The notes under the pieces were generated by a model that saw only the letters and a program-made list of their open reading frames with translations, did no database searches and was not told where the DNA came from. Shown here one piece after another: positions 1-53,960 of a stretch of 53,960 nt of DNA. Source of the DNA: an uncultured Anaerotruncus sp. (GTDB taxonomy: Bacteria > Bacillota > Clostridia > Oscillospirales > Ruminococcaceae); the NCBI GenBank assembly GCA_944387965.1, contig CALXGW010000128.1, forward strand, positions 1 through 53,960, written 5' to 3'. The position numbers and the translations under genes are program-made. How positions within the stretch are numbered: position 1 is the stretch's first letter; every line of letters starts with the position of its first letter.

Positions 1-64
1 GGCTGTTTGCAGCCGCCCGTAGGCGGAAATACAGCAACAAACAGATGGATGGGAAGATCAGGAC

Positions 65-1576
65 ATGTTTAAAATTGTAAGTGCCGAACAGGCAGTGGAA
101 TATATTCATGATGGCGACTGCATCGGGGTGAATTCTTTCCTGGCGCTCGCCAACCCGGATGCGCTGCATAAAGCGCTGGCCGAACGGTTTGCGGCGACCG
201 GGCATCCGGGCAACCTTGAGATTTTTTGCCCGTCCGGCTTCGGCGGCTGGGACAAGGATCTGTTTGCTGACCGGTATGTTGCGGCAGGCGCGGTAAGCCG
301 GGTGGTAGCCAGCCACTTCATGAGCATGCCGGAAGTGATGCGCATGGCTAAGGAAAACAAGATCGAATGTTATTGCCTGCCGCTGGGGGTGCTGTCCCAT
401 TGCCTGCGTGCGGCAGCCGGCGGGCAGGATGGATACCTGAGCAAGGTGGGATTGAACCTGTTCGTGGACCCGCGGCTGGACGGGCCGGGCATCAATGCGC
501 GCTCAAAGGACCAACTGGTGCAGCTGGTTGAGATTGGCGGGGAAGAATTCTTGTATTACCGTACCCCGAAGATTGATATTGCTTTTATTAAAGGTACAAC
601 GGTGGACCCGGACGGCAACATCACCTTTGAACATGAATGCGTTGTTGTGGATGCGCTTTCACTTGCCCAGGCCGCCAGACAGAACGGCGGCAAGGTGATT
701 GTGCAGGTCGAGCGGGTCAGCCATGAATTTGCCCGCCCGCGCAATGTGATCGTACCGGGCATGCTGGTGGATGCGGTGGTCGTCTGTGAAGAAGCGCCGG
801 AAATCCAGCGGTATAACCCGATCCTTTCCGGGGATATCCATGTGCCGTCCACCCAGATGGATTACTGGATGGGGAAATTGACCGTTTCCGGCAAACGTGG
901 GGCGATGGAAGAGGACATGCCTGCCGAAATCATTGGGGAACGTGCCGCGCGGGAACTGCGGGCCGGGGATATCGTCAATATCGGCATTGGCATCCCGGAA
1001 AAGGTGGGGCAATATGCCTCTTTGCAGGGGATCCTGCGGGAACTGACGCTGACGGTGGAAGCCGGCGGGATCGGCGGCCTGCCTGCCCCTGGGGTGGCGT
1101 TCGGCGCGACCATCGGCGCAGATATGAACTGCGATACCGCCATCCAGTTTGATTTTTATGATGGCGGCGGGCTGGATATCTGTTTTATGGGCGGTATCGA
1201 AGCCGACTGCAAGGGCAATGTCAATGCCCATAAGCTGGGGGAACGGTATGCGGGGATTGGCGGCTTTGCAAATATCACAAGCGCGACCAAAACGGTTGTA
1301 TTCTGCATGACCTTTACCACCAAAGGGCTCCGGGTAAGCCGGGAGGATGGCAAGGTTTCGATCGTACAGGAGGGGAAAATCCCCAAATTTAAAAAAGAAA
1401 TCGCTGCAATCAGCTTTTCAGCGAAAAATGCCCTGGAAAGAGGGCAGCGGGTGCTGTATGTCACCGAGCGGTGTGTGTTTGAACTGACTGCGGATGGGCT
1501 GCGGCTGGCGGAGGTGTTCCCCGGCGTGCGGCAGAAGCAGGATATCGAGGATCTGCTCGATTTCAAGCTGGCATAG
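65..1576 (+). CDS. acyl-CoA:acetate/propionate CoA-transferase (YdiF/Pct-like, fused alpha+beta)
   Basis: 503 aa; VGLNLFVDPR, NIGIGIP, catalytic Glu in TVEAGGIGG, GIGGFANIT, YVTERCVF. Confidence 0.9.
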   Translation: MFKIVSAEQAVEYIHDGDCIGVNSFLALANPDALHKALAERFAATGHPGNLEIFCPSGFGGWDKDLFADRYVAAGAVSRVVASHFMSMPEVMRMAKENKIECYCLPLGVLSHCLRAAAGGQDGYLSKVGLNLFVDPRLDGPGINARSKDQLVQLVEIGGEEFLYYRTPKIDIAFIKGTTVDPDGNITFEHECVVVDALSLAQAARQNGGKVIVQVERVSHEFARPRNVIVPGMLVDAVVVCEEAPEIQRYNPILSGDIHVPSTQMDYWMGKLTVSGKRGAMEEDMPAEIIGERAARELRAGDIVNIGIGIPEKVGQYASLQGILRELTLTVEAGGIGGLPAPGVAFGATIGADMNCDTAIQFDFYDGGGLDICFMGGIEADCKGNVNAHKLGERYAGIGGFANITSATKTVVFCMTFTTKGLRVSREDGKVSIVQEGKIPKFKKEIAAISFSAKNALERGQRVLYVTERCVFELTADGLRLAEVFPGVRQKQDIEDLLDFKLA

Positions 1577-1590
1577 GAGGCAATGCGGGC

Positions 1591-2205
1591 GTGGATCTGC
1601 TCATTCAGATTTTGGAATATATCGGCGTGTTCGCCTTTGCGGTTTCCGGGACGATCGTTGCCATCCAGGAGGATTTCGACCTGTTTGGGATCTGCTGCAT
1701 GGCGGCGGTCACGGCCATGGGCGGCGGCGTTTTGCGGGATATCGTGGCGGATGTGGGGGTTCCGGTCTTTTTCCAGGACTGGACAACCATCCCGATCATC
1801 CTGGTAGCTGTCGCGGTCGCATGCAAATTGGGCAACCGGTGGGAATACAACCGCCTGTTTGTTGCGGTGGATGCGGCCGGGCTTGCGGTATTTGTAGTTT
1901 CTGCCGGCTTAAAGGGGATCGACCAGGGATATAATTTTATGCTGTTCCTGTTTGCTTCCGGCATCACCGGGGTAGGCGGGGGGATTTTGCGGGATATTAT
2001 CACCAACCGCAAACCCGCTGTTTTCCAAAGCGATATTTATACGCTGGCAGGGCTTTTGGGTGCGCTGGCGCTCTGGGTGCTGCATCCGCTGATTGGGGCA
2101 CAGTGGGCGGCGGCGGTTTCACTGGTGATAATTTTTATGGTACGCATGTTCTGCTATCTGCATAATATCAATCTCCCGGTCATCCATTACCGCAAGGATG
2201 ATTAA
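1591..2205 (+). CDS. TRIC/UPF0126 (YadS-like) membrane protein
   Basis: GTG start after GGAGG; duplicated T(A/G)xGGG(V/I)LRD motifs; hydrophobic helices. Confidence 0.88.
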   Translation: MDLLIQILEYIGVFAFAVSGTIVAIQEDFDLFGICCMAAVTAMGGGVLRDIVADVGVPVFFQDWTTIPIILVAVAVACKLGNRWEYNRLFVAVDAAGLAVFVVSAGLKGIDQGYNFMLFLFASGITGVGGGILRDIITNRKPAVFQSDIYTLAGLLGALALWVLHPLIGAQWAAAVSLVIIFMVRMFCYLHNINLPVIHYRKDD

Positions 2206-2297
2206 AGAAGGAAGGCGTTTTTTCTCCATACCTGCGCAGGGAAAGGGTGGTATTTTGGCACTTTATAAATTAGAAAGGGATGGAGGTGCGTCATACC

Positions 2298-2849
2298 ATG
2301 TTGGTATTTTTATCTGCGGTGGGGGATAGGGTCGACCAGGACAAATTTGAACAGCTTTACCATATGTACAGGCAGCTGATGTTTTATACAGCCAACAGTA
2401 TCCTGCATGATGCCGGTATGGCGGAAGACGCAGTACACCAGGCATTTATCCGGGTACTGGACAATATGGGCAAAATCGGGGAGGTGGACTGTCCCCAAAC
2501 GAAGAATTTCCTGGTTATTATTGTTAGAAACATTGCAATTAACATATATAACGACCGCAAACGGAAAACGACAGCCTCGCTGGACGAACTGGAAAACTGG
2601 ATGCCGGACCCGTCCGCTGCACCGGCCGACGCAGTGGAAGCAAAGGAAGGCATGATGCATTTGGCCAGCTTGCTTGAACAGATGCCGGAAGGCTATAGGA
2701 GTGTGCTGCTATTGCGGTATGACAACGGTTATTCTGCTGCTGAGATCGCAAATATCCTGATGTTGAGCGAGGAAAACGTAAAAAAACGGCTGCAGCGGGC
2801 AAAAAAGAAATTGCAGGCATTACTAAATTTAGAGGAGGTGAGCAGGTGA
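2298..2849 (+). CDS. ECF-type sigma-70 factor
   Basis: AEDAVHQAF (region 2); region 4 HTH YSAAEIANIL..SEENVKKRLQRAKKKL; GGAGGTG RBS favours ATG 2298 over 2280. Confidence 0.88.
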   Translation: MLVFLSAVGDRVDQDKFEQLYHMYRQLMFYTANSILHDAGMAEDAVHQAFIRVLDNMGKIGEVDCPQTKNFLVIIVRNIAINIYNDRKRKTTASLDELENWMPDPSAAPADAVEAKEGMMHLASLLEQMPEGYRSVLLLRYDNGYSAAEIANILMLSEENVKKRLQRAKKKLQALLNLEEVSR

Positions 2850-3958
2850 CCTCAAAGGATGATATATTCTGGGAAAAAATGATGCGGCAGGCAGCCGCGC
2901 AAACGCGGGACCGGATGTTGGAAGGGCTTCCTTCCGATGCGCAGATGGAAGGACACACCTTTTCCGAAACATTTGAGAAACGTATGGAGCTTTTGATGCG
3001 GGAAAGGAGGAAACCTGCAACCAGCAAACTTGGATTCAAAAAGATGGTCAGGATGGCCGCATCGTTTGTATTGGTAGCGGCGTTGAGTTTTTCCTGTGTG
3101 CTCAGTGTAGACGCTTGGCGGGAGCGTCTGTTTGAGATGGTGGAGCAGAAACACGAGGAATATTCCGAAATTTCCTATCGGGCAAAATCAAGCGCAGGGG
3201 TTCTCCCGGCAGATTTCAGGCTGGAGGAATACCGCCCGTCCTATCTCCCCGAGGGATATCTGCTGACCGATCAAATGATCAACAGCAGCACCAATTTCTG
3301 TTCGTTCACCAATGAAACGGAAGAAAGCATCTCTTTCCAGCAGGCGGTAAACGCCAAGGAAGGATTCGGCATGGGGCTGTCGATCAATACCGAAGGGACG
3401 GAACTCAAACCGTTTGATTTGAATGGGGATTTGGCTTACCAAATGTCCAATATGGGCTCCCAGTTCATTTTGTGGAACGATGACGTCTATAACTATATGA
3501 TTATCACCGAATTGCCGATGGATGAGGCAATCAAAGTGGCTGAAAGCGTAGGCCCGGTGTGGCCGGACGCCTATCATCCGCCCAAACTGTCGGTCGAAAC
3601 CTGGAGTTTGCCGGATGATTACACGATCGCGCAGGCAAAGGCAAATGGGGACGCGATCCTGATTGGCGGTAAGCTGGAAGGGGTGGAGCAGGTTGACCGG
3701 CTGTTGAAGAATGCCAAGGCCGGTAAGCCGGATATCATCCGCATTGCAGATTTCAGCGGTGAGGAAGTCGTGGTGAAAGAGCTGTATTTCGATGGATACC
3801 GGTTCCATTTTGATAATTCCAACCTGCCTGCACACCGCAGCGAAGGGTACAGAGGGGAAGAAATCTGCCGGGAAACAGGTGCGGATGGCGTTGTCCGGAT
3901 GTACCTGAAAGACCAAAATGGGGAAGAAATCGAGATCTGCAGTTACCAAGGGACGTAA
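2846..3958 (+). CDS. putative anti-sigma factor, single TM plus DUF4367-like extracytoplasmic domain
   Basis: Start overlaps the sigma stop (GTGA); HTFSETFEKRM N-terminus, TM segment, YRPSYLPEGY motif. Confidence 0.72.
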   Translation: MTSKDDIFWEKMMRQAAAQTRDRMLEGLPSDAQMEGHTFSETFEKRMELLMRERRKPATSKLGFKKMVRMAASFVLVAALSFSCVLSVDAWRERLFEMVEQKHEEYSEISYRAKSSAGVLPADFRLEEYRPSYLPEGYLLTDQMINSSTNFCSFTNETEESISFQQAVNAKEGFGMGLSINTEGTELKPFDLNGDLAYQMSNMGSQFILWNDDVYNYMIITELPMDEAIKVAESVGPVWPDAYHPPKLSVETWSLPDDYTIAQAKANGDAILIGGKLEGVEQVDRLLKNAKAGKPDIIRIADFSGEEVVVKELYFDGYRFHFDNSNLPAHRSEGYRGEEICRETGADGVVRMYLKDQNGEEIEICSYQGT

Positions 3959-3991
3959 AAGAAACCGGGGTTTGAGCGGGGGGTTGTATCA

Positions 3992-5623
3992 ATGAAGAAA
4001 TGGATCGCGCCGTTGGCCGGCGTGATGGCTGTACTGCTTGCCATCACGCCGGTTTCGGCTGCAGAAAAGCCGGATGAGGCGGTGGAACTGCCAGGCTTGA
4101 CCGTACTTTCACAGCGGAGCATAGAAGCGGTACAGAACGGTTACCAATGGACTTATACAGACCCTTCGGGGCAGGAAGGGCTTTCTGCGACCTGGAGTGA
4201 GGAAAACCGTGAACCGATGTCCGTGCCGGCAGGGGAGATCCCCTGGCTGGAAATAGACCCTTCGACCCCGCGCGCACTGCTGTCCTTCTCACAGATGCCA
4301 ACCTCTTATCAGGTGCGCCGGTGGGATTATTCCCAGCCGGATGCGGAGGCGGCAACGGTTTCCCTGAGCGAAAACCTGTTCTCCCTGCAGGATGGCGGGC
4401 CGTTTCTATATGAGGTGGAGGCTGTTTGGCCGCAGGGGACCATCCGGTACCTGTTCGGCGCTTACCTGGGGTCGTATACCACGCCGGATCCCCCGCTGCT
4501 GACCGTTTCGATGGGGGAACGCAAGCTGGATACCCTGCTCAACAGCTATACCTGGACTTATACGGATGAAGATGGGGAAAAACGCATAAGTGAGGCGGGC
4601 GTCCCCCCGTTGCAGACAGTGGCCCTGCCGCTGCTGGAGCAAAATGGCGGGATCGCTGTACTGGAATTTTCCGGTGAGATCGCTCCAAAATCGGTTTCAG
4701 TCGTGCGCTGGGAGATCGGGCAGCGCGGTTTGTCCGGCGAGGTGGCAGGAACCGTCGTCCCCCTGTCCGGGATGGAGTTGGCGCTGCCGTCCTATGGTGG
4801 GTATATTTATCAGGTGACGGCAGAATGGTCGGCCGGGACAAGCACATATCTTTTTGAAACGACCCCGATGCGCCCAGTCACAGCCTATACGGTCAAATCT
4901 TCCTATCAGCCGGACAGCAACAACATTATGCTCAAGATCACCAACCGTTCCGGGGAGCCGGTGACATATGATACCCAGTATGAACTGCATCGGTATGAGA
5001 ATGGAAAATGGTACATTGTACCGGGGAAGGGGGACGCTGCTGGCTGGTCGGCAACTGTGATGCCCGGGCAGACGGTGTCCTGTTCGCAGACGGTCACCGA
5101 GAATGGTGAACAGCTGAAAGAAGGGTATTACCGTTTTGCCAAAAAGACGGTGGGCGACAGCGGGAAAGAATATCTGGTATATGCATATTTCCGGCTGGGG
5201 CTTCCGCGTGACGGTATCCGTTTGGGCGCACCCTCCCAGATCACTTTTGTCGTCCAGAACAATCTGGGCGGGCGGGCCCAGGCCCAACTGACCAGGATCG
5301 GCCGGTATGAAGGGGTTTCCCCGTTGGGATTCATGCTGCGGGAGCTGCAAAAATTTGAGCAGGCTTCCGACAATGCGACCTTCCTGGGGGATACGGCGGA
5401 AGCAGGGCTTTATCTGACGGTTTCTTACGCAGGGACGAACCTGGAGGATGTACAGCTGTATATCGACCCAAACATGACGGTCTATACCGATGGGGAATAT
5501 CGCACCGTATGCGGCTTCCGGCATAACGGGCAGACCTATATTGCAGATCCGGAAGTTTATGAATCAATGCTGGCATGCGGGCAGTATGTAATGGAAAATA
5601 TTGCTGTGCAGCAGAAGCCGTAA
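3992..5623 (+). CDS. secreted protein with internally duplicated beta-rich domains and an Ig-like domain
   Basis: Signal peptide MKKWIAPLAG..SAA; two copies of Y.WTYTD..G / Y.V.A.W..GT..YLF; ITNRSGEPVTY..YELHRYENGKW Ig-like segment. Confidence 0.65.
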   Translation: MKKWIAPLAGVMAVLLAITPVSAAEKPDEAVELPGLTVLSQRSIEAVQNGYQWTYTDPSGQEGLSATWSEENREPMSVPAGEIPWLEIDPSTPRALLSFSQMPTSYQVRRWDYSQPDAEAATVSLSENLFSLQDGGPFLYEVEAVWPQGTIRYLFGAYLGSYTTPDPPLLTVSMGERKLDTLLNSYTWTYTDEDGEKRISEAGVPPLQTVALPLLEQNGGIAVLEFSGEIAPKSVSVVRWEIGQRGLSGEVAGTVVPLSGMELALPSYGGYIYQVTAEWSAGTSTYLFETTPMRPVTAYTVKSSYQPDSNNIMLKITNRSGEPVTYDTQYELHRYENGKWYIVPGKGDAAGWSATVMPGQTVSCSQTVTENGEQLKEGYYRFAKKTVGDSGKEYLVYAYFRLGLPRDGIRLGAPSQITFVVQNNLGGRAQAQLTRIGRYEGVSPLGFMLRELQKFEQASDNATFLGDTAEAGLYLTVSYAGTNLEDVQLYIDPNMTVYTDGEYRTVCGFRHNGQTYIADPEVYESMLACGQYVMENIAVQQKP

Positions 5624-5638
5624 ACCGGCAGGATCAGC

Positions 5639-5676
5639 GGGGAAATAAAAATTTTTCTAAAAATTTTTATTTCCCC
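5639..5676. terminator. perfect 18-bp inverted repeat, likely terminator of the sigma operon
   Basis: GGGGAAATAAAAATTTTT-ct-AAAAATTTTTATTTCCCC followed by a T-rich tract. Confidence 0.55.
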
Positions 5677-5677
5677 C

Positions 5678-5706
5678 TTTACTTTTTTGAAATTGTATAG
5701 TATAAT
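5678..5706 (+). promoter_or_regulatory. sigma-A promoter of the tRNA pair
   Basis: TTTACT-N17-TATAAT, 13 nt upstream of tRNA-Val. Confidence 0.75.
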
Positions 5707-5719
5707 GGTTCTCATTGTC

Positions 5720-5796
5720 GGGAGTATAGCTCAGCTGGTTAGAGTGCCTGCATCACACGCAGGAAGTCGCGGGTTCGAGTCCCTCTATTCCCACCA
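5720..5796 (+). tRNA. tRNA-Val (anticodon CAC)
   Basis: Cloverleaf: acceptor GGGAGTA/TATTCCC, anticodon arm CCTGC-AT CAC AC-GCAGG, TTCGAGT T-loop, discriminator A, encoded CCA. Confidence 0.92.
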
Positions 5797-5827
5797 ATTT
5801 TTTCATTGCCGGTTTTGCTGGCAATAT

Positions 5828-5903
5828 GGGGGCGTAGCTCAGCTGGGAGAGCGTACGGTTCGCATCCGTAAGGTCGAGAGTTCGATCCTCTTCGTCTCCA
5901 CCA
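5828..5903 (+). tRNA. tRNA-Ala (anticodon CGC)
   Basis: Acceptor GGGGGCG/CGTCTCC with G3:U70, anticodon arm TACGG-TT CGC AT-CCGTA, encoded CCA. Confidence 0.96.
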
Positions 5904-5908
5904 ATTGT

Positions 5909-5942
5909 AAAAATCGCCGCAGTAAAAACTGCGGCGATTTTT
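5909..5942 (+). terminator. rho-independent terminator after the tRNAs
   Basis: AAAAATCGCCGCAGT-aaaa-ACTGCGGCGATTTTT. Confidence 0.85.
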
Positions 5943-6110
5943 CTGTTTGTGCGGTTGGAAGTGCCCTTTGAAAGGAGGGCGTTTTTTCCCGGACATTCCG
6001 GCAGCAAGCGCAGGGGTTCCCCCGCGGCCGTTCCGCCGTCTGTAACCGGGATGGGACGACGGCGCTTGTTGGCCTGGGCGCCCTTTGGATGTAGACAGGA
6101 CCGCTTACGC

Positions 6111-6139
6111 TTGACAGGCAGCATTTTCCCCGATATCCT
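6111..6139 (+). promoter_or_regulatory. putative sigma-A promoter of tetR
   Basis: TTGACA-N17-TATCCT. Confidence 0.45.
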
Positions 6140-6182
6140 ATATTTTAGGGAGGATAAGATTTTCGACAGGGGAGGGATCAAA

Positions 6183-6740
6183 ATGCCCGTTGATATGAAA
6201 GAAACGATTGCACAAGCGGCCAAAGCCCTTGTGGAAGGAAAGGGCGCCAGGAAACTGACAGTAAAGGATATTGTGGAAGAATGCCATATCACCCGCCAGG
6301 CATTTTACTATCACTTTGAAGATATACCTGCGTTGTTCCGCTGGATGATCGAGCAGGATACCCGGCGAAATATGGCGAAAATCCAGGCGATGGAAGACAG
6401 TGAGGCCAGGCTGCGTTATCTGTTTGTTATGGCAATCAATGCCTTGCCGTATGTAAAAAGGGGGATGGCCAGCAATTATCGGGATGAAATCGAGCGGTTC
6501 CTGAGTCAATACCTCCAGCGTCTGTTTGAGCGGGTATGCGACGAAGAGGGGCTTTACCAGGACTGCACCCGCCTGGAAGCCGACCTGATCCTGCGTTATC
6601 ACAGCCAGGCTATTTTGGGTATTTTGCGCAACTGGACGGAAACGGATACAAAACATCTGGATCAGATCGTCCATGTGATTTTCCGTCTGGTAACAGAAGG
6701 GATCTCCCCCCATGGAGGGAACGAAACGAATACAGCTTGA
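6183..6740 (+). CDS. TetR/AcrR family transcriptional regulator
   Basis: HTH KLTVKDIVEECHITRQAFYYHFEDI; GGGAGG RBS before ATG 6183. Confidence 0.9.
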   Translation: MPVDMKETIAQAAKALVEGKGARKLTVKDIVEECHITRQAFYYHFEDIPALFRWMIEQDTRRNMAKIQAMEDSEARLRYLFVMAINALPYVKRGMASNYRDEIERFLSQYLQRLFERVCDEEGLYQDCTRLEADLILRYHSQAILGILRNWTETDTKHLDQIVHVIFRLVTEGISPHGGNETNTA

Positions 6741-6786
6741 CAAATCCGTCCCGGTGTAAAAAAACTTTACACCGGGACGGATTTGT
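6740..6786. terminator. perfect 21-bp inverted repeat (terminator and/or operator)
   Basis: ACAAATCCGTCCCGGTGTAAA-aaaac-TTTACACCGGGACGGATTTGT. Confidence 0.6.
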
Positions 6787-6864
6787 ATATGACACAATTT
6801 GAAATGTGCAAATGGAACCGTCCGGCAGATCCGGATATAATAAGGTACAAAAGGAGGTGCTGGT

Positions 6865-7293
6865 ATGGCGCACGAAATCCTCGCTGTGAAGCTGTGCGAA
6901 CTGGATGACAGCCTTGGCAGGCTGCACAGCCGGATCCATATGAGTGAAGCTGCCGGCCATGAACAGCTTCAGCAGGAGATCCATCAGCTGGAATGGGAAT
7001 GTACCGAGGCGGAAATGATATTGCGGGATAACCTGCGGCGCTCCAAATCGGAGCTGGCAGCTGTTTTGGGGAATGGCTATGGGCAGATCGAGCAGATCAT
7101 CCGGCATTCAAATGAGAAAATGCGTGCGATGGCTGCCGAAAGCCCGGATACAGAATCGGCTATGGAGGGCCGGATATTGTTGGCGGAATATGCATTGGAT
7201 TTTGCCCACCGGGCGGCAGACCGTGCCCTGTTGCTCGCGATGGAGGCCATTGACGCCCAGTTGGCCCGACAGAAAGAAGGAGGATCCGAATGA
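6865..7293 (+). CDS. hypothetical helical protein
   Basis: AAGGAGGTG RBS; stop overlaps the ftsH start. Confidence 0.75.
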   Translation: MAHEILAVKLCELDDSLGRLHSRIHMSEAAGHEQLQQEIHQLEWECTEAEMILRDNLRRSKSELAAVLGNGYGQIEQIIRHSNEKMRAMAAESPDTESAMEGRILLAEYALDFAHRAADRALLLAMEAIDAQLARQKEGGSE

Positions 7294-9119
7294 AAGAAGT
7301 TAAATCGCCCAGAAAACCGTTGCTCTACTATTATGGAATCGTATTATTGATGATTTTCCTTTTTAATATCCTTGTCACACCATTATTGTCCCGAAACCAG
7401 GTCACAGAAGTGGATTATGGTACCTTCATGGATATGATCGACGAAAAGCAGATCGGTGTGGTCCAGGTGGAGGATACACAGATCATCTTTACTGACAAAG
7501 AGAGCAACCAGGTGTACACCACCGGCCCCATGGAGGACCCCACCCTGACACAACGGCTTCACGAAGCCGACGCCCAGTTCGGCCGGGTCATAACAGAATC
7601 CGCATCGCCGCTTCTGACCTGGTTCCTGACGATTATCCTGCCTGTTTTGATCTTTTTTGGCCTGGGACAATATATGAGCCGGAAACTGATGAACCAGGCG
7701 GGCGGTAAAAATGCCATGAGTTTTGGTATGGGCAAAAGCAATGCCAAGGTTTATGTCCCATCCACTCAGGGGATCCGCTTTTCCGATGTGGCCGGAGAGG
7801 ACGAAGCCAAGGAAAGCCTCCAGGAGATCGTGGATTACCTGCATAATCCCCAAAAATATACGGAAGCGGGCGCTTCCATGCCCAAAGGGATCCTGCTGGT
7901 AGGCCCGCCCGGAACCGGCAAGACAATGCTGGCCAAAGCAGTGGCCGGTGAAGCCAATGTACCGTTTTTCTCCATCTCCGGCTCGGAGTTTGTGGAAATG
8001 TTTGTGGGGATGGGCGCTTCCAAAGTCCGGGACCTTTTTAAACAGGCAAAGGAAAAAGCCCCTTGTATTGTTTTTATTGATGAAATCGATGCCATCGGCC
8101 AAAAGCGGAATTCCGGAGGCGGTTATGGCGGGAATGACGAGCGGGAACAAACGCTGAACCAGCTGTTGACCGAGATGGATGGCTTTGAGGGGAACACCGG
8201 GGTCATCATCCTGGCAGCTACCAACCGACCGGAAAGCCTGGATCCGGCTCTGACACGGCCCGGCAGGTTTGACCGGCGGGTGCCGGTGGAACTGCCTGAC
8301 CTGAAGGGCAGGGAAGAAATTTTAAAGGTCCATGCCAAAAAGATCAAGACCGGCGAGGATGTGGACTTCCACACAGTAGCCCGCATGGCTGCCGGCGCCA
8401 GCGGTGCGGAACTGGCCAATATCATCAACGAGGCGGCTCTCCGGGCGGTACGCAACGGCCGGGTCATCGTCACACAGGCTGACCTGGAAGAAAGCATCGA
8501 AGTGGTTATTGCTGGCTATCAAAAGAAAAATGCAGTCCTCTCCGACCAGGAAAAACGGGTAGTAGCATATCATGAAATTGGCCATGCACTGGTGGCGGCC
8601 AGGCAGTCGGAATCTGCCCCGGTCCAAAAAATCACCATCATCCCGCGTACCTCCGGCGCCCTGGGTTATACGATGCAGGTGGAAACCGGGGACAAGTATC
8701 TCATGAGCAAAGAAGAACTCGAGAATAAAATTGCCACTTATACCGGCGGACGGGCAGCTGAAGAAGTGGTATTCGGACAGATCACCACCGGCGCTTCCAA
8801 TGATATCGAACAGGCTACCAAGCTTGCACGGGCGATGATTACCCGGTATGGCATGAGCGATGAGTTCGATATGGTTGCAATGGAAACGGTACAGAACCAG
8901 TACCTGGGAGGGGATACTTCGCTGGCCTGCTCGGCAGATACCCAGCGCGAGATCGACCGCAAGGTGGTGGAGCTGGTCAGACAGCAGCATGAAAAGGCCA
9001 AAAAAATCCTGGAGGACGACCGCGGGAAGCTGGACGAATTGGCCCGGTTCCTTTATGAAAAAGAAACGATCACCGGCGAAGAATTCATGGAGATCCTGAA
9101 GGGAGGGGAAAAAGAATGA
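7290..9119 (+). CDS. ftsH: ATP-dependent zinc metalloprotease FtsH
   Basis: Two TM segments, Walker A GPPGTGKT, Walker [35 protein letters not shown] zinc motif, GASNDIE. Confidence 0.96.
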
Positions 9120-9658
9120 GAAGACGTTCCAGTTTCGGCTGGCTGGAGCTGGCCATCGGGATTTTGCTGATCGTGCTGGGCGTATGGGCTTTCCTGGAGC
9201 CGGACAGGGCTTTAAGCAGTATGGTCATTGCCTTCGGTCTGGCAGCGATCGCCATGGGGGTGGCAGATATCCTTTTATATATCCAGGTGGAACGCTTTAC
9301 AGGACTGGGACCGGTACTCTCCCTGGTTGCAGGGATTATGAGCGTGATGTCCGGCATCATGCTGCTGGCATATCCCAAGGCGGGGACATTGGCGCTGGCT
9401 CTGCTGTTCCCGATCTGGTTTATTGCCCACTGTATCTCCCGCCTTTCTCATCTGCATCATATCCGTTTCATTGCCGGAAGCGGCATGTACACCTTCACAC
9501 TGGTCATAAACATCATTGGATTGATGCTGGGCTTCCTCATGCTTCTCAGCCCCCTGTTCACCCTGGCTGCCCTGCGCTGGTTCTCCTGTATCTACCTGAT
9601 CCTGCTGGGGATCGATGGGGTCGTTATGGCAGTCAGCCGCATGGGGATGCGGCGGTAA
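9116..9658 (+). CDS. HdeD/DUF308 family membrane protein
   Basis: About 6 hydrophobic helices; WLELAIGILLIVLG pattern. Confidence 0.75.
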   Translation: MRRRSSFGWLELAIGILLIVLGVWAFLEPDRALSSMVIAFGLAAIAMGVADILLYIQVERFTGLGPVLSLVAGIMSVMSGIMLLAYPKAGTLALALLFPIWFIAHCISRLSHLHHIRFIAGSGMYTFTLVINIIGLMLGFLMLLSPLFTLAALRWFSCIYLILLGIDGVVMAVSRMGMRR

Positions 9659-9667
9659 GGAGGGACT

Positions 9668-10534
9668 ATGGACACGATTTCCATCCTTACCACCCTGGAT
9701 CAAAACTATCTGCCTCAGCTGCAGGTCCTGATTACCTCCCTTTTTTTCAATAATCCCGGGGAAGATATCCGCCTTTATCTGCTCCACAGCACCATCCCCG
9801 AACAAGCCCTCTCGGTTATAGGCCGGCAATGTGATACCTGCGGGTACACCTTTGCGCCTGTCCGGGTGGCCGGCGCCCTGTTCCAGGACGCGCCGGCCAC
9901 CCAGCAGTATCCCAAGGAGATGTACTACCGGCTCCTGGCCCACCATCTGCTGCCGGAAACGGTGAAACGGGTACTCTACCTGGATCCGGACACCCTGGTC
10001 ATCAATCCGATCCGCCCTCTGTGGGAAACGGATCTGGAAGGGCATCTTTTTGCTGCAGCTGCCCATACCGGCAAGACGGAACTGGCCAACAGTGTCAACA
10101 AACTTCGCCTGGGAACGGAGGCGGATTATTATAATTCCGGGGTGCTGCTGATGGATCTGGAGGCGGCCCGGCGGGAGATCGCGCCCCATATGCTGTTTTC
10201 CTATGTGAAGCTGCATGGGAAGGAACTGCTTTTGCCCGACCAGGATATACTCAACGCCCTGTATGGGCAGCGGATCCTTCCGGTGGACGATGTGCTCTGG
10301 AACTATGACGCCCGCAATTACAGCAATTACCTCCTGCGCAGCGGCGGCGTCTGTGATCTCCCCTGGGTCATGGAGCATACCGCCATTCTCCACTTTTGCG
10401 GCAAGGCAAAACCCTGGAAACCCAAATATCTTCACCGCTTCGGGATCCTTTACCAGCATTATGTACAGCTGGCAAAACGGCAATCGGGCGGATGCCTTTG
10501 GAAGGGGGAAAACGGGCGGGCCTCATCTGCTTGA
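9668..10534 (+). CDS. glycosyltransferase family 8
   Basis: YYRLL, RVLYLDPD (DxD), YYNSGVLLMDL, PDQDILN, ILHFCGKAKPW. Confidence 0.93.
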   Translation: MDTISILTTLDQNYLPQLQVLITSLFFNNPGEDIRLYLLHSTIPEQALSVIGRQCDTCGYTFAPVRVAGALFQDAPATQQYPKEMYYRLLAHHLLPETVKRVLYLDPDTLVINPIRPLWETDLEGHLFAAAAHTGKTELANSVNKLRLGTEADYYNSGVLLMDLEAARREIAPHMLFSYVKLHGKELLLPDQDILNALYGQRILPVDDVLWNYDARNYSNYLLRSGGVCDLPWVMEHTAILHFCGKAKPWKPKYLHRFGILYQHYVQLAKRQSGGCLWKGENGRASSA

Positions 10535-10558
10535 CAGGAGCTGCCCACCTGCTATAAT
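10531..10558 (+). promoter_or_regulatory. consensus sigma-A promoter of the retron
   Basis: TTGACA-N16-TATAAT with extended -10 TGn; the -35 overlaps the GT8 stop codon. Confidence 0.85.
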
Positions 10559-10589
10559 GACTGATAGGGCTGGGTATCATTGATAGCTG

Positions 10590-10782
10590 TGTCATACAGA
10601 GCAATAGGTTTTTCCTGATTCACTGATTCAGGACCCGGCTGCGAGTCGCGTCCGGGTCGGGATATCCCATCGTATTCGCTATGCTCAGGCGAGGCCGCTT
10701 GCGGTATTACCGCACATCAGGGATGTGCACAAAAGATACCGCTGCGCGGCTCCCCATGCAAATTTGTATTGCTCTGTTGACA
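10590..10782 (+). ncRNA. retron msr-msd ncRNA
   Basis: Terminal inverted repeats ACAGAGCAATA (10596-10606) and TATTGCTCTGT (10767-10777), extendable by TGTCA/TGACA; G10607 right after the 5' repeat; two msr hairpins (10613-10633, 10632-10658); long interrupted msd hairpin 10694-10750; lies directly upstream of a retron RT. Confidence 0.85.
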
Positions 10783-10803
10783 AAAAGGAAGGGAGGGGAG
10801 TTT

Positions 10804-11742
10804 TTGATCGTTTATCGGGAACTCTCCTCCCTTGTGCGTGATCTTGGAATCGACGCCAAGACCCTGTATGCCGTCAGCAATTCTTTGGAAAAGCACTACC
10901 ATCAGGTCCGATATCCCAAAAAAGACGGCGGCAGCCGCAAACTGTCCGTACCGGACGCCCAGCTCAAAATGATCCAACGGCGGATTACACAGGTCCTGCT
11001 GGTCCATATGCCGATTTCTCCTTATGCAACAGCTTATCGTTATGGGGGGAGCACATATCGCAATGCCATGCCGCATGTGGGGCAGCCTGCTGTATTGAAA
11101 TTGGATATCCAGCATTTTTTTGACAGTATCCTTTACACAGCAGTGAAAGAAAAAGCCTTTCCGGCAGAAATCTATGCGGAACCGCTGCGCGTCCTGCTGG
11201 CCATGCTTTGTTACCATCGGGAATCCCTGCCGCAGGGAGCTCCCAGCTCCCCGGCGATCACCAATATCATTATGGCTGGATTTGACGCCCGGCTGGGCGC
11301 ATGGTGCGCGGACAAAAAGATCCGTTATACCCGATATTGCGACGATATGACTTTTTCCGGCAGTTTTGCACCGGAAGCGGTCGTTGATTTTGTAGCAGAC
11401 CAGCTTCGATGCTGCGGATTCCTTCTCAACCGGAAGAAAACCAGGTATATTCCGGCGGGCTACAGGCAGGTCGTAACCGGATTGGTGGTCAATGAAAAGG
11501 TGGGCGTACCATCCGATTACCTGCGGAAACTGCGGCAGGAACTATATTATTGCCGCAAGTACGGAATAGCAAGCCATATGGCCCATCTTGGGCTTGCGGA
11601 AACAGAATCCCGCTATTTGGCGCGCCTTCTCGGCAAAGTCAACTATGTCCTGCAAATATCCCCCGGGGAAAAGGGGATGCCGGAGGCGCGCGCCTGGATT
11701 TTGGAAACGCTGGCATGCCTGCACCGTGGCCGTATGGGATAA
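10804..11742 (+). CDS. retron-type reverse transcriptase
   Basis: TTG start after GGAGGGGAG; PKKDGGSR, NAMPH (NAxxH), LDIQHFF, LPQGAPSSP, YCDD, VTGLVVN. Confidence 0.93.
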   Translation: MIVYRELSSLVRDLGIDAKTLYAVSNSLEKHYHQVRYPKKDGGSRKLSVPDAQLKMIQRRITQVLLVHMPISPYATAYRYGGSTYRNAMPHVGQPAVLKLDIQHFFDSILYTAVKEKAFPAEIYAEPLRVLLAMLCYHRESLPQGAPSSPAITNIIMAGFDARLGAWCADKKIRYTRYCDDMTFSGSFAPEAVVDFVADQLRCCGFLLNRKKTRYIPAGYRQVVTGLVVNEKVGVPSDYLRKLRQELYYCRKYGIASHMAHLGLAETESRYLARLLGKVNYVLQISPGEKGMPEARAWILETLACLHRGRMG

Positions 11743-11867
11743 GGCTGCACAGCCGCTTTTGGATTTTGCATAATGCCCGGCTCCAAAATGCCGCCCTATG
11801 ATTTGCAAATGATGCACCAGGGGACCTGATTACAGGAAAAAAGGTTTCTGTGCGCCAGGAGGTTTTT

Positions 11868-13000
11868 ATGAGGAAAATTGCCCGCATTTTACTGCCGTGT
11901 TTTTTGCCGCAGTCCTGTCCGCTTGTTCCGCACGGGAAACGCAGCTTCCCACGCCTGCAGCCAGCTCCCAAAGCAGCCAGACGGCTGCAACAGAGCCGGC
12001 CGAACCGGAGGGAACCCCGGTTTCGGATCCAACAGAGCCGGCCGAACTGGAGGAACCCCCGGTTTCGGGCACGGGACAACTGCCGGTCAATTTGGATGGC
12101 GGGCAGCCTATTTCCCCATGGGATTATCAGACATTGTTGGGAAAAGGGATGGATGTGGATTGGTCCAAAACCAACCAGGGCCGCAAATATTATACTGAGC
12201 AGGCTGCGGCAGATTTTGCATCCGCTGGCATTTCCCATGTGCGTATCCGCATCGCAGACGAAGCGTCTGCCAGCCTTTTGGAAGGGCTGGACAAGCAGAT
12301 TGCAGATTGCCTGGAAAATGGGATAATCCCGGTGATCGCTTATCAGGCGGATGCGTGCAAAGAGAACCCCAGCGAAAAAAATATCCAGCAGGTCGTAGAT
12401 TGGTGGGCAAAGGTCGCGGCGCATTACAAAGACGCCTCCTACCTGCTGGCATTTGACCTGTTGATCGAGGTGAGCGACGCGCTCAACCAGCAGCCGGAAA
12501 CATTGAATGAAATCTATGAGCGGATTGTGGCCGAGATCCGGAAAACCAACCCGCAGCGGATCATCATGATCTCACCCCGGCTGCGTTCCGATGCGGCTTA
12601 CCTGCACGAATTGGCGATCCCCTCGGGCCATAACGGCTATTTGATGGCGGAATGGCATTTTTATGCTTCCGGCCCCAGCAAGACCAACGAGCGCAAATTA
12701 TGGACGACCGGGACGGCGCAGGAACGCTCGCTGATCGATGAGAAAATCCAGCTTGCGCTGGAATGGCAGCAGCAAACAGGTATCCCCACATGGGTTGGGG
12801 CCTGGATGCCGGGAAATTATAACGATGGGGACGATTATACGGTGGAGGAACAGGTGGAATTCGCCAGCTATATGACCCAGCAGCTGACCGCTGCCGGTAT
12901 CCCGTTCGCAGTCAATTCGGATACCAAATTCTAGGACCGCAAAACCAATACATGGATCCCCGAAATGGCGCCGGTATTCACATGCATTTATAGTAAATGA
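11868..13000 (+). pseudogene. GH5-like glycoside hydrolase lipoprotein, disrupted by a frameshift near 11887-11906 and an in-frame TAG at 12932
   Basis: AGGAGG-ATG 11868 is out of frame with the lipobox LSAC and catalytic ORF 11897-12934; HVRIRI, FDLLIE, EWHFY; frame continues 21 codons past the TAG to TGA 13000. Confidence 0.7.
11988..12068 (+). repeat. 2 x 42-bp tandem repeat in the Pro/Glu/Thr linker
   Basis: CAACAGAGCCGGCCGAAC..CCGGTTTCGG at 11988 and 12030. Confidence 0.85.
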
Positions 13001-13007
13001 CCCACAG

Positions 13008-13045
13008 GCCATGGGATAGCAACCAAGCTGTCCCATGGCTTTTTT
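13008..13045 (+). terminator. rho-independent terminator
   Basis: GCCATGGGATAGC-aaccaa-GCTGTCCCATGGC-TTTTTT. Confidence 0.88.
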
Positions 13046-13157
13046 GCGCCATTTTTTGTCCGGGCCATGGATGGTATTGGATACATTTGCGCTCATAAAA
13101 AGGGCTGAGTGGCAGCCTGCTTTTTGCACCCGAAAAAGGACGTTCGCGTCAGAATCG

Positions 13158-13187
13158 TTGAAAAAGGGGGATCGTGTCCGGTAAAAT
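13158..13187 (+). promoter_or_regulatory. putative promoter of the CIS locus
   Basis: TTGAAA-N18-TAAAAT upstream of the first locus gene. Confidence 0.45.
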
Positions 13188-13222
13188 AAAATCAAACAGG
13201 AGAGAGATGTCGGAGGTGGAGC

Positions 13223-13585
13223 GTGAACATCGCCGTTTGTGAAAACAGCGCGGCAGCGGCAGAGCAATTGCGCAGCTGGATCGAACAGTATTGCAAGCTC
13301 TACCAAGTGCCGGCTGTCCTGAAGTGCTTTTTCCCTTCCACGGCATTCCCTGCCCACGATGAGCGGTTTGACATTGTCTATCTGTGTACCGGCGGTCATA
13401 CAGGTTTCTATCAGGCACGGCAGCTGCGGGAGCGGGACCCCGAATGCAAGATCATTTTGGTGGACGACACACAGGCGTTCGCCGTAAAGGGGATGCGCCT
13501 GCACTGCACCGACTTTATCCTTCGCCCGGTGGAATTCCGGCATATCGTCCGGAGCATGGATCTGGCGTTGAGGAGGCGGATGTGA
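13223..13585 (+). CDS. stand-alone degenerate (pseudo) receiver domain, LytTR-type REC-like
   Basis: MNIAVCEN, FDIVYLC (Cys where the phospho-Asp is expected), DFILRP (Arg for the conserved Lys); no output domain. Confidence 0.7.
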   Translation: MNIAVCENSAAAAEQLRSWIEQYCKLYQVPAVLKCFFPSTAFPAHDERFDIVYLCTGGHTGFYQARQLRERDPECKIILVDDTQAFAVKGMRLHCTDFILRPVEFRHIVRSMDLALRRRM

Positions 13586-14628
13586 TGGAACGGATGCAGG
13601 TCAAACGGCGGAAACCAGCGGGGCCAGGCCCCAAAGGGCTGGAACAGGGGCTGCGCCGCCAGATGGCCTGGGCGGCGGGGACAGAGCAATTCCAGAACCG
13701 GGACCCGCTTTACCATGTCACCGAATCCTTCCAGCAGACCTTTGACGCCATGGGACGCCGCCATGCGGCCCAGATGGGCGCACAGGAAAGGGAACCCGGC
13801 CAACCGCAGGAGGGCGAAACGGCACAGCGGGAAGAAATGCCTGACCCGACTTCCGCAAGATCCTTTTATGAACGGGGAAACCCGCAGGATCAGGATATGC
13901 TCCGCCGGTTTTCTGAAACCGCTTTCCAGCGTGGTACCCTTTCCGGGGCAGTGCTCCAGGGGACAGGCAAAATGATGCTCTTTTCCTGCTTAAAAAAAAC
14001 GGTGGGCCAATCCCAGCCGGACAAATGGCAGCAGCGCAAACTTTTTGAGAAGGCTTCCCCCATGCGCAACCTGCCTGGCCACAGCCCGGACAAGGTAGCT
14101 TTCAACCGTGGATTCACCAACAGCGCCGTCGGCCTGGTGGTAGACACCCTGCGGGACGCGCGGCGCACAGTGGAGGATCTGCACGATCTGGCGCTGGGCA
14201 AAAGCGAAATGGGCCAGGCGGGGGCGGATACCCTGCGCACCATGTACCCCTTCCTCGACGACAGCCGGGAACAGGGGTTGCTCGTGCAATACCAGGAACA
14301 GCTGCGCGGGACGCAGGACCCCCAGGAAAAGGCGGCACTCCAGAACGCAGCGGCACGGATGGAAGCGCTGATCGGGAAAAAGCAGCAGATGAAGCTGGAG
14401 TTTATCAATAAGCTCCGTTTCATATCCGACCGGGCAAACGAGGCGTTGGAAACTTTTTCACAGCCAGGCTTTGCAGGGGCGCTGGATAAGGCTTTGCGGG
14501 AAACGGAGGAAGATCGGCCTTTGGATGAAGGGGGCGATGGATCGGATGGAACAACAAACCCAGGGGAAGGAGCGCCAACAGCGCCCGGCGGAACAGGACC
14601 GGACACAAACAGCGGTCCGACAGCCTGA
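13585..14628 (+). CDS. hypothetical protein (CIS-associated)
   Basis: AGGAGG RBS; TGATG overlap with the upstream stop; helical C-terminal half. Confidence 0.7.
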   Translation: MERMQVKRRKPAGPGPKGLEQGLRRQMAWAAGTEQFQNRDPLYHVTESFQQTFDAMGRRHAAQMGAQEREPGQPQEGETAQREEMPDPTSARSFYERGNPQDQDMLRRFSETAFQRGTLSGAVLQGTGKMMLFSCLKKTVGQSQPDKWQQRKLFEKASPMRNLPGHSPDKVAFNRGFTNSAVGLVVDTLRDARRTVEDLHDLALGKSEMGQAGADTLRTMYPFLDDSREQGLLVQYQEQLRGTQDPQEKAALQNAAARMEALIGKKQQMKLEFINKLRFISDRANEALETFSQPGFAGALDKALRETEEDRPLDEGGDGSDGTTNPGEGAPTAPGGTGPDTNSGPTA

Positions 14629-14932
14629 ACGGGAACGCCTGAGCAGCCCGGGACAGCTGGCACTTGCAGCGCTGGAAGGGGTTTCTCTGTTTGAGATGCC
14701 CCCTGCCAGGCTGGAAACGCTGGCGGCCCTGTTGGGCAACCAAGGGATGCAGTCGCTGCTGGAACAGCAGGCGCTGCCGTTGGAAGAGGCCCGCTTCACT
14801 GTGCCCGGGGCGCTGCAGACGACCCCTTTCCCTGTGCCGGGCGATGCTTCGCCTGCTGTAACAGCCCCGCCGTCCCTGCCAGCAGGGAACAGCGGGGGCA
14901 GGGCTTTTGACCCGGCAGGGCTTGTGTACTGA
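14537..14932 (+). CDS. hypothetical protein with a GNQ-type motif
   Basis: GAAGGGGG RBS; LLGNQGMQSLL; overlaps the upstream ORF by 92 nt. Confidence 0.55.
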   Translation: MDRMEQQTQGKERQQRPAEQDRTQTAVRQPERERLSSPGQLALAALEGVSLFEMPPARLETLAALLGNQGMQSLLEQQALPLEEARFTVPGALQTTPFPVPGDASPAVTAPPSLPAGNSGGRAFDPAGLVY

Positions 14933-14945
14933 GGAGGCGAAGCGG

Positions 14946-15362
14946 ATGGACCAGACCTTCGACCTGCCGCCGGACGGCGGCGCGGAACTGGCGGCCCTGC
15001 TGGAACGCAGCGGCGTGGATTTCGTCCGGGAGGGGGACCAGTTCCGGTTCCGGTTTGCCAGCGGCGGATGCACCTGGCAGACAGTTTGCCGCTGCTGCGA
15101 AAGTTTGGTGTTGGTGTATGGGGTTTATCCTGTCCCAGTGCGGGATGCCGCACGGGGGATGGCCTTGTGCAGCCGGCTCAACAGCCAGGCGGTACGGGGG
15201 AGTTTTTTCCTCCAGGATGGACGATTCGTCTTCCGCACCAGTGCGCAGCTTACCGAACGCTTCGAGGCACAGGCACGCATTGCCGATGCGCTCGAATATA
15301 ACGCTGCCGCCCTTTCCCATTGGTGGGGACAGCTGGCGGCCGAGGCCCAGGGCCTCGATTAA
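14946..15362 (+). CDS. YbjN / T3SS-chaperone-like protein
   Basis: GAGGAGG RBS; LCSRLNSQAVRGSFFLQDGRFVFR pattern; 138 aa. Confidence 0.55.
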   Translation: MDQTFDLPPDGGAELAALLERSGVDFVREGDQFRFRFASGGCTWQTVCRCCESLVLVYGVYPVPVRDAARGMALCSRLNSQAVRGSFFLQDGRFVFRTSAQLTERFEAQARIADALEYNAAALSHWWGQLAAEAQGLD

Positions 15363-15427
15363 ACCTTGGATCCCGGCTTGCTGGGGGTTTGGCAGATGTC
15401 ATCAGCAGGCGATATTTTCATCATAGA

Positions 15428-15485
15428 AAGGAGGGGCGCTTCACGTCCGGTCCCCAGCCAATATGCGGCGTGAAGCAAAGACATG
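15428..15485 (+). promoter_or_regulatory. Shine-Dalgarno bridged to the sheath ATG by a hairpin
   Basis: AAGGAGG 15428-15434, stem GCTTCACG/CGTGAAGC (15438-45 / 15469-76), ATG 15483. Confidence 0.6.
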
Positions 15486-17237
15486 GCAGAATATCTATCC
15501 CCGGGTGTTTACGTGGAGGAGTATGATTCCGGCGCAACACCCATGCAGGGCGTGAGCACCAGCACCGCCGGCTTTGTGGGCCTGGCGGAGCGTGGCCCGG
15601 TCATTGGGCAGCCCCAGCTGGTTACCAGTTTTGCCGATTACAAACGGATGTATGGCGGGTATCTCAGCGAGGCGGCCTACGGCGGCAACCGTTTCCTGCC
15701 TTATGCGGTCGAGCAGTTCTTCCTCAACGGCGGGTCCCGCGCCTATATCATGCGGGCGGTACCCGGCGATGCAAAGGCTGCAAGCATCACCAGCGGCGTG
15801 CTGAAGATCACCGCCGCCAATCCCGGCGCTTGGGCTGAGGATATGCGGGTCAGCATTTGCCCCGCCTCCAAAGCAAAAACCCAGGTGTTGGCCGCAAACG
15901 GGGCGGAACTCACCCTGAAAAATGCCGACAGCTTCAATGCCGGCGACGTGGTGGAACTGTTTGACGGCAAGTCCGCCGCTTATGCGACCATCAAGAGCGT
16001 ACTGGATAAGGTCATCACCCTGGACGCCCCGTGCCCGTTGGATGTGGCGGATACCAAGGTGGGCACTGCCAAGTACATAAAGACCTGTGAGATCACAGTC
16101 ACCGCCCGTCTGGGTGAAAATGTGGAAACCTTTGAGAACCTTTCCCTCAAGCCGGATGCCCTCAATAATATCTGCGTCAAGACCCGTAAATCCGACCTGA
16201 TTATTGCTGAGGTGCTGGAAGCCAAAGCCCCGGTCAAGGAAAAGGATAAAAAGGATGCAGCAGCTCCCGCTGAGGCCCCGAAAGCAGCCCCGATCGCACC
16301 GTACAGCCTGTGCGGCGGTACCGGCGACGAGTTGGTGCTCACTTTGGCCGGCGGCAGCAACGGTTCGGTTTTGACAGCCGGCGCAGACGCTTTCCTGGGC
16401 AAAGACGACGGCCCTGGCAAACGCACCGGCCTGCAGGCGTTCCGTGAAAATGGGAATGTATCCATCATGGCCATCCCGGGCATCACCGCCCCGGAAGTCC
16501 AGGCAGCGCTGATCGCCTTCTGCGAAAGCAAAAAGAGCTGCTTTGCCATCCTGGATGTGCCGATCGAACTCAAGAAGACCAATGATGTGGCGAATTTCCG
16601 GGATATGTACGATTCCACCTATGCGGCGATGTATCATCCGTGGCTGGAAATGTACGATGCCGGCGCCAAACGTGCAGCTTACTTCCCGCCTTCCGGCGCA
16701 ATGGCTGGCATCTATGCCCGCACCGATATCGAGCGGGGCGTTCATAAAGCCCCGGCCAACGAGGTGGTCCGTGGCTGCACCGGCCTTTCCTGCGCGTACA
16801 ATGAAGGCGAACAGGATATCCTCAACCCGATCGGGGTCAACCTGATCCGTGCATTTACCGGGCGCGGCATCCGTGTCTGGGGCGCACGCACCATCAGCTC
16901 CAACGGCTTGTGGAAGTACCTGAATGTCCGCCGCCTGTTCATCTATGTGGAGGAGTCGATCAAAGCCAATACCAACTGGGTAGTCTTTGAACCGAACTCC
17001 ACTGCCCTGTGGAGCCGGGTCACCCGGACGATCGAAGCCTTCCTGGCCACCTGTTGGCGGGATGGCGCGCTGGCAGGTTCCAGCCCGTCCGAGGCCTTCT
17101 TTGTGGAATGCGGGCCTACGACAATGACCCAGGACGACATCGACAATGGCCGCCTGATCTGCCAGATCGGTATCGCCCCGGTGAAACCTGCTGAGTTTGT
17201 CATCTTCCGCATCACCCAGAAGACCGCTTCCGAATGA
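15483..17237 (+). CDS. contractile tail sheath protein (Afp2/3/4-like)
   Basis: YLSPGVYVEE, FVGLAERGP, FFLNGG, GVHKAPAN, GIRVWGART, YLNVRRL, APVKPAEFVIFRI. Confidence 0.97.
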   Translation: MAEYLSPGVYVEEYDSGATPMQGVSTSTAGFVGLAERGPVIGQPQLVTSFADYKRMYGGYLSEAAYGGNRFLPYAVEQFFLNGGSRAYIMRAVPGDAKAASITSGVLKITAANPGAWAEDMRVSICPASKAKTQVLAANGAELTLKNADSFNAGDVVELFDGKSAAYATIKSVLDKVITLDAPCPLDVADTKVGTAKYIKTCEITVTARLGENVETFENLSLKPDALNNICVKTRKSDLIIAEVLEAKAPVKEKDKKDAAAPAEAPKAAPIAPYSLCGGTGDELVLTLAGGSNGSVLTAGADAFLGKDDGPGKRTGLQAFRENGNVSIMAIPGITAPEVQAALIAFCESKKSCFAILDVPIELKKTNDVANFRDMYDSTYAAMYHPWLEMYDAGAKRAAYFPPSGAMAGIYARTDIERGVHKAPANEVVRGCTGLSCAYNEGEQDILNPIGVNLIRAFTGRGIRVWGARTISSNGLWKYLNVRRLFIYVEESIKANTNWVVFEPNSTALWSRVTRTIEAFLATCWRDGALAGSSPSEAFFVECGPTTMTQDDIDNGRLICQIGIAPVKPAEFVIFRITQKTASE

Positions 17238-17279
17238 TCCTGAACCTCCAACACTGATACAGAAAGGACGAAATCAATC

Positions 17280-17759
17280 ATGGCCATCAATTATCCATAC
17301 AGAGTATTTCGGTACCAGGTGGAGATCGACGGGATCAGCCGGGCAGGCTTCTCTGAAGTGTCCGGCATGAGCGCCTCCACCGACGCCGTGGAGTATCGCG
17401 AAGGCGACGACCTGCGCAACACCCCCCGTAAACTTGCGGGGCTGACCAAATTCGGGAACGTGACCCTGCGTTGGGGCGTATCCGATGACAGCGATTTCCT
17501 GGAGTGGCTTAATTCGGTCGCTCCGACCAATACTGCGCCGCCGACCGGCCTGGTGCGTCACAATGTGACCATCACCCTCATCGACGACGCGGGCAACCCC
17601 GGCCCATCCTGGCAGCTGATCAACGCCTGGCCGGTCGGCTACACCGTCCCCGACCTGAACGGCCTGGGCGGCGAGGTCGCCATCCAGTCGCTGGAACTGT
17701 GCCACGAAGGATTGGAGCACATCCCTGGCTCGGTAGCGGGGACGCCGTCTGACATCTGA
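17280..17759 (+). CDS. tail tube protein (T4 gp19 / Afp1-like)
   Basis: FRYQVEIDG, FSEVSG, EYREG, NVTLRWG, WQLINAWP, ELCHEG. Confidence 0.95.
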   Translation: MAINYPYRVFRYQVEIDGISRAGFSEVSGMSASTDAVEYREGDDLRNTPRKLAGLTKFGNVTLRWGVSDDSDFLEWLNSVAPTNTAPPTGLVRHNVTITLIDDAGNPGPSWQLINAWPVGYTVPDLNGLGGEVAIQSLELCHEGLEHIPGSVAGTPSDI

Positions 17760-17774
17760 TTTGTGAACCACATC

Positions 17775-17815
17775 CCCTGAGGCCCGCAGGCGTGATTGCT
17801 TGCGGGCCGTCAGGG
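17775..17815 (+). promoter_or_regulatory. strong hairpin with no U-tract after the sheath-tube pair (mRNA stabiliser or attenuator)
   Basis: CCCTGA-GGCCCGCAGGC-gtgatt-GCTTGCGGGCC-g-TCAGGG. Confidence 0.55.
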
Positions 17816-17840
17816 AATCCTGGCCCAGGAGGATATCATT

Positions 17841-18200
17841 ATGCAGACCGAATTTGAATTTGAACTGCCCAAAGGTTATGTAGACGCCAATGGTGAGATC
17901 CATAAGCGGGGGTTGATGCGCCTGGCCACGGCGGCGGATGAGATCCTGCCCCTGCGCGACCCGCGGGTCCAGCAGAATGCGGGATACCTGACCATCATCC
18001 TGCTTTCGCGGGTGGTCACAAAATTAGGGACCTTGAGCGCAGTCAACACCAGGGTCATCGAAAACCTGTTTACCATGGATCTGGCTTATCTGCAGGATAT
18101 GTACCAGCGGATCAATATGTCGGAGATGCCGCATTACCAGCTCACCTGCCCCCACTGCAACCAGCAGTTTGAGGTGCCGCTGGATTTTTTGCTGGGCTAG
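17841..18200 (+). CDS. tail assembly chaperone (P2 gpE / lambda gpG-like position)
   Basis: AGGAGG RBS; FELPKGYVD..G.MRLATAADEI..DPRV; C-terminal CPHC; follows the tube gene. Confidence 0.78.
   Translation: MQTEFEFELPKGYVDANGEIHKRGLMRLATAADEILPLRDPRVQQNAGYLTIILLSRVVTKLGTLSAVNTRVIENLFTMDLAYLQDMYQRINMSEMPHYQLTCPHCNQQFEVPLDFLLG
18185..18191 (+). promoter_or_regulatory. putative -1 programmed frameshift site T TTT TTG
   Basis: In-frame slippery heptamer just before the stop; the -1 frame is open from 18173 into the ORF at 18338. Confidence 0.72.
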
Positions 18201-18337
18201 AGCAGGCTTGTGAAGGGGATGAGGGATACCCGATCCGGCCTGCAAAAGCTTTCAACGGGCAGAAGGAAGACCCCGCTGCCTGGCGGGAACTGCCCCGCCG
18301 GCGGGATAGCCCCTTATTTCAAAAGCCTGCCCGGGGG

Positions 18338-18520
18338 ATGTCGCTCTATCCCCAGGAACGCCTTTACCAGGAAATGGCGTTTTTAGCCTATTATCTGCAC
18401 TGGTCCAGCCAGACTCTGATGGATCTGGACCACTGGGAGCGGCGGCGCTGGTGCCGCGAGGTGTCCGCAATCAATAAAAAACTCAGCGGCAATGAACAAA
18501 AGACCTTTGAACTGAAATGA
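18338..18520 (+). CDS. DUF6760 / P2 gpE'-like small protein, probably the C-terminus of a frameshift fusion
   Basis: YPQERLYQEMAFLAYYLHWS..WERRRW; only a weak G-run precedes the ATG. Confidence 0.75.
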   Translation: MSLYPQERLYQEMAFLAYYLHWSSQTLMDLDHWERRRWCREVSAINKKLSGNEQKTFELK

Positions 18521-18536
18521 ACGGCAGGTGATTCCT

Positions 18537-19016
18537 ATGGCGATCCGATATCCAGAACCGATCCAGACCTTCCGTTTTTTGATCCGTGTGGGTGACAGCA
18601 AGGAGATCTCCGCCGCATTCAGCCGTTTTTCCGGTGTGAAGATGGAGGTGGAAACCATCCAGATGCGCAGCGGCAACGAAGGACGGGGCGTGAAGGAGTT
18701 TACCCCGGTGTTTACCAGTTTTGCCCCGGTGACCCTGAGCAAAGGGGTCGTGGGGGACAATGAGTTTTTGGACTGGATGCTTTCGGCAAGCGCGGGGGTA
18801 CATACCGGCCCCACCGGTTTGAACCTGCGCCGGACCATCGACGTCATCACCCTCAATGAGCGGGGAAAACCAGGGGTCATCTGGACGCTGCAGGGGGCGA
18901 TGCCCATCGGGTATGAACTTTCCCCCATGGACGGCAGCCGCAGCGAGGTGCTGACCGAGAGCCTTACCTTTGCGATCACCGGCATGAAGCGTACAACCAA
19001 GTCGGGGACGGAATAA
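18537..19016 (+). CDS. tail tube paralogue (gp19/Afp5-like)
   Basis: FRFLIRV, FSRFSGV, PVTLSKGV, WTLQGAMP. Confidence 0.85.
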   Translation: MAIRYPEPIQTFRFLIRVGDSKEISAAFSRFSGVKMEVETIQMRSGNEGRGVKEFTPVFTSFAPVTLSKGVVGDNEFLDWMLSASAGVHTGPTGLNLRRTIDVITLNERGKPGVIWTLQGAMPIGYELSPMDGSRSEVLTESLTFAITGMKRTTKSGTE

Positions 19017-19049
19017 CCTTTCGGAAAGCCGGGAAAGGAGGAAGACGGC

Positions 19050-19466
19050 ATGGCAATATCCGGAGCCTATTTTGAAGTGATGCTGGCGGGGCCGGGCGCC
19101 GTGCTGGCCGGCGGTTTTACCTCTGTGTCCGGATTGGACATGGAAGTGGATTACGAAGTTTATACAGAAGGGGGCAGCAATTATCCCCGCTTCTTTTTCA
19201 AAAATACAAAACCCACCCAACTGGTGCTTGAACAAGGGGTGGTCACTACGGTGGACAGCGTTTCGCTGCTGATGGCTATGGTCAACCAGGGGATGTCTAT
19301 CCCATTGGCCGGGGTCATCATCCTGAAGGACAGCTTCGGGATCCCGGTACGGGAATGGACGGTAGTAGGGGCGCATTTGCAGAAGTATGTGGGCCCCCAG
19401 CTCAACAGCAACCAGGCCAGCGTGGCTGTCAGCCGGATCGAACTAATCCATAACGGGTGCTTCTGA
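19050..19466 (+). CDS. tail tube paralogue (gp19-like)
   Basis: FTSVSGL, YTEGG, LVLEQGV, REWTVVGA..KYVGPQLN. Confidence 0.85.
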   Translation: MAISGAYFEVMLAGPGAVLAGGFTSVSGLDMEVDYEVYTEGGSNYPRFFFKNTKPTQLVLEQGVVTTVDSVSLLMAMVNQGMSIPLAGVIILKDSFGIPVREWTVVGAHLQKYVGPQLNSNQASVAVSRIELIHNGCF

Positions 19467-21388
19467 TGAAATCAATTGCGGTGACAAAACCGGATATGGG
19501 CGTGCTTTCCCGGGAACGGCTGCCCCTTTCCCCCTTCGGCGCTTTGGCCCAGTCCTTTGCGGAGGAACTGTTGGCGCGGGCGGGCCGGGAGGAAGGGAAT
19601 TGGCCCTTTGTGCCCCTGGAATTGCTGGAAGAAGGGGATACGCCCCAGCCTTCCGGCACTGCGTCCCCCGGAATGACCTTCCAGGTGGACCTTCAGCTGG
19701 TGCTGGAGGTCCTGCGGCGTGAAGGGGATGCGACAGAACAGCAAAAGGCTGCACAGCGCATTGTGGAACGCATCCTGCTCCGGCAGGCCCGGCAGGAGCA
19801 GCCCAAGACCTCGCCGGAAACCCGGACGGAAAAGATGCAGCAGGTGCTTTATCAGTATCTGTCGCGCAGTTTCACCCAGAATTTGACACAAAATATCACC
19901 CGGAATTTCAGCTGGAGCCTGCTCCAGAATGTGCATATGCCCCTGGCTTCCTCCCGGCAGCAGGATACGCCGGCTCAGGGGGCGCCGGGCGGGCTGGCGC
20001 AGCAGGTAAAGGAATTTTCCCGTCAGCTGCAAATTGTGCGGGAGGAAGGAAAATCCTTTCCCGCAGAACCGGATGAGCAGGAAGGGGCTGTACAGCTGCA
20101 GAAACCCGTCCGCGTTGATGTAAACGCCCCGCATATGCCGCAGGAGGAGCTGCCGCTTTTGCAGGATGCAGCAGTTTCCGGATCCGGGGGGCTGGATGCC
20201 CAGGCGGTCCGGCAGGCAGGGGAACAGCTGCAGAAAATGCTCGGGGATTTTTTGGAAGAGAGAACCCGGCAAGCTGAAAGCAGCACGGTCCCGCCGCAGC
20301 AGGCATCCCCAGCGCAGGAGCAGCCCGCACCGGTGGAACTTTCCCACCGGGAGGAAGCGGCGGCCGGGCAGGCGTCGCAGGGCGAAGCCGCCCGGACAGG
20401 TACACAGCCCCCGGCAGCGCGCAGCGACGCCGGGAAGGCAGAAAACAGGACAGCGTGCAGGCCGAAGGCGGCGGAAATGCCGGTTGCGCGGGATATCCGG
20501 GTCGGGGCCGAGAGATATGCGCATGCCGCGCCGGAACCGCAGGCATCTGTAGCGCAGGAGCAGCCCGCGCCGGTGGAACTTTCCCACCGGGAGGAAACGG
20601 CAGCCGGGCAGGCGTCGCAGGGCGAAGCCGCCCGGACAGGCGCACAGCCTCCGGCGGCGCGCAGCGACGCCGGGCAGGCGGAGAACAGGACGGCAAGCAG
20701 GCCGAAGGCGGCGGAAATGCCGGTTGCACGGGATATCCGGGTCGGGGCTTACCAGCGCACAGCGCAGACAGGAAGGCAGCCCGGCAGCAGCCTGGCGGTG
20801 GGCTGGGATGCCCGCCAGGCGTCCGGCATAGAAACAGGGACGGCAGGGTTGGCCTTGCAGCCCCCCGAAATGGTGTTGAACCAGCCGGCCGGGCTGGAGG
20901 GGATGCCCGCAGCGGCGGAAGGCCGCAGCCAAAGCGTATCCCGGCAGCATGGAGATGGCAGGCAGCCGGACCCGCTGCTGCTGGCATATGGGCCGTCGTT
21001 TGCCCAAGCAGCAGGGATGCTGCAGCAAGGGAATATCCCAGCGCCACAACAGCAGGAAGAATCGGAGTATGTCCGCAGCCTGCCTGATTGGGCCAGGCAA
21101 TTCCTGAAAAGGAGCGGGACAGACGCCCAACCGTCCCATACAATGGGGGTGGCGCAGGAGATCGTCTCCCTGCCGCCGCAGGGGATGGGGGACACTGTCC
21201 AATGGACAGCTCCGAACTACCATCCGCCGCAGGCGCCGATCACTTATCGGGAGAAGGGCGGGCAGGAACCGGCCCAGCAGTCCCGGGAGGTCCCGATCAG
21301 CGATGCACAGATCCAGAAAGCAGCGGACAGGGTATATCAGTTGATTACAGAACGCATCCGGCGGGAACGCCGCCGGTTCGGCCTATAA
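19466..21388 (+). CDS. long Ala/Gln/Pro-rich CIS protein (candidate tape-measure or inner component)
   Basis: TGATG coupling; low complexity; internal duplication; C-terminal ADRVYQLITERIRRERRRFG. Confidence 0.6.
   Translation: MKSIAVTKPDMGVLSRERLPLSPFGALAQSFAEELLARAGREEGNWPFVPLELLEEGDTPQPSGTASPGMTFQVDLQLVLEVLRREGDATEQQKAAQRIVERILLRQARQEQPKTSPETRTEKMQQVLYQYLSRSFTQNLTQNITRNFSWSLLQNVHMPLASSRQQDTPAQGAPGGLAQQVKEFSRQLQIVREEGKSFPAEPDEQEGAVQLQKPVRVDVNAPHMPQEELPLLQDAAVSGSGGLDAQAVRQAGEQLQKMLGDFLEERTRQAESSTVPPQQASPAQEQPAPVELSHREEAAAGQASQGEAARTGTQPPAARSDAGKAENRTACRPKAAEMPVARDIRVGAERYAHAAPEPQASVAQEQPAPVELSHREETAAGQASQGEAARTGAQPPAARSDAGQAENRTASRPKAAEMPVARDIRVGAYQRTAQTGRQPGSSLAVGWDARQASGIETGTAGLALQPPEMVLNQPAGLEGMPAAAEGRSQSVSRQHGDGRQPDPLLLAYGPSFAQAAGMLQQGNIPAPQQQEESEYVRSLPDWARQFLKRSGTDAQPSHTMGVAQEIVSLPPQGMGDTVQWTAPNYHPPQAPITYREKGGQEPAQQSREVPISDAQIQKAADRVYQLITERIRRERRRFGL
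20311..20748 (+). repeat. two direct repeats of about 198 bp, period 240 bp (80 aa)
   Basis: AGCGCAGGAGCAGCCCGC..GGATATCCGGGTCGGGGC at 20311-20508 and 20551-20748. Confidence 0.92.
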
Positions 21389-21413
21389 ACAGGCGGGAAA
21401 GGAGGCAGGGCAG

Positions 21414-22139
21414 ATGTATATCGGTATCCCAAACCCCAATATGCTGATACCGCTGGAAAAAATGACCATCCAGCCGGAAGGGAAAACAGCCTTTAAAGTG
21501 CTTTATAACCCGGAAAGCTATACGCAGAGCCGTATGGTGCGGTATGCCCAATCGAGCGGCATTTCCACCAATACGCCGGTATCCCAGTTTGCTGGGGGCG
21601 GGCTGGAGATCCTGACGTTCCGGCTGTTTTTTGACAGCATGTCCGCGGGCAGCGAAGTCGGGGGCGGGCTGCTGGACAAGGCAAAATTTGCCGCCAACAG
21701 CTTACTGCCCTCCCTGACCAAGCTGATCGATGTGCGCACTTATACCAAGCAGGTATATAGCCTGATGGAGATCGACCCGGATAAGCATGTGCCTCCGCTG
21801 CTGACGCTGAAGTGGTCTTCTTTGCAGTTTACCGGCCACCTGATCAGCTGTCAACAGAGTTTTGTCCGGTTCGGCGAGCAGGGGACGCCTTTACGCGCCT
21901 GGCTGGACTGCGTTTTCCAGGAATTTATCGCGCCGCAGAAAGCGACGCTGCCCCGTCCGCTGGAATCGCCGGACACCACCAAATACCGTACGGTCCGGCA
22001 GGGGGATACCCTATGGTCGTTGTCGGCCAAGGAATATGGGCAGCCGGAGCAATGGCGGGCGATCGCCGACGCCAACGGGCTGGCCAATCCCAGGCTTTTG
22101 CGTTCGGGGGACCGGCTGGTGCTGCCGGCCATCAAGTAG
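21414..22139 (+). CDS. CIS tube initiator with C-terminal LysM (Afp7-like)
   Basis: VLYNPESY, LFFD, PPLLTLKW, GTPLRA; LysM TVRQGDTLWSLSAKEYG..WRAIADANGL. Confidence 0.9.
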   Translation: MYIGIPNPNMLIPLEKMTIQPEGKTAFKVLYNPESYTQSRMVRYAQSSGISTNTPVSQFAGGGLEILTFRLFFDSMSAGSEVGGGLLDKAKFAANSLLPSLTKLIDVRTYTKQVYSLMEIDPDKHVPPLLTLKWSSLQFTGHLISCQQSFVRFGEQGTPLRAWLDCVFQEFIAPQKATLPRPLESPDTTKYRTVRQGDTLWSLSAKEYGQPEQWRAIADANGLANPRLLRSGDRLVLPAIK

Positions 22140-22172
22140 CGGAGGATCCGGCTGAAAGGAGGTGGGGGCAGT

Positions 22173-23267
22173 TTGGACAAAGGTTCTTATACATTCCAGG
22201 CACTGAGCAGTAAATATGAAGATTTCCGCGGCCCCGCCTTCACCATCAAGGTGGATGACACCGTTTTAAACAGTGCTGAGATGCCGATCGCCTCGCTGGA
22301 AGTGGAACTGAACGCGACCGGCGCGGCCAGCGGATGCCATTTTTCAGTGGAAAGCTTATATGATTTTGCACAGTCCAAATGGATCAATAACCTGGCCAAA
22401 ACCATTCAGGTGGGGGCGAAACTGGAGGTTTTGGGGGGATATGTGAAACAGGAAGTCATCTTTTATGGTTATGTGGATGAATTTTCCATGGAATACAGCG
22501 GTTCCGCCCCGCCCCGCCTGGCAGTTACCGGCATCGATGGCTTCGGTTATCTGATGAGCTGCCAGGAGCCGATCTATGGGGGAAAGAAAAAACCGCAGAA
22601 GGTCGTGGAGGATATTTTAACCAAGGCGGTATCTGCCGGTTATGCCAAAAGCAAGACGGTCGGTTCGCTTGAGGGCTTTGATGTGCCGGTCGTCAAGGAA
22701 AAAATGGATGATTTCAAATATCTGCGCCTGTTATCCCAACGGTATTGTATGAGCCTGTTTTCGGTAGCTGGCGAACTGATTTTTGATAATGTGGTATCCA
22801 ACAGTAGCCCATTGATCAGTTTCACAGTGGGCATGGGGCTTTTGAATTTCCAACGGCGGCTTTCCCTGCAGGGACAGGTGGGCGAAGTGGAAATCTGGGG
22901 CAGGGATATCAATCAGAAATTTATCAAAGGGGTCGCAAACAGCATCAGTATCGGCGGTTCGGGGAAAAGCGCTGTGGAATTGGCGCCTAAATTCAAGCAG
23001 ACGGCAGTGCGGGAATATAACGAGTATGTGCGGACCGAAAAAGAGTGCGTGGAACTGGCCCAGGCCCGCCTGGATCATCTGGCGCTGAATTTCGTATCGG
23101 GACAGGGGACCTGCGTGGGTATCCCGGAATTGATCCCGGGCCGGTATATTTCGGTCAAGGGGCTGGATGACGATACCGAAGGCAGCTACTTTTTAAGCGC
23201 AGTCCGCCATCGCTTTACCAGGGAAGGATATTTCACCGAATTTGAAGTAAAGGGGGCCAGGGCCTGA
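22173..23267 (+). CDS. baseplate hub, phage late control D / gp27-like
   Basis: TTG start after AAGGAGGTG; VLGGY..IFYGYV; GIPELIPG..G.YFLSAVRHRF. Confidence 0.85.
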   Translation: MDKGSYTFQALSSKYEDFRGPAFTIKVDDTVLNSAEMPIASLEVELNATGAASGCHFSVESLYDFAQSKWINNLAKTIQVGAKLEVLGGYVKQEVIFYGYVDEFSMEYSGSAPPRLAVTGIDGFGYLMSCQEPIYGGKKKPQKVVEDILTKAVSAGYAKSKTVGSLEGFDVPVVKEKMDDFKYLRLLSQRYCMSLFSVAGELIFDNVVSNSSPLISFTVGMGLLNFQRRLSLQGQVGEVEIWGRDINQKFIKGVANSISIGGSGKSAVELAPKFKQTAVREYNEYVRTEKECVELAQARLDHLALNFVSGQGTCVGIPELIPGRYISVKGLDDDTEGSYFLSAVRHRFTREGYFTEFEVKGARA

Positions 23268-24049
23268 TGGGCATGGGGGAGGAATTACAGGCCATATTGG
23301 GTGCAGGGCAAGACCTGGAACGCCAGATGCAGCAGGTCGGCCTGGTCCTGGCGAAGGTGACCAATATTACCGATGAAGAAAAACTCAACCGGGTCAAATG
23401 TATGCCGATCGGCAATGAACAGGCGGAAGAAACCGACTGGTGCTATGTCATGGCCCCTCTGGTAGGCAAAAGCTGCGGCCAGTTTTTCTTCCCGAATGTG
23501 AATGACCTGGTGGTGCTTGCATATTTGAGCGGGGATCCACACCGGCCGATGGTGATCGGCGGGTTCTGGAATACGGAACTGCCGCCGCCTTATACGATCG
23601 AGAACGGGAAGGTTTATAATTTTTCGATCAAGACCCCAAATGGGACCGAACTTCTTTTTTATGACGAACCTAAAAAGCAGAAGGTGACCCTGACCCTGCC
23701 TTCCGGCACCGTCCTGTGCATCGATGATGAGGCGCAGGCCGTTTCCCTCAAGGATGGCAAGGGGGAAAATGCGCTGGAAATGAATCTCAAAGAGGGCACG
23801 ATTGCCCTGAAGGCGAAAAAACAGCTGGATCTGTCGGCCGGAGAAACAAAGATCACTTTGGAGTCGGGCGGCAGTCTGACGATGGCGGCACAGAAGGAAA
23901 TCTCGATGGAAGCGGCTGAAATCGCCGGAAAAGGAAATTCCAAGGTGGCGGTAGACGGGGCCGAAGTGAAGGTAAATGCCACAGGGCAATTGGAACTTTC
24001 AGCTTCCGGCACAGCCGCCCTCAAGGGTGCGACGGTAAGCATCAATTAA
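23267..24049 (+). CDS. spike, gp5/gpV-like (VgrG C-terminal part)
   Basis: AKVTNITD..RVKC, GQFFFPNVNDLVVLAYLSGDPHRPMVIGGFWN; beta-helix C-terminus. Confidence 0.9.
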   Translation: MGMGEELQAILGAGQDLERQMQQVGLVLAKVTNITDEEKLNRVKCMPIGNEQAEETDWCYVMAPLVGKSCGQFFFPNVNDLVVLAYLSGDPHRPMVIGGFWNTELPPPYTIENGKVYNFSIKTPNGTELLFYDEPKKQKVTLTLPSGTVLCIDDEAQAVSLKDGKGENALEMNLKEGTIALKAKKQLDLSAGETKITLESGGSLTMAAQKEISMEAAEIAGKGNSKVAVDGAEVKVNATGQLELSASGTAALKGATVSIN

Positions 24050-24081
24050 CCGGGCAAGCCGGTGGAAAGGAGTGGGCGTGG

Positions 24082-24501
24082 ATGAACGGGAAGGAATTTC
24101 TGGGCCGGGGATTGAAATTCCCCCTCCAGGTGGACCCCAGGACAGGGAAAATTGCGATGTCGGATCAGGAAGAGGATATCCGCGAGGCCATCGGCATCAT
24201 TCTGCGCACCGGCAAGGGGGAACGGGTCATGCGGCCTGATTTCGGTGCGAATACCATGGATTATGCGTTCGCCCCGGCGTCCAGCTCCATGACCAATTCC
24301 ATTGCCCATGAGCTGCGGCTAGCTTTGCTGGAACAGGAGCCGCGCATCCAGGATGTGGAAGTGGAGTGCGAACAGATCGACCAGCTCAGCGGCGCAGTGG
24401 TGATTCATGTCAGTTATACGGTGCGCAGCACCAATAACCGATACAACCATGTTTATCCCTTCTATCAGACGGAGGGTTCGGAAGGAGGGGGCGCGGTATG
24501 A
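24082..24501 (+). CDS. GPW/gp25 baseplate protein (Afp9-like)
   Basis: FLGRGLKFP, ILRTGKGERVMRPDFG, EPRI, VYPFY. Confidence 0.95.
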   Translation: MNGKEFLGRGLKFPLQVDPRTGKIAMSDQEEDIREAIGIILRTGKGERVMRPDFGANTMDYAFAPASSSMTNSIAHELRLALLEQEPRIQDVEVECEQIDQLSGAVVIHVSYTVRSTNNRYNHVYPFYQTEGSEGGGAV

Positions 24502-27416
24502 AACAGCCGGTTTTAGATCCCAGGGATCGGCAGGCTGTGATGGCCCAGCTGGCAGCCAGGGCACGCGCCTACACCCCGGAATGGCGGTATGAGAGGGCGG
24601 AGGATGACCCCGGTTCCGCTTTGTCGGAACTGTTTGGCGAAATGTTTTATCAGACGGTCGACCGGCTCAATTCGGTCCCAGGCAAATTACATACGGAATT
24701 TTTGAATCTCACCGGGTTCCGGATGCCCGACCCATCCCCCGCTTCCGGCCTGCTCCAGTTTACCGCGCATGATACGGTGGAGCAGCCGGTGCCGGTACCG
24801 GAGGGCGCGCAGGTCTTCACTGAGGATGCGCAGGGGGAACATATCGTTTATGAAACCGAGCGGCGGATCGAATCCACCCCCGCCAAACTGCAGGGGCTGC
24901 TGTTTGTGGATGCCCGTGACGGGGTGATCCAGCAGCTGGATTTGGAAAAGACCCAACCATTTTTCTGCCCGGTGGAAGGGGAAAACCTCCAGCGCCACCG
25001 GTTCACCCTGAGCCAGGACGACGTGCTTGCGCTGGCAGGGCCTTGTGAGGTGGAAGTGGAGCTGCGGCAGGAGGGCGGTTTTACCGCTTCGGAAACTGCG
25101 CAGCGGCTGGCCGACCCGGAACAAGCCCGATGGGCATTCCTGAGCCGGGACGGCGAAGAAGCGTTTACTGCCGTGCGGGCGCAGGGGAACAGCCTGTTTT
25201 TGTCCTATGACGGGGCTGCGGGCTTTGCCGCCGATGCAGAAGGGCATTACAAAATTTCCTGTACCGGCGCGCCGGCTGGCGGGGAACTCCTGTTGGATGG
25301 GGTCAGCCTGCGCAGCCGCCCAACTGGATGGCGGGCGCTGGATGGGGTATCCAACGGGGATATCCCGATCGATTTGCAGGAGGGGGGATACTGTTTCGGC
25401 CGCCGTCCGGCTGCATATGGTTTATGTTATTTCCGCTGTGACCAGGCGTTCTGCAAGCGGGGGGCACGTGTCAACCTGCGGCTGGAAGTTGCTGCGGTGG
25501 TCAACGGGCTGGATGGGCAGCAGCCTCAGTATCAGTTCAACCAGCGCATCATCGATAAGCGGGATGCGGTGGCAGTGGTACCGGATGATGTTTATGTGGC
25601 CCAGGTGGCATGGGAATATTTTAACGGCCTGGGCTGGCGGCCGCTGGCGGTTTCTGGAAACCGCAACCCGTTTTCCTGCAAGCAGGAAGGGTTGGCGGAA
25701 GTGGCTTTTGATGTGCCAAATGATATTGCTAGCAATGAAGTCAATGCCCAGCCGGGGTATTATATCCGGGCCAGGGTGGTCCATGTGGAAAATGAGTTTT
25801 CGATGACGCCCAAGTGGATTTTGCCTTTTCTGAAAAGCGCGGAATGTACCTGGGTATATGATAAAGGGCTGCCGGTGCAGCGGCTGGAGGCGGAAAACAA
25901 CGGCGGAACAATCTGCCAGGAAGACGCGGAAGATATCCGGCATCTGGGTTTCCCGGCCCTGGAAAGATTGGCGGAACATCCCAGGGCAATGTATTTTTGC
26001 TTTGACCGTTCCCCGCATGCAATGCCGTTATCCATCTTCTTTGATATGGCGGGACGGGTAAAACTGGAGGACAAAGTGGGCTTTGAGGCATGGACTGGCA
26101 GCCGGTTCGAACCGGTGCGGATGGTCGATCTGACCCGCAACCTGTTGCATCCGGGGCTCATGCTCCTGTATCTGCCAAAACCCCTGCCGGCACAGACAAT
26201 GCTGGGGATGGAAGGGTACTGGCTGCGCCTTTCCCGCAGTTCCTATCTGGAAAACCCGGGCGGATGGCCCAGGGTAAATGCGATCCATCTGAATACGGTG
26301 GAAGCGTTCCAGCGGGAACAGGCGGCGGAGGAAATATTCTCGGCAAGCGCCTATGAGGCAGGGAAATCCGTGGATCTGCTGCATCGCCCGGTGCTGGAAG
26401 CCCAGGTATGGGTGGATGAAGTGGGCGGGTTGGCGGTGTCCGATATCGAGGCGCTGGCCAAAGAGATACCCGGCCGGGTGGAGTTGGAACGGGAGGACCG
26501 TGTGATTACCCATTGCTGGGTGCTTTGGCAGCGGCGGGACCATCTGGCCCTGGCGGGGCCGGAGGAACGATGCTACAGCCTGGACCCGTATACAGGGCGG
26601 ATCTGCTTCGGGGACGGCAACCATGGGCGGGTACCGCCGCAGGGGGAAGAAAACCTGCGGGTAAAATACGCATATGGCGGCGGAAGCCGGGGCAACCAGC
26701 CTGCCGGGACGGTGACCCAGCCGGTAGGTTCGCTGCCGCGGATCAGCCGTGTGGAAAACCTGACCCCCATGAGCGGGGGCACCGACCGGCTTCCCCCGGA
26801 AAAGGTGGATGCGATCGGCAGCAAGGCCCTGAAGCACCGTGGACGTGCGGCGGGCATCCGGGATTTTGAAGAGATTGTTTTGCAGGATTTCCCGCAGGTC
26901 CGGCATGTCAAATGTTTCTCGGGCCGGGATGTTTCCGGGGCATATGCTCCCGGACATGTGAGCGTGGTGGTGGAAGGATGCGACCTGGACAGCCGGCGGG
27001 CGACCGACGATCTGTGCCAGCGGATCTATGAGGCGCTTTCCCAGCAGTGCGATTGCGTGATGGCGGCGGAAGGACGGCTGCATGTCGTAGGTTCCACCGT
27101 GATTACGGTAAGCAGTACGGTGACGGTAGAGATGGCCGACCCGGATCAGAGTGCCGTTACCCAGCAGGCCATTGCCAACCGGCTGGAAGAACTGATCAAC
27201 GAACGCTGGCGGGAACGGGAGATCGGTGACCAGATCCGTATTGCACAGGTATGGCAGACGGTGCGGGATACCCCAAATGTGCGCCGGGTACGCAATATTT
27301 TACTGGAAGGCTGGTATGACCAGGCCGGTATCCAACGGGTGACGCCTTTGGAAGAAGACGGCGTTTTCCCATATGCCACTGTAAAAAGCGGGCTCCATCT
27401 CATCCAGGTGGAGTGA
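24498..27416 (+). CDS. baseplate J/gp47-like wedge protein
   Basis: LDPRD..YTPEW..DPG; FGDGNHGRVPP; YGGGSRGN; GGTD..RGRAAG..DFE. Confidence 0.9.
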   Translation: MKQPVLDPRDRQAVMAQLAARARAYTPEWRYERAEDDPGSALSELFGEMFYQTVDRLNSVPGKLHTEFLNLTGFRMPDPSPASGLLQFTAHDTVEQPVPVPEGAQVFTEDAQGEHIVYETERRIESTPAKLQGLLFVDARDGVIQQLDLEKTQPFFCPVEGENLQRHRFTLSQDDVLALAGPCEVEVELRQEGGFTASETAQRLADPEQARWAFLSRDGEEAFTAVRAQGNSLFLSYDGAAGFAADAEGHYKISCTGAPAGGELLLDGVSLRSRPTGWRALDGVSNGDIPIDLQEGGYCFGRRPAAYGLCYFRCDQAFCKRGARVNLRLEVAAVVNGLDGQQPQYQFNQRIIDKRDAVAVVPDDVYVAQVAWEYFNGLGWRPLAVSGNRNPFSCKQEGLAEVAFDVPNDIASNEVNAQPGYYIRARVVHVENEFSMTPKWILPFLKSAECTWVYDKGLPVQRLEAENNGGTICQEDAEDIRHLGFPALERLAEHPRAMYFCFDRSPHAMPLSIFFDMAGRVKLEDKVGFEAWTGSRFEPVRMVDLTRNLLHPGLMLLYLPKPLPAQTMLGMEGYWLRLSRSSYLENPGGWPRVNAIHLNTVEAFQREQAAEEIFSASAYEAGKSVDLLHRPVLEAQVWVDEVGGLAVSDIEALAKEIPGRVELEREDRVITHCWVLWQRRDHLALAGPEERCYSLDPYTGRICFGDGNHGRVPPQGEENLRVKYAYGGGSRGNQPAGTVTQPVGSLPRISRVENLTPMSGGTDRLPPEKVDAIGSKALKHRGRAAGIRDFEEIVLQDFPQVRHVKCFSGRDVSGAYAPGHVSVVVEGCDLDSRRATDDLCQRIYEALSQQCDCVMAAEGRLHVVGSTVITVSSTVTVEMADPDQSAVTQQAIANRLEELINERWREREIGDQIRIAQVWQTVRDTPNVRRVRNILLEGWYDQAGIQRVTPLEEDGVFPYATVKSGLHLIQVE

Positions 27417-27449
27417 AGATGATAAACAACGAAAGGGAGGGACGGCCCC

Positions 27450-29522
27450 ATGCTGAACGCCCGGAACCTGGACGATCAGACCTATGAGGAAATTGTAAAG
27501 ACGGCGGAGGGCCGTCTGCCCTGGCTGTGCCCTGTATGGACCGACCACAACGCCCATGACCCGGGCATTACCATTTTGGAGTTGATGGCCTGGTATAAGG
27601 AAATGCAGCAATACCATATGAACCAGTTTACCGACGAACTGCGCTATAAACTGCTCAAGCTTGCAGGGATTTTGCGGCAGCCGGCTTGCCCGGCCCGCTG
27701 TGCGGTGGAATTAGGGGAAAGTCCCGCTGCCCGCCTGGCAGGGGAACGGTTGGAAACACGGGAGGGGATCCCTTTTGAACTGGCGCAGGCGATCCCGGCC
27801 TGCCGGCCCCGAATTGCCCGGATCCAGGTGGTCCAGGAGGGGCGGCGGATGGATGTGGGGGAACTGCTCGGCGACCGGCATGTCACCTTCCAGCCGTTTG
27901 GCGAAAGGGATGGGGGCGCTTCCCAACTGCAGATTGGGTTTTCCCAGCTGGGGGAAGGGGACCTGCGGCTTTGGTTCGATGTGGAACCGCCGGCTGGCGC
28001 AGTCCGCAACCCGTTTGCGTTTGCCGGCCAGGTCCCCCGGTTGATCCGCTGGACCTGCGAAGGGGCGGAAAAGACCGAACTGCTGCAGGATGAAACCCAT
28101 GCGTTGAGTATGAGCGGGTATGTGACCCTGCGGGCGCATGGGGATTGGCCTGCCGGCGCGGAAGGGCTCTATTGGCTTTCACTTTCCTTGGAAGACCCGG
28201 GATGTGAGGAATGGGTCCGCCTGTCAGGCTTGTCTGCAGGACGCTGGCCTGCAATCCAACAGGAAACCTGGGCAGAAAGCCATTTGTTCCAGGCTCCCGC
28301 CCAGGATGGCTGGACAGTATGCCTGGAGGATGCGCTGGCCAGGGATGGGGAATTGGCGGTGTTTATACGCACCGCCCAGCGCTGGGAACAGACCAGCAGC
28401 TGGCAGTCAGCAGCCGTCCAGGCAGGCCGGCTGCTCGAAGTGGATACCTCCACGGCTGTGCAGGATGGCGGAGAAAATGTGCTGGTGGTCGCGTTGGACA
28501 GCGTCCACAGCGACCGGCTCCTGTTTGACGCCAAAGGGCTTCCCGGCGAAACCTTTTATCTGGACCTGGAAGGGCGCAAGGCCCTGTCAGGATCATTCAC
28601 CCTTTTGTGCGATACCCTGGACCGGGATGGACAGATCCGGCCTGCTTTCTGGCGGTGCGTGGATGACCTGTATGCTTGCGGGCCCAGGGATCGGGTCTTT
28701 ACCTATGACCCGACGCGGGAATGTATCACCTTCGGGGATGGCGAACACGGCGCGCTGTTGCGCCGGGGGGAAGGGGCGGTATTGGCAGCCAGCCTGGCCG
28801 TCACTTACGGCAGCGGGGGGAATATCCCCAGCGGAACCGAACTGGTTTTCCCGGAGGATGGAGAGCGCGTCTGCAGCCAGGCTGCCCGGGGCGGCAGGGA
28901 ACAGGAAACGGCGGATTCCGCACAAGCCCGGCTGCTGCGGGAACTGAGTACCACCCGCAAATGTGTCAGTGCGGACGATTATGAGCGTTTGGCAAAGGAA
29001 ACGCCGGGACTGCGGGTAGCGGCTGCAAAAGCGCTGCCTGGGTATGACCCGGATGAACCGACCGGCGTGAGCCGCCTGCCGACTGTGACGGTGGTGGCGG
29101 TGCCGGCGGGGGCTGGGAAACAGCCGCTGCCTGACCGCCGGTTTTTGGAGGCGGTACAAAACCAGATGGACCGGCTGCGGCCGATCGGCACGCAGGTGAA
29201 GGTGGTGCCGCCGGTCTATGTGGAGATCCAGGCGGAACTGACGGTACGCTGTATGGAAGACGGGATCGAAGACGCGCTTCGGGAGCGGCTGTGTGCCTGG
29301 CTGGAGCAGAGCGGTATCGGCGGGACGCTCCAGGCGGGGGCAGCGTGGGCTGCTGCACAGGCAGTCCCAGGCGTGCTGCAGGTCCGGGAGGTGAATTTGC
29401 GCACCACCAGCCCGGGATGTTATCAAAACGAGGAAGGGGATATCCTCCTGCCGCGGCGGGCGATCCCCAAATTGGGGAAGATTTGGGTAGAACGGCTGCC
29501 GGACCGCGGCAGCGTGCGCTGA
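27450..29522 (+). CDS. baseplate J-like wedge protein (Afp11-like)
   Basis: NLDDQTY, WTDHNAHDPGITILELMAW, FGDGEHG, CVSADDYE. Confidence 0.92.
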   Translation: MLNARNLDDQTYEEIVKTAEGRLPWLCPVWTDHNAHDPGITILELMAWYKEMQQYHMNQFTDELRYKLLKLAGILRQPACPARCAVELGESPAARLAGERLETREGIPFELAQAIPACRPRIARIQVVQEGRRMDVGELLGDRHVTFQPFGERDGGASQLQIGFSQLGEGDLRLWFDVEPPAGAVRNPFAFAGQVPRLIRWTCEGAEKTELLQDETHALSMSGYVTLRAHGDWPAGAEGLYWLSLSLEDPGCEEWVRLSGLSAGRWPAIQQETWAESHLFQAPAQDGWTVCLEDALARDGELAVFIRTAQRWEQTSSWQSAAVQAGRLLEVDTSTAVQDGGENVLVVALDSVHSDRLLFDAKGLPGETFYLDLEGRKALSGSFTLLCDTLDRDGQIRPAFWRCVDDLYACGPRDRVFTYDPTRECITFGDGEHGALLRRGEGAVLAASLAVTYGSGGNIPSGTELVFPEDGERVCSQAARGGREQETADSAQARLLRELSTTRKCVSADDYERLAKETPGLRVAAAKALPGYDPDEPTGVSRLPTVTVVAVPAGAGKQPLPDRRFLEAVQNQMDRLRPIGTQVKVVPPVYVEIQAELTVRCMEDGIEDALRERLCAWLEQSGIGGTLQAGAAWAAAQAVPGVLQVREVNLRTTSPGCYQNEEGDILLPRRAIPKLGKIWVERLPDRGSVR

Positions 29523-29550
29523 TCGATCAGGAAAAGGAGGGGACGGCGGC

Positions 29551-30651
29551 ATGGAGCCGATCCAGGCACAGATGGTTTTTTGTTGTGCAGAACAGTGGAT
29601 GGGCGGGTATTTTTACCGGACAGAGCCCTGGAAAGACGGCCTGCGCTTGGATCCGGAGCGCTTTTCAACCGGTGTTTACTGCCTGGCGGCGGTGGACAGC
29701 GGGGAAAAAGGGTTTTTCTGGGGCCGGGCGGCAGTGGAGGCCGACCTGCCGCCGGACACAGCCCTGCGGATTTATGCCAGGGCTGCCGATACCAAGCGGT
29801 GGCAGGATTGGAAGGATCTCGATGAAGGGATCCGGGGGCTCACAGGCGATCCGATACCTGCTTTGCGGGAGATTTTTGGGGCGCCTGTTTCGGAAAGCGG
29901 GGATTGCCTGCTCCCTTGTACCGGGCGTTACCTGTGGATAATGCTGGAATTGACAGCTACCGGTTCCGAAGCCCCGGTCATCCGGGCGCTGCGGCTTTGG
30001 ATGCGGGGGGATCATATGACCGATTACCTCCCTGCAATCTATCAGGGGCAGGATTTCACCCGGCGGTTCCTGTCCATCTTTGACAGTATGTATGCTGATA
30101 TGGACCGGATGATCGATGCGCTGCCCGGCCGGATGGATTACCAATATGCCGATGGGGAACTGCTGCGGTATCTGGCGTCCTGGGTGTGTGTCGAGCAGGG
30201 CGGGGAGGTATTGCGGGAACGCATCCGCACGGCGCTGCCCGACTATGAGGACCTGTATACGGTGGAGGGGGTGCGGCGGAGCATACGCCGCCTGACCGGG
30301 CGGGAACCGATCCTGATCGAGCCGTTCCAGGTTTCCCCCAACCGGCCGGATTGCTGCGACCCAGTCCTTTACCGGCGGCTGTATGGGGAGGACCCTTACC
30401 GGTTTTTCGTTTTGTTGCCGGAAGGCACCTTTTCCGGGCAGAAGGAACGGGAACAGTTCCAACGGGATATGCAAGAGGTCATCCCAGCCGGGATGAGCAT
30501 GCAGATGATACAATTAAAGCCCTGCATCCAGCTGGATTGGCACACCTACCTGGGCATTAACGCACAGATAGGCGGTTATGTGCCGGCAGCGATTGATGAG
30601 CAGGCTACCATTCATTATGACACCACGATTGGAGGAGCCAAGCATGAATAA
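29551..30651 (+). CDS. phage tail protein I-like baseplate component
   Basis: YLPAIYQ..FTRRFLSIFD, LRYLASW, TVEGVRR. Confidence 0.8.
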   Translation: MEPIQAQMVFCCAEQWMGGYFYRTEPWKDGLRLDPERFSTGVYCLAAVDSGEKGFFWGRAAVEADLPPDTALRIYARAADTKRWQDWKDLDEGIRGLTGDPIPALREIFGAPVSESGDCLLPCTGRYLWIMLELTATGSEAPVIRALRLWMRGDHMTDYLPAIYQGQDFTRRFLSIFDSMYADMDRMIDALPGRMDYQYADGELLRYLASWVCVEQGGEVLRERIRTALPDYEDLYTVEGVRRSIRRLTGREPILIEPFQVSPNRPDCCDPVLYRRLYGEDPYRFFVLLPEGTFSGQKEREQFQRDMQEVIPAGMSMQMIQLKPCIQLDWHTYLGINAQIGGYVPAAIDEQATIHYDTTIGGAKHE

Positions 30652-32422
30652 CGCTAACTTTTTCCCTTTTGAGCGCAACCGGTATTTTTACGGCAAGCTG
30701 CTCACCGTCCGGGACTTCGAGGTGGAACAGCGCTACCACTGCACCAAGCGGGAACTGCTGAACCGGTTGATCCATGGCGCCGGCGTGGTGTGCGGCCTGG
30801 GGGTCACCGCCAGCGACGAGTCTACGCTGATGATCGAGAGCGGTATGGCGCTGGATTACCAGGGGCGGGAGATTGTCCTGCCGGAACCGCTTTTCCGTAA
30901 GCTGCAGATGCTGGAAGGCCAGGAAACGCTGGCAGGCAAGAAGGATGCCTACCTTTGCCTGGTTTATGCGCAGGAGGATGTGGAGCCGGTGAATGCCACT
31001 GGCGCTGAAGTAGGGGCGCAGCGGCAATTCGACCTGACCAGGGAGGGCTTCCGGCTGTTCCTGAGCACCGAGCCGCCAGCTTATCAGAACCTGTTGGAAA
31101 CCGCCGGGCGGGAGAATGTATCGGTCCTTTATCAAAGCGACGAACTAATCCTGGTCCTTTCGCTGCCTTCCAACCTGTGCGCCGGGGAGGAATTCCAGGT
31201 GCAGGTGCTGGTGGTGAAAAATGAAAAGACCCCGCCGGTACAATTTTCGCTGGAAGGGGAAAACACCTTCGTGGAAAGCGATAATGGCCGGGTGTGCCTG
31301 TCCTGGCGGGAGAGCCGGGAGGAAAAACGCTGTGTTTACACAGTGGATTTCCCGCTGCGGGCCAAAGCGTTTAGTGATGTGGATGGCCGCTTGTTCCCGG
31401 AAGGGTGCGAGCTCAATGTGGAATTGGGCAGCCATCATTATAAAAACTATTTGCAGGTGGGGGCTACGGCCCATCTGTGCCGCGACCAAGAGGAATGCCG
31501 CCTGCGCCGGCTGCGGATGGATGACCTGTCAAAGCATCTGCGCGGACGCGACCTGCCCCTCTATCTGGCAAAACTGGAACTGATCCATTCTGCCGGCGGC
31601 GTTTTTGTGGGCGGGGTGACCAGCCTGCCGTTCCAGCAGTCGGTAAAAGGGGAAGGCAAAGCCAAAGGGGACGGCGCCGGCGACCTGACGGTCACCACCT
31701 CGGTGCGCAGTTTGGAATATTGGCAAAAACCGGATGTAAAAGCAGTTTATCAGCCCTCTTCCGGCGCATTGCACCTGGATTTCGGTATCCCGTCCCCGGA
31801 ACAGTACGATTATGCGGTCGTCCATGGCACGGTGGATATGACCATGCCGGGGGGGATCCGGGTAAACAGCCGGCTATTTTCCCAGGAAATTGCCCATGGA
31901 TTGGGCGCCGGGGCGGTGGATGTCCGGTTGAGCGTGGAGTTTACAGACAAAGAACGGGAGGAAACAGCCCTGCTGTGCGGAAACAGCGAGGTGTTCAAGC
32001 ATAAATCAATGAAAGTGGCCCCGCCTTGGGTGGAGGCAGCCGCCCTGGTCTACCCGGAACGGGGGACGATGCGGATCGGCTTATGGCTGCACGACACAGT
32101 GGAAGGCAATCTGCTGCGGGTCCATTACTTTGCGCAGAAACCGGAGCGGGATACCAGCCGCATCCTGTCACAGCGGCGGATCAGCCTGACGGTGACGCCG
32201 GAATTTTCCAGGCTGGGCTGCCGGGAAAAGCTGCAGTTTGAGGCGGAGGTCGTTGGTTCGGAAGATAAAAGCGTCATATGGGGCGTCAAAGAAGAAAATG
32301 GCGGCGTGATCGACCGCAACGGGCTCTATCAGGCGCCGGAACTGCCCGGCACCTATGAGATCACCGCAGTTTCCGGGGCGGATGAATCGGTAACTGCCAG
32401 CGCCTTCGTGATTGTGGAATAA
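30644..32422 (+). CDS. putative tail fibre (Afp13-like N-terminus, C-terminal Ig-like domain)
   Basis: ERNRYFYGKLLTVRDFEVEQRY..GVVCGLGV..GMALD..GREI; C-terminal QFEAEV..VIW..GVIDRNGLYQAP. Confidence 0.75.
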   Translation: MNNANFFPFERNRYFYGKLLTVRDFEVEQRYHCTKRELLNRLIHGAGVVCGLGVTASDESTLMIESGMALDYQGREIVLPEPLFRKLQMLEGQETLAGKKDAYLCLVYAQEDVEPVNATGAEVGAQRQFDLTREGFRLFLSTEPPAYQNLLETAGRENVSVLYQSDELILVLSLPSNLCAGEEFQVQVLVVKNEKTPPVQFSLEGENTFVESDNGRVCLSWRESREEKRCVYTVDFPLRAKAFSDVDGRLFPEGCELNVELGSHHYKNYLQVGATAHLCRDQEECRLRRLRMDDLSKHLRGRDLPLYLAKLELIHSAGGVFVGGVTSLPFQQSVKGEGKAKGDGAGDLTVTTSVRSLEYWQKPDVKAVYQPSSGALHLDFGIPSPEQYDYAVVHGTVDMTMPGGIRVNSRLFSQEIAHGLGAGAVDVRLSVEFTDKEREETALLCGNSEVFKHKSMKVAPPWVEAAALVYPERGTMRIGLWLHDTVEGNLLRVHYFAQKPERDTSRILSQRRISLTVTPEFSRLGCREKLQFEAEVVGSEDKSVIWGVKEENGGVIDRNGLYQAPELPGTYEITAVSGADESVTASAFVIVE

Positions 32423-32470
32423 GGCGGCTAAAAACAGCCGGGACGGACCCGGCAGGGAGGAGGGAGCGAA

Positions 32471-33202
32471 ATGGAGTCCATGCTGGTGCGGGAACGATAT
32501 AAGGTGGTCCGCGTGATCGACAGCCAGGAGGATTACGCCTTTGTGGAAGCGGTGGATATCCTGGACCGGGAGATGGGCGGTTGCGTGCTCAACCTGTATG
32601 AAGGGCCTTTGCTCCGCCGGTACCTGTCTTGTTTTGACCGGATGGAAGGCTGCAGCGCATATCAGGGGATGTTCCTGAATGGGGAAAGCCTGGTGGCGGT
32701 GTTCCAGGATTGCGGCGGGAAACCGATCGACCAGGTGTTCTATCAGGGGGACAGCCACAGCTGGCAGGATCGGCTGTATTATGCCGGGCAGTTTTTCCAG
32801 GAGGTGCTCAATCTGTCCGACCTGCCTGCGGATGTGGCTTGTGCGCTGCTGCTGTCCGATAATGTGCGGGTGGATCAGGTAAACCGGCAGATCTGTTTGC
32901 GGTTCCATATGGTCCCGATGGAAGGGATGAATCCCCGGGAGGTGGCTTATCTGGCATGCGACCAGGTACGTAAGATCATGCGTCCCAGGATGTCTTCCCC
33001 AAAAGAGGAACTGGATTTCCTGGATGAACTCGACCAGGGGCTTTGCGCCAATGCAGTGCAGTTCTATGCCTTGTGGCGGAACTGGGGGGAAAAGATCCAG
33101 GAAGCATATGAAGCGTTGGGGAAAAAGAATTTTGTCCGCCGCTGGTGCGGGCTGCTGGTGGGACGGATCAAAAGACGGTTCACACGCAAAAAGAGGAGGT
33201 GA
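32471..33202 (+). CDS. putative pseudokinase (Hanks-kinase-like fold without catalytic motifs)
   Basis: LVRERYKVVRVI..VEAVD N-lobe pattern; LLSDNVRVD at the catalytic-loop position; no GxGxxG, HRD or DFG; basic C-terminus. Confidence 0.5.
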   Translation: MESMLVRERYKVVRVIDSQEDYAFVEAVDILDREMGGCVLNLYEGPLLRRYLSCFDRMEGCSAYQGMFLNGESLVAVFQDCGGKPIDQVFYQGDSHSWQDRLYYAGQFFQEVLNLSDLPADVACALLLSDNVRVDQVNRQICLRFHMVPMEGMNPREVAYLACDQVRKIMRPRMSSPKEELDFLDELDQGLCANAVQFYALWRNWGEKIQEAYEALGKKNFVRRWCGLLVGRIKRRFTRKKRR

Positions 33203-33208
33203 GCAGGT

Positions 33209-35830
33209 ATGGGACAGCTGAAAAGATTTGGCGTATTCCTGCTGATTTTGGTTTTACTGGGAAGCGGGACGGCCCTTATTTTCCAGGACACATGGCAGGA
33301 ATGTATCTCGATCCTTCGGACCGGGCATGGGGAACCCGCATACCTGCTGGCTGCTTCGGATACGGAAGGACAGATCTATGTACTGGGCCGCGACGAGAAA
33401 GAGTATGTATTGATCCTGGGGGATCAAATGGGCAACCGGACCGAAAAGTGGCGCCTGACAGCGGAAGGGCTGCCGCAGGAAAGCATACCTGCGGCAATTT
33501 ATCCTGCGGCAGGGGGAGCGGTCTATCTCGGGCTATATAATACCGAGGAAGAAACCTGCCTGCAGCTTTACCGGCTGACCGAGCAGGGGAAAGAAGCGGA
33601 ACTGCTGTTGAGCGAGCCCTGCACAGGGGAGAACCTGCAGGCGCAGATGGCATCGGTCAGCCTGTCCAGCTTTTCCCAGGTGGACAGTGTGGTCACGTTT
33701 GCCCTGATGCAGGGGGATAACGCGGCCTTTTACCGGCGCACCAGCGCGGACAGCGGGCTGGAGAAGGCCGGGACTTTGAGCCAGCCGGGGCTGCGGGCTG
33801 CTTTGGCCCTGTCCGACGGGACACAGGTGCTGGCCGGTACAGATGAAATCTCCCGGTCGGACGGGAAAAGTATCCCCCTTACTGACGGGGAAGTGATCAT
33901 TGGATTGAATCAGGCTGGCACTGGCCTCTGCTTTGTAGATGGCGCCGGCCTTAACGTATTTTATGCGGACTTTGCAGATTGGCAGCCGTATCCGCTTTTG
34001 ACGCTGGAAAAAGATGCTTACAGCCTGGACCGCTGCACCGACCTGTGGATCACCCGGAATGGGGAAATCCTGCTGCTCATGGATGGGGATACCCTGCTTT
34101 TGGACCGCGGGAGCGCCGTATCGGATTTGAGCGGGATGCTTTATCCTTCGGCGCTGCAATGCGGGCTGGTTTTGGCAGGAATCGCGCTGGCTGTGCTGGT
34201 TTTGTCCGTGGGAGTGTGGTATGCGGTATGCGAACAGCACCGGTTCCGGCTTCCGCTGCTGGTGCGCTCGGGGGTCCTGGTAGCGGCGGTGGCTGCACTG
34301 GGGACCGGCGGGCTGATCTGGGGATCGGTGCGCGCTTCCAGCAGCCAGATGGCTGAACGGGAAGCCGGGTCGCTGCTGGGCGCCCTTTCCGCTCAGGCAT
34401 TGCAGCAATTTGACCTTTCCGACAGCCAGCTGCCCGGGGATCTGGGCGACAGCCTGTGCGATCTGGCGGGCGGCGCCTATCAGGACAGCGCGGTTTCGGT
34501 TTATCTGTCCGGCGGGGATGGGAAATGGACCCTGGCAGGGAGCAATACCGGGCTTCCGGCAGGGACCCGCGGGGAACTCAGCCCGAGTTTCGATGTGGCC
34601 GCAGCACAGCAGGCGCTGGCGGACGGGAGCCTATTTTGGACCTATTCCCAGGGGGATGGCGTGCGTTATGTCTTTTACCGTGCCCAGGAGGATGGGATAT
34701 TGGCGATAGATGTGGACAGCAGCCAGCTGATAAAAACCAGTTGGGAAGCCAGCCGGTGGATGGCGGAGGGGCTGACGGCGCTGGCCGTCCTGCTGGTTGC
34801 TTTGGCGCTGGCGATCCTGTGCTGGATCAGCATCGGCGTGCGCCGCGCCCTGACGGGGATGGAACAGCTGGCGGCAGGCCAACGGCAGGTGCGTGTGCGG
34901 ATCGGCGGCGGCGACGAACTGGAAAGTTTGGCCGATGATGTGAATGCTTTGTCGTCTGCATTGCAGGATGTGGAATTGCAGCAGCAGGAACTGGCCCAAT
35001 CTTACCGGCGTTTTGTACCCGAACGGGTCCTTTCACTGTTGGGCAAGACCAGTATCCTGGAAGTGGATAAACAGACCTTCGTTTCCCGCAACCTGGCGGC
35101 AATGATGCTTTGGTTCCGTTTCCCGCCGCAGGTGTATGAAAAGAGCGGCCGGGAATTGTTTGATAACCTCAACGAAATTATTGAACGCACCGCCTCAATC
35201 GTCACCCAAAAAGGCGGCGCAGTCTTCAACTTCGCCTACGACGGTTATGACGCCGTATTTGAAGGGGGCAGCGCGGCGGCGGTGAGCACAGCTGTGGCGG
35301 TGCAGCAGGAGATCATGGAGATCAACCGGGAGCGCGGCCTGGACGGACGCCCGCCGGTCGTGGTGCGTATCGCCCTGGATGAAGGAAATGTGATGCTGGG
35401 GGTGGTGGGGGATGAAAACCAGATCGAACCAACCTCCATCTCTTCGAGCTTTTCGGTGGCGAAACATCTGGTGGAATTGTGCGGACGGCTGGAAGCCAAT
35501 ATCCTGTGCACCGAGTCGGTCATCCGCAATGCCCAAAGCTATGGCAGCCGCTATATGGGCAAATGCCTGGAAGGTGGGGAGGCCATCCGGATCTATGAGA
35601 TCTTTGACGGGGATGCCTATGAGATCCGCAAGGTAAAGGAAGATACAGGCGCACGTTTTTCGGAAGGGGTTTATGCCCTGTATGGCCGGGATTTCTCGGA
35701 AGCCAAGCGTATTTTCCTAAGCTTGGTCCATCACAACACCGGGGATGGCGGGGCAAGGTATTATCTTTATCTGGCAGACCGGCTGGAAAAACGGCCGGAA
35801 GATGAGATCAGCCTGGATTCCGGGCAGTAA
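33209..35830 (+). CDS. membrane protein with extracytoplasmic domains, HAMP and a degenerate class III adenylate/guanylate cyclase domain
   Basis: Four hydrophobic segments; HAMP DELESLADDVNALS; RRFVPERVLSLLGK, GNVMLGVVG, IYEIFDGD; catalytic residues largely substituted. Confidence 0.78.
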   Translation: MGQLKRFGVFLLILVLLGSGTALIFQDTWQECISILRTGHGEPAYLLAASDTEGQIYVLGRDEKEYVLILGDQMGNRTEKWRLTAEGLPQESIPAAIYPAAGGAVYLGLYNTEEETCLQLYRLTEQGKEAELLLSEPCTGENLQAQMASVSLSSFSQVDSVVTFALMQGDNAAFYRRTSADSGLEKAGTLSQPGLRAALALSDGTQVLAGTDEISRSDGKSIPLTDGEVIIGLNQAGTGLCFVDGAGLNVFYADFADWQPYPLLTLEKDAYSLDRCTDLWITRNGEILLLMDGDTLLLDRGSAVSDLSGMLYPSALQCGLVLAGIALAVLVLSVGVWYAVCEQHRFRLPLLVRSGVLVAAVAALGTGGLIWGSVRASSSQMAEREAGSLLGALSAQALQQFDLSDSQLPGDLGDSLCDLAGGAYQDSAVSVYLSGGDGKWTLAGSNTGLPAGTRGELSPSFDVAAAQQALADGSLFWTYSQGDGVRYVFYRAQEDGILAIDVDSSQLIKTSWEASRWMAEGLTALAVLLVALALAILCWISIGVRRALTGMEQLAAGQRQVRVRIGGGDELESLADDVNALSSALQDVELQQQELAQSYRRFVPERVLSLLGKTSILEVDKQTFVSRNLAAMMLWFRFPPQVYEKSGRELFDNLNEIIERTASIVTQKGGAVFNFAYDGYDAVFEGGSAAAVSTAVAVQQEIMEINRERGLDGRPPVVVRIALDEGNVMLGVVGDENQIEPTSISSSFSVAKHLVELCGRLEANILCTESVIRNAQSYGSRYMGKCLEGGEAIRIYEIFDGDAYEIRKVKEDTGARFSEGVYALYGRDFSEAKRIFLSLVHHNTGDGGARYYLYLADRLEKRPEDEISLDSGQ

Positions 35831-35845
35831 AGGGGGGATCGGACG

Positions 35846-36241
35846 ATGGCGACACAATTGGATATCATCCAGAAGCAGGCGGAAGCGGCGGCCCGCAATA
35901 CGGCTGCGAGGGCGCAGGGCAGCCTGCGCCGGAATGCCAGCCTGGTCAACCAGGCCAGCCGGTTGGCCGGCAGGGCGATGGTCAAAGGGGAGGATTCCCT
36001 GCGCAGGCAGGCCGGGAAGCGGCCGCAGCGGGATCCATCCGAAAAGGCCGTGCCTCCCAAAAGCAGGGAAACCTGCCCGGCTTCGGATGGATATGTGCGC
36101 CGATCCCCGGTGCAGCCGCTTTATATTGCAGAAGATTACCGCAAAAAACAAATTAAGCGGCTCATTGGCGTTGCAGCGGTGATCCTGATCGTTTGTGCAG
36201 GCATATATTTGCTGGGACGGCTGGGTATCCTGACCCGTTGA
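35846..36241 (+). CDS. small protein with C-terminal TM anchor
   Basis: Basic N-terminus; LIGVAAVILIVCAGIYLLG. Confidence 0.7.
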   Translation: MATQLDIIQKQAEAAARNTAARAQGSLRRNASLVNQASRLAGRAMVKGEDSLRRQAGKRPQRDPSEKAVPPKSRETCPASDGYVRRSPVQPLYIAEDYRKKQIKRLIGVAAVILIVCAGIYLLGRLGILTR

Positions 36242-36272
36242 GTTTGCAAGACCATACATAGGGGGATTTCTT

Positions 36273-38612
36273 TTGCTGAGTTATCTGTTGCGACAATTAA
36301 CAAATTCTTTTGGGATCTTTTTCCGCACCATCCGGGCGTTCTTTACCCGGAAACTGGTGGGGGCGTGGTCCTATCTGCGTCGCATCACCAACTTCTCCCG
36401 CCAGGCGACCAAGGTGGCAACCACCTCTTTCCAGGGGGCGGCCACCGCGATGAAAAAGCCAAGCAAGCGGGAGGATTATATCGAAACACAGCGGCTGTTT
36501 ATCTCTAAATCGTTTTTGATACTGTTGGCGGTCAAGCTGGTGCTGATCGGGCTGCTGTTCTATTTCTTCATCTGGCCGTTCCTGCTCAGCCATTTCTTTG
36601 TGGCAAAGTTTTACCAGGGGGATCAGCGGCTGTCCGATTGGTCAGGGAAGGTGATCGTTTATTATGACGAGGAAAAACAGTCGGCCATGTACAAGGGCAC
36701 CCTGGAGGATGGAAAACTGCAGGGGAATGGCGAGGAATACAGCGAGGAAGGGTTGTTGGTTTACGAAGGGAATTTTTCCAACGGGCAGCGCAGCGGTGAA
36801 GGCAGGCTCTGTGATGATGGGGTGCTGGTTTATGAGGGACAATTTTCTAGCGGAGAGCCAAATGGTGTTGGCATTGCATATGCAGATGGTGTAAAATGTT
36901 ATCAGGGCGCTTTCGTGGACGGGGTATATGACGGGGAAGGCGTCACCTATTATCCCAGTGGGGCAAGGGCTTATGTGGGCTCGTTTGCCGCCGGGCTGTA
37001 TGAAGGGGAAGGCACCGAGTATAGCGAAGACGGCCAGGCGATTTATAAAGGCTCTTTCGCCCAGGGAGTATATGAAGGGAGCGGTACGGTTTATCTGGAT
37101 GACGGCAGCCAGATCCGCGCGGAATTTACCGGCGGGGTTTCCAATGGGGCGATCCAGTGGTACCGCAAAGGCAAGCTTTGGTATGACGGCAGTGCGGATA
37201 ACCTGTCCCCGGATGGGTTTGGCACCCTCTATGCTGAAAGCGGAAAAGTGGCTTACGCAGGTGAGTTCGACCAGGGTACACTGGATGGGGCCTGGCTGCT
37301 GGGACTGACTGCCGGGGAACTGCGGGAAGCTTTCGGGCAGGTCCCGCTCACCGAATCGGACAGCAGCGGTGGTTTTTTGATAGAAAATCAAGAGATCGGG
37401 CTGTCAGCCCTGTGCAGTTACCAACAGGAGGACGCGGGGTCCGAAGTTTACCGGCTGTGGCTTGCACCGGCGCAGGACAGCGCTTGGGCGGCGCTGCTGC
37501 CATGGGAAGATACCAGCCAGGCGGCCAGCTGGGCGGTGGATGGCCGGGAAGCCACCCCGCAGGCCAGTGTGACCGAGGGGACGATCCTGCAGCCGGGCGG
37601 AAGCGTCAGCGAGGATTGGTATCAGCGGCAATACATTTATGCGGATTATGTGTGTACCCTGCTCAGCCATCGGGAAGATGAGCCGCCGGTCCAGATCTGC
37701 TGGAGCCGTGAGATGCCGGAGATCGGCCAGCTCCCGCAGGATCCGCAGGAAACCCAGGCACAGGAACAGCTGGATGGGCTGATTTCGGCTTTGGATGGGA
37801 TGGACGGCAGTATAGCGGCCGGGGATGAAGCAGAGGATGCCGCGGTTGGGGCAGTGGTGAGCAAGCCGGATCAGACCGATGTGAGCCGGCTGTTGAGCCG
37901 GATGCGCAATGAGCAGGATGGGGAAGCGCTGATGGATGCGCTGATCGATTATTATGTCTACGGCGGGATGGCGGATTCGCTGGAAGCCGGCAAGCCCCTT
38001 TTGGAGCAGGAATTGGAGAAAGCACAGTCCCGCATGCAGCGGGAGGATGGGCTGCAGGAGGATGTGGACCAGGCGCAGGCCGCCCTGGACAGCCTGGACG
38101 GGCGGATCGCCCAATACCGGACGGCCCAGGAAAAAGCAGGGCTTACCGTTGAAGAGCTTTGCAAGGTTTCGGCGGAGGATTATGATTTGAGCGCCGTGCT
38201 TTTGCTGTTCGACCCGGAAACACTGGATACCACGGTGTTATATGATGCAGCTTTGACCCATGCGAAAGCAAACCTTTCAGAAGATAAACGGCTGGAAAAA
38301 GATACGGTGGAACGGGAGATCAAGTCCGCAATACTGGAATTGGGGCTGTCCTATCAGTCGGTATGTTTTGCCCGGACATCGGTGCAGACAGCCATCGGAC
38401 AGATGGAAAAAGCGGCGGAATCCTATGCCAAAGGGATGGCGGATCAGCAAACGTTGTATGCCGCCCAATATACCAGGGATGAAGCCGCCGCCGCCCTGTA
38501 CCAGGCTGCCGGTACCTTTACCCACCAGGCCAACAAGCTGAATACCCTTTGCGGGGGTTGGCTGGCCCAGGAATATGACTGGATGGCGGAGGCTTTCGCA
38601 GGCTTGTTTTAA
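36273..38612 (+). CDS. membrane-anchored MORN-repeat protein with a TolC-like helical C-terminus
   Basis: TM at about aa 80-108; about 9 YxGxFxxGxxxGxG repeats; AAESYAKGMADQQTLYAAQ..A..ALYQA. Confidence 0.78.
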   Translation: MLSYLLRQLTNSFGIFFRTIRAFFTRKLVGAWSYLRRITNFSRQATKVATTSFQGAATAMKKPSKREDYIETQRLFISKSFLILLAVKLVLIGLLFYFFIWPFLLSHFFVAKFYQGDQRLSDWSGKVIVYYDEEKQSAMYKGTLEDGKLQGNGEEYSEEGLLVYEGNFSNGQRSGEGRLCDDGVLVYEGQFSSGEPNGVGIAYADGVKCYQGAFVDGVYDGEGVTYYPSGARAYVGSFAAGLYEGEGTEYSEDGQAIYKGSFAQGVYEGSGTVYLDDGSQIRAEFTGGVSNGAIQWYRKGKLWYDGSADNLSPDGFGTLYAESGKVAYAGEFDQGTLDGAWLLGLTAGELREAFGQVPLTESDSSGGFLIENQEIGLSALCSYQQEDAGSEVYRLWLAPAQDSAWAALLPWEDTSQAASWAVDGREATPQASVTEGTILQPGGSVSEDWYQRQYIYADYVCTLLSHREDEPPVQICWSREMPEIGQLPQDPQETQAQEQLDGLISALDGMDGSIAAGDEAEDAAVGAVVSKPDQTDVSRLLSRMRNEQDGEALMDALIDYYVYGGMADSLEAGKPLLEQELEKAQSRMQREDGLQEDVDQAQAALDSLDGRIAQYRTAQEKAGLTVEELCKVSAEDYDLSAVLLLFDPETLDTTVLYDAALTHAKANLSEDKRLEKDTVEREIKSAILELGLSYQSVCFARTSVQTAIGQMEKAAESYAKGMADQQTLYAAQYTRDEAAAALYQAAGTFTHQANKLNTLCGGWLAQEYDWMAEAFAGLF

Positions 38613-38722
38613 AGGAAGACCAAACGGGCGGGCCGGTAAGGCCCTGTCCGGCAGATAAAAAACAGACTGCCGCCCCATAGACGGGGATGCCGGCAGGGGG
38701 CACACAGAAAGGAGGAGAAGAA

Positions 38723-39313
38723 ATGGCAGATTATACGGCCCTGGTAGAAGCGGGCAGCGCCTTAGTGGAACTGCTGCGGGATAACCTGACCCCGGAACCC
38801 ATCAGCAACCGGGAACTGATCGCCCTTTGTTCCCCCCATGAGAGCGAAAATAACCAGATGACCCTCTATATGTACCAGGTGGAAGAGGATACGCAGGGGG
38901 TCGCGAGCGGATATTACCCGGTGGGGCGGGATGTGGAACGCCTGCGCCCAAGCCGGTACAACCTGCGGTTTTTGGTGACGGCGCATTCGAAAGCGCCGGT
39001 CCAGCTGCGGGAAGCTGACCAGTACCGGATCGTGGGTGCGGCGTTACAGGTGCTAAAGGATCATCCGGTCATCGACCAGCAATATCTGAGCGGGTCTTTG
39101 GCGGAACAGAACGCCCGCATCCATGTGGTGCTGGAAAAAACTACCCAGGATCAGCTGTTAAAAATCTGGAATAACACATCCACCAGTTACAAATTGTCAT
39201 TTGTTGTGCTTTTGACCGGGGTGGAGATCGATTCCAAACAGGAACGCCGCTTTACCAAGGTCACCGATGTGGCGATCCATACCGAGCAGAAACCGGGAGG
39301 TGTTGGCCGATGA
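38723..39313 (+). CDS. DUF4255 / Pvc16-Afp16-like cap (tail terminator)
   Basis: AAGGAGG RBS; TLYMYQVEED, LRFLVTAH, ALQVLKDHP, KIWN..YKLS. Confidence 0.85.
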   Translation: MADYTALVEAGSALVELLRDNLTPEPISNRELIALCSPHESENNQMTLYMYQVEEDTQGVASGYYPVGRDVERLRPSRYNLRFLVTAHSKAPVQLREADQYRIVGAALQVLKDHPVIDQQYLSGSLAEQNARIHVVLEKTTQDQLLKIWNNTSTSYKLSFVVLLTGVEIDSKQERRFTKVTDVAIHTEQKPGGVGR

Positions 39314-40038
39314 TTTCCATCCATGCCAGCGCGGTCTGCCATGTGCGGGACGGTTATACCAGCCGGCCGCTGCAGGCGCAGGCCCTCTTGTGCGCCCTCG
39401 ACGGGGCCCCGGTCCGGCCGTTGGCAAAGCCGGACGGATACCTGGTGCTGCTTGACCTGTCCGACGGACCCCATCGCCTTTCGCTGCGCTGCCACGGCTA
39501 CCAGGAGGAATGGGTGGATTTTATTGCGGGCGCCGGTACGGAAGAACTGGAGATCACCATGAAACCGGGGGCAGGATACCCTTTCCGTGGGGAAGTCACC
39601 CGGCTGGAACTTGCTGTGACAGAAAAGGGCACGGCCGCTGCCGGCAGGCAGCTGTGGCTGGCAGCCCCGGGCAGATGGGAACTGAAGATTGCCCAGACGC
39701 AGGCGCCGGCAGGCGCGCAGCAATTCCGGCTGTACTGCAAGGGACCGGCAGAAAGTGTGCCGCCGGGGCCATATCTGATCCTTGACGGCGCCGACAGCGA
39801 GATCGTTTTCCTGCGGGACTTGGAGGGGGAAGAGGGAAGGCTGGCATCCCCCCTTCTTTGCAGCCATGCCCGCGGCAAGCCGCTGCTGCCTGCCCAATGC
39901 TACCATACAGGGCTGGACGGAGGTTTAACCGCCGTTTTCCAGTCGGCCTGCACCCTGCAGGTTTATGCGCCGGGAAGCGGGCTGTTGGCCAGCCTTCCGC
40001 TTGGGAGCGGGGAAAACCGGCAGACGATCCGTCTGTAA
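39310..40038 (+). CDS. hypothetical CIS protein (prealbumin/carboxypeptidase-regulatory-like N-terminus)
   Basis: VRDGYTSRPL, KPDGYLVLLDL..G..YQ, MKPGAGYPF; start overlaps the DUF4255 stop. Confidence 0.6.
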   Translation: MISIHASAVCHVRDGYTSRPLQAQALLCALDGAPVRPLAKPDGYLVLLDLSDGPHRLSLRCHGYQEEWVDFIAGAGTEELEITMKPGAGYPFRGEVTRLELAVTEKGTAAAGRQLWLAAPGRWELKIAQTQAPAGAQQFRLYCKGPAESVPPGPYLILDGADSEIVFLRDLEGEEGRLASPLLCSHARGKPLLPAQCYHTGLDGGLTAVFQSACTLQVYAPGSGLLASLPLGSGENRQTIRL

Positions 40039-40079
40039 CGGGATGCGGCAAATTGGGATGGTTACAAGGAGAAAGCGAT

Positions 40080-40466
40080 ATGGGAAAACCAGTAGTCCAA
40101 ACAACGATGTGTACTTGCTCATTTGGAGCGGCGCCAGCACCGCTGACGGTCACCAGCCAAATGACGGTAAGCATGGGCGGCCTGCCTGTAGCTACCATCC
40201 TGGATGGGGCCCCGGCGACCAACCTGTCCACCTTCGGCATGTGTTCCAGCCTGTCAAATCCGGCGGTGGCAGCGGCAACGGCAGCAGCTCTTGGGGTGCT
40301 GACCCCGGCGCCCTGTATGCCGGTCACGGTGAGCTGGATGCCGGGATGCCCGACCGTATCTGTCTGTAAACGCCCGATGCTGAACACCCAAAGCAAACTG
40401 GTTTGCGCTTATGGGGGTCAGATACAGGTCAGCGCTGCAATAGAAACACGGGTCAAGATCCCTTAA
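40080..40466 (+). CDS. DUF4280 PAAR-like spike tip
   Basis: CTCSFG, FGMCSSLSNPAVAAATAAALGVLTPAPCMP, SKLVCAYGG. Confidence 0.9.
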   Translation: MGKPVVQTTMCTCSFGAAPAPLTVTSQMTVSMGGLPVATILDGAPATNLSTFGMCSSLSNPAVAAATAAALGVLTPAPCMPVTVSWMPGCPTVSVCKRPMLNTQSKLVCAYGGQIQVSAAIETRVKIP

Positions 40467-40500
40467 AAAACCAGGGGACGGCCGGAAGGGAGGGGATGCG

Positions 40501-42588
40501 GTGGAAGAGTATGATCTGCGGGATATCTCTTATGAACGGATGGACCAGGGATATGAAACTCAGTGGGCGCTGATGGATGACCTGTTCGCCTGGCTGGACC
40601 TGCAACTTTATTTCTTCTATAAACATCATCAATGGCTGGGGCCAAAAAATGATATGCGCAATATGATGGGATTGGTGGTCAGCCGCGAGGAATTCGAGCA
40701 TAACCTGGCAAAAGCAGCCCAATTGGGCCTGTCAGCCCAACTGACCAATGGGGAAGCCGGACAGCTGGAAGCTTCCCGCAGGGCTATCCTGGCACGGCTG
40801 AAGCGCACCGAAGGGGATTTCCCGCTGCTGTTGCTTTTCAAGCGGTGCGGCTTGGACGAATTTGAAGCTGCTTGTGTCGCTTTGACATATGCCGGGGTGC
40901 TTGACCAGAAATATGAAAAGCTTTTTGCCTACCTGCAGGATGATATCACCCGGAAGGTCCCATCCACTGCCCTGGCCGTACAGCTTTTCCTGCCGCCGGG
41001 CAGTACGATGGAGGAATACCTTTCCCGTTTTGCGCGGCGGGATCGGTTTACCGGGCTGTTTGATCCGGACCGGTTGGCGGCAGGGCAATTGGTCTTCTGC
41101 CCGGTCGTGCTGGAGTTTTTGAGCACCGGCAGCATCGCGCCGCTGCCCGGGCTGCGCCTGTTCGACGGGGCGGTGGAGCGCCCTCCGGGACCGCTGGTCA
41201 TCGGCCAGGAGGCGGCCCGCCGGCTGGATTTGCTGTTCGGCGAACCGGGGGAGCAAGCGATTTGCCTGACCGGCGGGCCGGGGTCAGGCAAACGCTTCCA
41301 GGTGGAACATCTCATGGCCCGGACCGGCCAACGGTGCGTATTCCTTTCGCTCGACTGCGAGCAGCCTGCACAACGGGCCAGGGAAGGGGTGCTGGCGGCC
41401 CGGCTGACGGGGGCTTGCCTGTGCTGTACCCATATGGAGGGACGGGATGCGGAAGGCAAATGGATCCCGCCGGAGGAAAAACTGCTGCAGGGGATATTGG
41501 ATCTGGAACCTGCCCATGAAAAGATTTTTTTCCTTTCACAGCTGCCGATCCGGGCGCGTTTGGGGCGGCTGACGGTCGAATTGGAAATCCCGGATACCAC
41601 CGAAGACGAACGGATGGATCTTTTCCGGGCGTTTTTGGGGGAAATCCCGCTGGGGGATGGCCTGACCGTGGAGGAATTGGCCAGCAAATTCCGGTTTTCC
41701 CCCCGGCAGGTGGAACAGGCATGCCGGCAGGCGGCCGGCCTGGCCCGCTTGGACGGCCAGGCGCAGATCCCCAGCCGGGAGATGCACCAGTGCTGTTACC
41801 GCCAGGTGGTACATAAGCTTGGGGATTTGGCCACCCCGGTGCGGCCTGCATTCGGCTGGGATGACGTGGTGATGCCGCAGGATCAAAAACGCCTGCTGCA
41901 GCATGCATGCAGCCATATCAAGTTCCGGCACAGGGTTTACAGTGAATGGGGGTTTGACCGGAAGGTGACATATGGCCGGGGGTTATCCATCCTTTTTGCC
42001 GGCGCTCCGGGAACGGGGAAAACCATGTGTGCCCAGCTGATCGCCAACGAACTGAATATGGAGATGTATAAAATCAACATATCCCAGATCGTCAGCAAAT
42101 ATATCGGTGAAACGGAAAAAAATTTGCAGGCGGTTTTTGCAGAGGCACGGCGATCCAATTGTATCCTTTTTTTCGATGAGTGCGACGCTATTTTCGGCAA
42201 ACGCAGCGAGGTCAAGGACGCCCATGACCGCAATGCCAATGTGGAGGTCGCTTACCTGCTCCAGCAGATCGAGGAACACGACGGGGTATGTATCATGGCC
42301 ACAAACCTGATCGGCAATATTGATGCAGCCTTTATGCGCCGCATCACCTATGTGATCCATTTTCCATTCCCCGACGCCGCGATGCGCGAGGAGATCTACC
42401 GCCGGACCATCCCACGGCAGGCCCCGCTGTCAGAGGATATCGACTGGGCATTCCTGGCCGAAAAATTTGAACTTTCCGGCGGGCATATCAAAAATATCGT
42501 CCTTTCCGCCGCTTTTTTGGCCGCGTTGGAGGGCCAGCCGATCGAAATGTCCCATCTGCTGCGCGCAGCGGTCGGGGAACTGCGGTAA
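40501..42588 (+). CDS. AAA+ ATPase (Afp15-like), possibly truncated by 19 codons
   Basis: KLFAYLQDD, GGPGSGK, GAPGTGKT, SKYIGETEKNL, FFDECDAIFGKR, LSGGHIKNI. Confidence 0.93.
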   Translation: MEEYDLRDISYERMDQGYETQWALMDDLFAWLDLQLYFFYKHHQWLGPKNDMRNMMGLVVSREEFEHNLAKAAQLGLSAQLTNGEAGQLEASRRAILARLKRTEGDFPLLLLFKRCGLDEFEAACVALTYAGVLDQKYEKLFAYLQDDITRKVPSTALAVQLFLPPGSTMEEYLSRFARRDRFTGLFDPDRLAAGQLVFCPVVLEFLSTGSIAPLPGLRLFDGAVERPPGPLVIGQEAARRLDLLFGEPGEQAICLTGGPGSGKRFQVEHLMARTGQRCVFLSLDCEQPAQRAREGVLAARLTGACLCCTHMEGRDAEGKWIPPEEKLLQGILDLEPAHEKIFFLSQLPIRARLGRLTVELEIPDTTEDERMDLFRAFLGEIPLGDGLTVEELASKFRFSPRQVEQACRQAAGLARLDGQAQIPSREMHQCCYRQVVHKLGDLATPVRPAFGWDDVVMPQDQKRLLQHACSHIKFRHRVYSEWGFDRKVTYGRGLSILFAGAPGTGKTMCAQLIANELNMEMYKINISQIVSKYIGETEKNLQAVFAEARRSNCILFFDECDAIFGKRSEVKDAHDRNANVEVAYLLQQIEEHDGVCIMATNLIGNIDAAFMRRITYVIHFPFPDAAMREEIYRRTIPRQAPLSEDIDWAFLAEKFELSGGHIKNIVLSAAFLAALEGQPIEMSHLLRAAVGELR

Positions 42589-42693
42589 AATGAGATCGTA
42601 GTGGTCCAGGAGGAGCTGCGGGAATATGCAGACTTGCTGGATTAAAGAACATATATATCCGGTTTTAGATTTATCAATCAGGAGGAAACAAAG

Positions 42694-42990
42694 ATGACCA
42701 TTACAAAAAAGACAGAGGGAGCCGTTCTGACCATCGCATTGGAGGGGCGACTGGACACTTCTACCGCACCGGAACTGGAGGCGGAACTTAATGCCAGCCT
42801 GAACGGCGTTACCGATCTGACCCTGGATCTGGAGGAACTGCTGTATTTATCTTCCGCCGGCCTGCGGGTGATCCTGGCAGCCCAAAAGCGGATGAATAAG
42901 CAAGGCAAGATGACGGTGACCCATGTTTGCGACGAGATCATGGAGGTCTTTGAAATCACCGGATTTGTAGATATTTTGAATATCAAGTAA
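42694..42990 (+). CDS. STAS anti-sigma-factor antagonist (RsbV/SpoIIAA-like)
   Basis: GRLDTSTAP, YLSSAGLRVIL (phospho-Ser motif), EVFEITGF. Confidence 0.95.
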   Translation: MTITKKTEGAVLTIALEGRLDTSTAPELEAELNASLNGVTDLTLDLEELLYLSSAGLRVILAAQKRMNKQGKMTVTHVCDEIMEVFEITGFVDILNIK

Positions 42991-43008
42991 TTGAGAAGCG
43001 AGGAAATT

Positions 43009-44760
43009 ATGGAAATCAAACGATCCGAACGGGAAAATATATTCGTCCGGAAATCTTTTTACAGCTTTTTCCTTCCCAGCCTGCTTTCCTGCCTGGGCAT
43101 TGCCATTGGCGGCCTGGCAGATTGTGTGTTCGTGGGAAATACGGTCGGTGCGGTGGGAATAACGGCTATCAGTATCGGGCAGCCGGTTTACATGCTGTTC
43201 AATACTATCAGCTATTCCCTGTCGATCGGCGGATCGATCCACTATGCCAACGCCCTGAGCGAGGGCCGGGAAGCTGACGGAAACCGGATTTTTGCCAATG
43301 TCCTGCGCACCGACTTGTTTTTGAACCTGTCGCTGTGTATTTTAGGGCTGCTATTTTTACCGCAGGTACTCGCCTTCCTGGGCGCAGGCACCCCGGGGAC
43401 AGAGGTATGGGACAATTGTGAAGCGTTGGTCCGTGCCCAGCTGCTGTTGGTGCCGGTCATGTTCTGCCAGGGCCCGTTTTACTATTTTGTCAACTGCGAC
43501 AACAACCCGAAACTGGCTGCGGTCGCGCTGGTCACCAGCAATACGTTGGACATTATTTTCAATTATGTCTTTGTGGTACTCATGGACATGGGGGTCGCAG
43601 GATCGGTGTACTCCACCGGCCTGGGCGCCGCGGCAATGATCCTGATCAGCCTGACCCACTTTTTCCGCAAGAAGGGGTGCCTGCGTTTTTCCTGGCCGAA
43701 ATACCAGTTTTCCATGGTGCGGCAGTCTTTCCAGACGGGTTTTGCAACTTCGGTGCAGTACCTCTACCAGGTTTTCACCATCCTGGTAAGTAACCGGCTG
43801 CGCATGTCGATCAGCGGGGAACTGGGGGTCGCCGTGTTGGGCATCGTGTTCAATGTGGCTTTGGTGGCCGCTTCGGTATACGACGCCATCAGCATGGCTT
43901 TGCAGCCGATGGTGAGCACCTTCCATGGGGAATGCAACAAATCCAATATCCGCTGTACTTTACGCCAGGCGTTTAAGGTATCGTTGGCAGTCAGCGTCCT
44001 GCTGCTCATCCTGCTGGTCAGCATCCCGCAGTGGGTCTGCTTTGCATTCGGCCTGCGTACGGCAGAGGAAATGGCATTGGGCGTGATAGCCATCCGGATA
44101 TACGCCCTGTGTACCATCCCATCGGGGATCAATATGGTGCTGACCTATTATTATCAGGCATTGGGGAAGGAATTTACCAGCTATCTGCTGTTTACCCTGC
44201 GTTCCTTTGTATTTTTCCTGACCTTCAGCATCCTGTTCAGCCGGGGCGGGACAGATTGGTTCTGGTGGACCTATCCGGCAATGGAACTGGCTTCGCTGGC
44301 GGTGTTGTGCCTGTATAACCAGAAGAAGGGCTCCTGGACCTATCTGGATGAGGACGAAAGCAAGGTGTTCAGCGCTTTCCTGGACAGCCGGGACGCCGAC
44401 CTTGGCGCAGTCGAACAGGAGGTATCCACCTATCTGGAAGGGATCGACGCCAATCCAACTCAGACATATTTCGCGACCATTGCGGTGGAAGAGGTGTGCG
44501 GGATTATCCTGGCGCGGGCTTTCTCGGTAAATGAAGGATATATCCAGTTCACCATCGTCCCCCATGAGGACGGCACAGTGACCATCCATCTGCGGGATAA
44601 TGCCCGGGAATTCAACCCATTTGAAATGAATACCGATGAGATCAGCCTGGAGGAAGGGACCGGGTTGGATGCGATCGGGGTAAAAATGATCAAGAGCAAG
44701 GCAAAGGAATTCTTCTACCGGCGGTATGCGGGGTTCAACACACTGGTGGTCCGGGTCTGA
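43009..44760 (+). CDS. MATE family transporter fused to an RsbW-like HATPase domain
   Basis: About 12 TMs, DCVFVGNTVG, MGVAGS, QPMVSTFHG; C-terminal AVEEVC..RDNAREFNPF..GVKMIK..GFNTL. Confidence 0.85.
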   Translation: MEIKRSERENIFVRKSFYSFFLPSLLSCLGIAIGGLADCVFVGNTVGAVGITAISIGQPVYMLFNTISYSLSIGGSIHYANALSEGREADGNRIFANVLRTDLFLNLSLCILGLLFLPQVLAFLGAGTPGTEVWDNCEALVRAQLLLVPVMFCQGPFYYFVNCDNNPKLAAVALVTSNTLDIIFNYVFVVLMDMGVAGSVYSTGLGAAAMILISLTHFFRKKGCLRFSWPKYQFSMVRQSFQTGFATSVQYLYQVFTILVSNRLRMSISGELGVAVLGIVFNVALVAASVYDAISMALQPMVSTFHGECNKSNIRCTLRQAFKVSLAVSVLLLILLVSIPQWVCFAFGLRTAEEMALGVIAIRIYALCTIPSGINMVLTYYYQALGKEFTSYLLFTLRSFVFFLTFSILFSRGGTDWFWWTYPAMELASLAVLCLYNQKKGSWTYLDEDESKVFSAFLDSRDADLGAVEQEVSTYLEGIDANPTQTYFATIAVEEVCGIILARAFSVNEGYIQFTIVPHEDGTVTIHLRDNAREFNPFEMNTDEISLEEGTGLDAIGVKMIKSKAKEFFYRRYAGFNTLVVRV

Positions 44761-44790
44761 TCAAGCGTGAACGAGAGGAAGTGGGACAGT

Positions 44791-46824
44791 ATGAGAGGCA
44801 AGCTGCGTATCACTATGGGTAAAAAGATCGGGGCCATGATCGTGGCGATGGCTGTGATCCTGTGCGCGATTGCGCTGTTTGTCAGCTACCGGACGTACAA
44901 GGGACGGACCACCGAATTTTATACCCAGTTGGCGCATAACGCGGCCGCCACACTGGCCAGCCAGCTGACGCCGGAAGAACTGGACCACTACTATGAAACC
45001 CTGGAAATGGATGAGCGCTATTATGAGATCCAGGCGTTTATCAAGGATATGGTGGCGAATAATAATGTGGAGTACCTTTATGTCGTACGCCCGCATGATA
45101 TCGGCGTCACCTTCCTGTTCGATTCGGACATGGAAACCGGGGAAAATGGGGACTACACTTCCGGCGGGTACTGCGCGCTGGGCACTTATGTGGATCTGGC
45201 CGGTGAATTTGCAGAAAACCTTGACCGGCTGCTGGACGGCGAAGAGGTGGACCCGATCGTGCAGAAAGACCCCAGCTATGGGTGGCTGATGACCGCTATG
45301 GCCCCGGTGTGCTATGAAAACGGTGCGATGGCCGGCTATGTGATGGCCGATGTCAGTATGAACGACGTGGTGCAGGAGCAGCAGCATTTCCTCCTGTACA
45401 CCGGCAGCCTGCTGGCAGCGCTCACCCTGGGATTTACGCTGGTCTATCTGGTAATCATCCGCCGCAGTTTTATCCAGCCGGTCGAACAGCTCACCCAGGC
45501 CGCCCTCAAATACGAGGGAGGCGAGGGGAACAAGGTGTTCCGGCAGGTGGAGATCCGCAACAACCAGGAACTGAAATCATTGGCGGATGCGTTCCGTATG
45601 ATGCTGGTGGAGATCAATCTGAACAGTATGGAGCAGCAGGAACTTGCTGTGCGGGAACAACGGCTGGAAGGCGAACTGCAGCTGGCGCGGGCGCTGAATG
45701 TTTCATTGCTGCCCAAAGCGCTGCCGGTACATAAGGGCGGATATCCCTTTGATGTGCAGGGGTATCTGGAACAAGGGCAGGAATTGGCCTGTTGTTTCTA
45801 TGATTATTTCCTGATGGACGGGGAACGGCTGTGCGTACTGATCGGGGAGGTGCCGGGGCATGGCACTCCAGAGGTCATTTATACGGTAATGGCGCAGGCG
45901 ACCATCAAGAGCCAGATCCGTTCCGGACAGCCATTGGCGGCGGCGATGACAGCAGCCAACCAACAGCTTTATGAGGTGGGCAGCGGGCTGTCGATCCAGG
46001 TGCTGGCAGGGGTGTTGGAATGGGCGACCGGGAGTTTTTCCTATATCAACGCTGGTCTGCGGTCCCCTTTGCTCATGCGCAGCCAGGAATATTACGAATG
46101 GGGACGGGATGTTTCCTATGCGCCGCTGGGCCAGAGCGAGCATGTGCTTTACCGGGTGGAAAAACTGGAGCTGCGGCAGGGCGACAGGCTGTTGTTCCAT
46201 ACCATGGGACTGGATGAAATACAGGACCGGGATGGGGTCCCGTTTGCACAGGAACAGCTGCGGATCACGCTCAATGAAAAAAATAACCGTTTGGGCGACC
46301 TGGATATGCAGCTGCGCAGCCTGAATGCTGCGGCTGGCGCCTATGCCGGGCGGACGGCATCCATTGGGGGATATGCCCTGATGGCGCTGGAATACCGCCG
46401 GCGGGACAAAGCCCAGGCGCATTGTGCCCTCACCCCGGATGCAGCCGGAAGCACGGCATTGACGGGATTCCTGCGGGGACAGCTGGAAGCCAATGGCATC
46501 CAGGGCCGGCAGATGGCCCAGATGATGGTGTTGGGGGATGAATTGTTCATGCTGTGCCGCCGGCGTGCCCCACAGGATGGGCGGATCATGGCAGAATGTG
46601 CGATGCCGCCGGGAGAGGATCTGGCGATCCTGCGGTTCCGAGGGGATTTCGGTGGGTTAAGCCCGCTGGAACAACTGGAAGAAACGACGGCAGAACATGC
46701 GGTGGCCTTTATCAAAATGCATTGTGACAGGGTATTGTTTGAACATACAGAGTCGGTGGACAGCATAACGGTGGTCAAACGCCTGGTATTGGATACGCAG
46801 AAGGAAAGAGGGCAATTTGTATGA
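44791..46824 (+). CDS. membrane sensor-HAMP-degenerate SpoIIE/PP2C plus degenerate HATPase domain
   Basis: FYDYF..IGEVPGHG, NAGLRSP, HTMGLDE, GGYALMAL: metal-binding Asp residues replaced. Confidence 0.8.
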   Translation: MRGKLRITMGKKIGAMIVAMAVILCAIALFVSYRTYKGRTTEFYTQLAHNAAATLASQLTPEELDHYYETLEMDERYYEIQAFIKDMVANNNVEYLYVVRPHDIGVTFLFDSDMETGENGDYTSGGYCALGTYVDLAGEFAENLDRLLDGEEVDPIVQKDPSYGWLMTAMAPVCYENGAMAGYVMADVSMNDVVQEQQHFLLYTGSLLAALTLGFTLVYLVIIRRSFIQPVEQLTQAALKYEGGEGNKVFRQVEIRNNQELKSLADAFRMMLVEINLNSMEQQELAVREQRLEGELQLARALNVSLLPKALPVHKGGYPFDVQGYLEQGQELACCFYDYFLMDGERLCVLIGEVPGHGTPEVIYTVMAQATIKSQIRSGQPLAAAMTAANQQLYEVGSGLSIQVLAGVLEWATGSFSYINAGLRSPLLMRSQEYYEWGRDVSYAPLGQSEHVLYRVEKLELRQGDRLLFHTMGLDEIQDRDGVPFAQEQLRITLNEKNNRLGDLDMQLRSLNAAAGAYAGRTASIGGYALMALEYRRRDKAQAHCALTPDAAGSTALTGFLRGQLEANGIQGRQMAQMMVLGDELFMLCRRRAPQDGRIMAECAMPPGEDLAILRFRGDFGGLSPLEQLEETTAEHAVAFIKMHCDRVLFEHTESVDSITVVKRLVLDTQKERGQFV

Positions 46825-48458
46825 AACAGAGAGTGCGGTTTTCCCTGGGGAAAAAACTGACGATCCTGATCGTACTGCTCAGTATCATGTTGAGCTTGGT
46901 AGCGATCGCAGTGAGCTACTGGATCTTCAGTGCAACAATGACCGATTATTATGAACGTCTGGGTACCAACCTGGTGCGTACCCTCGCCAGCCAGCTGGAT
47001 GCAAAAGAACTGGACTACTATTATGAAACCGGGACGATGGACGAGGAGTATTACCAAACCCAGAGTTTTATCCGGGATATGGTGGACAGCAACGACGTGG
47101 AATATCTTTATGTGGTGCGTCCGCATGGGGTCGGCGTGACCTTCCTGTTCGATTCGGATATGGAGATGGGTACCGACGGCAGTTATGACGAAGGGGGATA
47201 CTGCGCACTGGGTACCTATGTGGACCTGGTAGGGGATTTCGCAGCCAACCTGGATAACCTGTTGGCCGGCAGCCCGGTGAACCCGATCATCCAGCAGGAT
47301 GAAAGCTATGGGTGGCTGATGACTGCTATGACGCCGGTGCTCCATGAAGATGGGACGATGGCAGGTTACGTCATGGCGGATATCAGCATGAATGAGGTGA
47401 TGAATACCCGGCGGACCTTCCTGATCGTGCTGGGTGCGCTGCTGACGGCCCTTACCATTGGCTTTATCGCCTTGTGCCTGGCTGTCGTGCGCCGTCAGGT
47501 GGTACGGCCGATCGACCTGCTTACCCAGGCGACCGGGGCATTCATCCAGAACAATGAGGCGGAACTGGCGGAAGGCACGGCAACTGTGAATGTGCCTGCG
47601 ATCCGCACCGGGGACGAGGTGGAACTGCTGGCCAACTCGTTCCGGCAAATGGAGGAGGATATGATCTCCTATATCCGCAGTTTTATGGAGATCACCGCAG
47701 AGAAGGAGCGCATTGGGGCGGAACTGAATGTTGCCACCCAGATCCAGGCGGATATGCTGCCCCGGATCTTCCCTGCCTTCCCGGACCGTGCGGAATTCGA
47801 TATTTATGCCACTATGGACCCGGCCAAAGAAGTGGGCGGCGACTTCTATGATTTCTTCCTGGTGGATGACGACCATCTGGCGGTGGTCATCGCCGACGTA
47901 TCGGGCAAAGGGGTACCGGCAGCCCTGTTCATGGTCATCGCCAAGACGCTGATCAAAAACCATGCCCAGAATAAGGACACCCCGGGAGAGGTATTTACCC
48001 AGACCAATGAACAGCTATGCGAAGGCAATGACGCCGGGCTGTTTGTGACCGCATGGATGGGGATATTGGAGATCAGCACCGGCAAATTCATTTATGTGAA
48101 CGCCGGCCATAACCCGCCCCTGCTCAAACATGCCGATGGGTGTTTTGAATGGCTCAAATCGCGTCCTGGATTTGTGCTGGCAGGGATGGAAGGCAGCCGT
48201 TACCGGGAAAATGTGTTGGAGTTGACGCCTGGGGATACCCTTTACCTTTACACCGACGGCGTAACCGAAGCAACCAATGCTTCCCAGGAGTTGTTTGGGG
48301 AGGACCGGCTGCTGGCAGCCTTGAATGAAGAACCAGGCCTGCCGGTCAATCAGCTGCTTCCCAAGATCAAAGGGCAGATCGACAGTTTTGTAGGCGAAGC
48401 TGAACAATTTGACGACATCACCATGTTAGGATTGTCTTACCGCAGTAAGGGGGTTTAA
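46821..48458 (+). CDS. membrane sensor-HAMP-SpoIIE/PP2C phosphatase (RsbU-like)
   Basis: EVGGDFYDFF, IADVSGKGVPAA, NAGHNPP, YTDGVTEA, DDITML. Confidence 0.95.
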   Translation: MKQRVRFSLGKKLTILIVLLSIMLSLVAIAVSYWIFSATMTDYYERLGTNLVRTLASQLDAKELDYYYETGTMDEEYYQTQSFIRDMVDSNDVEYLYVVRPHGVGVTFLFDSDMEMGTDGSYDEGGYCALGTYVDLVGDFAANLDNLLAGSPVNPIIQQDESYGWLMTAMTPVLHEDGTMAGYVMADISMNEVMNTRRTFLIVLGALLTALTIGFIALCLAVVRRQVVRPIDLLTQATGAFIQNNEAELAEGTATVNVPAIRTGDEVELLANSFRQMEEDMISYIRSFMEITAEKERIGAELNVATQIQADMLPRIFPAFPDRAEFDIYATMDPAKEVGGDFYDFFLVDDDHLAVVIADVSGKGVPAALFMVIAKTLIKNHAQNKDTPGEVFTQTNEQLCEGNDAGLFVTAWMGILEISTGKFIYVNAGHNPPLLKHADGCFEWLKSRPGFVLAGMEGSRYRENVLELTPGDTLYLYTDGVTEATNASQELFGEDRLLAALNEEPGLPVNQLLPKIKGQIDSFVGEAEQFDDITMLGLSYRSKGV

Positions 48459-48462
48459 GGAG

Positions 48463-48873
48463 ATGACAGAACGGATTTTCCCTGCGTCCCAGGATCAGCT
48501 GGAACAGGTACAGGCATTTATAGGCGAACAACTGGAAGGGTACCCCTGTTCCAGCAAGGTAAAATTCCAGCTAGATGTGGCGGTGGAGGAGATATTTGTG
48601 AATATTGCCCACTATGCCTACCGTCCGGAGCAGGAGGGGAAAGCCACCATCCGGTGCTGTGTGGGGGGGTCGCCGCTCCAGGTGACCATCCAGTTCCTGG
48701 ATAACGGAAAACCCTTTAACCCACTGGCAAAGGAGGATGCCGATACCACACTCTCCGCTGAAGCACGGCAGATCGGCGGGCTGGGTATCCTGATGGTCAA
48801 AAAGAGCATGGATGCGGTGGATTATGCCTATGAGGATGGGAAAAATATCCTGACGATCAAAAAGAGCATCTGA
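48463..48873 (+). CDS. anti-sigma factor Ser/Thr kinase (RsbW/SpoIIAB-like)
   Basis: AVEEIFVNIAHYAY, DNGKPFNP, GGLGILMVKKSMD. Confidence 0.93.
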   Translation: MTERIFPASQDQLEQVQAFIGEQLEGYPCSSKVKFQLDVAVEEIFVNIAHYAYRPEQEGKATIRCCVGGSPLQVTIQFLDNGKPFNPLAKEDADTTLSAEARQIGGLGILMVKKSMDAVDYAYEDGKNILTIKKSI

Positions 48874-48879
48874 ACCAGT

Positions 48880-49857
48880 ATGGGAGAATTGGAGCAAAAC
48901 AAGATGATCAACTTTCGGGAACCGGAAATTGCAGATAAGCAGTGGGTGGAGGCTTGTTTCCATGCCTCAGGAAACCAGGGCTGTGAATACAGCTTTGCGA
49001 CCCTGTTTTTATGGAGCAGGTCGTATCACCAACAGGTCGCCCGTATGGACGGGTATGTGCTGGAACGAATGAGCGGCGCCAGGGGCCCAGGCTACCTGTT
49101 TCCGGCAGGCAGCGGCCCGTTGGAACCGGTGCTTTCCGCTTTGGAGGCAGATGCGGAAGAACGGGGGGAAACTTGCCAATTTTTCTGCGTTACACCGGAA
49201 CAAAAATTGCTGCTGGAAGCATCCCGGCCGGGGGAATACCGGCTGGAACCCGACCGGGACGGATGGGATTATATCTATCAGGTGGAACGTCTGGCGGAAC
49301 TGAAGGGCAAAAAGCTCCAGGCCAAACGCAACCATATCAACCGTTTTTTAGAGCGGTACCCGGATTGGCAGGTGGAAGAGATCACAACAAAAAACCTGGG
49401 GGAATGCGTTGTGATGGACCTGGAATGGAACCGCCTTTACCGCACCGAAAACGGGGATGCAGAAAAGGAAGCGCGGACCCGTTTGGATGAGCGCCATGCC
49501 ATGTTTAAAGCATTTTCCACCTATGAACAGCTGGACCTGTATGGGCTGCTGCTCCGTGCGGAGGGGCGGGTATTGGCGTTTACGATGGGCAGCCTGATCA
49601 ATGAGGAAACGATCGATGTACATTTTGAGAAGGCATATGGGGAAATCCAGGGGGCTTACCCCATGATAAACCGGGAATTTGCCCGTTGGGTACGGGAGAA
49701 CCATCCGCATGTCCTTTGGCTCAACCGGGAGGACGATATGGGGCTGGAAGGGCTGCGCAGGTCGAAAAACTCTTATCATCCGGACCGGATGGTCGAAAAA
49801 TATCTGGCCGTCCGGGAAAAGGGCAGCCCAGCCCGATCAGGCAGGGATGAGGGATGA
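48880..49857 (+). CDS. DUF2156 family protein (aminoacyl-transferase/GNAT fold)
   Basis: CEYSFATLFLW, DYIY..L..LKGKKLQAKRNHINRF, VHFEKA, NREDDMGLEGLRRSK.SYHP. Confidence 0.88.
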   Translation: MGELEQNKMINFREPEIADKQWVEACFHASGNQGCEYSFATLFLWSRSYHQQVARMDGYVLERMSGARGPGYLFPAGSGPLEPVLSALEADAEERGETCQFFCVTPEQKLLLEASRPGEYRLEPDRDGWDYIYQVERLAELKGKKLQAKRNHINRFLERYPDWQVEEITTKNLGECVVMDLEWNRLYRTENGDAEKEARTRLDERHAMFKAFSTYEQLDLYGLLLRAEGRVLAFTMGSLINEETIDVHFEKAYGEIQGAYPMINREFARWVRENHPHVLWLNREDDMGLEGLRRSKNSYHPDRMVEKYLAVREKGSPARSGRDEG

Positions 49858-49885
49858 CACGGATCAGAAAGAGGGGGAAGATGCA

Positions 49886-50737
49886 ATGGGCCAGTTGAAC
49901 TTATGCACGGTCGGGCCGCAGGATACTGCTTTTTTGCAGTATATCCCAGCCTGTTTCCATCCTCTGCTGGACCAGGAGGGCACCGTCTGCGTAGGGGCGG
50001 TATACAACGGCGCATCCTGCGGGGTGGCCCTGGCGGAACGTTATACATGGGGCAAGTATTACCTGCGTTACATCTTCGTGGATCCAAAAGCCCGGTTATG
50101 CGGGTTGGGAACCTACCTGCTCAGAGGGCTGCTGGGACGCCTGCAGGGGAAAGGGGCAAAATGGGTCAAGGCGGTCTATGATCCCAGCATGCTGGAAGGA
50201 GAGCGGCAGATATTGGGAATCCTGGAACGGGCAGGGCTTTCACAGCCCGAACCGATCTCCACGAATTTCTCCACCCGATTGGGGGATATCCCGGAATTGG
50301 ATATCCCACTGCCACCGTCGATGGCGGTTTACAGCGCTGCGGACGCCCCGCCCGAGGTGCAGGAAGCATACATAGACCTGCTGGAAGGAAAAGATTTGCC
50401 CGCTTATGCTGATGTGCGGGGGATGGAGGGAGTATCCGCAGAACTTTGCAGCTTTTGCGCGGTAGAAGGGAAACTTTCCGGGATATTCCTGATCGGCCGG
50501 AAAGCAGATGGGATTTGCCTGGAAGGGCTGTATGTCCTGCCCGCATTTCGCGGAGGACGTACAGCGGTAGCGTTGATTTCCCGGAGTATCCGTGCAGGTA
50601 AAGCAATATTGCCGCCGGAAACCGAAGTATGGACGTCCGCCATCAGCCGGGAATCCTTTTCCTTATGTGACAAGTTGCTGCGGCTGGGCAGCCGGGCTAA
50701 AAAAGAAACGGAATTCAGTTGCATCTATCAATTTTGA
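49886..50737 (+). CDS. tandem GNAT-like acetyltransferase
   Basis: IFVDPKARLCGLGTYLL and LYVLPAFRGG acetyl-CoA motifs. Confidence 0.75.
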   Translation: MGQLNLCTVGPQDTAFLQYIPACFHPLLDQEGTVCVGAVYNGASCGVALAERYTWGKYYLRYIFVDPKARLCGLGTYLLRGLLGRLQGKGAKWVKAVYDPSMLEGERQILGILERAGLSQPEPISTNFSTRLGDIPELDIPLPPSMAVYSAADAPPEVQEAYIDLLEGKDLPAYADVRGMEGVSAELCSFCAVEGKLSGIFLIGRKADGICLEGLYVLPAFRGGRTAVALISRSIRAGKAILPPETEVWTSAISRESFSLCDKLLRLGSRAKKETEFSCIYQF

Positions 50738-50754
50738 AAAAGGGGGAACGACAT

Positions 50755-52455
50755 ATGCAGACCTATACAACAAAGCGCAGAACCGCGGATCGGGCGGCAC
50801 AGCCCCAGACAGGGCCGGAGATTTCTAAAAGCGATATGCTCCATATGTCCAATGCCGGCGCGCCCCAGCCAATGTCACCGGCCTTGCGGGAAAAGTTCGA
50901 ACCGGGTTTTTCCGCAGATTTTTCCAATATCCGCATCAGCCGGGGACATATCCCGGACGAGATGGGCGTCCAGGCGGTGGCCCAGGGCACCGATATCCTG
51001 TTGGACAGCCGTGCCGGGATGGATGTGCTGGGGCATGAGCTGGCCCATGTGGTACAGCAGGCACAGGGCCGGGTAGACGGCGGTTTCCCAGTGGTGGACA
51101 ACGCAGCTTTGGAGCATGAAGCCGATATCATGGGAAGCCGGGTTTCATCCGGGCTTTCGGCGCATATCGGCAGCGAAAACGGGTTTGGCGGCGAAATGAC
51201 GTCCATTGCCCCAATGTCGGGCGCCAATGCTCCGGCCCAGTGTAAAAGTTTGAAAGAAAAGGAAGAAGAAAAAGCTCAGGCAGCCCATACAGCTGCAGCA
51301 GGAAACAGCGGTGGGTTTGTATCAAGCAGGGTAAACTCTGTACCGCATGCTCTTGGCTCGGATGCACAGCTGAAAGTACAGCAGAATGCGGGCGGAGTCC
51401 CGCTGCCTGCCGCCGCCATGCAGGCATCAAAGGATGCAGGCGGGAATCAGAGTGAGATCTTCCAGGCCAGCCAGCTGCGTACAAATAAGACAGCTTCTGC
51501 AGATGCAGTAAAAACGCGGAAAGGGAGCGCTTTCGCCGGCCTGGGTGAAGACCTGAGGGACTGGGGCCTGGGCCTGCAGAAACAGGGGCTCCAGTGGGGA
51601 AAGGTTCAGGAGGACGCCGTATCTGGCCGATCCATATTTGGCGGGCAAAACTTTAGAATCAGCCCTGAGATTTCTTCTATGTCGATGAGTGTTATGGATA
51701 TTTACGATCAATATCTTCAGCGCCCTGAAATTCAGCAGTTCATGAAGGATCGCTACAGCCTGCTCACCGGCACCGATGTTTTTGATGAGGACGCAGGAAA
51801 CGGCACCGAATTGGACTATATGATGACCGATGTGATGAACCGGGATTTTGGATCGGATGCCTTCGGTATGCTGAAGGAAGGTATCACTAACAGCAGCGCG
51901 GATCCGGCTAAGGATACAACCTATTTGGGCGCCAGTGCGTTAAACAGTTTCCTGACCCGTTTGCCAAACGTCGTACGCGATCTGGACAGCGGAAATACGG
52001 ATATGTCGGTCGTACCGGCCCATATGCTGCCGGCCATTGACCGGTATAAACAGATGCGCGCAAAGATTGGACAGATGGTCGCCCCCAACAGTTATGACCC
52101 GGCCACCGGCGCCCGCGCCCAGGCCCCAGCGCCTGCGCCGGCCCCAGCTCCAGCGCCTGCGCCGGCCCCGGCTCAGAGGGTCATTTCTCCACAGGGCGGC
52201 AGACGGTATGTGACGCAGGCTGATCTGCCGCAGAGCGGTCCTGGTTGGTCCCACACCAGTTCCCAGTCTGTAGCCCCGCCTCAGCAGCGGGTCATTTCCC
52301 CACAAGGCGGCAAACGGTATGTGACGCAGGCTGACCTGCCGCAGAGCGGCCCCGGCTGGTCCCATACAAGTTCTCAGACCGTAGCCCCAGCGCCGGCCCC
52401 GGCAGCAGGACAAAAGAAAAGGAACTTTTTCTCCCGTCTTTTCCATAGATCCTGA
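50755..52455 (+). CDS. DUF4157 (eCIS core domain) cargo/effector protein
   Basis: LREKFEPGFSADFSNIRI, AVAQGTDI, LGHELAHVVQQAQGRV, LEHEAD; unknown C-terminal domain. Confidence 0.88.
   Translation: MQTYTTKRRTADRAAQPQTGPEISKSDMLHMSNAGAPQPMSPALREKFEPGFSADFSNIRISRGHIPDEMGVQAVAQGTDILLDSRAGMDVLGHELAHVVQQAQGRVDGGFPVVDNAALEHEADIMGSRVSSGLSAHIGSENGFGGEMTSIAPMSGANAPAQCKSLKEKEEEKAQAAHTAAAGNSGGFVSSRVNSVPHALGSDAQLKVQQNAGGVPLPAAAMQASKDAGGNQSEIFQASQLRTNKTASADAVKTRKGSAFAGLGEDLRDWGLGLQKQGLQWGKVQEDAVSGRSIFGGQNFRISPEISSMSMSVMDIYDQYLQRPEIQQFMKDRYSLLTGTDVFDEDAGNGTELDYMMTDVMNRDFGSDAFGMLKEGITNSSADPAKDTTYLGASALNSFLTRLPNVVRDLDSGNTDMSVVPAHMLPAIDRYKQMRAKIGQMVAPNSYDPATGARAQAPAPAPAPAPAPAPAPAQRVISPQGGRRYVTQADLPQSGPGWSHTSSQSVAPPQQRVISPQGGKRYVTQADLPQSGPGWSHTSSQTVAPAPAPAAGQKKRNFFSRLFHRS
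52118..52388 (+). repeat. (AP)n linker plus 2 x 111-bp-period repeat in the effector C-terminus
   Basis: QRVISPQGG(R/K)RYVTQADLPQSGPGWSHTSSQ(S/T)VAP at 52174 and 52285. Confidence 0.9.
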
Positions 52456-52571
52456 GCCAGGGCAGGAATGTTTACATGCAGGGGTTCTCTTTTTAAAAAT
52501 CTGTGAAAAGATGGATACTGCAAACAAAAAGCGCCTCATATGGGGCGGCACACATAAAACAGTATAAGATT

Positions 52572-52617
52572 GCTTATGAGAAACGGCGTAGCTTCGGCTA
52601 TGCCGTTTCTCATAAGC
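52572..52617. other. 21-bp hairpin with a cUUCGg tetraloop
   Basis: GCTTATGAGAAACGGCGTAGC-TTCG-GCTATGCCGTTTCTCATAAGC. Confidence 0.7.
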
Positions 52618-52696
52618 TGAACCCTTTATAGGGAAGGCATTTTGATTTGCTTTAACTGCCGGTAACTCAACCATGTGTTCTACCGGAGTATATGGC

Positions 52697-52743
52697 TTGA
52701 CATTTTTTGCTTAATATGTAACAATAGTTATGTAACATATGTT
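52697..52743 (+). promoter_or_regulatory. putative tetR promoter with overlapping operator
   Basis: TTGACA-N17-AACAAT (with TGn); repeated TATGTAACA and palindromes TAACAATAGTTA and AACATATGTT. Confidence 0.5.
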
Positions 52744-52773
52744 TTATATCAGGCTTGAAAAGAGGATTATGCT

Positions 52774-53382
52774 ATGCCGCCGAAACCAAAAATCACAAAA
52801 GAAATGATTTTAACTACTGTTTTGGATATTACGCGAAAAACAGGCTTTGAAGCAGTCAACGCGAGAAGCATTGCGGGAAAACTGCAATGCTCAACGCGCC
52901 CAATATTCACCTGTTATGAGAACATGGAAGAACTGAAGGCCGAGTTTTTGGACTTTGCCTTTGAATATTACAACCAATATGTCGAGAAATATAAAAAATC
53001 TGAACAGGTTGTATCTTACCTGCTGTTTCCCCTTTCCTATATCGAGTTTGCAAAAGAGGAAACAAATCTGTTTCGGCTGCTGTTCATCAGCGACATGGAT
53101 TTGGATATGTTGGAAGCAAACGACTTTTACCGGGAACTCGGCAACGAAGCAAAGGCCAAAGCCTTTTCACAGATGATAGGTGTAGATCCCAAACAGGGCA
53201 AAGAAATATTTTTGGATTTATTTCTTTATTCACATGGTATTGCAGTTTTGACGGCAACCGGAAAGCTGTCATTCGATAACCGCAATTTGGAAAATATGCT
53301 GAAAAACTTTCTGTCGGCATATGTGAAACAGGAAAGAGAAAAGGCAGGGATATCCTATGGAATCCAATCATTATCTCATTGA
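52774..53382 (+). CDS. TetR/AcrR family regulator
   Basis: MPPKPKITKEMIL..GFEAVNARSIAGKLQCSTRPIFTCY. Confidence 0.9.
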   Translation: MPPKPKITKEMILTTVLDITRKTGFEAVNARSIAGKLQCSTRPIFTCYENMEELKAEFLDFAFEYYNQYVEKYKKSEQVVSYLLFPLSYIEFAKEETNLFRLLFISDMDLDMLEANDFYRELGNEAKAKAFSQMIGVDPKQGKEIFLDLFLYSHGIAVLTATGKLSFDNRNLENMLKNFLSAYVKQEREKAGISYGIQSLSH

Positions 53383-53960
53383 TTTTTATCAGGCTTATGA
53401 CGAAGACAGCCGCCTGCAGTCAAAGCACGGCTCGGTTGAGTTTCTGACGACCATGCGCTATGTGGAGCAGTACTTAAAGCCCGGAAATCGTATTCTTGAA
53501 ATTGGCGCGGGAACAGGGCGATATTCTCATGCTTTGGCGCGCCGGGGATATGTAGTTGACGCGGTAGAACTCGTAGAACATAACATTGAGGTTTTCCAGA
53601 AAAACACACTTCCAAATGAGCAAATTACCATTTCGCAGGGCAACGCTTTGGATTTGTCTGCCTTTTCGGATAACCAATATGATGTAACGCTTCTGCTCGG
53701 TCCTCTCTATCATCTGTATACGCAGGAGGATAAGCGTCAGGCGATCCGGGAAGCAATCCGCGTTACCAAACAGGGCGGCGTCATCTTTGCCGCCTATGTG
53801 ATTTCGGACGGCTGCTTGCTTGATGAGGGGTTTCACCGGAAGAATATCAATGTTGCAGAATATGTGCGAACAGGGCTTCTCGACGCGAAAACCTTTGCCG
53901 CAAAATCTGAGCCAAAGGATCTGTTTGAACTGGTACGGAAAGAAGATGTTGATGAAATTA
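53357..53960 (+). CDS. class I SAM-dependent methyltransferase (partial, runs off the window)
   Basis: MESNHYLIDFY..; motif I ILEIGAGTGRYS, DAVEL, GNALDLS, LLGPLYHL. Confidence 0.9.
   Translation, partial: MESNHYLIDFYQAYDEDSRLQSKHGSVEFLTTMRYVEQYLKPGNRILEIGAGTGRYSHALARRGYVVDAVELVEHNIEVFQKNTLPNEQITISQGNALDLSAFSDNQYDVTLLLGPLYHLYTQEDKRQAIREAIRVTKQGGVIFAAYVISDGCLLDEGFHRKNINVAEYVRTGLLDAKTFAAKSEPKDLFELVRKEDVDEI

Follow-up and report, generated by a model that had tools for sequence, protein, structure and literature searches.

A sigma-free partner-switching cassette and a catalytically dead receptor in a CIS gene cluster of an uncultured Anaerotruncus sp.

Gene content of the CIS locus

The window (the whole stretch of 53,960 nucleotides that was analysed) contains the structural operon of a phage-tail-like contractile injection system (CIS), a CIS ATPase gene and, between this and a DUF4157 cargo gene, a run of regulatory-type genes (Table 1), the gene order bearing out the position given in the preliminary description. 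The structural genes code for a sheath, three tubes, a LysM protein, hub, spike, gp25, two baseplate J proteins, tail/fibre and MORN proteins, Pvc16 and a PAAR-like protein; with sheath, tubes, spike, baseplate, Afp15 ATPase, Afp16 and DUF4157 genes present and capsid genes absent, the gene set is of the Afp/PVC type, and eCIStem lists the O. valericigenes relative as operon 1300. Several core CIS genes have TM segments. The ATPase open reading frame stops at 42586-42588, some 19 codons short of the C-terminus in the 29 relatives listed. The cyclase-like core gene, conserved across CIS loci, matched PDB cyclases by phmmer (E 1.7e-4) with its catalytic motifs altered, and the EssB-like gene, for which no Pfam match was obtained, matched YukC clusters of the ESM Atlas at ranks 20 and 27 (feature score 0.90).

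The five module genes are intact plus-strand open reading frames where they had previously been placed: STAS comes first, followed by the MATE gene, whose tail encodes a dead RsbW-like domain, then by the dead and the live PP2C and finally by the live RsbW, with intergenic gaps of 0, 6, -4 and 4 bp. The DUF2156 and GNAT genes, between RsbW and the cargo gene, belong to the same gene run. As also claimed earlier, the module has no sigma gene: the only one annotated in the window codes for an ECF (2280-2849), beside a DUF4367 gene and 40 kb away, and among 70 cassette loci in the fetched DNA a single sigma gene was in view, at a distance of 6.8 kb.

Table 1. Features of the CIS locus, with positions in the window.
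Feature	Position	Strand	Basis
Sigma-A-like promoter and Asp-less receiver-only LytTR-family gene, CIS 5' end	13158..13585	+	
CIS structural operon	15483..40466	+	Pfam/NCBIfam
Core CIS gene resembling YukC/EssB pseudokinase (lead only)	32471..33202	+	
Core CIS pseudo-receptor no. 2: 4 TM, HAMP, degenerate class III adenylyl cyclase domain	33209..35830	+	
CIS AAA+ ATPase (Afp15/Pvc15-like)	40501..42588	+	PF22977 + PF00004
STAS-only anti-anti-sigma-like protein, 98 aa, predicted phospho-acceptor Ser53	42694..42990	+	PF01740, TIGR00377
MATE exporter with C-terminal pseudo-RsbW (Bergerat-fold) domain	42991..44760	+	PF01554, weak PF13581
Dead CIS-specific receptor, 685 aa: TM-Cache/PAS (single)-TM-HAMP-pseudo-PP2C-pseudo-RsbW	44767..46824	+	Motifs, model, folds
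Live RsbU-like receptor phosphatase: TM-Cache-TM-HAMP-PP2C	46821..48458	+	PF07228 E 2e-48, motifs
Live RsbW-like serine kinase, 136 aa	48463..48873	+	PF13581 E 8e-23
DUF2156 / LPG_synthase_C-type aminoacyl-transferase	48880..49857	+	PF09924 E 3e-51
Tandem-type GNAT protein; true start probably after 49679	49679..50737	+	PF00583, synteny
eCIS_core (DUF4157) cargo-type gene	50719..52455	+	PF13699 E 2e-14

Live switch proteins and pseudo-enzymes

The STAS protein matched PF01740 (E 2e-13), exceeded the TIGR00377 cut-off and could be aligned with RsbV and SpoIIAA with the acceptor serine conserved, Ser53 of the motif YLSSAG being invariant in all 36 aligned sequences; the only further STAS protein of the genome is SpoIIAA, on contig C123. 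All four motifs of the live PP2C (GGDFYD, IADVSGKG, YTDGVTE and DDIT) were present, and hence the metal-binding aspartates are kept. The RsbW has an intact N-box EEIFVN, DNG and GGLG, that is, N, G1 and G2 boxes of the kinase type, and alignment to B. subtilis RsbW (6m36) confirmed retention of the equivalent of Glu49, which contacts RsbV Ser56 (PMC7340262); the arginine that contacts RsbV Asp23 in the B. subtilis enzyme was absent from these aligned RsbWs. At the level of the genes, STAS, RsbW kinase and PP2C are thus classed as a predicted partner-switching system of the Rsb/SpoII type, with a PP2C, an acceptor-serine STAS and a Bergerat-fold serine kinase with a serine-contacting glutamate in common with RsbU-RsbV-RsbW-SigB and SpoIIE-SpoIIAA-SpoIIAB-SigF of B. 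subtilis. Unlike those systems, it has no cognate sigma factor, takes its input through a Cache sensor in the membrane and includes two additional dead RsbW domains (on the exporter and the dead receptor), with an enzyme and an exporter in the operon.

At the same four sites the dead PP2C reads ACCFYD, IGEVPGHG, HTMGLDE and GGYA, and the metal-binding aspartates are therefore lost; motif reading thus agreed with the preliminary description of one dead and one live PP2C beside an intact STAS motif (SSAG) and kinase. The protein encoded at 44767-46824 was accordingly not classed as an active PP2C/SpoIIE phosphatase. The aspartate motifs are lost in all CIS-linked copies and part-retained in loci L072, L076 and L080. 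An AlphaFold model of the dead receptor (pLDDT 80) found its best fold match in the tandem RsbU and RsbW domains of M. tuberculosis Rv1364c (3ke6; Z 26.2), the rmsd of 15 being due to a different domain orientation; in contrast to Rv1364c, both domains lack catalytic motifs here, the receptor sits in the membrane and STAS is a protein of its own. Residues 545-676 matched anti-sigma folds (8ih8, Z 16.7; 1l0o, Z 15.2; 6m36, Z 14.8), which established that the third RsbW-like domain noted earlier is real. The sensor is sCache_3-like, and an N-terminal receiver domain of the RssB type is absent, TM-Cache-TM-HAMP standing in its place. Glu592, equivalent to RsbW Glu49, was invariant in both alignments (57/57 and 45/45), and dN/dS was 0.04-0.12 in all three domains.

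The MATE tail (residues 467-587) gave a weak HATPase_c_2 match (E 0.0017) and, with the N-box Glu-Glu in 49/49 sequences, DxG in 3/49 and the GxG of the G2 box in 1/49, lacks the ATP-binding N/G boxes; its dN/dS was 0.02-0.04. Both dead RsbW domains retain the glutamate that contacts the STAS serine while lacking ATP-binding boxes, a retention that could instead reflect a structural role. The earlier suggestion that the MATE domain is a switch output stands as plausible, given the invariant Glu-Glu and the low dN/dS.

In this locus the sensors of the live and dead receptors are 63% identical, as against 29% for the cytoplasmic parts. Such pairs are 60-73% identical in 16 of 27 loci, with cytoplasmic parts at about 30%, and the sensors are unrelated (15-24%) in the remaining 11. 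Across cassettes the enzyme slot is occupied by a GNAT, a methyl-, formyl- or aminoacyl-transferase, GH3 or a one-module C-A-T-R NRPS, and the exporter slot by MATE, MFS or EamA; at other cassette loci fusions of RsbW with membrane phosphatases or STAS-APH enzymes are frequent. In gene content, then, a quorum-sensing-type set of linked synthase-, exporter- and receptor-type genes is present, of which the DUF2156 enzyme is the candidate maker of the signal.

Distribution of the dead receptor and the live cassette

At 53 of the 54 informative loci (60 in all) the ATPase gene has a dead or half-dead PP2C-RsbW gene downstream, which at 29 is the very next one. In a sample of 301 genomes unselected for CIS, 5/5 strong orthologs and two divergent ones adjoin a CIS ATPase. 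The dead copies form one clade (SH-aLRT 100) with 55/55 in CIS loci, and their pairwise identity tracks that of the ATPase (Spearman 0.94; 0/199 permutations as high). These comparative data show that the dead sensor-PP2C-RsbW protein is a CIS-specific module part inherited together with the CIS.

The live STAS/PP2C/RsbW/exporter/enzyme cassette behaves differently, a sheath match being absent from 50 of its 60 carrier genomes and CIS genes from 24 of 31 inspected contexts. The initial view of the five genes as one CIS module was consequently abandoned: that the module might be unlinked to CIS genes in most relatives proved correct for the live STAS/MATE/PP2C/RsbW cassette, but not for the dead PP2C. 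The cassette is nevertheless enriched in CIS genomes (10/16 versus 50/285), and the phosphatase tree indicated at least four recruitments of live phosphatases into CIS loci, including those of a second, divergent CIS type (L096, L105).

A complete live switch was found within 10 kb downstream at just 25 of 54 CIS loci. All ten genomes without STAS in the fetched CIS locus encode a same-clade STAS elsewhere, against a background of 57/301 drawn from one family only, and such counts overstate independence because the genomes are related; in four of the ten, the STAS cassette is at the opposite end of the same CIS (L168, L172, L174, L177). CIS and cassette occupy separate places in two genomes (G005, G006), and one with the dead receptor (G071) gave no STAS match at E 1e-18. 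Beyond this group, SpoIIE-STAS-HATPase_c_2 triads occur in seven Paenibacillus/Cohnella eCIS operons (PMC8213781, supplementary file 12), directly adjoining afp15 in the two that are seen in full there, and no PP2C, STAS or RsbW was found in 17 stretches, some short and some not clearly CIS, around distant Bacillota CIS-type ATPases (33-56% identity). The association of CIS and switch is far beyond chance: in gut Clostridia the dead receptor is fixed in the CIS cluster, and a sigma-free switch has repeatedly been added beside it.

Possible control of the CIS

The reading tentatively preferred, with a little less than even confidence, is that the sigma-free STAS switch signals to the two dead RsbW docking domains, on MATE and on the CIS-fixed receptor, so that a self-made small molecule outside the cell would control the CIS by protein contact. 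The active sites of the live Cache-HAMP-PP2C and RsbW are intact by sequence and the STAS serine is present; if the established reactions of RsbU/V/W apply, STAS would be phosphorylated by RsbW and dephosphorylated by the phosphatase once this has bound its ligand. The ligand would be made by the variable cassette enzyme (here DUF2156/GNAT) and leave through MATE, giving a quorum-like loop, and STAS may dock onto the pseudo-RsbW domains, where the glutamate for the serine contact is kept and the ATP-binding boxes are gone. On the comparative data, the dead receptor is the component inherited with the CIS and the live switch the one swapped in. In the weakest step, the signal would pass from the dead receptor to a component of the CIS, with the neighbouring AAA+ ATPase for loading or the set of membrane pseudo-enzymes as the likeliest target, by comparison with the RssB pseudophosphatase and ClpX. 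RssB, a ClpXP adaptor whose fold the dead receptor matches (3eq2/3f79; Z 20.4), has kept a dead PP2C fold for protein contacts according to the cited part of PMC10755785, and the dead receptor gene has that of an AAA+ ATPase as a neighbour as RssB partners ClpX, the contact here being hypothetical; RssB is, however, a soluble receiver-PP2C protein, in contrast to a two-TM Cache-HAMP receptor with a pseudo-RsbW. The fixed place of the dead receptor in the CIS loci, the invariant Glu592, the STAS encoded elsewhere in the ten genomes, the sensors shared by live and dead receptors, the enzyme and exporter slots, the repeated recruitments and the Paenibacillus/Cohnella triads speak for the preferred reading. 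Against it count the frequency of the cassette without a CIS, the CIS loci that lack a complete switch downstream, the lack of switch genes around the distant ATPases, the separate placement in G005 and G006, the missing STAS match in G071, the 11 loci with unrelated sensors and the absent arginine.

A wider proposition, considered unlikely, is that Bacillota CISs are gated post-translationally, a self-made acyl or aminoacyl molecule acting through interchangeable Cache-PP2C receptors and STAS on the CIS-dedicated pseudo-phosphatase/pseudo-kinase receptor. Together with the pseudo-cyclase receptor and EssB-like pseudokinase, this receptor would form a membrane platform licensing cargo loading or firing; sensor and synthase swapping would make control strain-specific (kin-type), and the link would have arisen independently in Clostridia and Paenibacillaceae.

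The alternative that survives best, itself doubtful, assigns two unrelated jobs: the cassette would be a mobile passenger whose control extends only to the MATE and enzymes that it encodes, and the CIS would use the dead receptor, independently of STAS, as a membrane anchor or trigger. The frequency of the cassette without CIS, the many loci with a dead receptor and no STAS nearby, and the further membrane pseudo-enzymes of the CIS are consistent with it, as is Streptomyces CisA, a CIS-encoded membrane protein needed for firing (PMC12237407); CisA is bitopic, a signalling-derived domain is not mentioned in the cited part of that paper, and the likeness is functional, with no homology implied. 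Against it stand the STAS in 10/10 dead-receptor genomes, relocation of the cassette to the CIS 5' end rather than its disappearance, the sensors that live and dead receptors have in common, the repeated recruitments and the Paenibacillus parallel.

Less probable again is sigma-free transcriptional control, in which the LytTR regulators encoded at the 5' end of the CIS, or the Asp-less receiver there, would be the target of STAS or RsbW. Aligned upstream regions yielded a candidate sigma-A promoter (TTGAAA-18-TAAAAT, about 13158-13187), and protein alignment and synteny identified the Asp-less receiver-only gene (13223-13585). Genes for an LytTR pair, a GHKL kinase and a lone receiver occur at the flanks of these CISs, two of the receivers being degenerate, and in L136, L168 and L172 a response-regulator gene immediately precedes that for STAS. 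The precedent would be RbaV of the sigma-less Rhodobacter RbaV-RbaW-RbaY switch, which affects a phage-derived particle, the gene transfer agent, with STAS as the proposed output (PMC3999984); Rba acts on gene expression, and membrane pseudo-RsbW outputs are not described in the cited part of that source. In the present genome, however, the LytTR block, which comes with a GHKL kinase of its own, has moved to contig C58, away from the switch, and transcriptional control leaves the conservation of the membrane pseudo-RsbW domains unexplained.

It is highly improbable that RsbW sequesters a sigma factor encoded elsewhere (SigF, SigG or an ECF) with the CIS in its regulon. RsbW is a live kinase of anti-sigma fold, and the genome encodes SigF, SigG and several ECFs; being 92% complete, it could also lack a sigma gene that exists. 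A genome search nevertheless failed to find SigB, SigF has its own SpoIIAA/AB and the operon has no sigma gene, and a canonical SigB/SigF regulon switch was rejected on these grounds. The distant sigma factor proposed earlier as an output is unlikely because the CIS 5' promoter looks sigma-A-type, with LytTR regulators alongside in relatives; the near absence of sigma genes from cassette loci and the frequent RsbW fusions also argue against it. Self-protection, in which sensor, exporter and transferases would be immunity genes detoxifying or exporting the product of the cell's own cargo or a rival's CIS, is scarcely credible: MATE exporters and acetyltransferases are common detoxifiers, and in many loci a GNAT gene immediately precedes the DUF4157 cargo gene, but the same cassette is found without any CIS, NRPS and GH3 are synthases, and the divergence of the dead receptor follows that of the conserved ATPase rather than the variable cargo.

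The preferred reading, control by protein contact, also resembles Bordetella BtrU-BtrV-BtrW, a partner switch controlling a protein-injection machine (T3S), partly post-transcriptionally and with no sigma factor shown in the cited part of the source (PMC8256260); that machine and phylum are different, a pseudo-receptor or exporter is not mentioned there, and the present genes are part of the CIS cluster itself. Docking of STAS onto an effector-fused dead RsbW would offer an answer to the long-standing puzzle of what sigma-less switches (Btr, Rba, Syp, Hmp) act upon. The ATPase as relay target accords with Pvc15, an AAA ATPase that loads cargo (PMC11495950). As controls of such systems the eCIS survey, in the part cited, mentions transcriptional regulators and 'yet unknown signals' alone (PMC8213781). 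For the triggers of CIS assembly, loading and firing in Gram-positive bacteria the locus supplies named, testable parts, namely a CIS-inherited receptor, a repeatedly recruited switch and candidate synthases of a signal, and its carriers are common gut anaerobes, several of them in culture.

Composition of the module and its sigma factor context

Reading of the open reading frames together with profile matches confirmed the five genes as the preliminary description had them, namely a STAS gene, a MATE transporter gene with an RsbW-like tail, a dead PP2C-RsbW membrane protein (the dead receptor), a live PP2C and an RsbW, in a single tightly packed run which extends into the DUF2156, GNAT and DUF4157 cargo genes. 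The motifs of the live PP2C and RsbW proved intact, and the dead PP2C has no metal-binding aspartates. The components of a partner switch were present and its cognate sigma factor was not: a search for SigB-like factors in the genome bin that holds the window contig (1.99 Mb, 92% complete) returned no SigB, and the sigma set assigned from sequence and context consisted of SigA, K, E and G, several ECFs, and a SigF with its own spoIIAA-spoIIAB-sigF operon, SpoIIAA being the sole STAS besides that of the module. Matches to TIGR02980 in five CIS genomes, with at most two strong SigB/F/G-type matches in each plus one split copy, were consistent with SigF and SigG, and a sigma gene was in view in one of 70 fetched loci with the RsbW type, 6.8 kb off (median shorter-side flank 3.9 kb).

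The earlier proposal of a partner switch without a cognate sigma factor was thus borne out, whereas the assignment of all five genes to a CIS module was not, the live cassette being general and only the dead receptor CIS-specific. In the module, a sigma-less sensor-exporter cassette of general occurrence is joined to a CIS-specific pseudo-receptor, with functions predicted from comparative evidence. The pseudo-receptor itself is apparently undescribed before; a literature search for a link between a partner switch or pseudo-receptor and a CIS, with most subscription papers outside its reach, found no describing paper. The switch is likened to the sigma-less BtrUVW (type III secretion), SypA and HmpV, as portrayed in the available parts of PMC8256260, and to RbaVWY of a GTA, as portrayed in those of PMC3999984.

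The first CIS gene is preceded by a sigma-A-like promoter, read by eye, in the window and relatives, and a scan of 39000-53960 for sigma-70 promoters and terminators gave chance levels (12 vs. 10.7 and 17 vs. 16.2, respectively). Relatives carry genes for a GHKL kinase and two LytTR proteins at the 5' end of the CIS, joined in one of them by an HTH-GerE gene; in the present genome these are on contig C58.

Features of the window, of contig C58 of the same genome and of compared loci (L numbers)
Position	Feature	Remarks
10681-11742	Retron-type reverse transcriptase gene	St85 model 205.7 bits, short of its cut-off (235); it and a GH5 hydrolase gene occupy the site of the LytTR block in relatives
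13223-13585	Asp-less receiver-only gene	Start of CIS operon; HTH-GerE/LytTR/GHKL block before it in a relative
15483-42588	Complete Afp/PVC-type CIS	
19457-21388	Low-complexity CIS gene, 643 aa	Internal repeat of ~70 residues; relatives 900-1240 aa at same position
32471-33202	Core CIS gene	Candidate likeness to the type VII secretion pseudokinase YukC/EssB (Atlas 0.90, no more than a lead)
33209-35830	Four-TM HAMP protein, degenerate class III adenylyl cyclase domain	Kept in CIS core; weak matches in distant Bacillota CISs
42586-42588	Early stop of CIS ATPase	~19 codons before C-terminus conserved in relatives (29 among matches listed); frame remains open beyond
52774-53382	TetR-like gene directly 3' of cargo gene	Low GC (GC3 0.45); 67% identical copy in genome G013, ~8 kb from a CIS-free cassette
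C58:8606-12524	HTH-GerE, LytTR pair, GHKL kinase	Flanked by housekeeping-type genes
L172:4855-9228, L177:2575-6855, L169:6943-8610	Enzyme slot flanked by STAS and PP2C	Filled by a GH3 amido-synthetase or a one-module NRPS (C-A-T-reductase)
L174:252-6160	DUF4157 cargo-type genes	Tandem arrays, up to five, flanking CIS; also in L077, L082

Dead receptor and its association with the CIS

The proposed co-occurrence of the module with the CIS was examined in both directions, and its two parts behaved differently. Sixty loci were found via the ATPase, of which six had less than 500 bp downstream; in the 54 informative loci that remained (including two pairs from one genome each), the dead receptor was present in 50, a half-dead form in three, and neither in one with 5.3 kb visible. 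In the reverse direction, 301 genomes of the family of compared genome G061 yielded five strong orthologs (E under 1e-70) and two divergent ones, every one adjoining a CIS ATPase; other weaker matches, partially inspected, mostly coincided with those to live RsbW fusions. Dead copies formed a single clade (SH-aLRT 100; 79 rows thinned from 121), with 55/55 copies in CIS loci; the way in which the loci were found biases this figure. Across 45 loci, identity of the cytoplasmic part follows that of the ATPase (rho 0.94), and comparison with two relatives gave a dN/dS of 0.04-0.12, with dS near saturation. These comparisons of sequence assign the dead receptor to the CIS. A 'PP2Cdead' match in L151 was rejected, the gene being that of a MazE antitoxin. 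Basal CIS loci (L072, L076, L080, L092 and L078) pair the half-dead receptor with a GNAT and a 960-1035 aa protein in which an MFS transporter is combined with an N-terminus that is either GAF/Cache or of unknown type.

A model of the dead receptor built from 57 sequences (pLDDT 80; the single-sequence fold, at only 36, was unusable) predicted the order TM, one Cache/PAS sensor, TM, HAMP, PP2C fold and RsbW fold. The modelled sensor matched DctB (Z 13.1) and CitA (Z 11.7) and appeared sCache_3-like in the Atlas, while the predicted receptor matched Rv1364c best, across its RsbU+RsbW tandem (Z 26.2), with RssB at Z 20.4. Resemblance to RssB (PMC10755785) and to CisA (PMC12237407; PMC11495950 on the Pvc15 ATPase), as far as the accessible parts of these sources describe them, would be analogy at most.

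Residue E592 of the dead receptor, kept in all aligned copies, aligns with RsbW Glu49, which touches RsbV Ser56 (PMC7340262, in the part available), and the MATE tail has Glu-Glu in 49/49 copies, DxG in 3/49 and GxG in 1/49. Because the Ser-contacting Glu is kept and the DxG and GxG of the MATE tail are nearly gone, both pseudo-RsbW domains look like candidate STAS docking sites without kinase activity; loss of the Arg23 contact, even in live RsbWs, counts against docking.

Spread and predicted input of the live cassette

Among the 301 genomes, the RsbW type was detected in 60, the STAS type in 57 and a sheath in 16, with the RsbW type in 10/16 sheath genomes vs. 50/285 others (related genomes, hence not independent). 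Inspection of 31 RsbW genomes located the cassette in a CIS in six, ambiguously in one, and without any CIS gene in 24. A full live switch lay within 10 kb downstream in 25/54 CIS loci; all ten genomes picked for a fetched CIS locus lacking STAS encode one, in four cases at the opposite end of the same CIS. The phosphatase tree indicated at least four entries of live phosphatases into CIS loci, including those of a second, divergent CIS type (L096, L105); the RsbW tree gave 2-7 changes (136 columns, poor resolution, long-branch joins) and was put to no other use. The switch was seen in none of 17 regions that surround CIS-type ATPases of more distant Bacillota. Judged by this distribution, the live cassette is general yet drawn to CISs.

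The main text of the eCIS survey PMC8213781 gave no match for SpoIIE or phosphatase. The part of its supplementary file 12 available contains SpoIIE-STAS-HATPase_c_2 triads in at least seven Paenibacillus/Cohnella operons, adjoining afp15 in both of the two read whole, as well as the operon of O. valericigenes, in which STAS and MatE genes accompany two for SpoIIE.

An NHLP-type C39 ABC exporter link was rejected as the defining context, being near four free cassettes and not general. In L013, L014, L017 and L018, radical SAM genes and pairs of C39-peptidase ABC exporters are found close to CIS-free cassettes. CIS-free cassettes of L102, L119, L122, L123, L126 and L127 contain a STAS-APH-phosphotransferase-RsbW triple fusion of ~520 aa.

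Besides its Cache-PP2C, the cassette has an exporter (MATE, MFS or EamA) and a slot for a variable enzyme, filled by DUF2156, GNAT, a methyl- or formyltransferase, GH3, or a single-module NRPS that ends in a reductase. Because receptor, exporter and variable enzyme are laid out together, the arrangement suggests that the signal may be self-made. Live and dead receptors have a common sensor in 16/27 loci, including the window (sensor 60-73%, cytoplasm ~30% identity), and unshared sensors in 11/27; the sensor tree grouped all 25 dead sensors with 14 live ones (support 95/97), although long branches led to this join being flagged.

Origin and other components of the CIS

DNA near-identical to the window occurs in chicken gut metagenomes. 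Since the CIS ATPase finds its nearest relatives in Oscillospiraceae (Flavonifractor, Oscillibacter; identity up to 87%) and those of same-genus genomes reach at most 59%, sequence identity suggests that the CIS was gained sideways. Checks for misbinning or foreign composition were not decisive: the contig's tetranucleotide correlation was 0.94 (rank 8 lowest of 57), and the GC3 of the five-gene module resembles that of the CIS. The early ATPase stop is either a strain mutation or an assembly error; contigs from two sequencing runs pass it at most 30 bases from their ends, with unlisted differences, and the alignment of a third ends just before it.

Dead signalling domains are a theme of this CIS type, as the core has the pseudo-adenylyl-cyclase, the pseudokinase lead and an Asp-less receiver; a MORN membrane protein is also present. 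The 643-aa gene is a probable tape measure or cargo.
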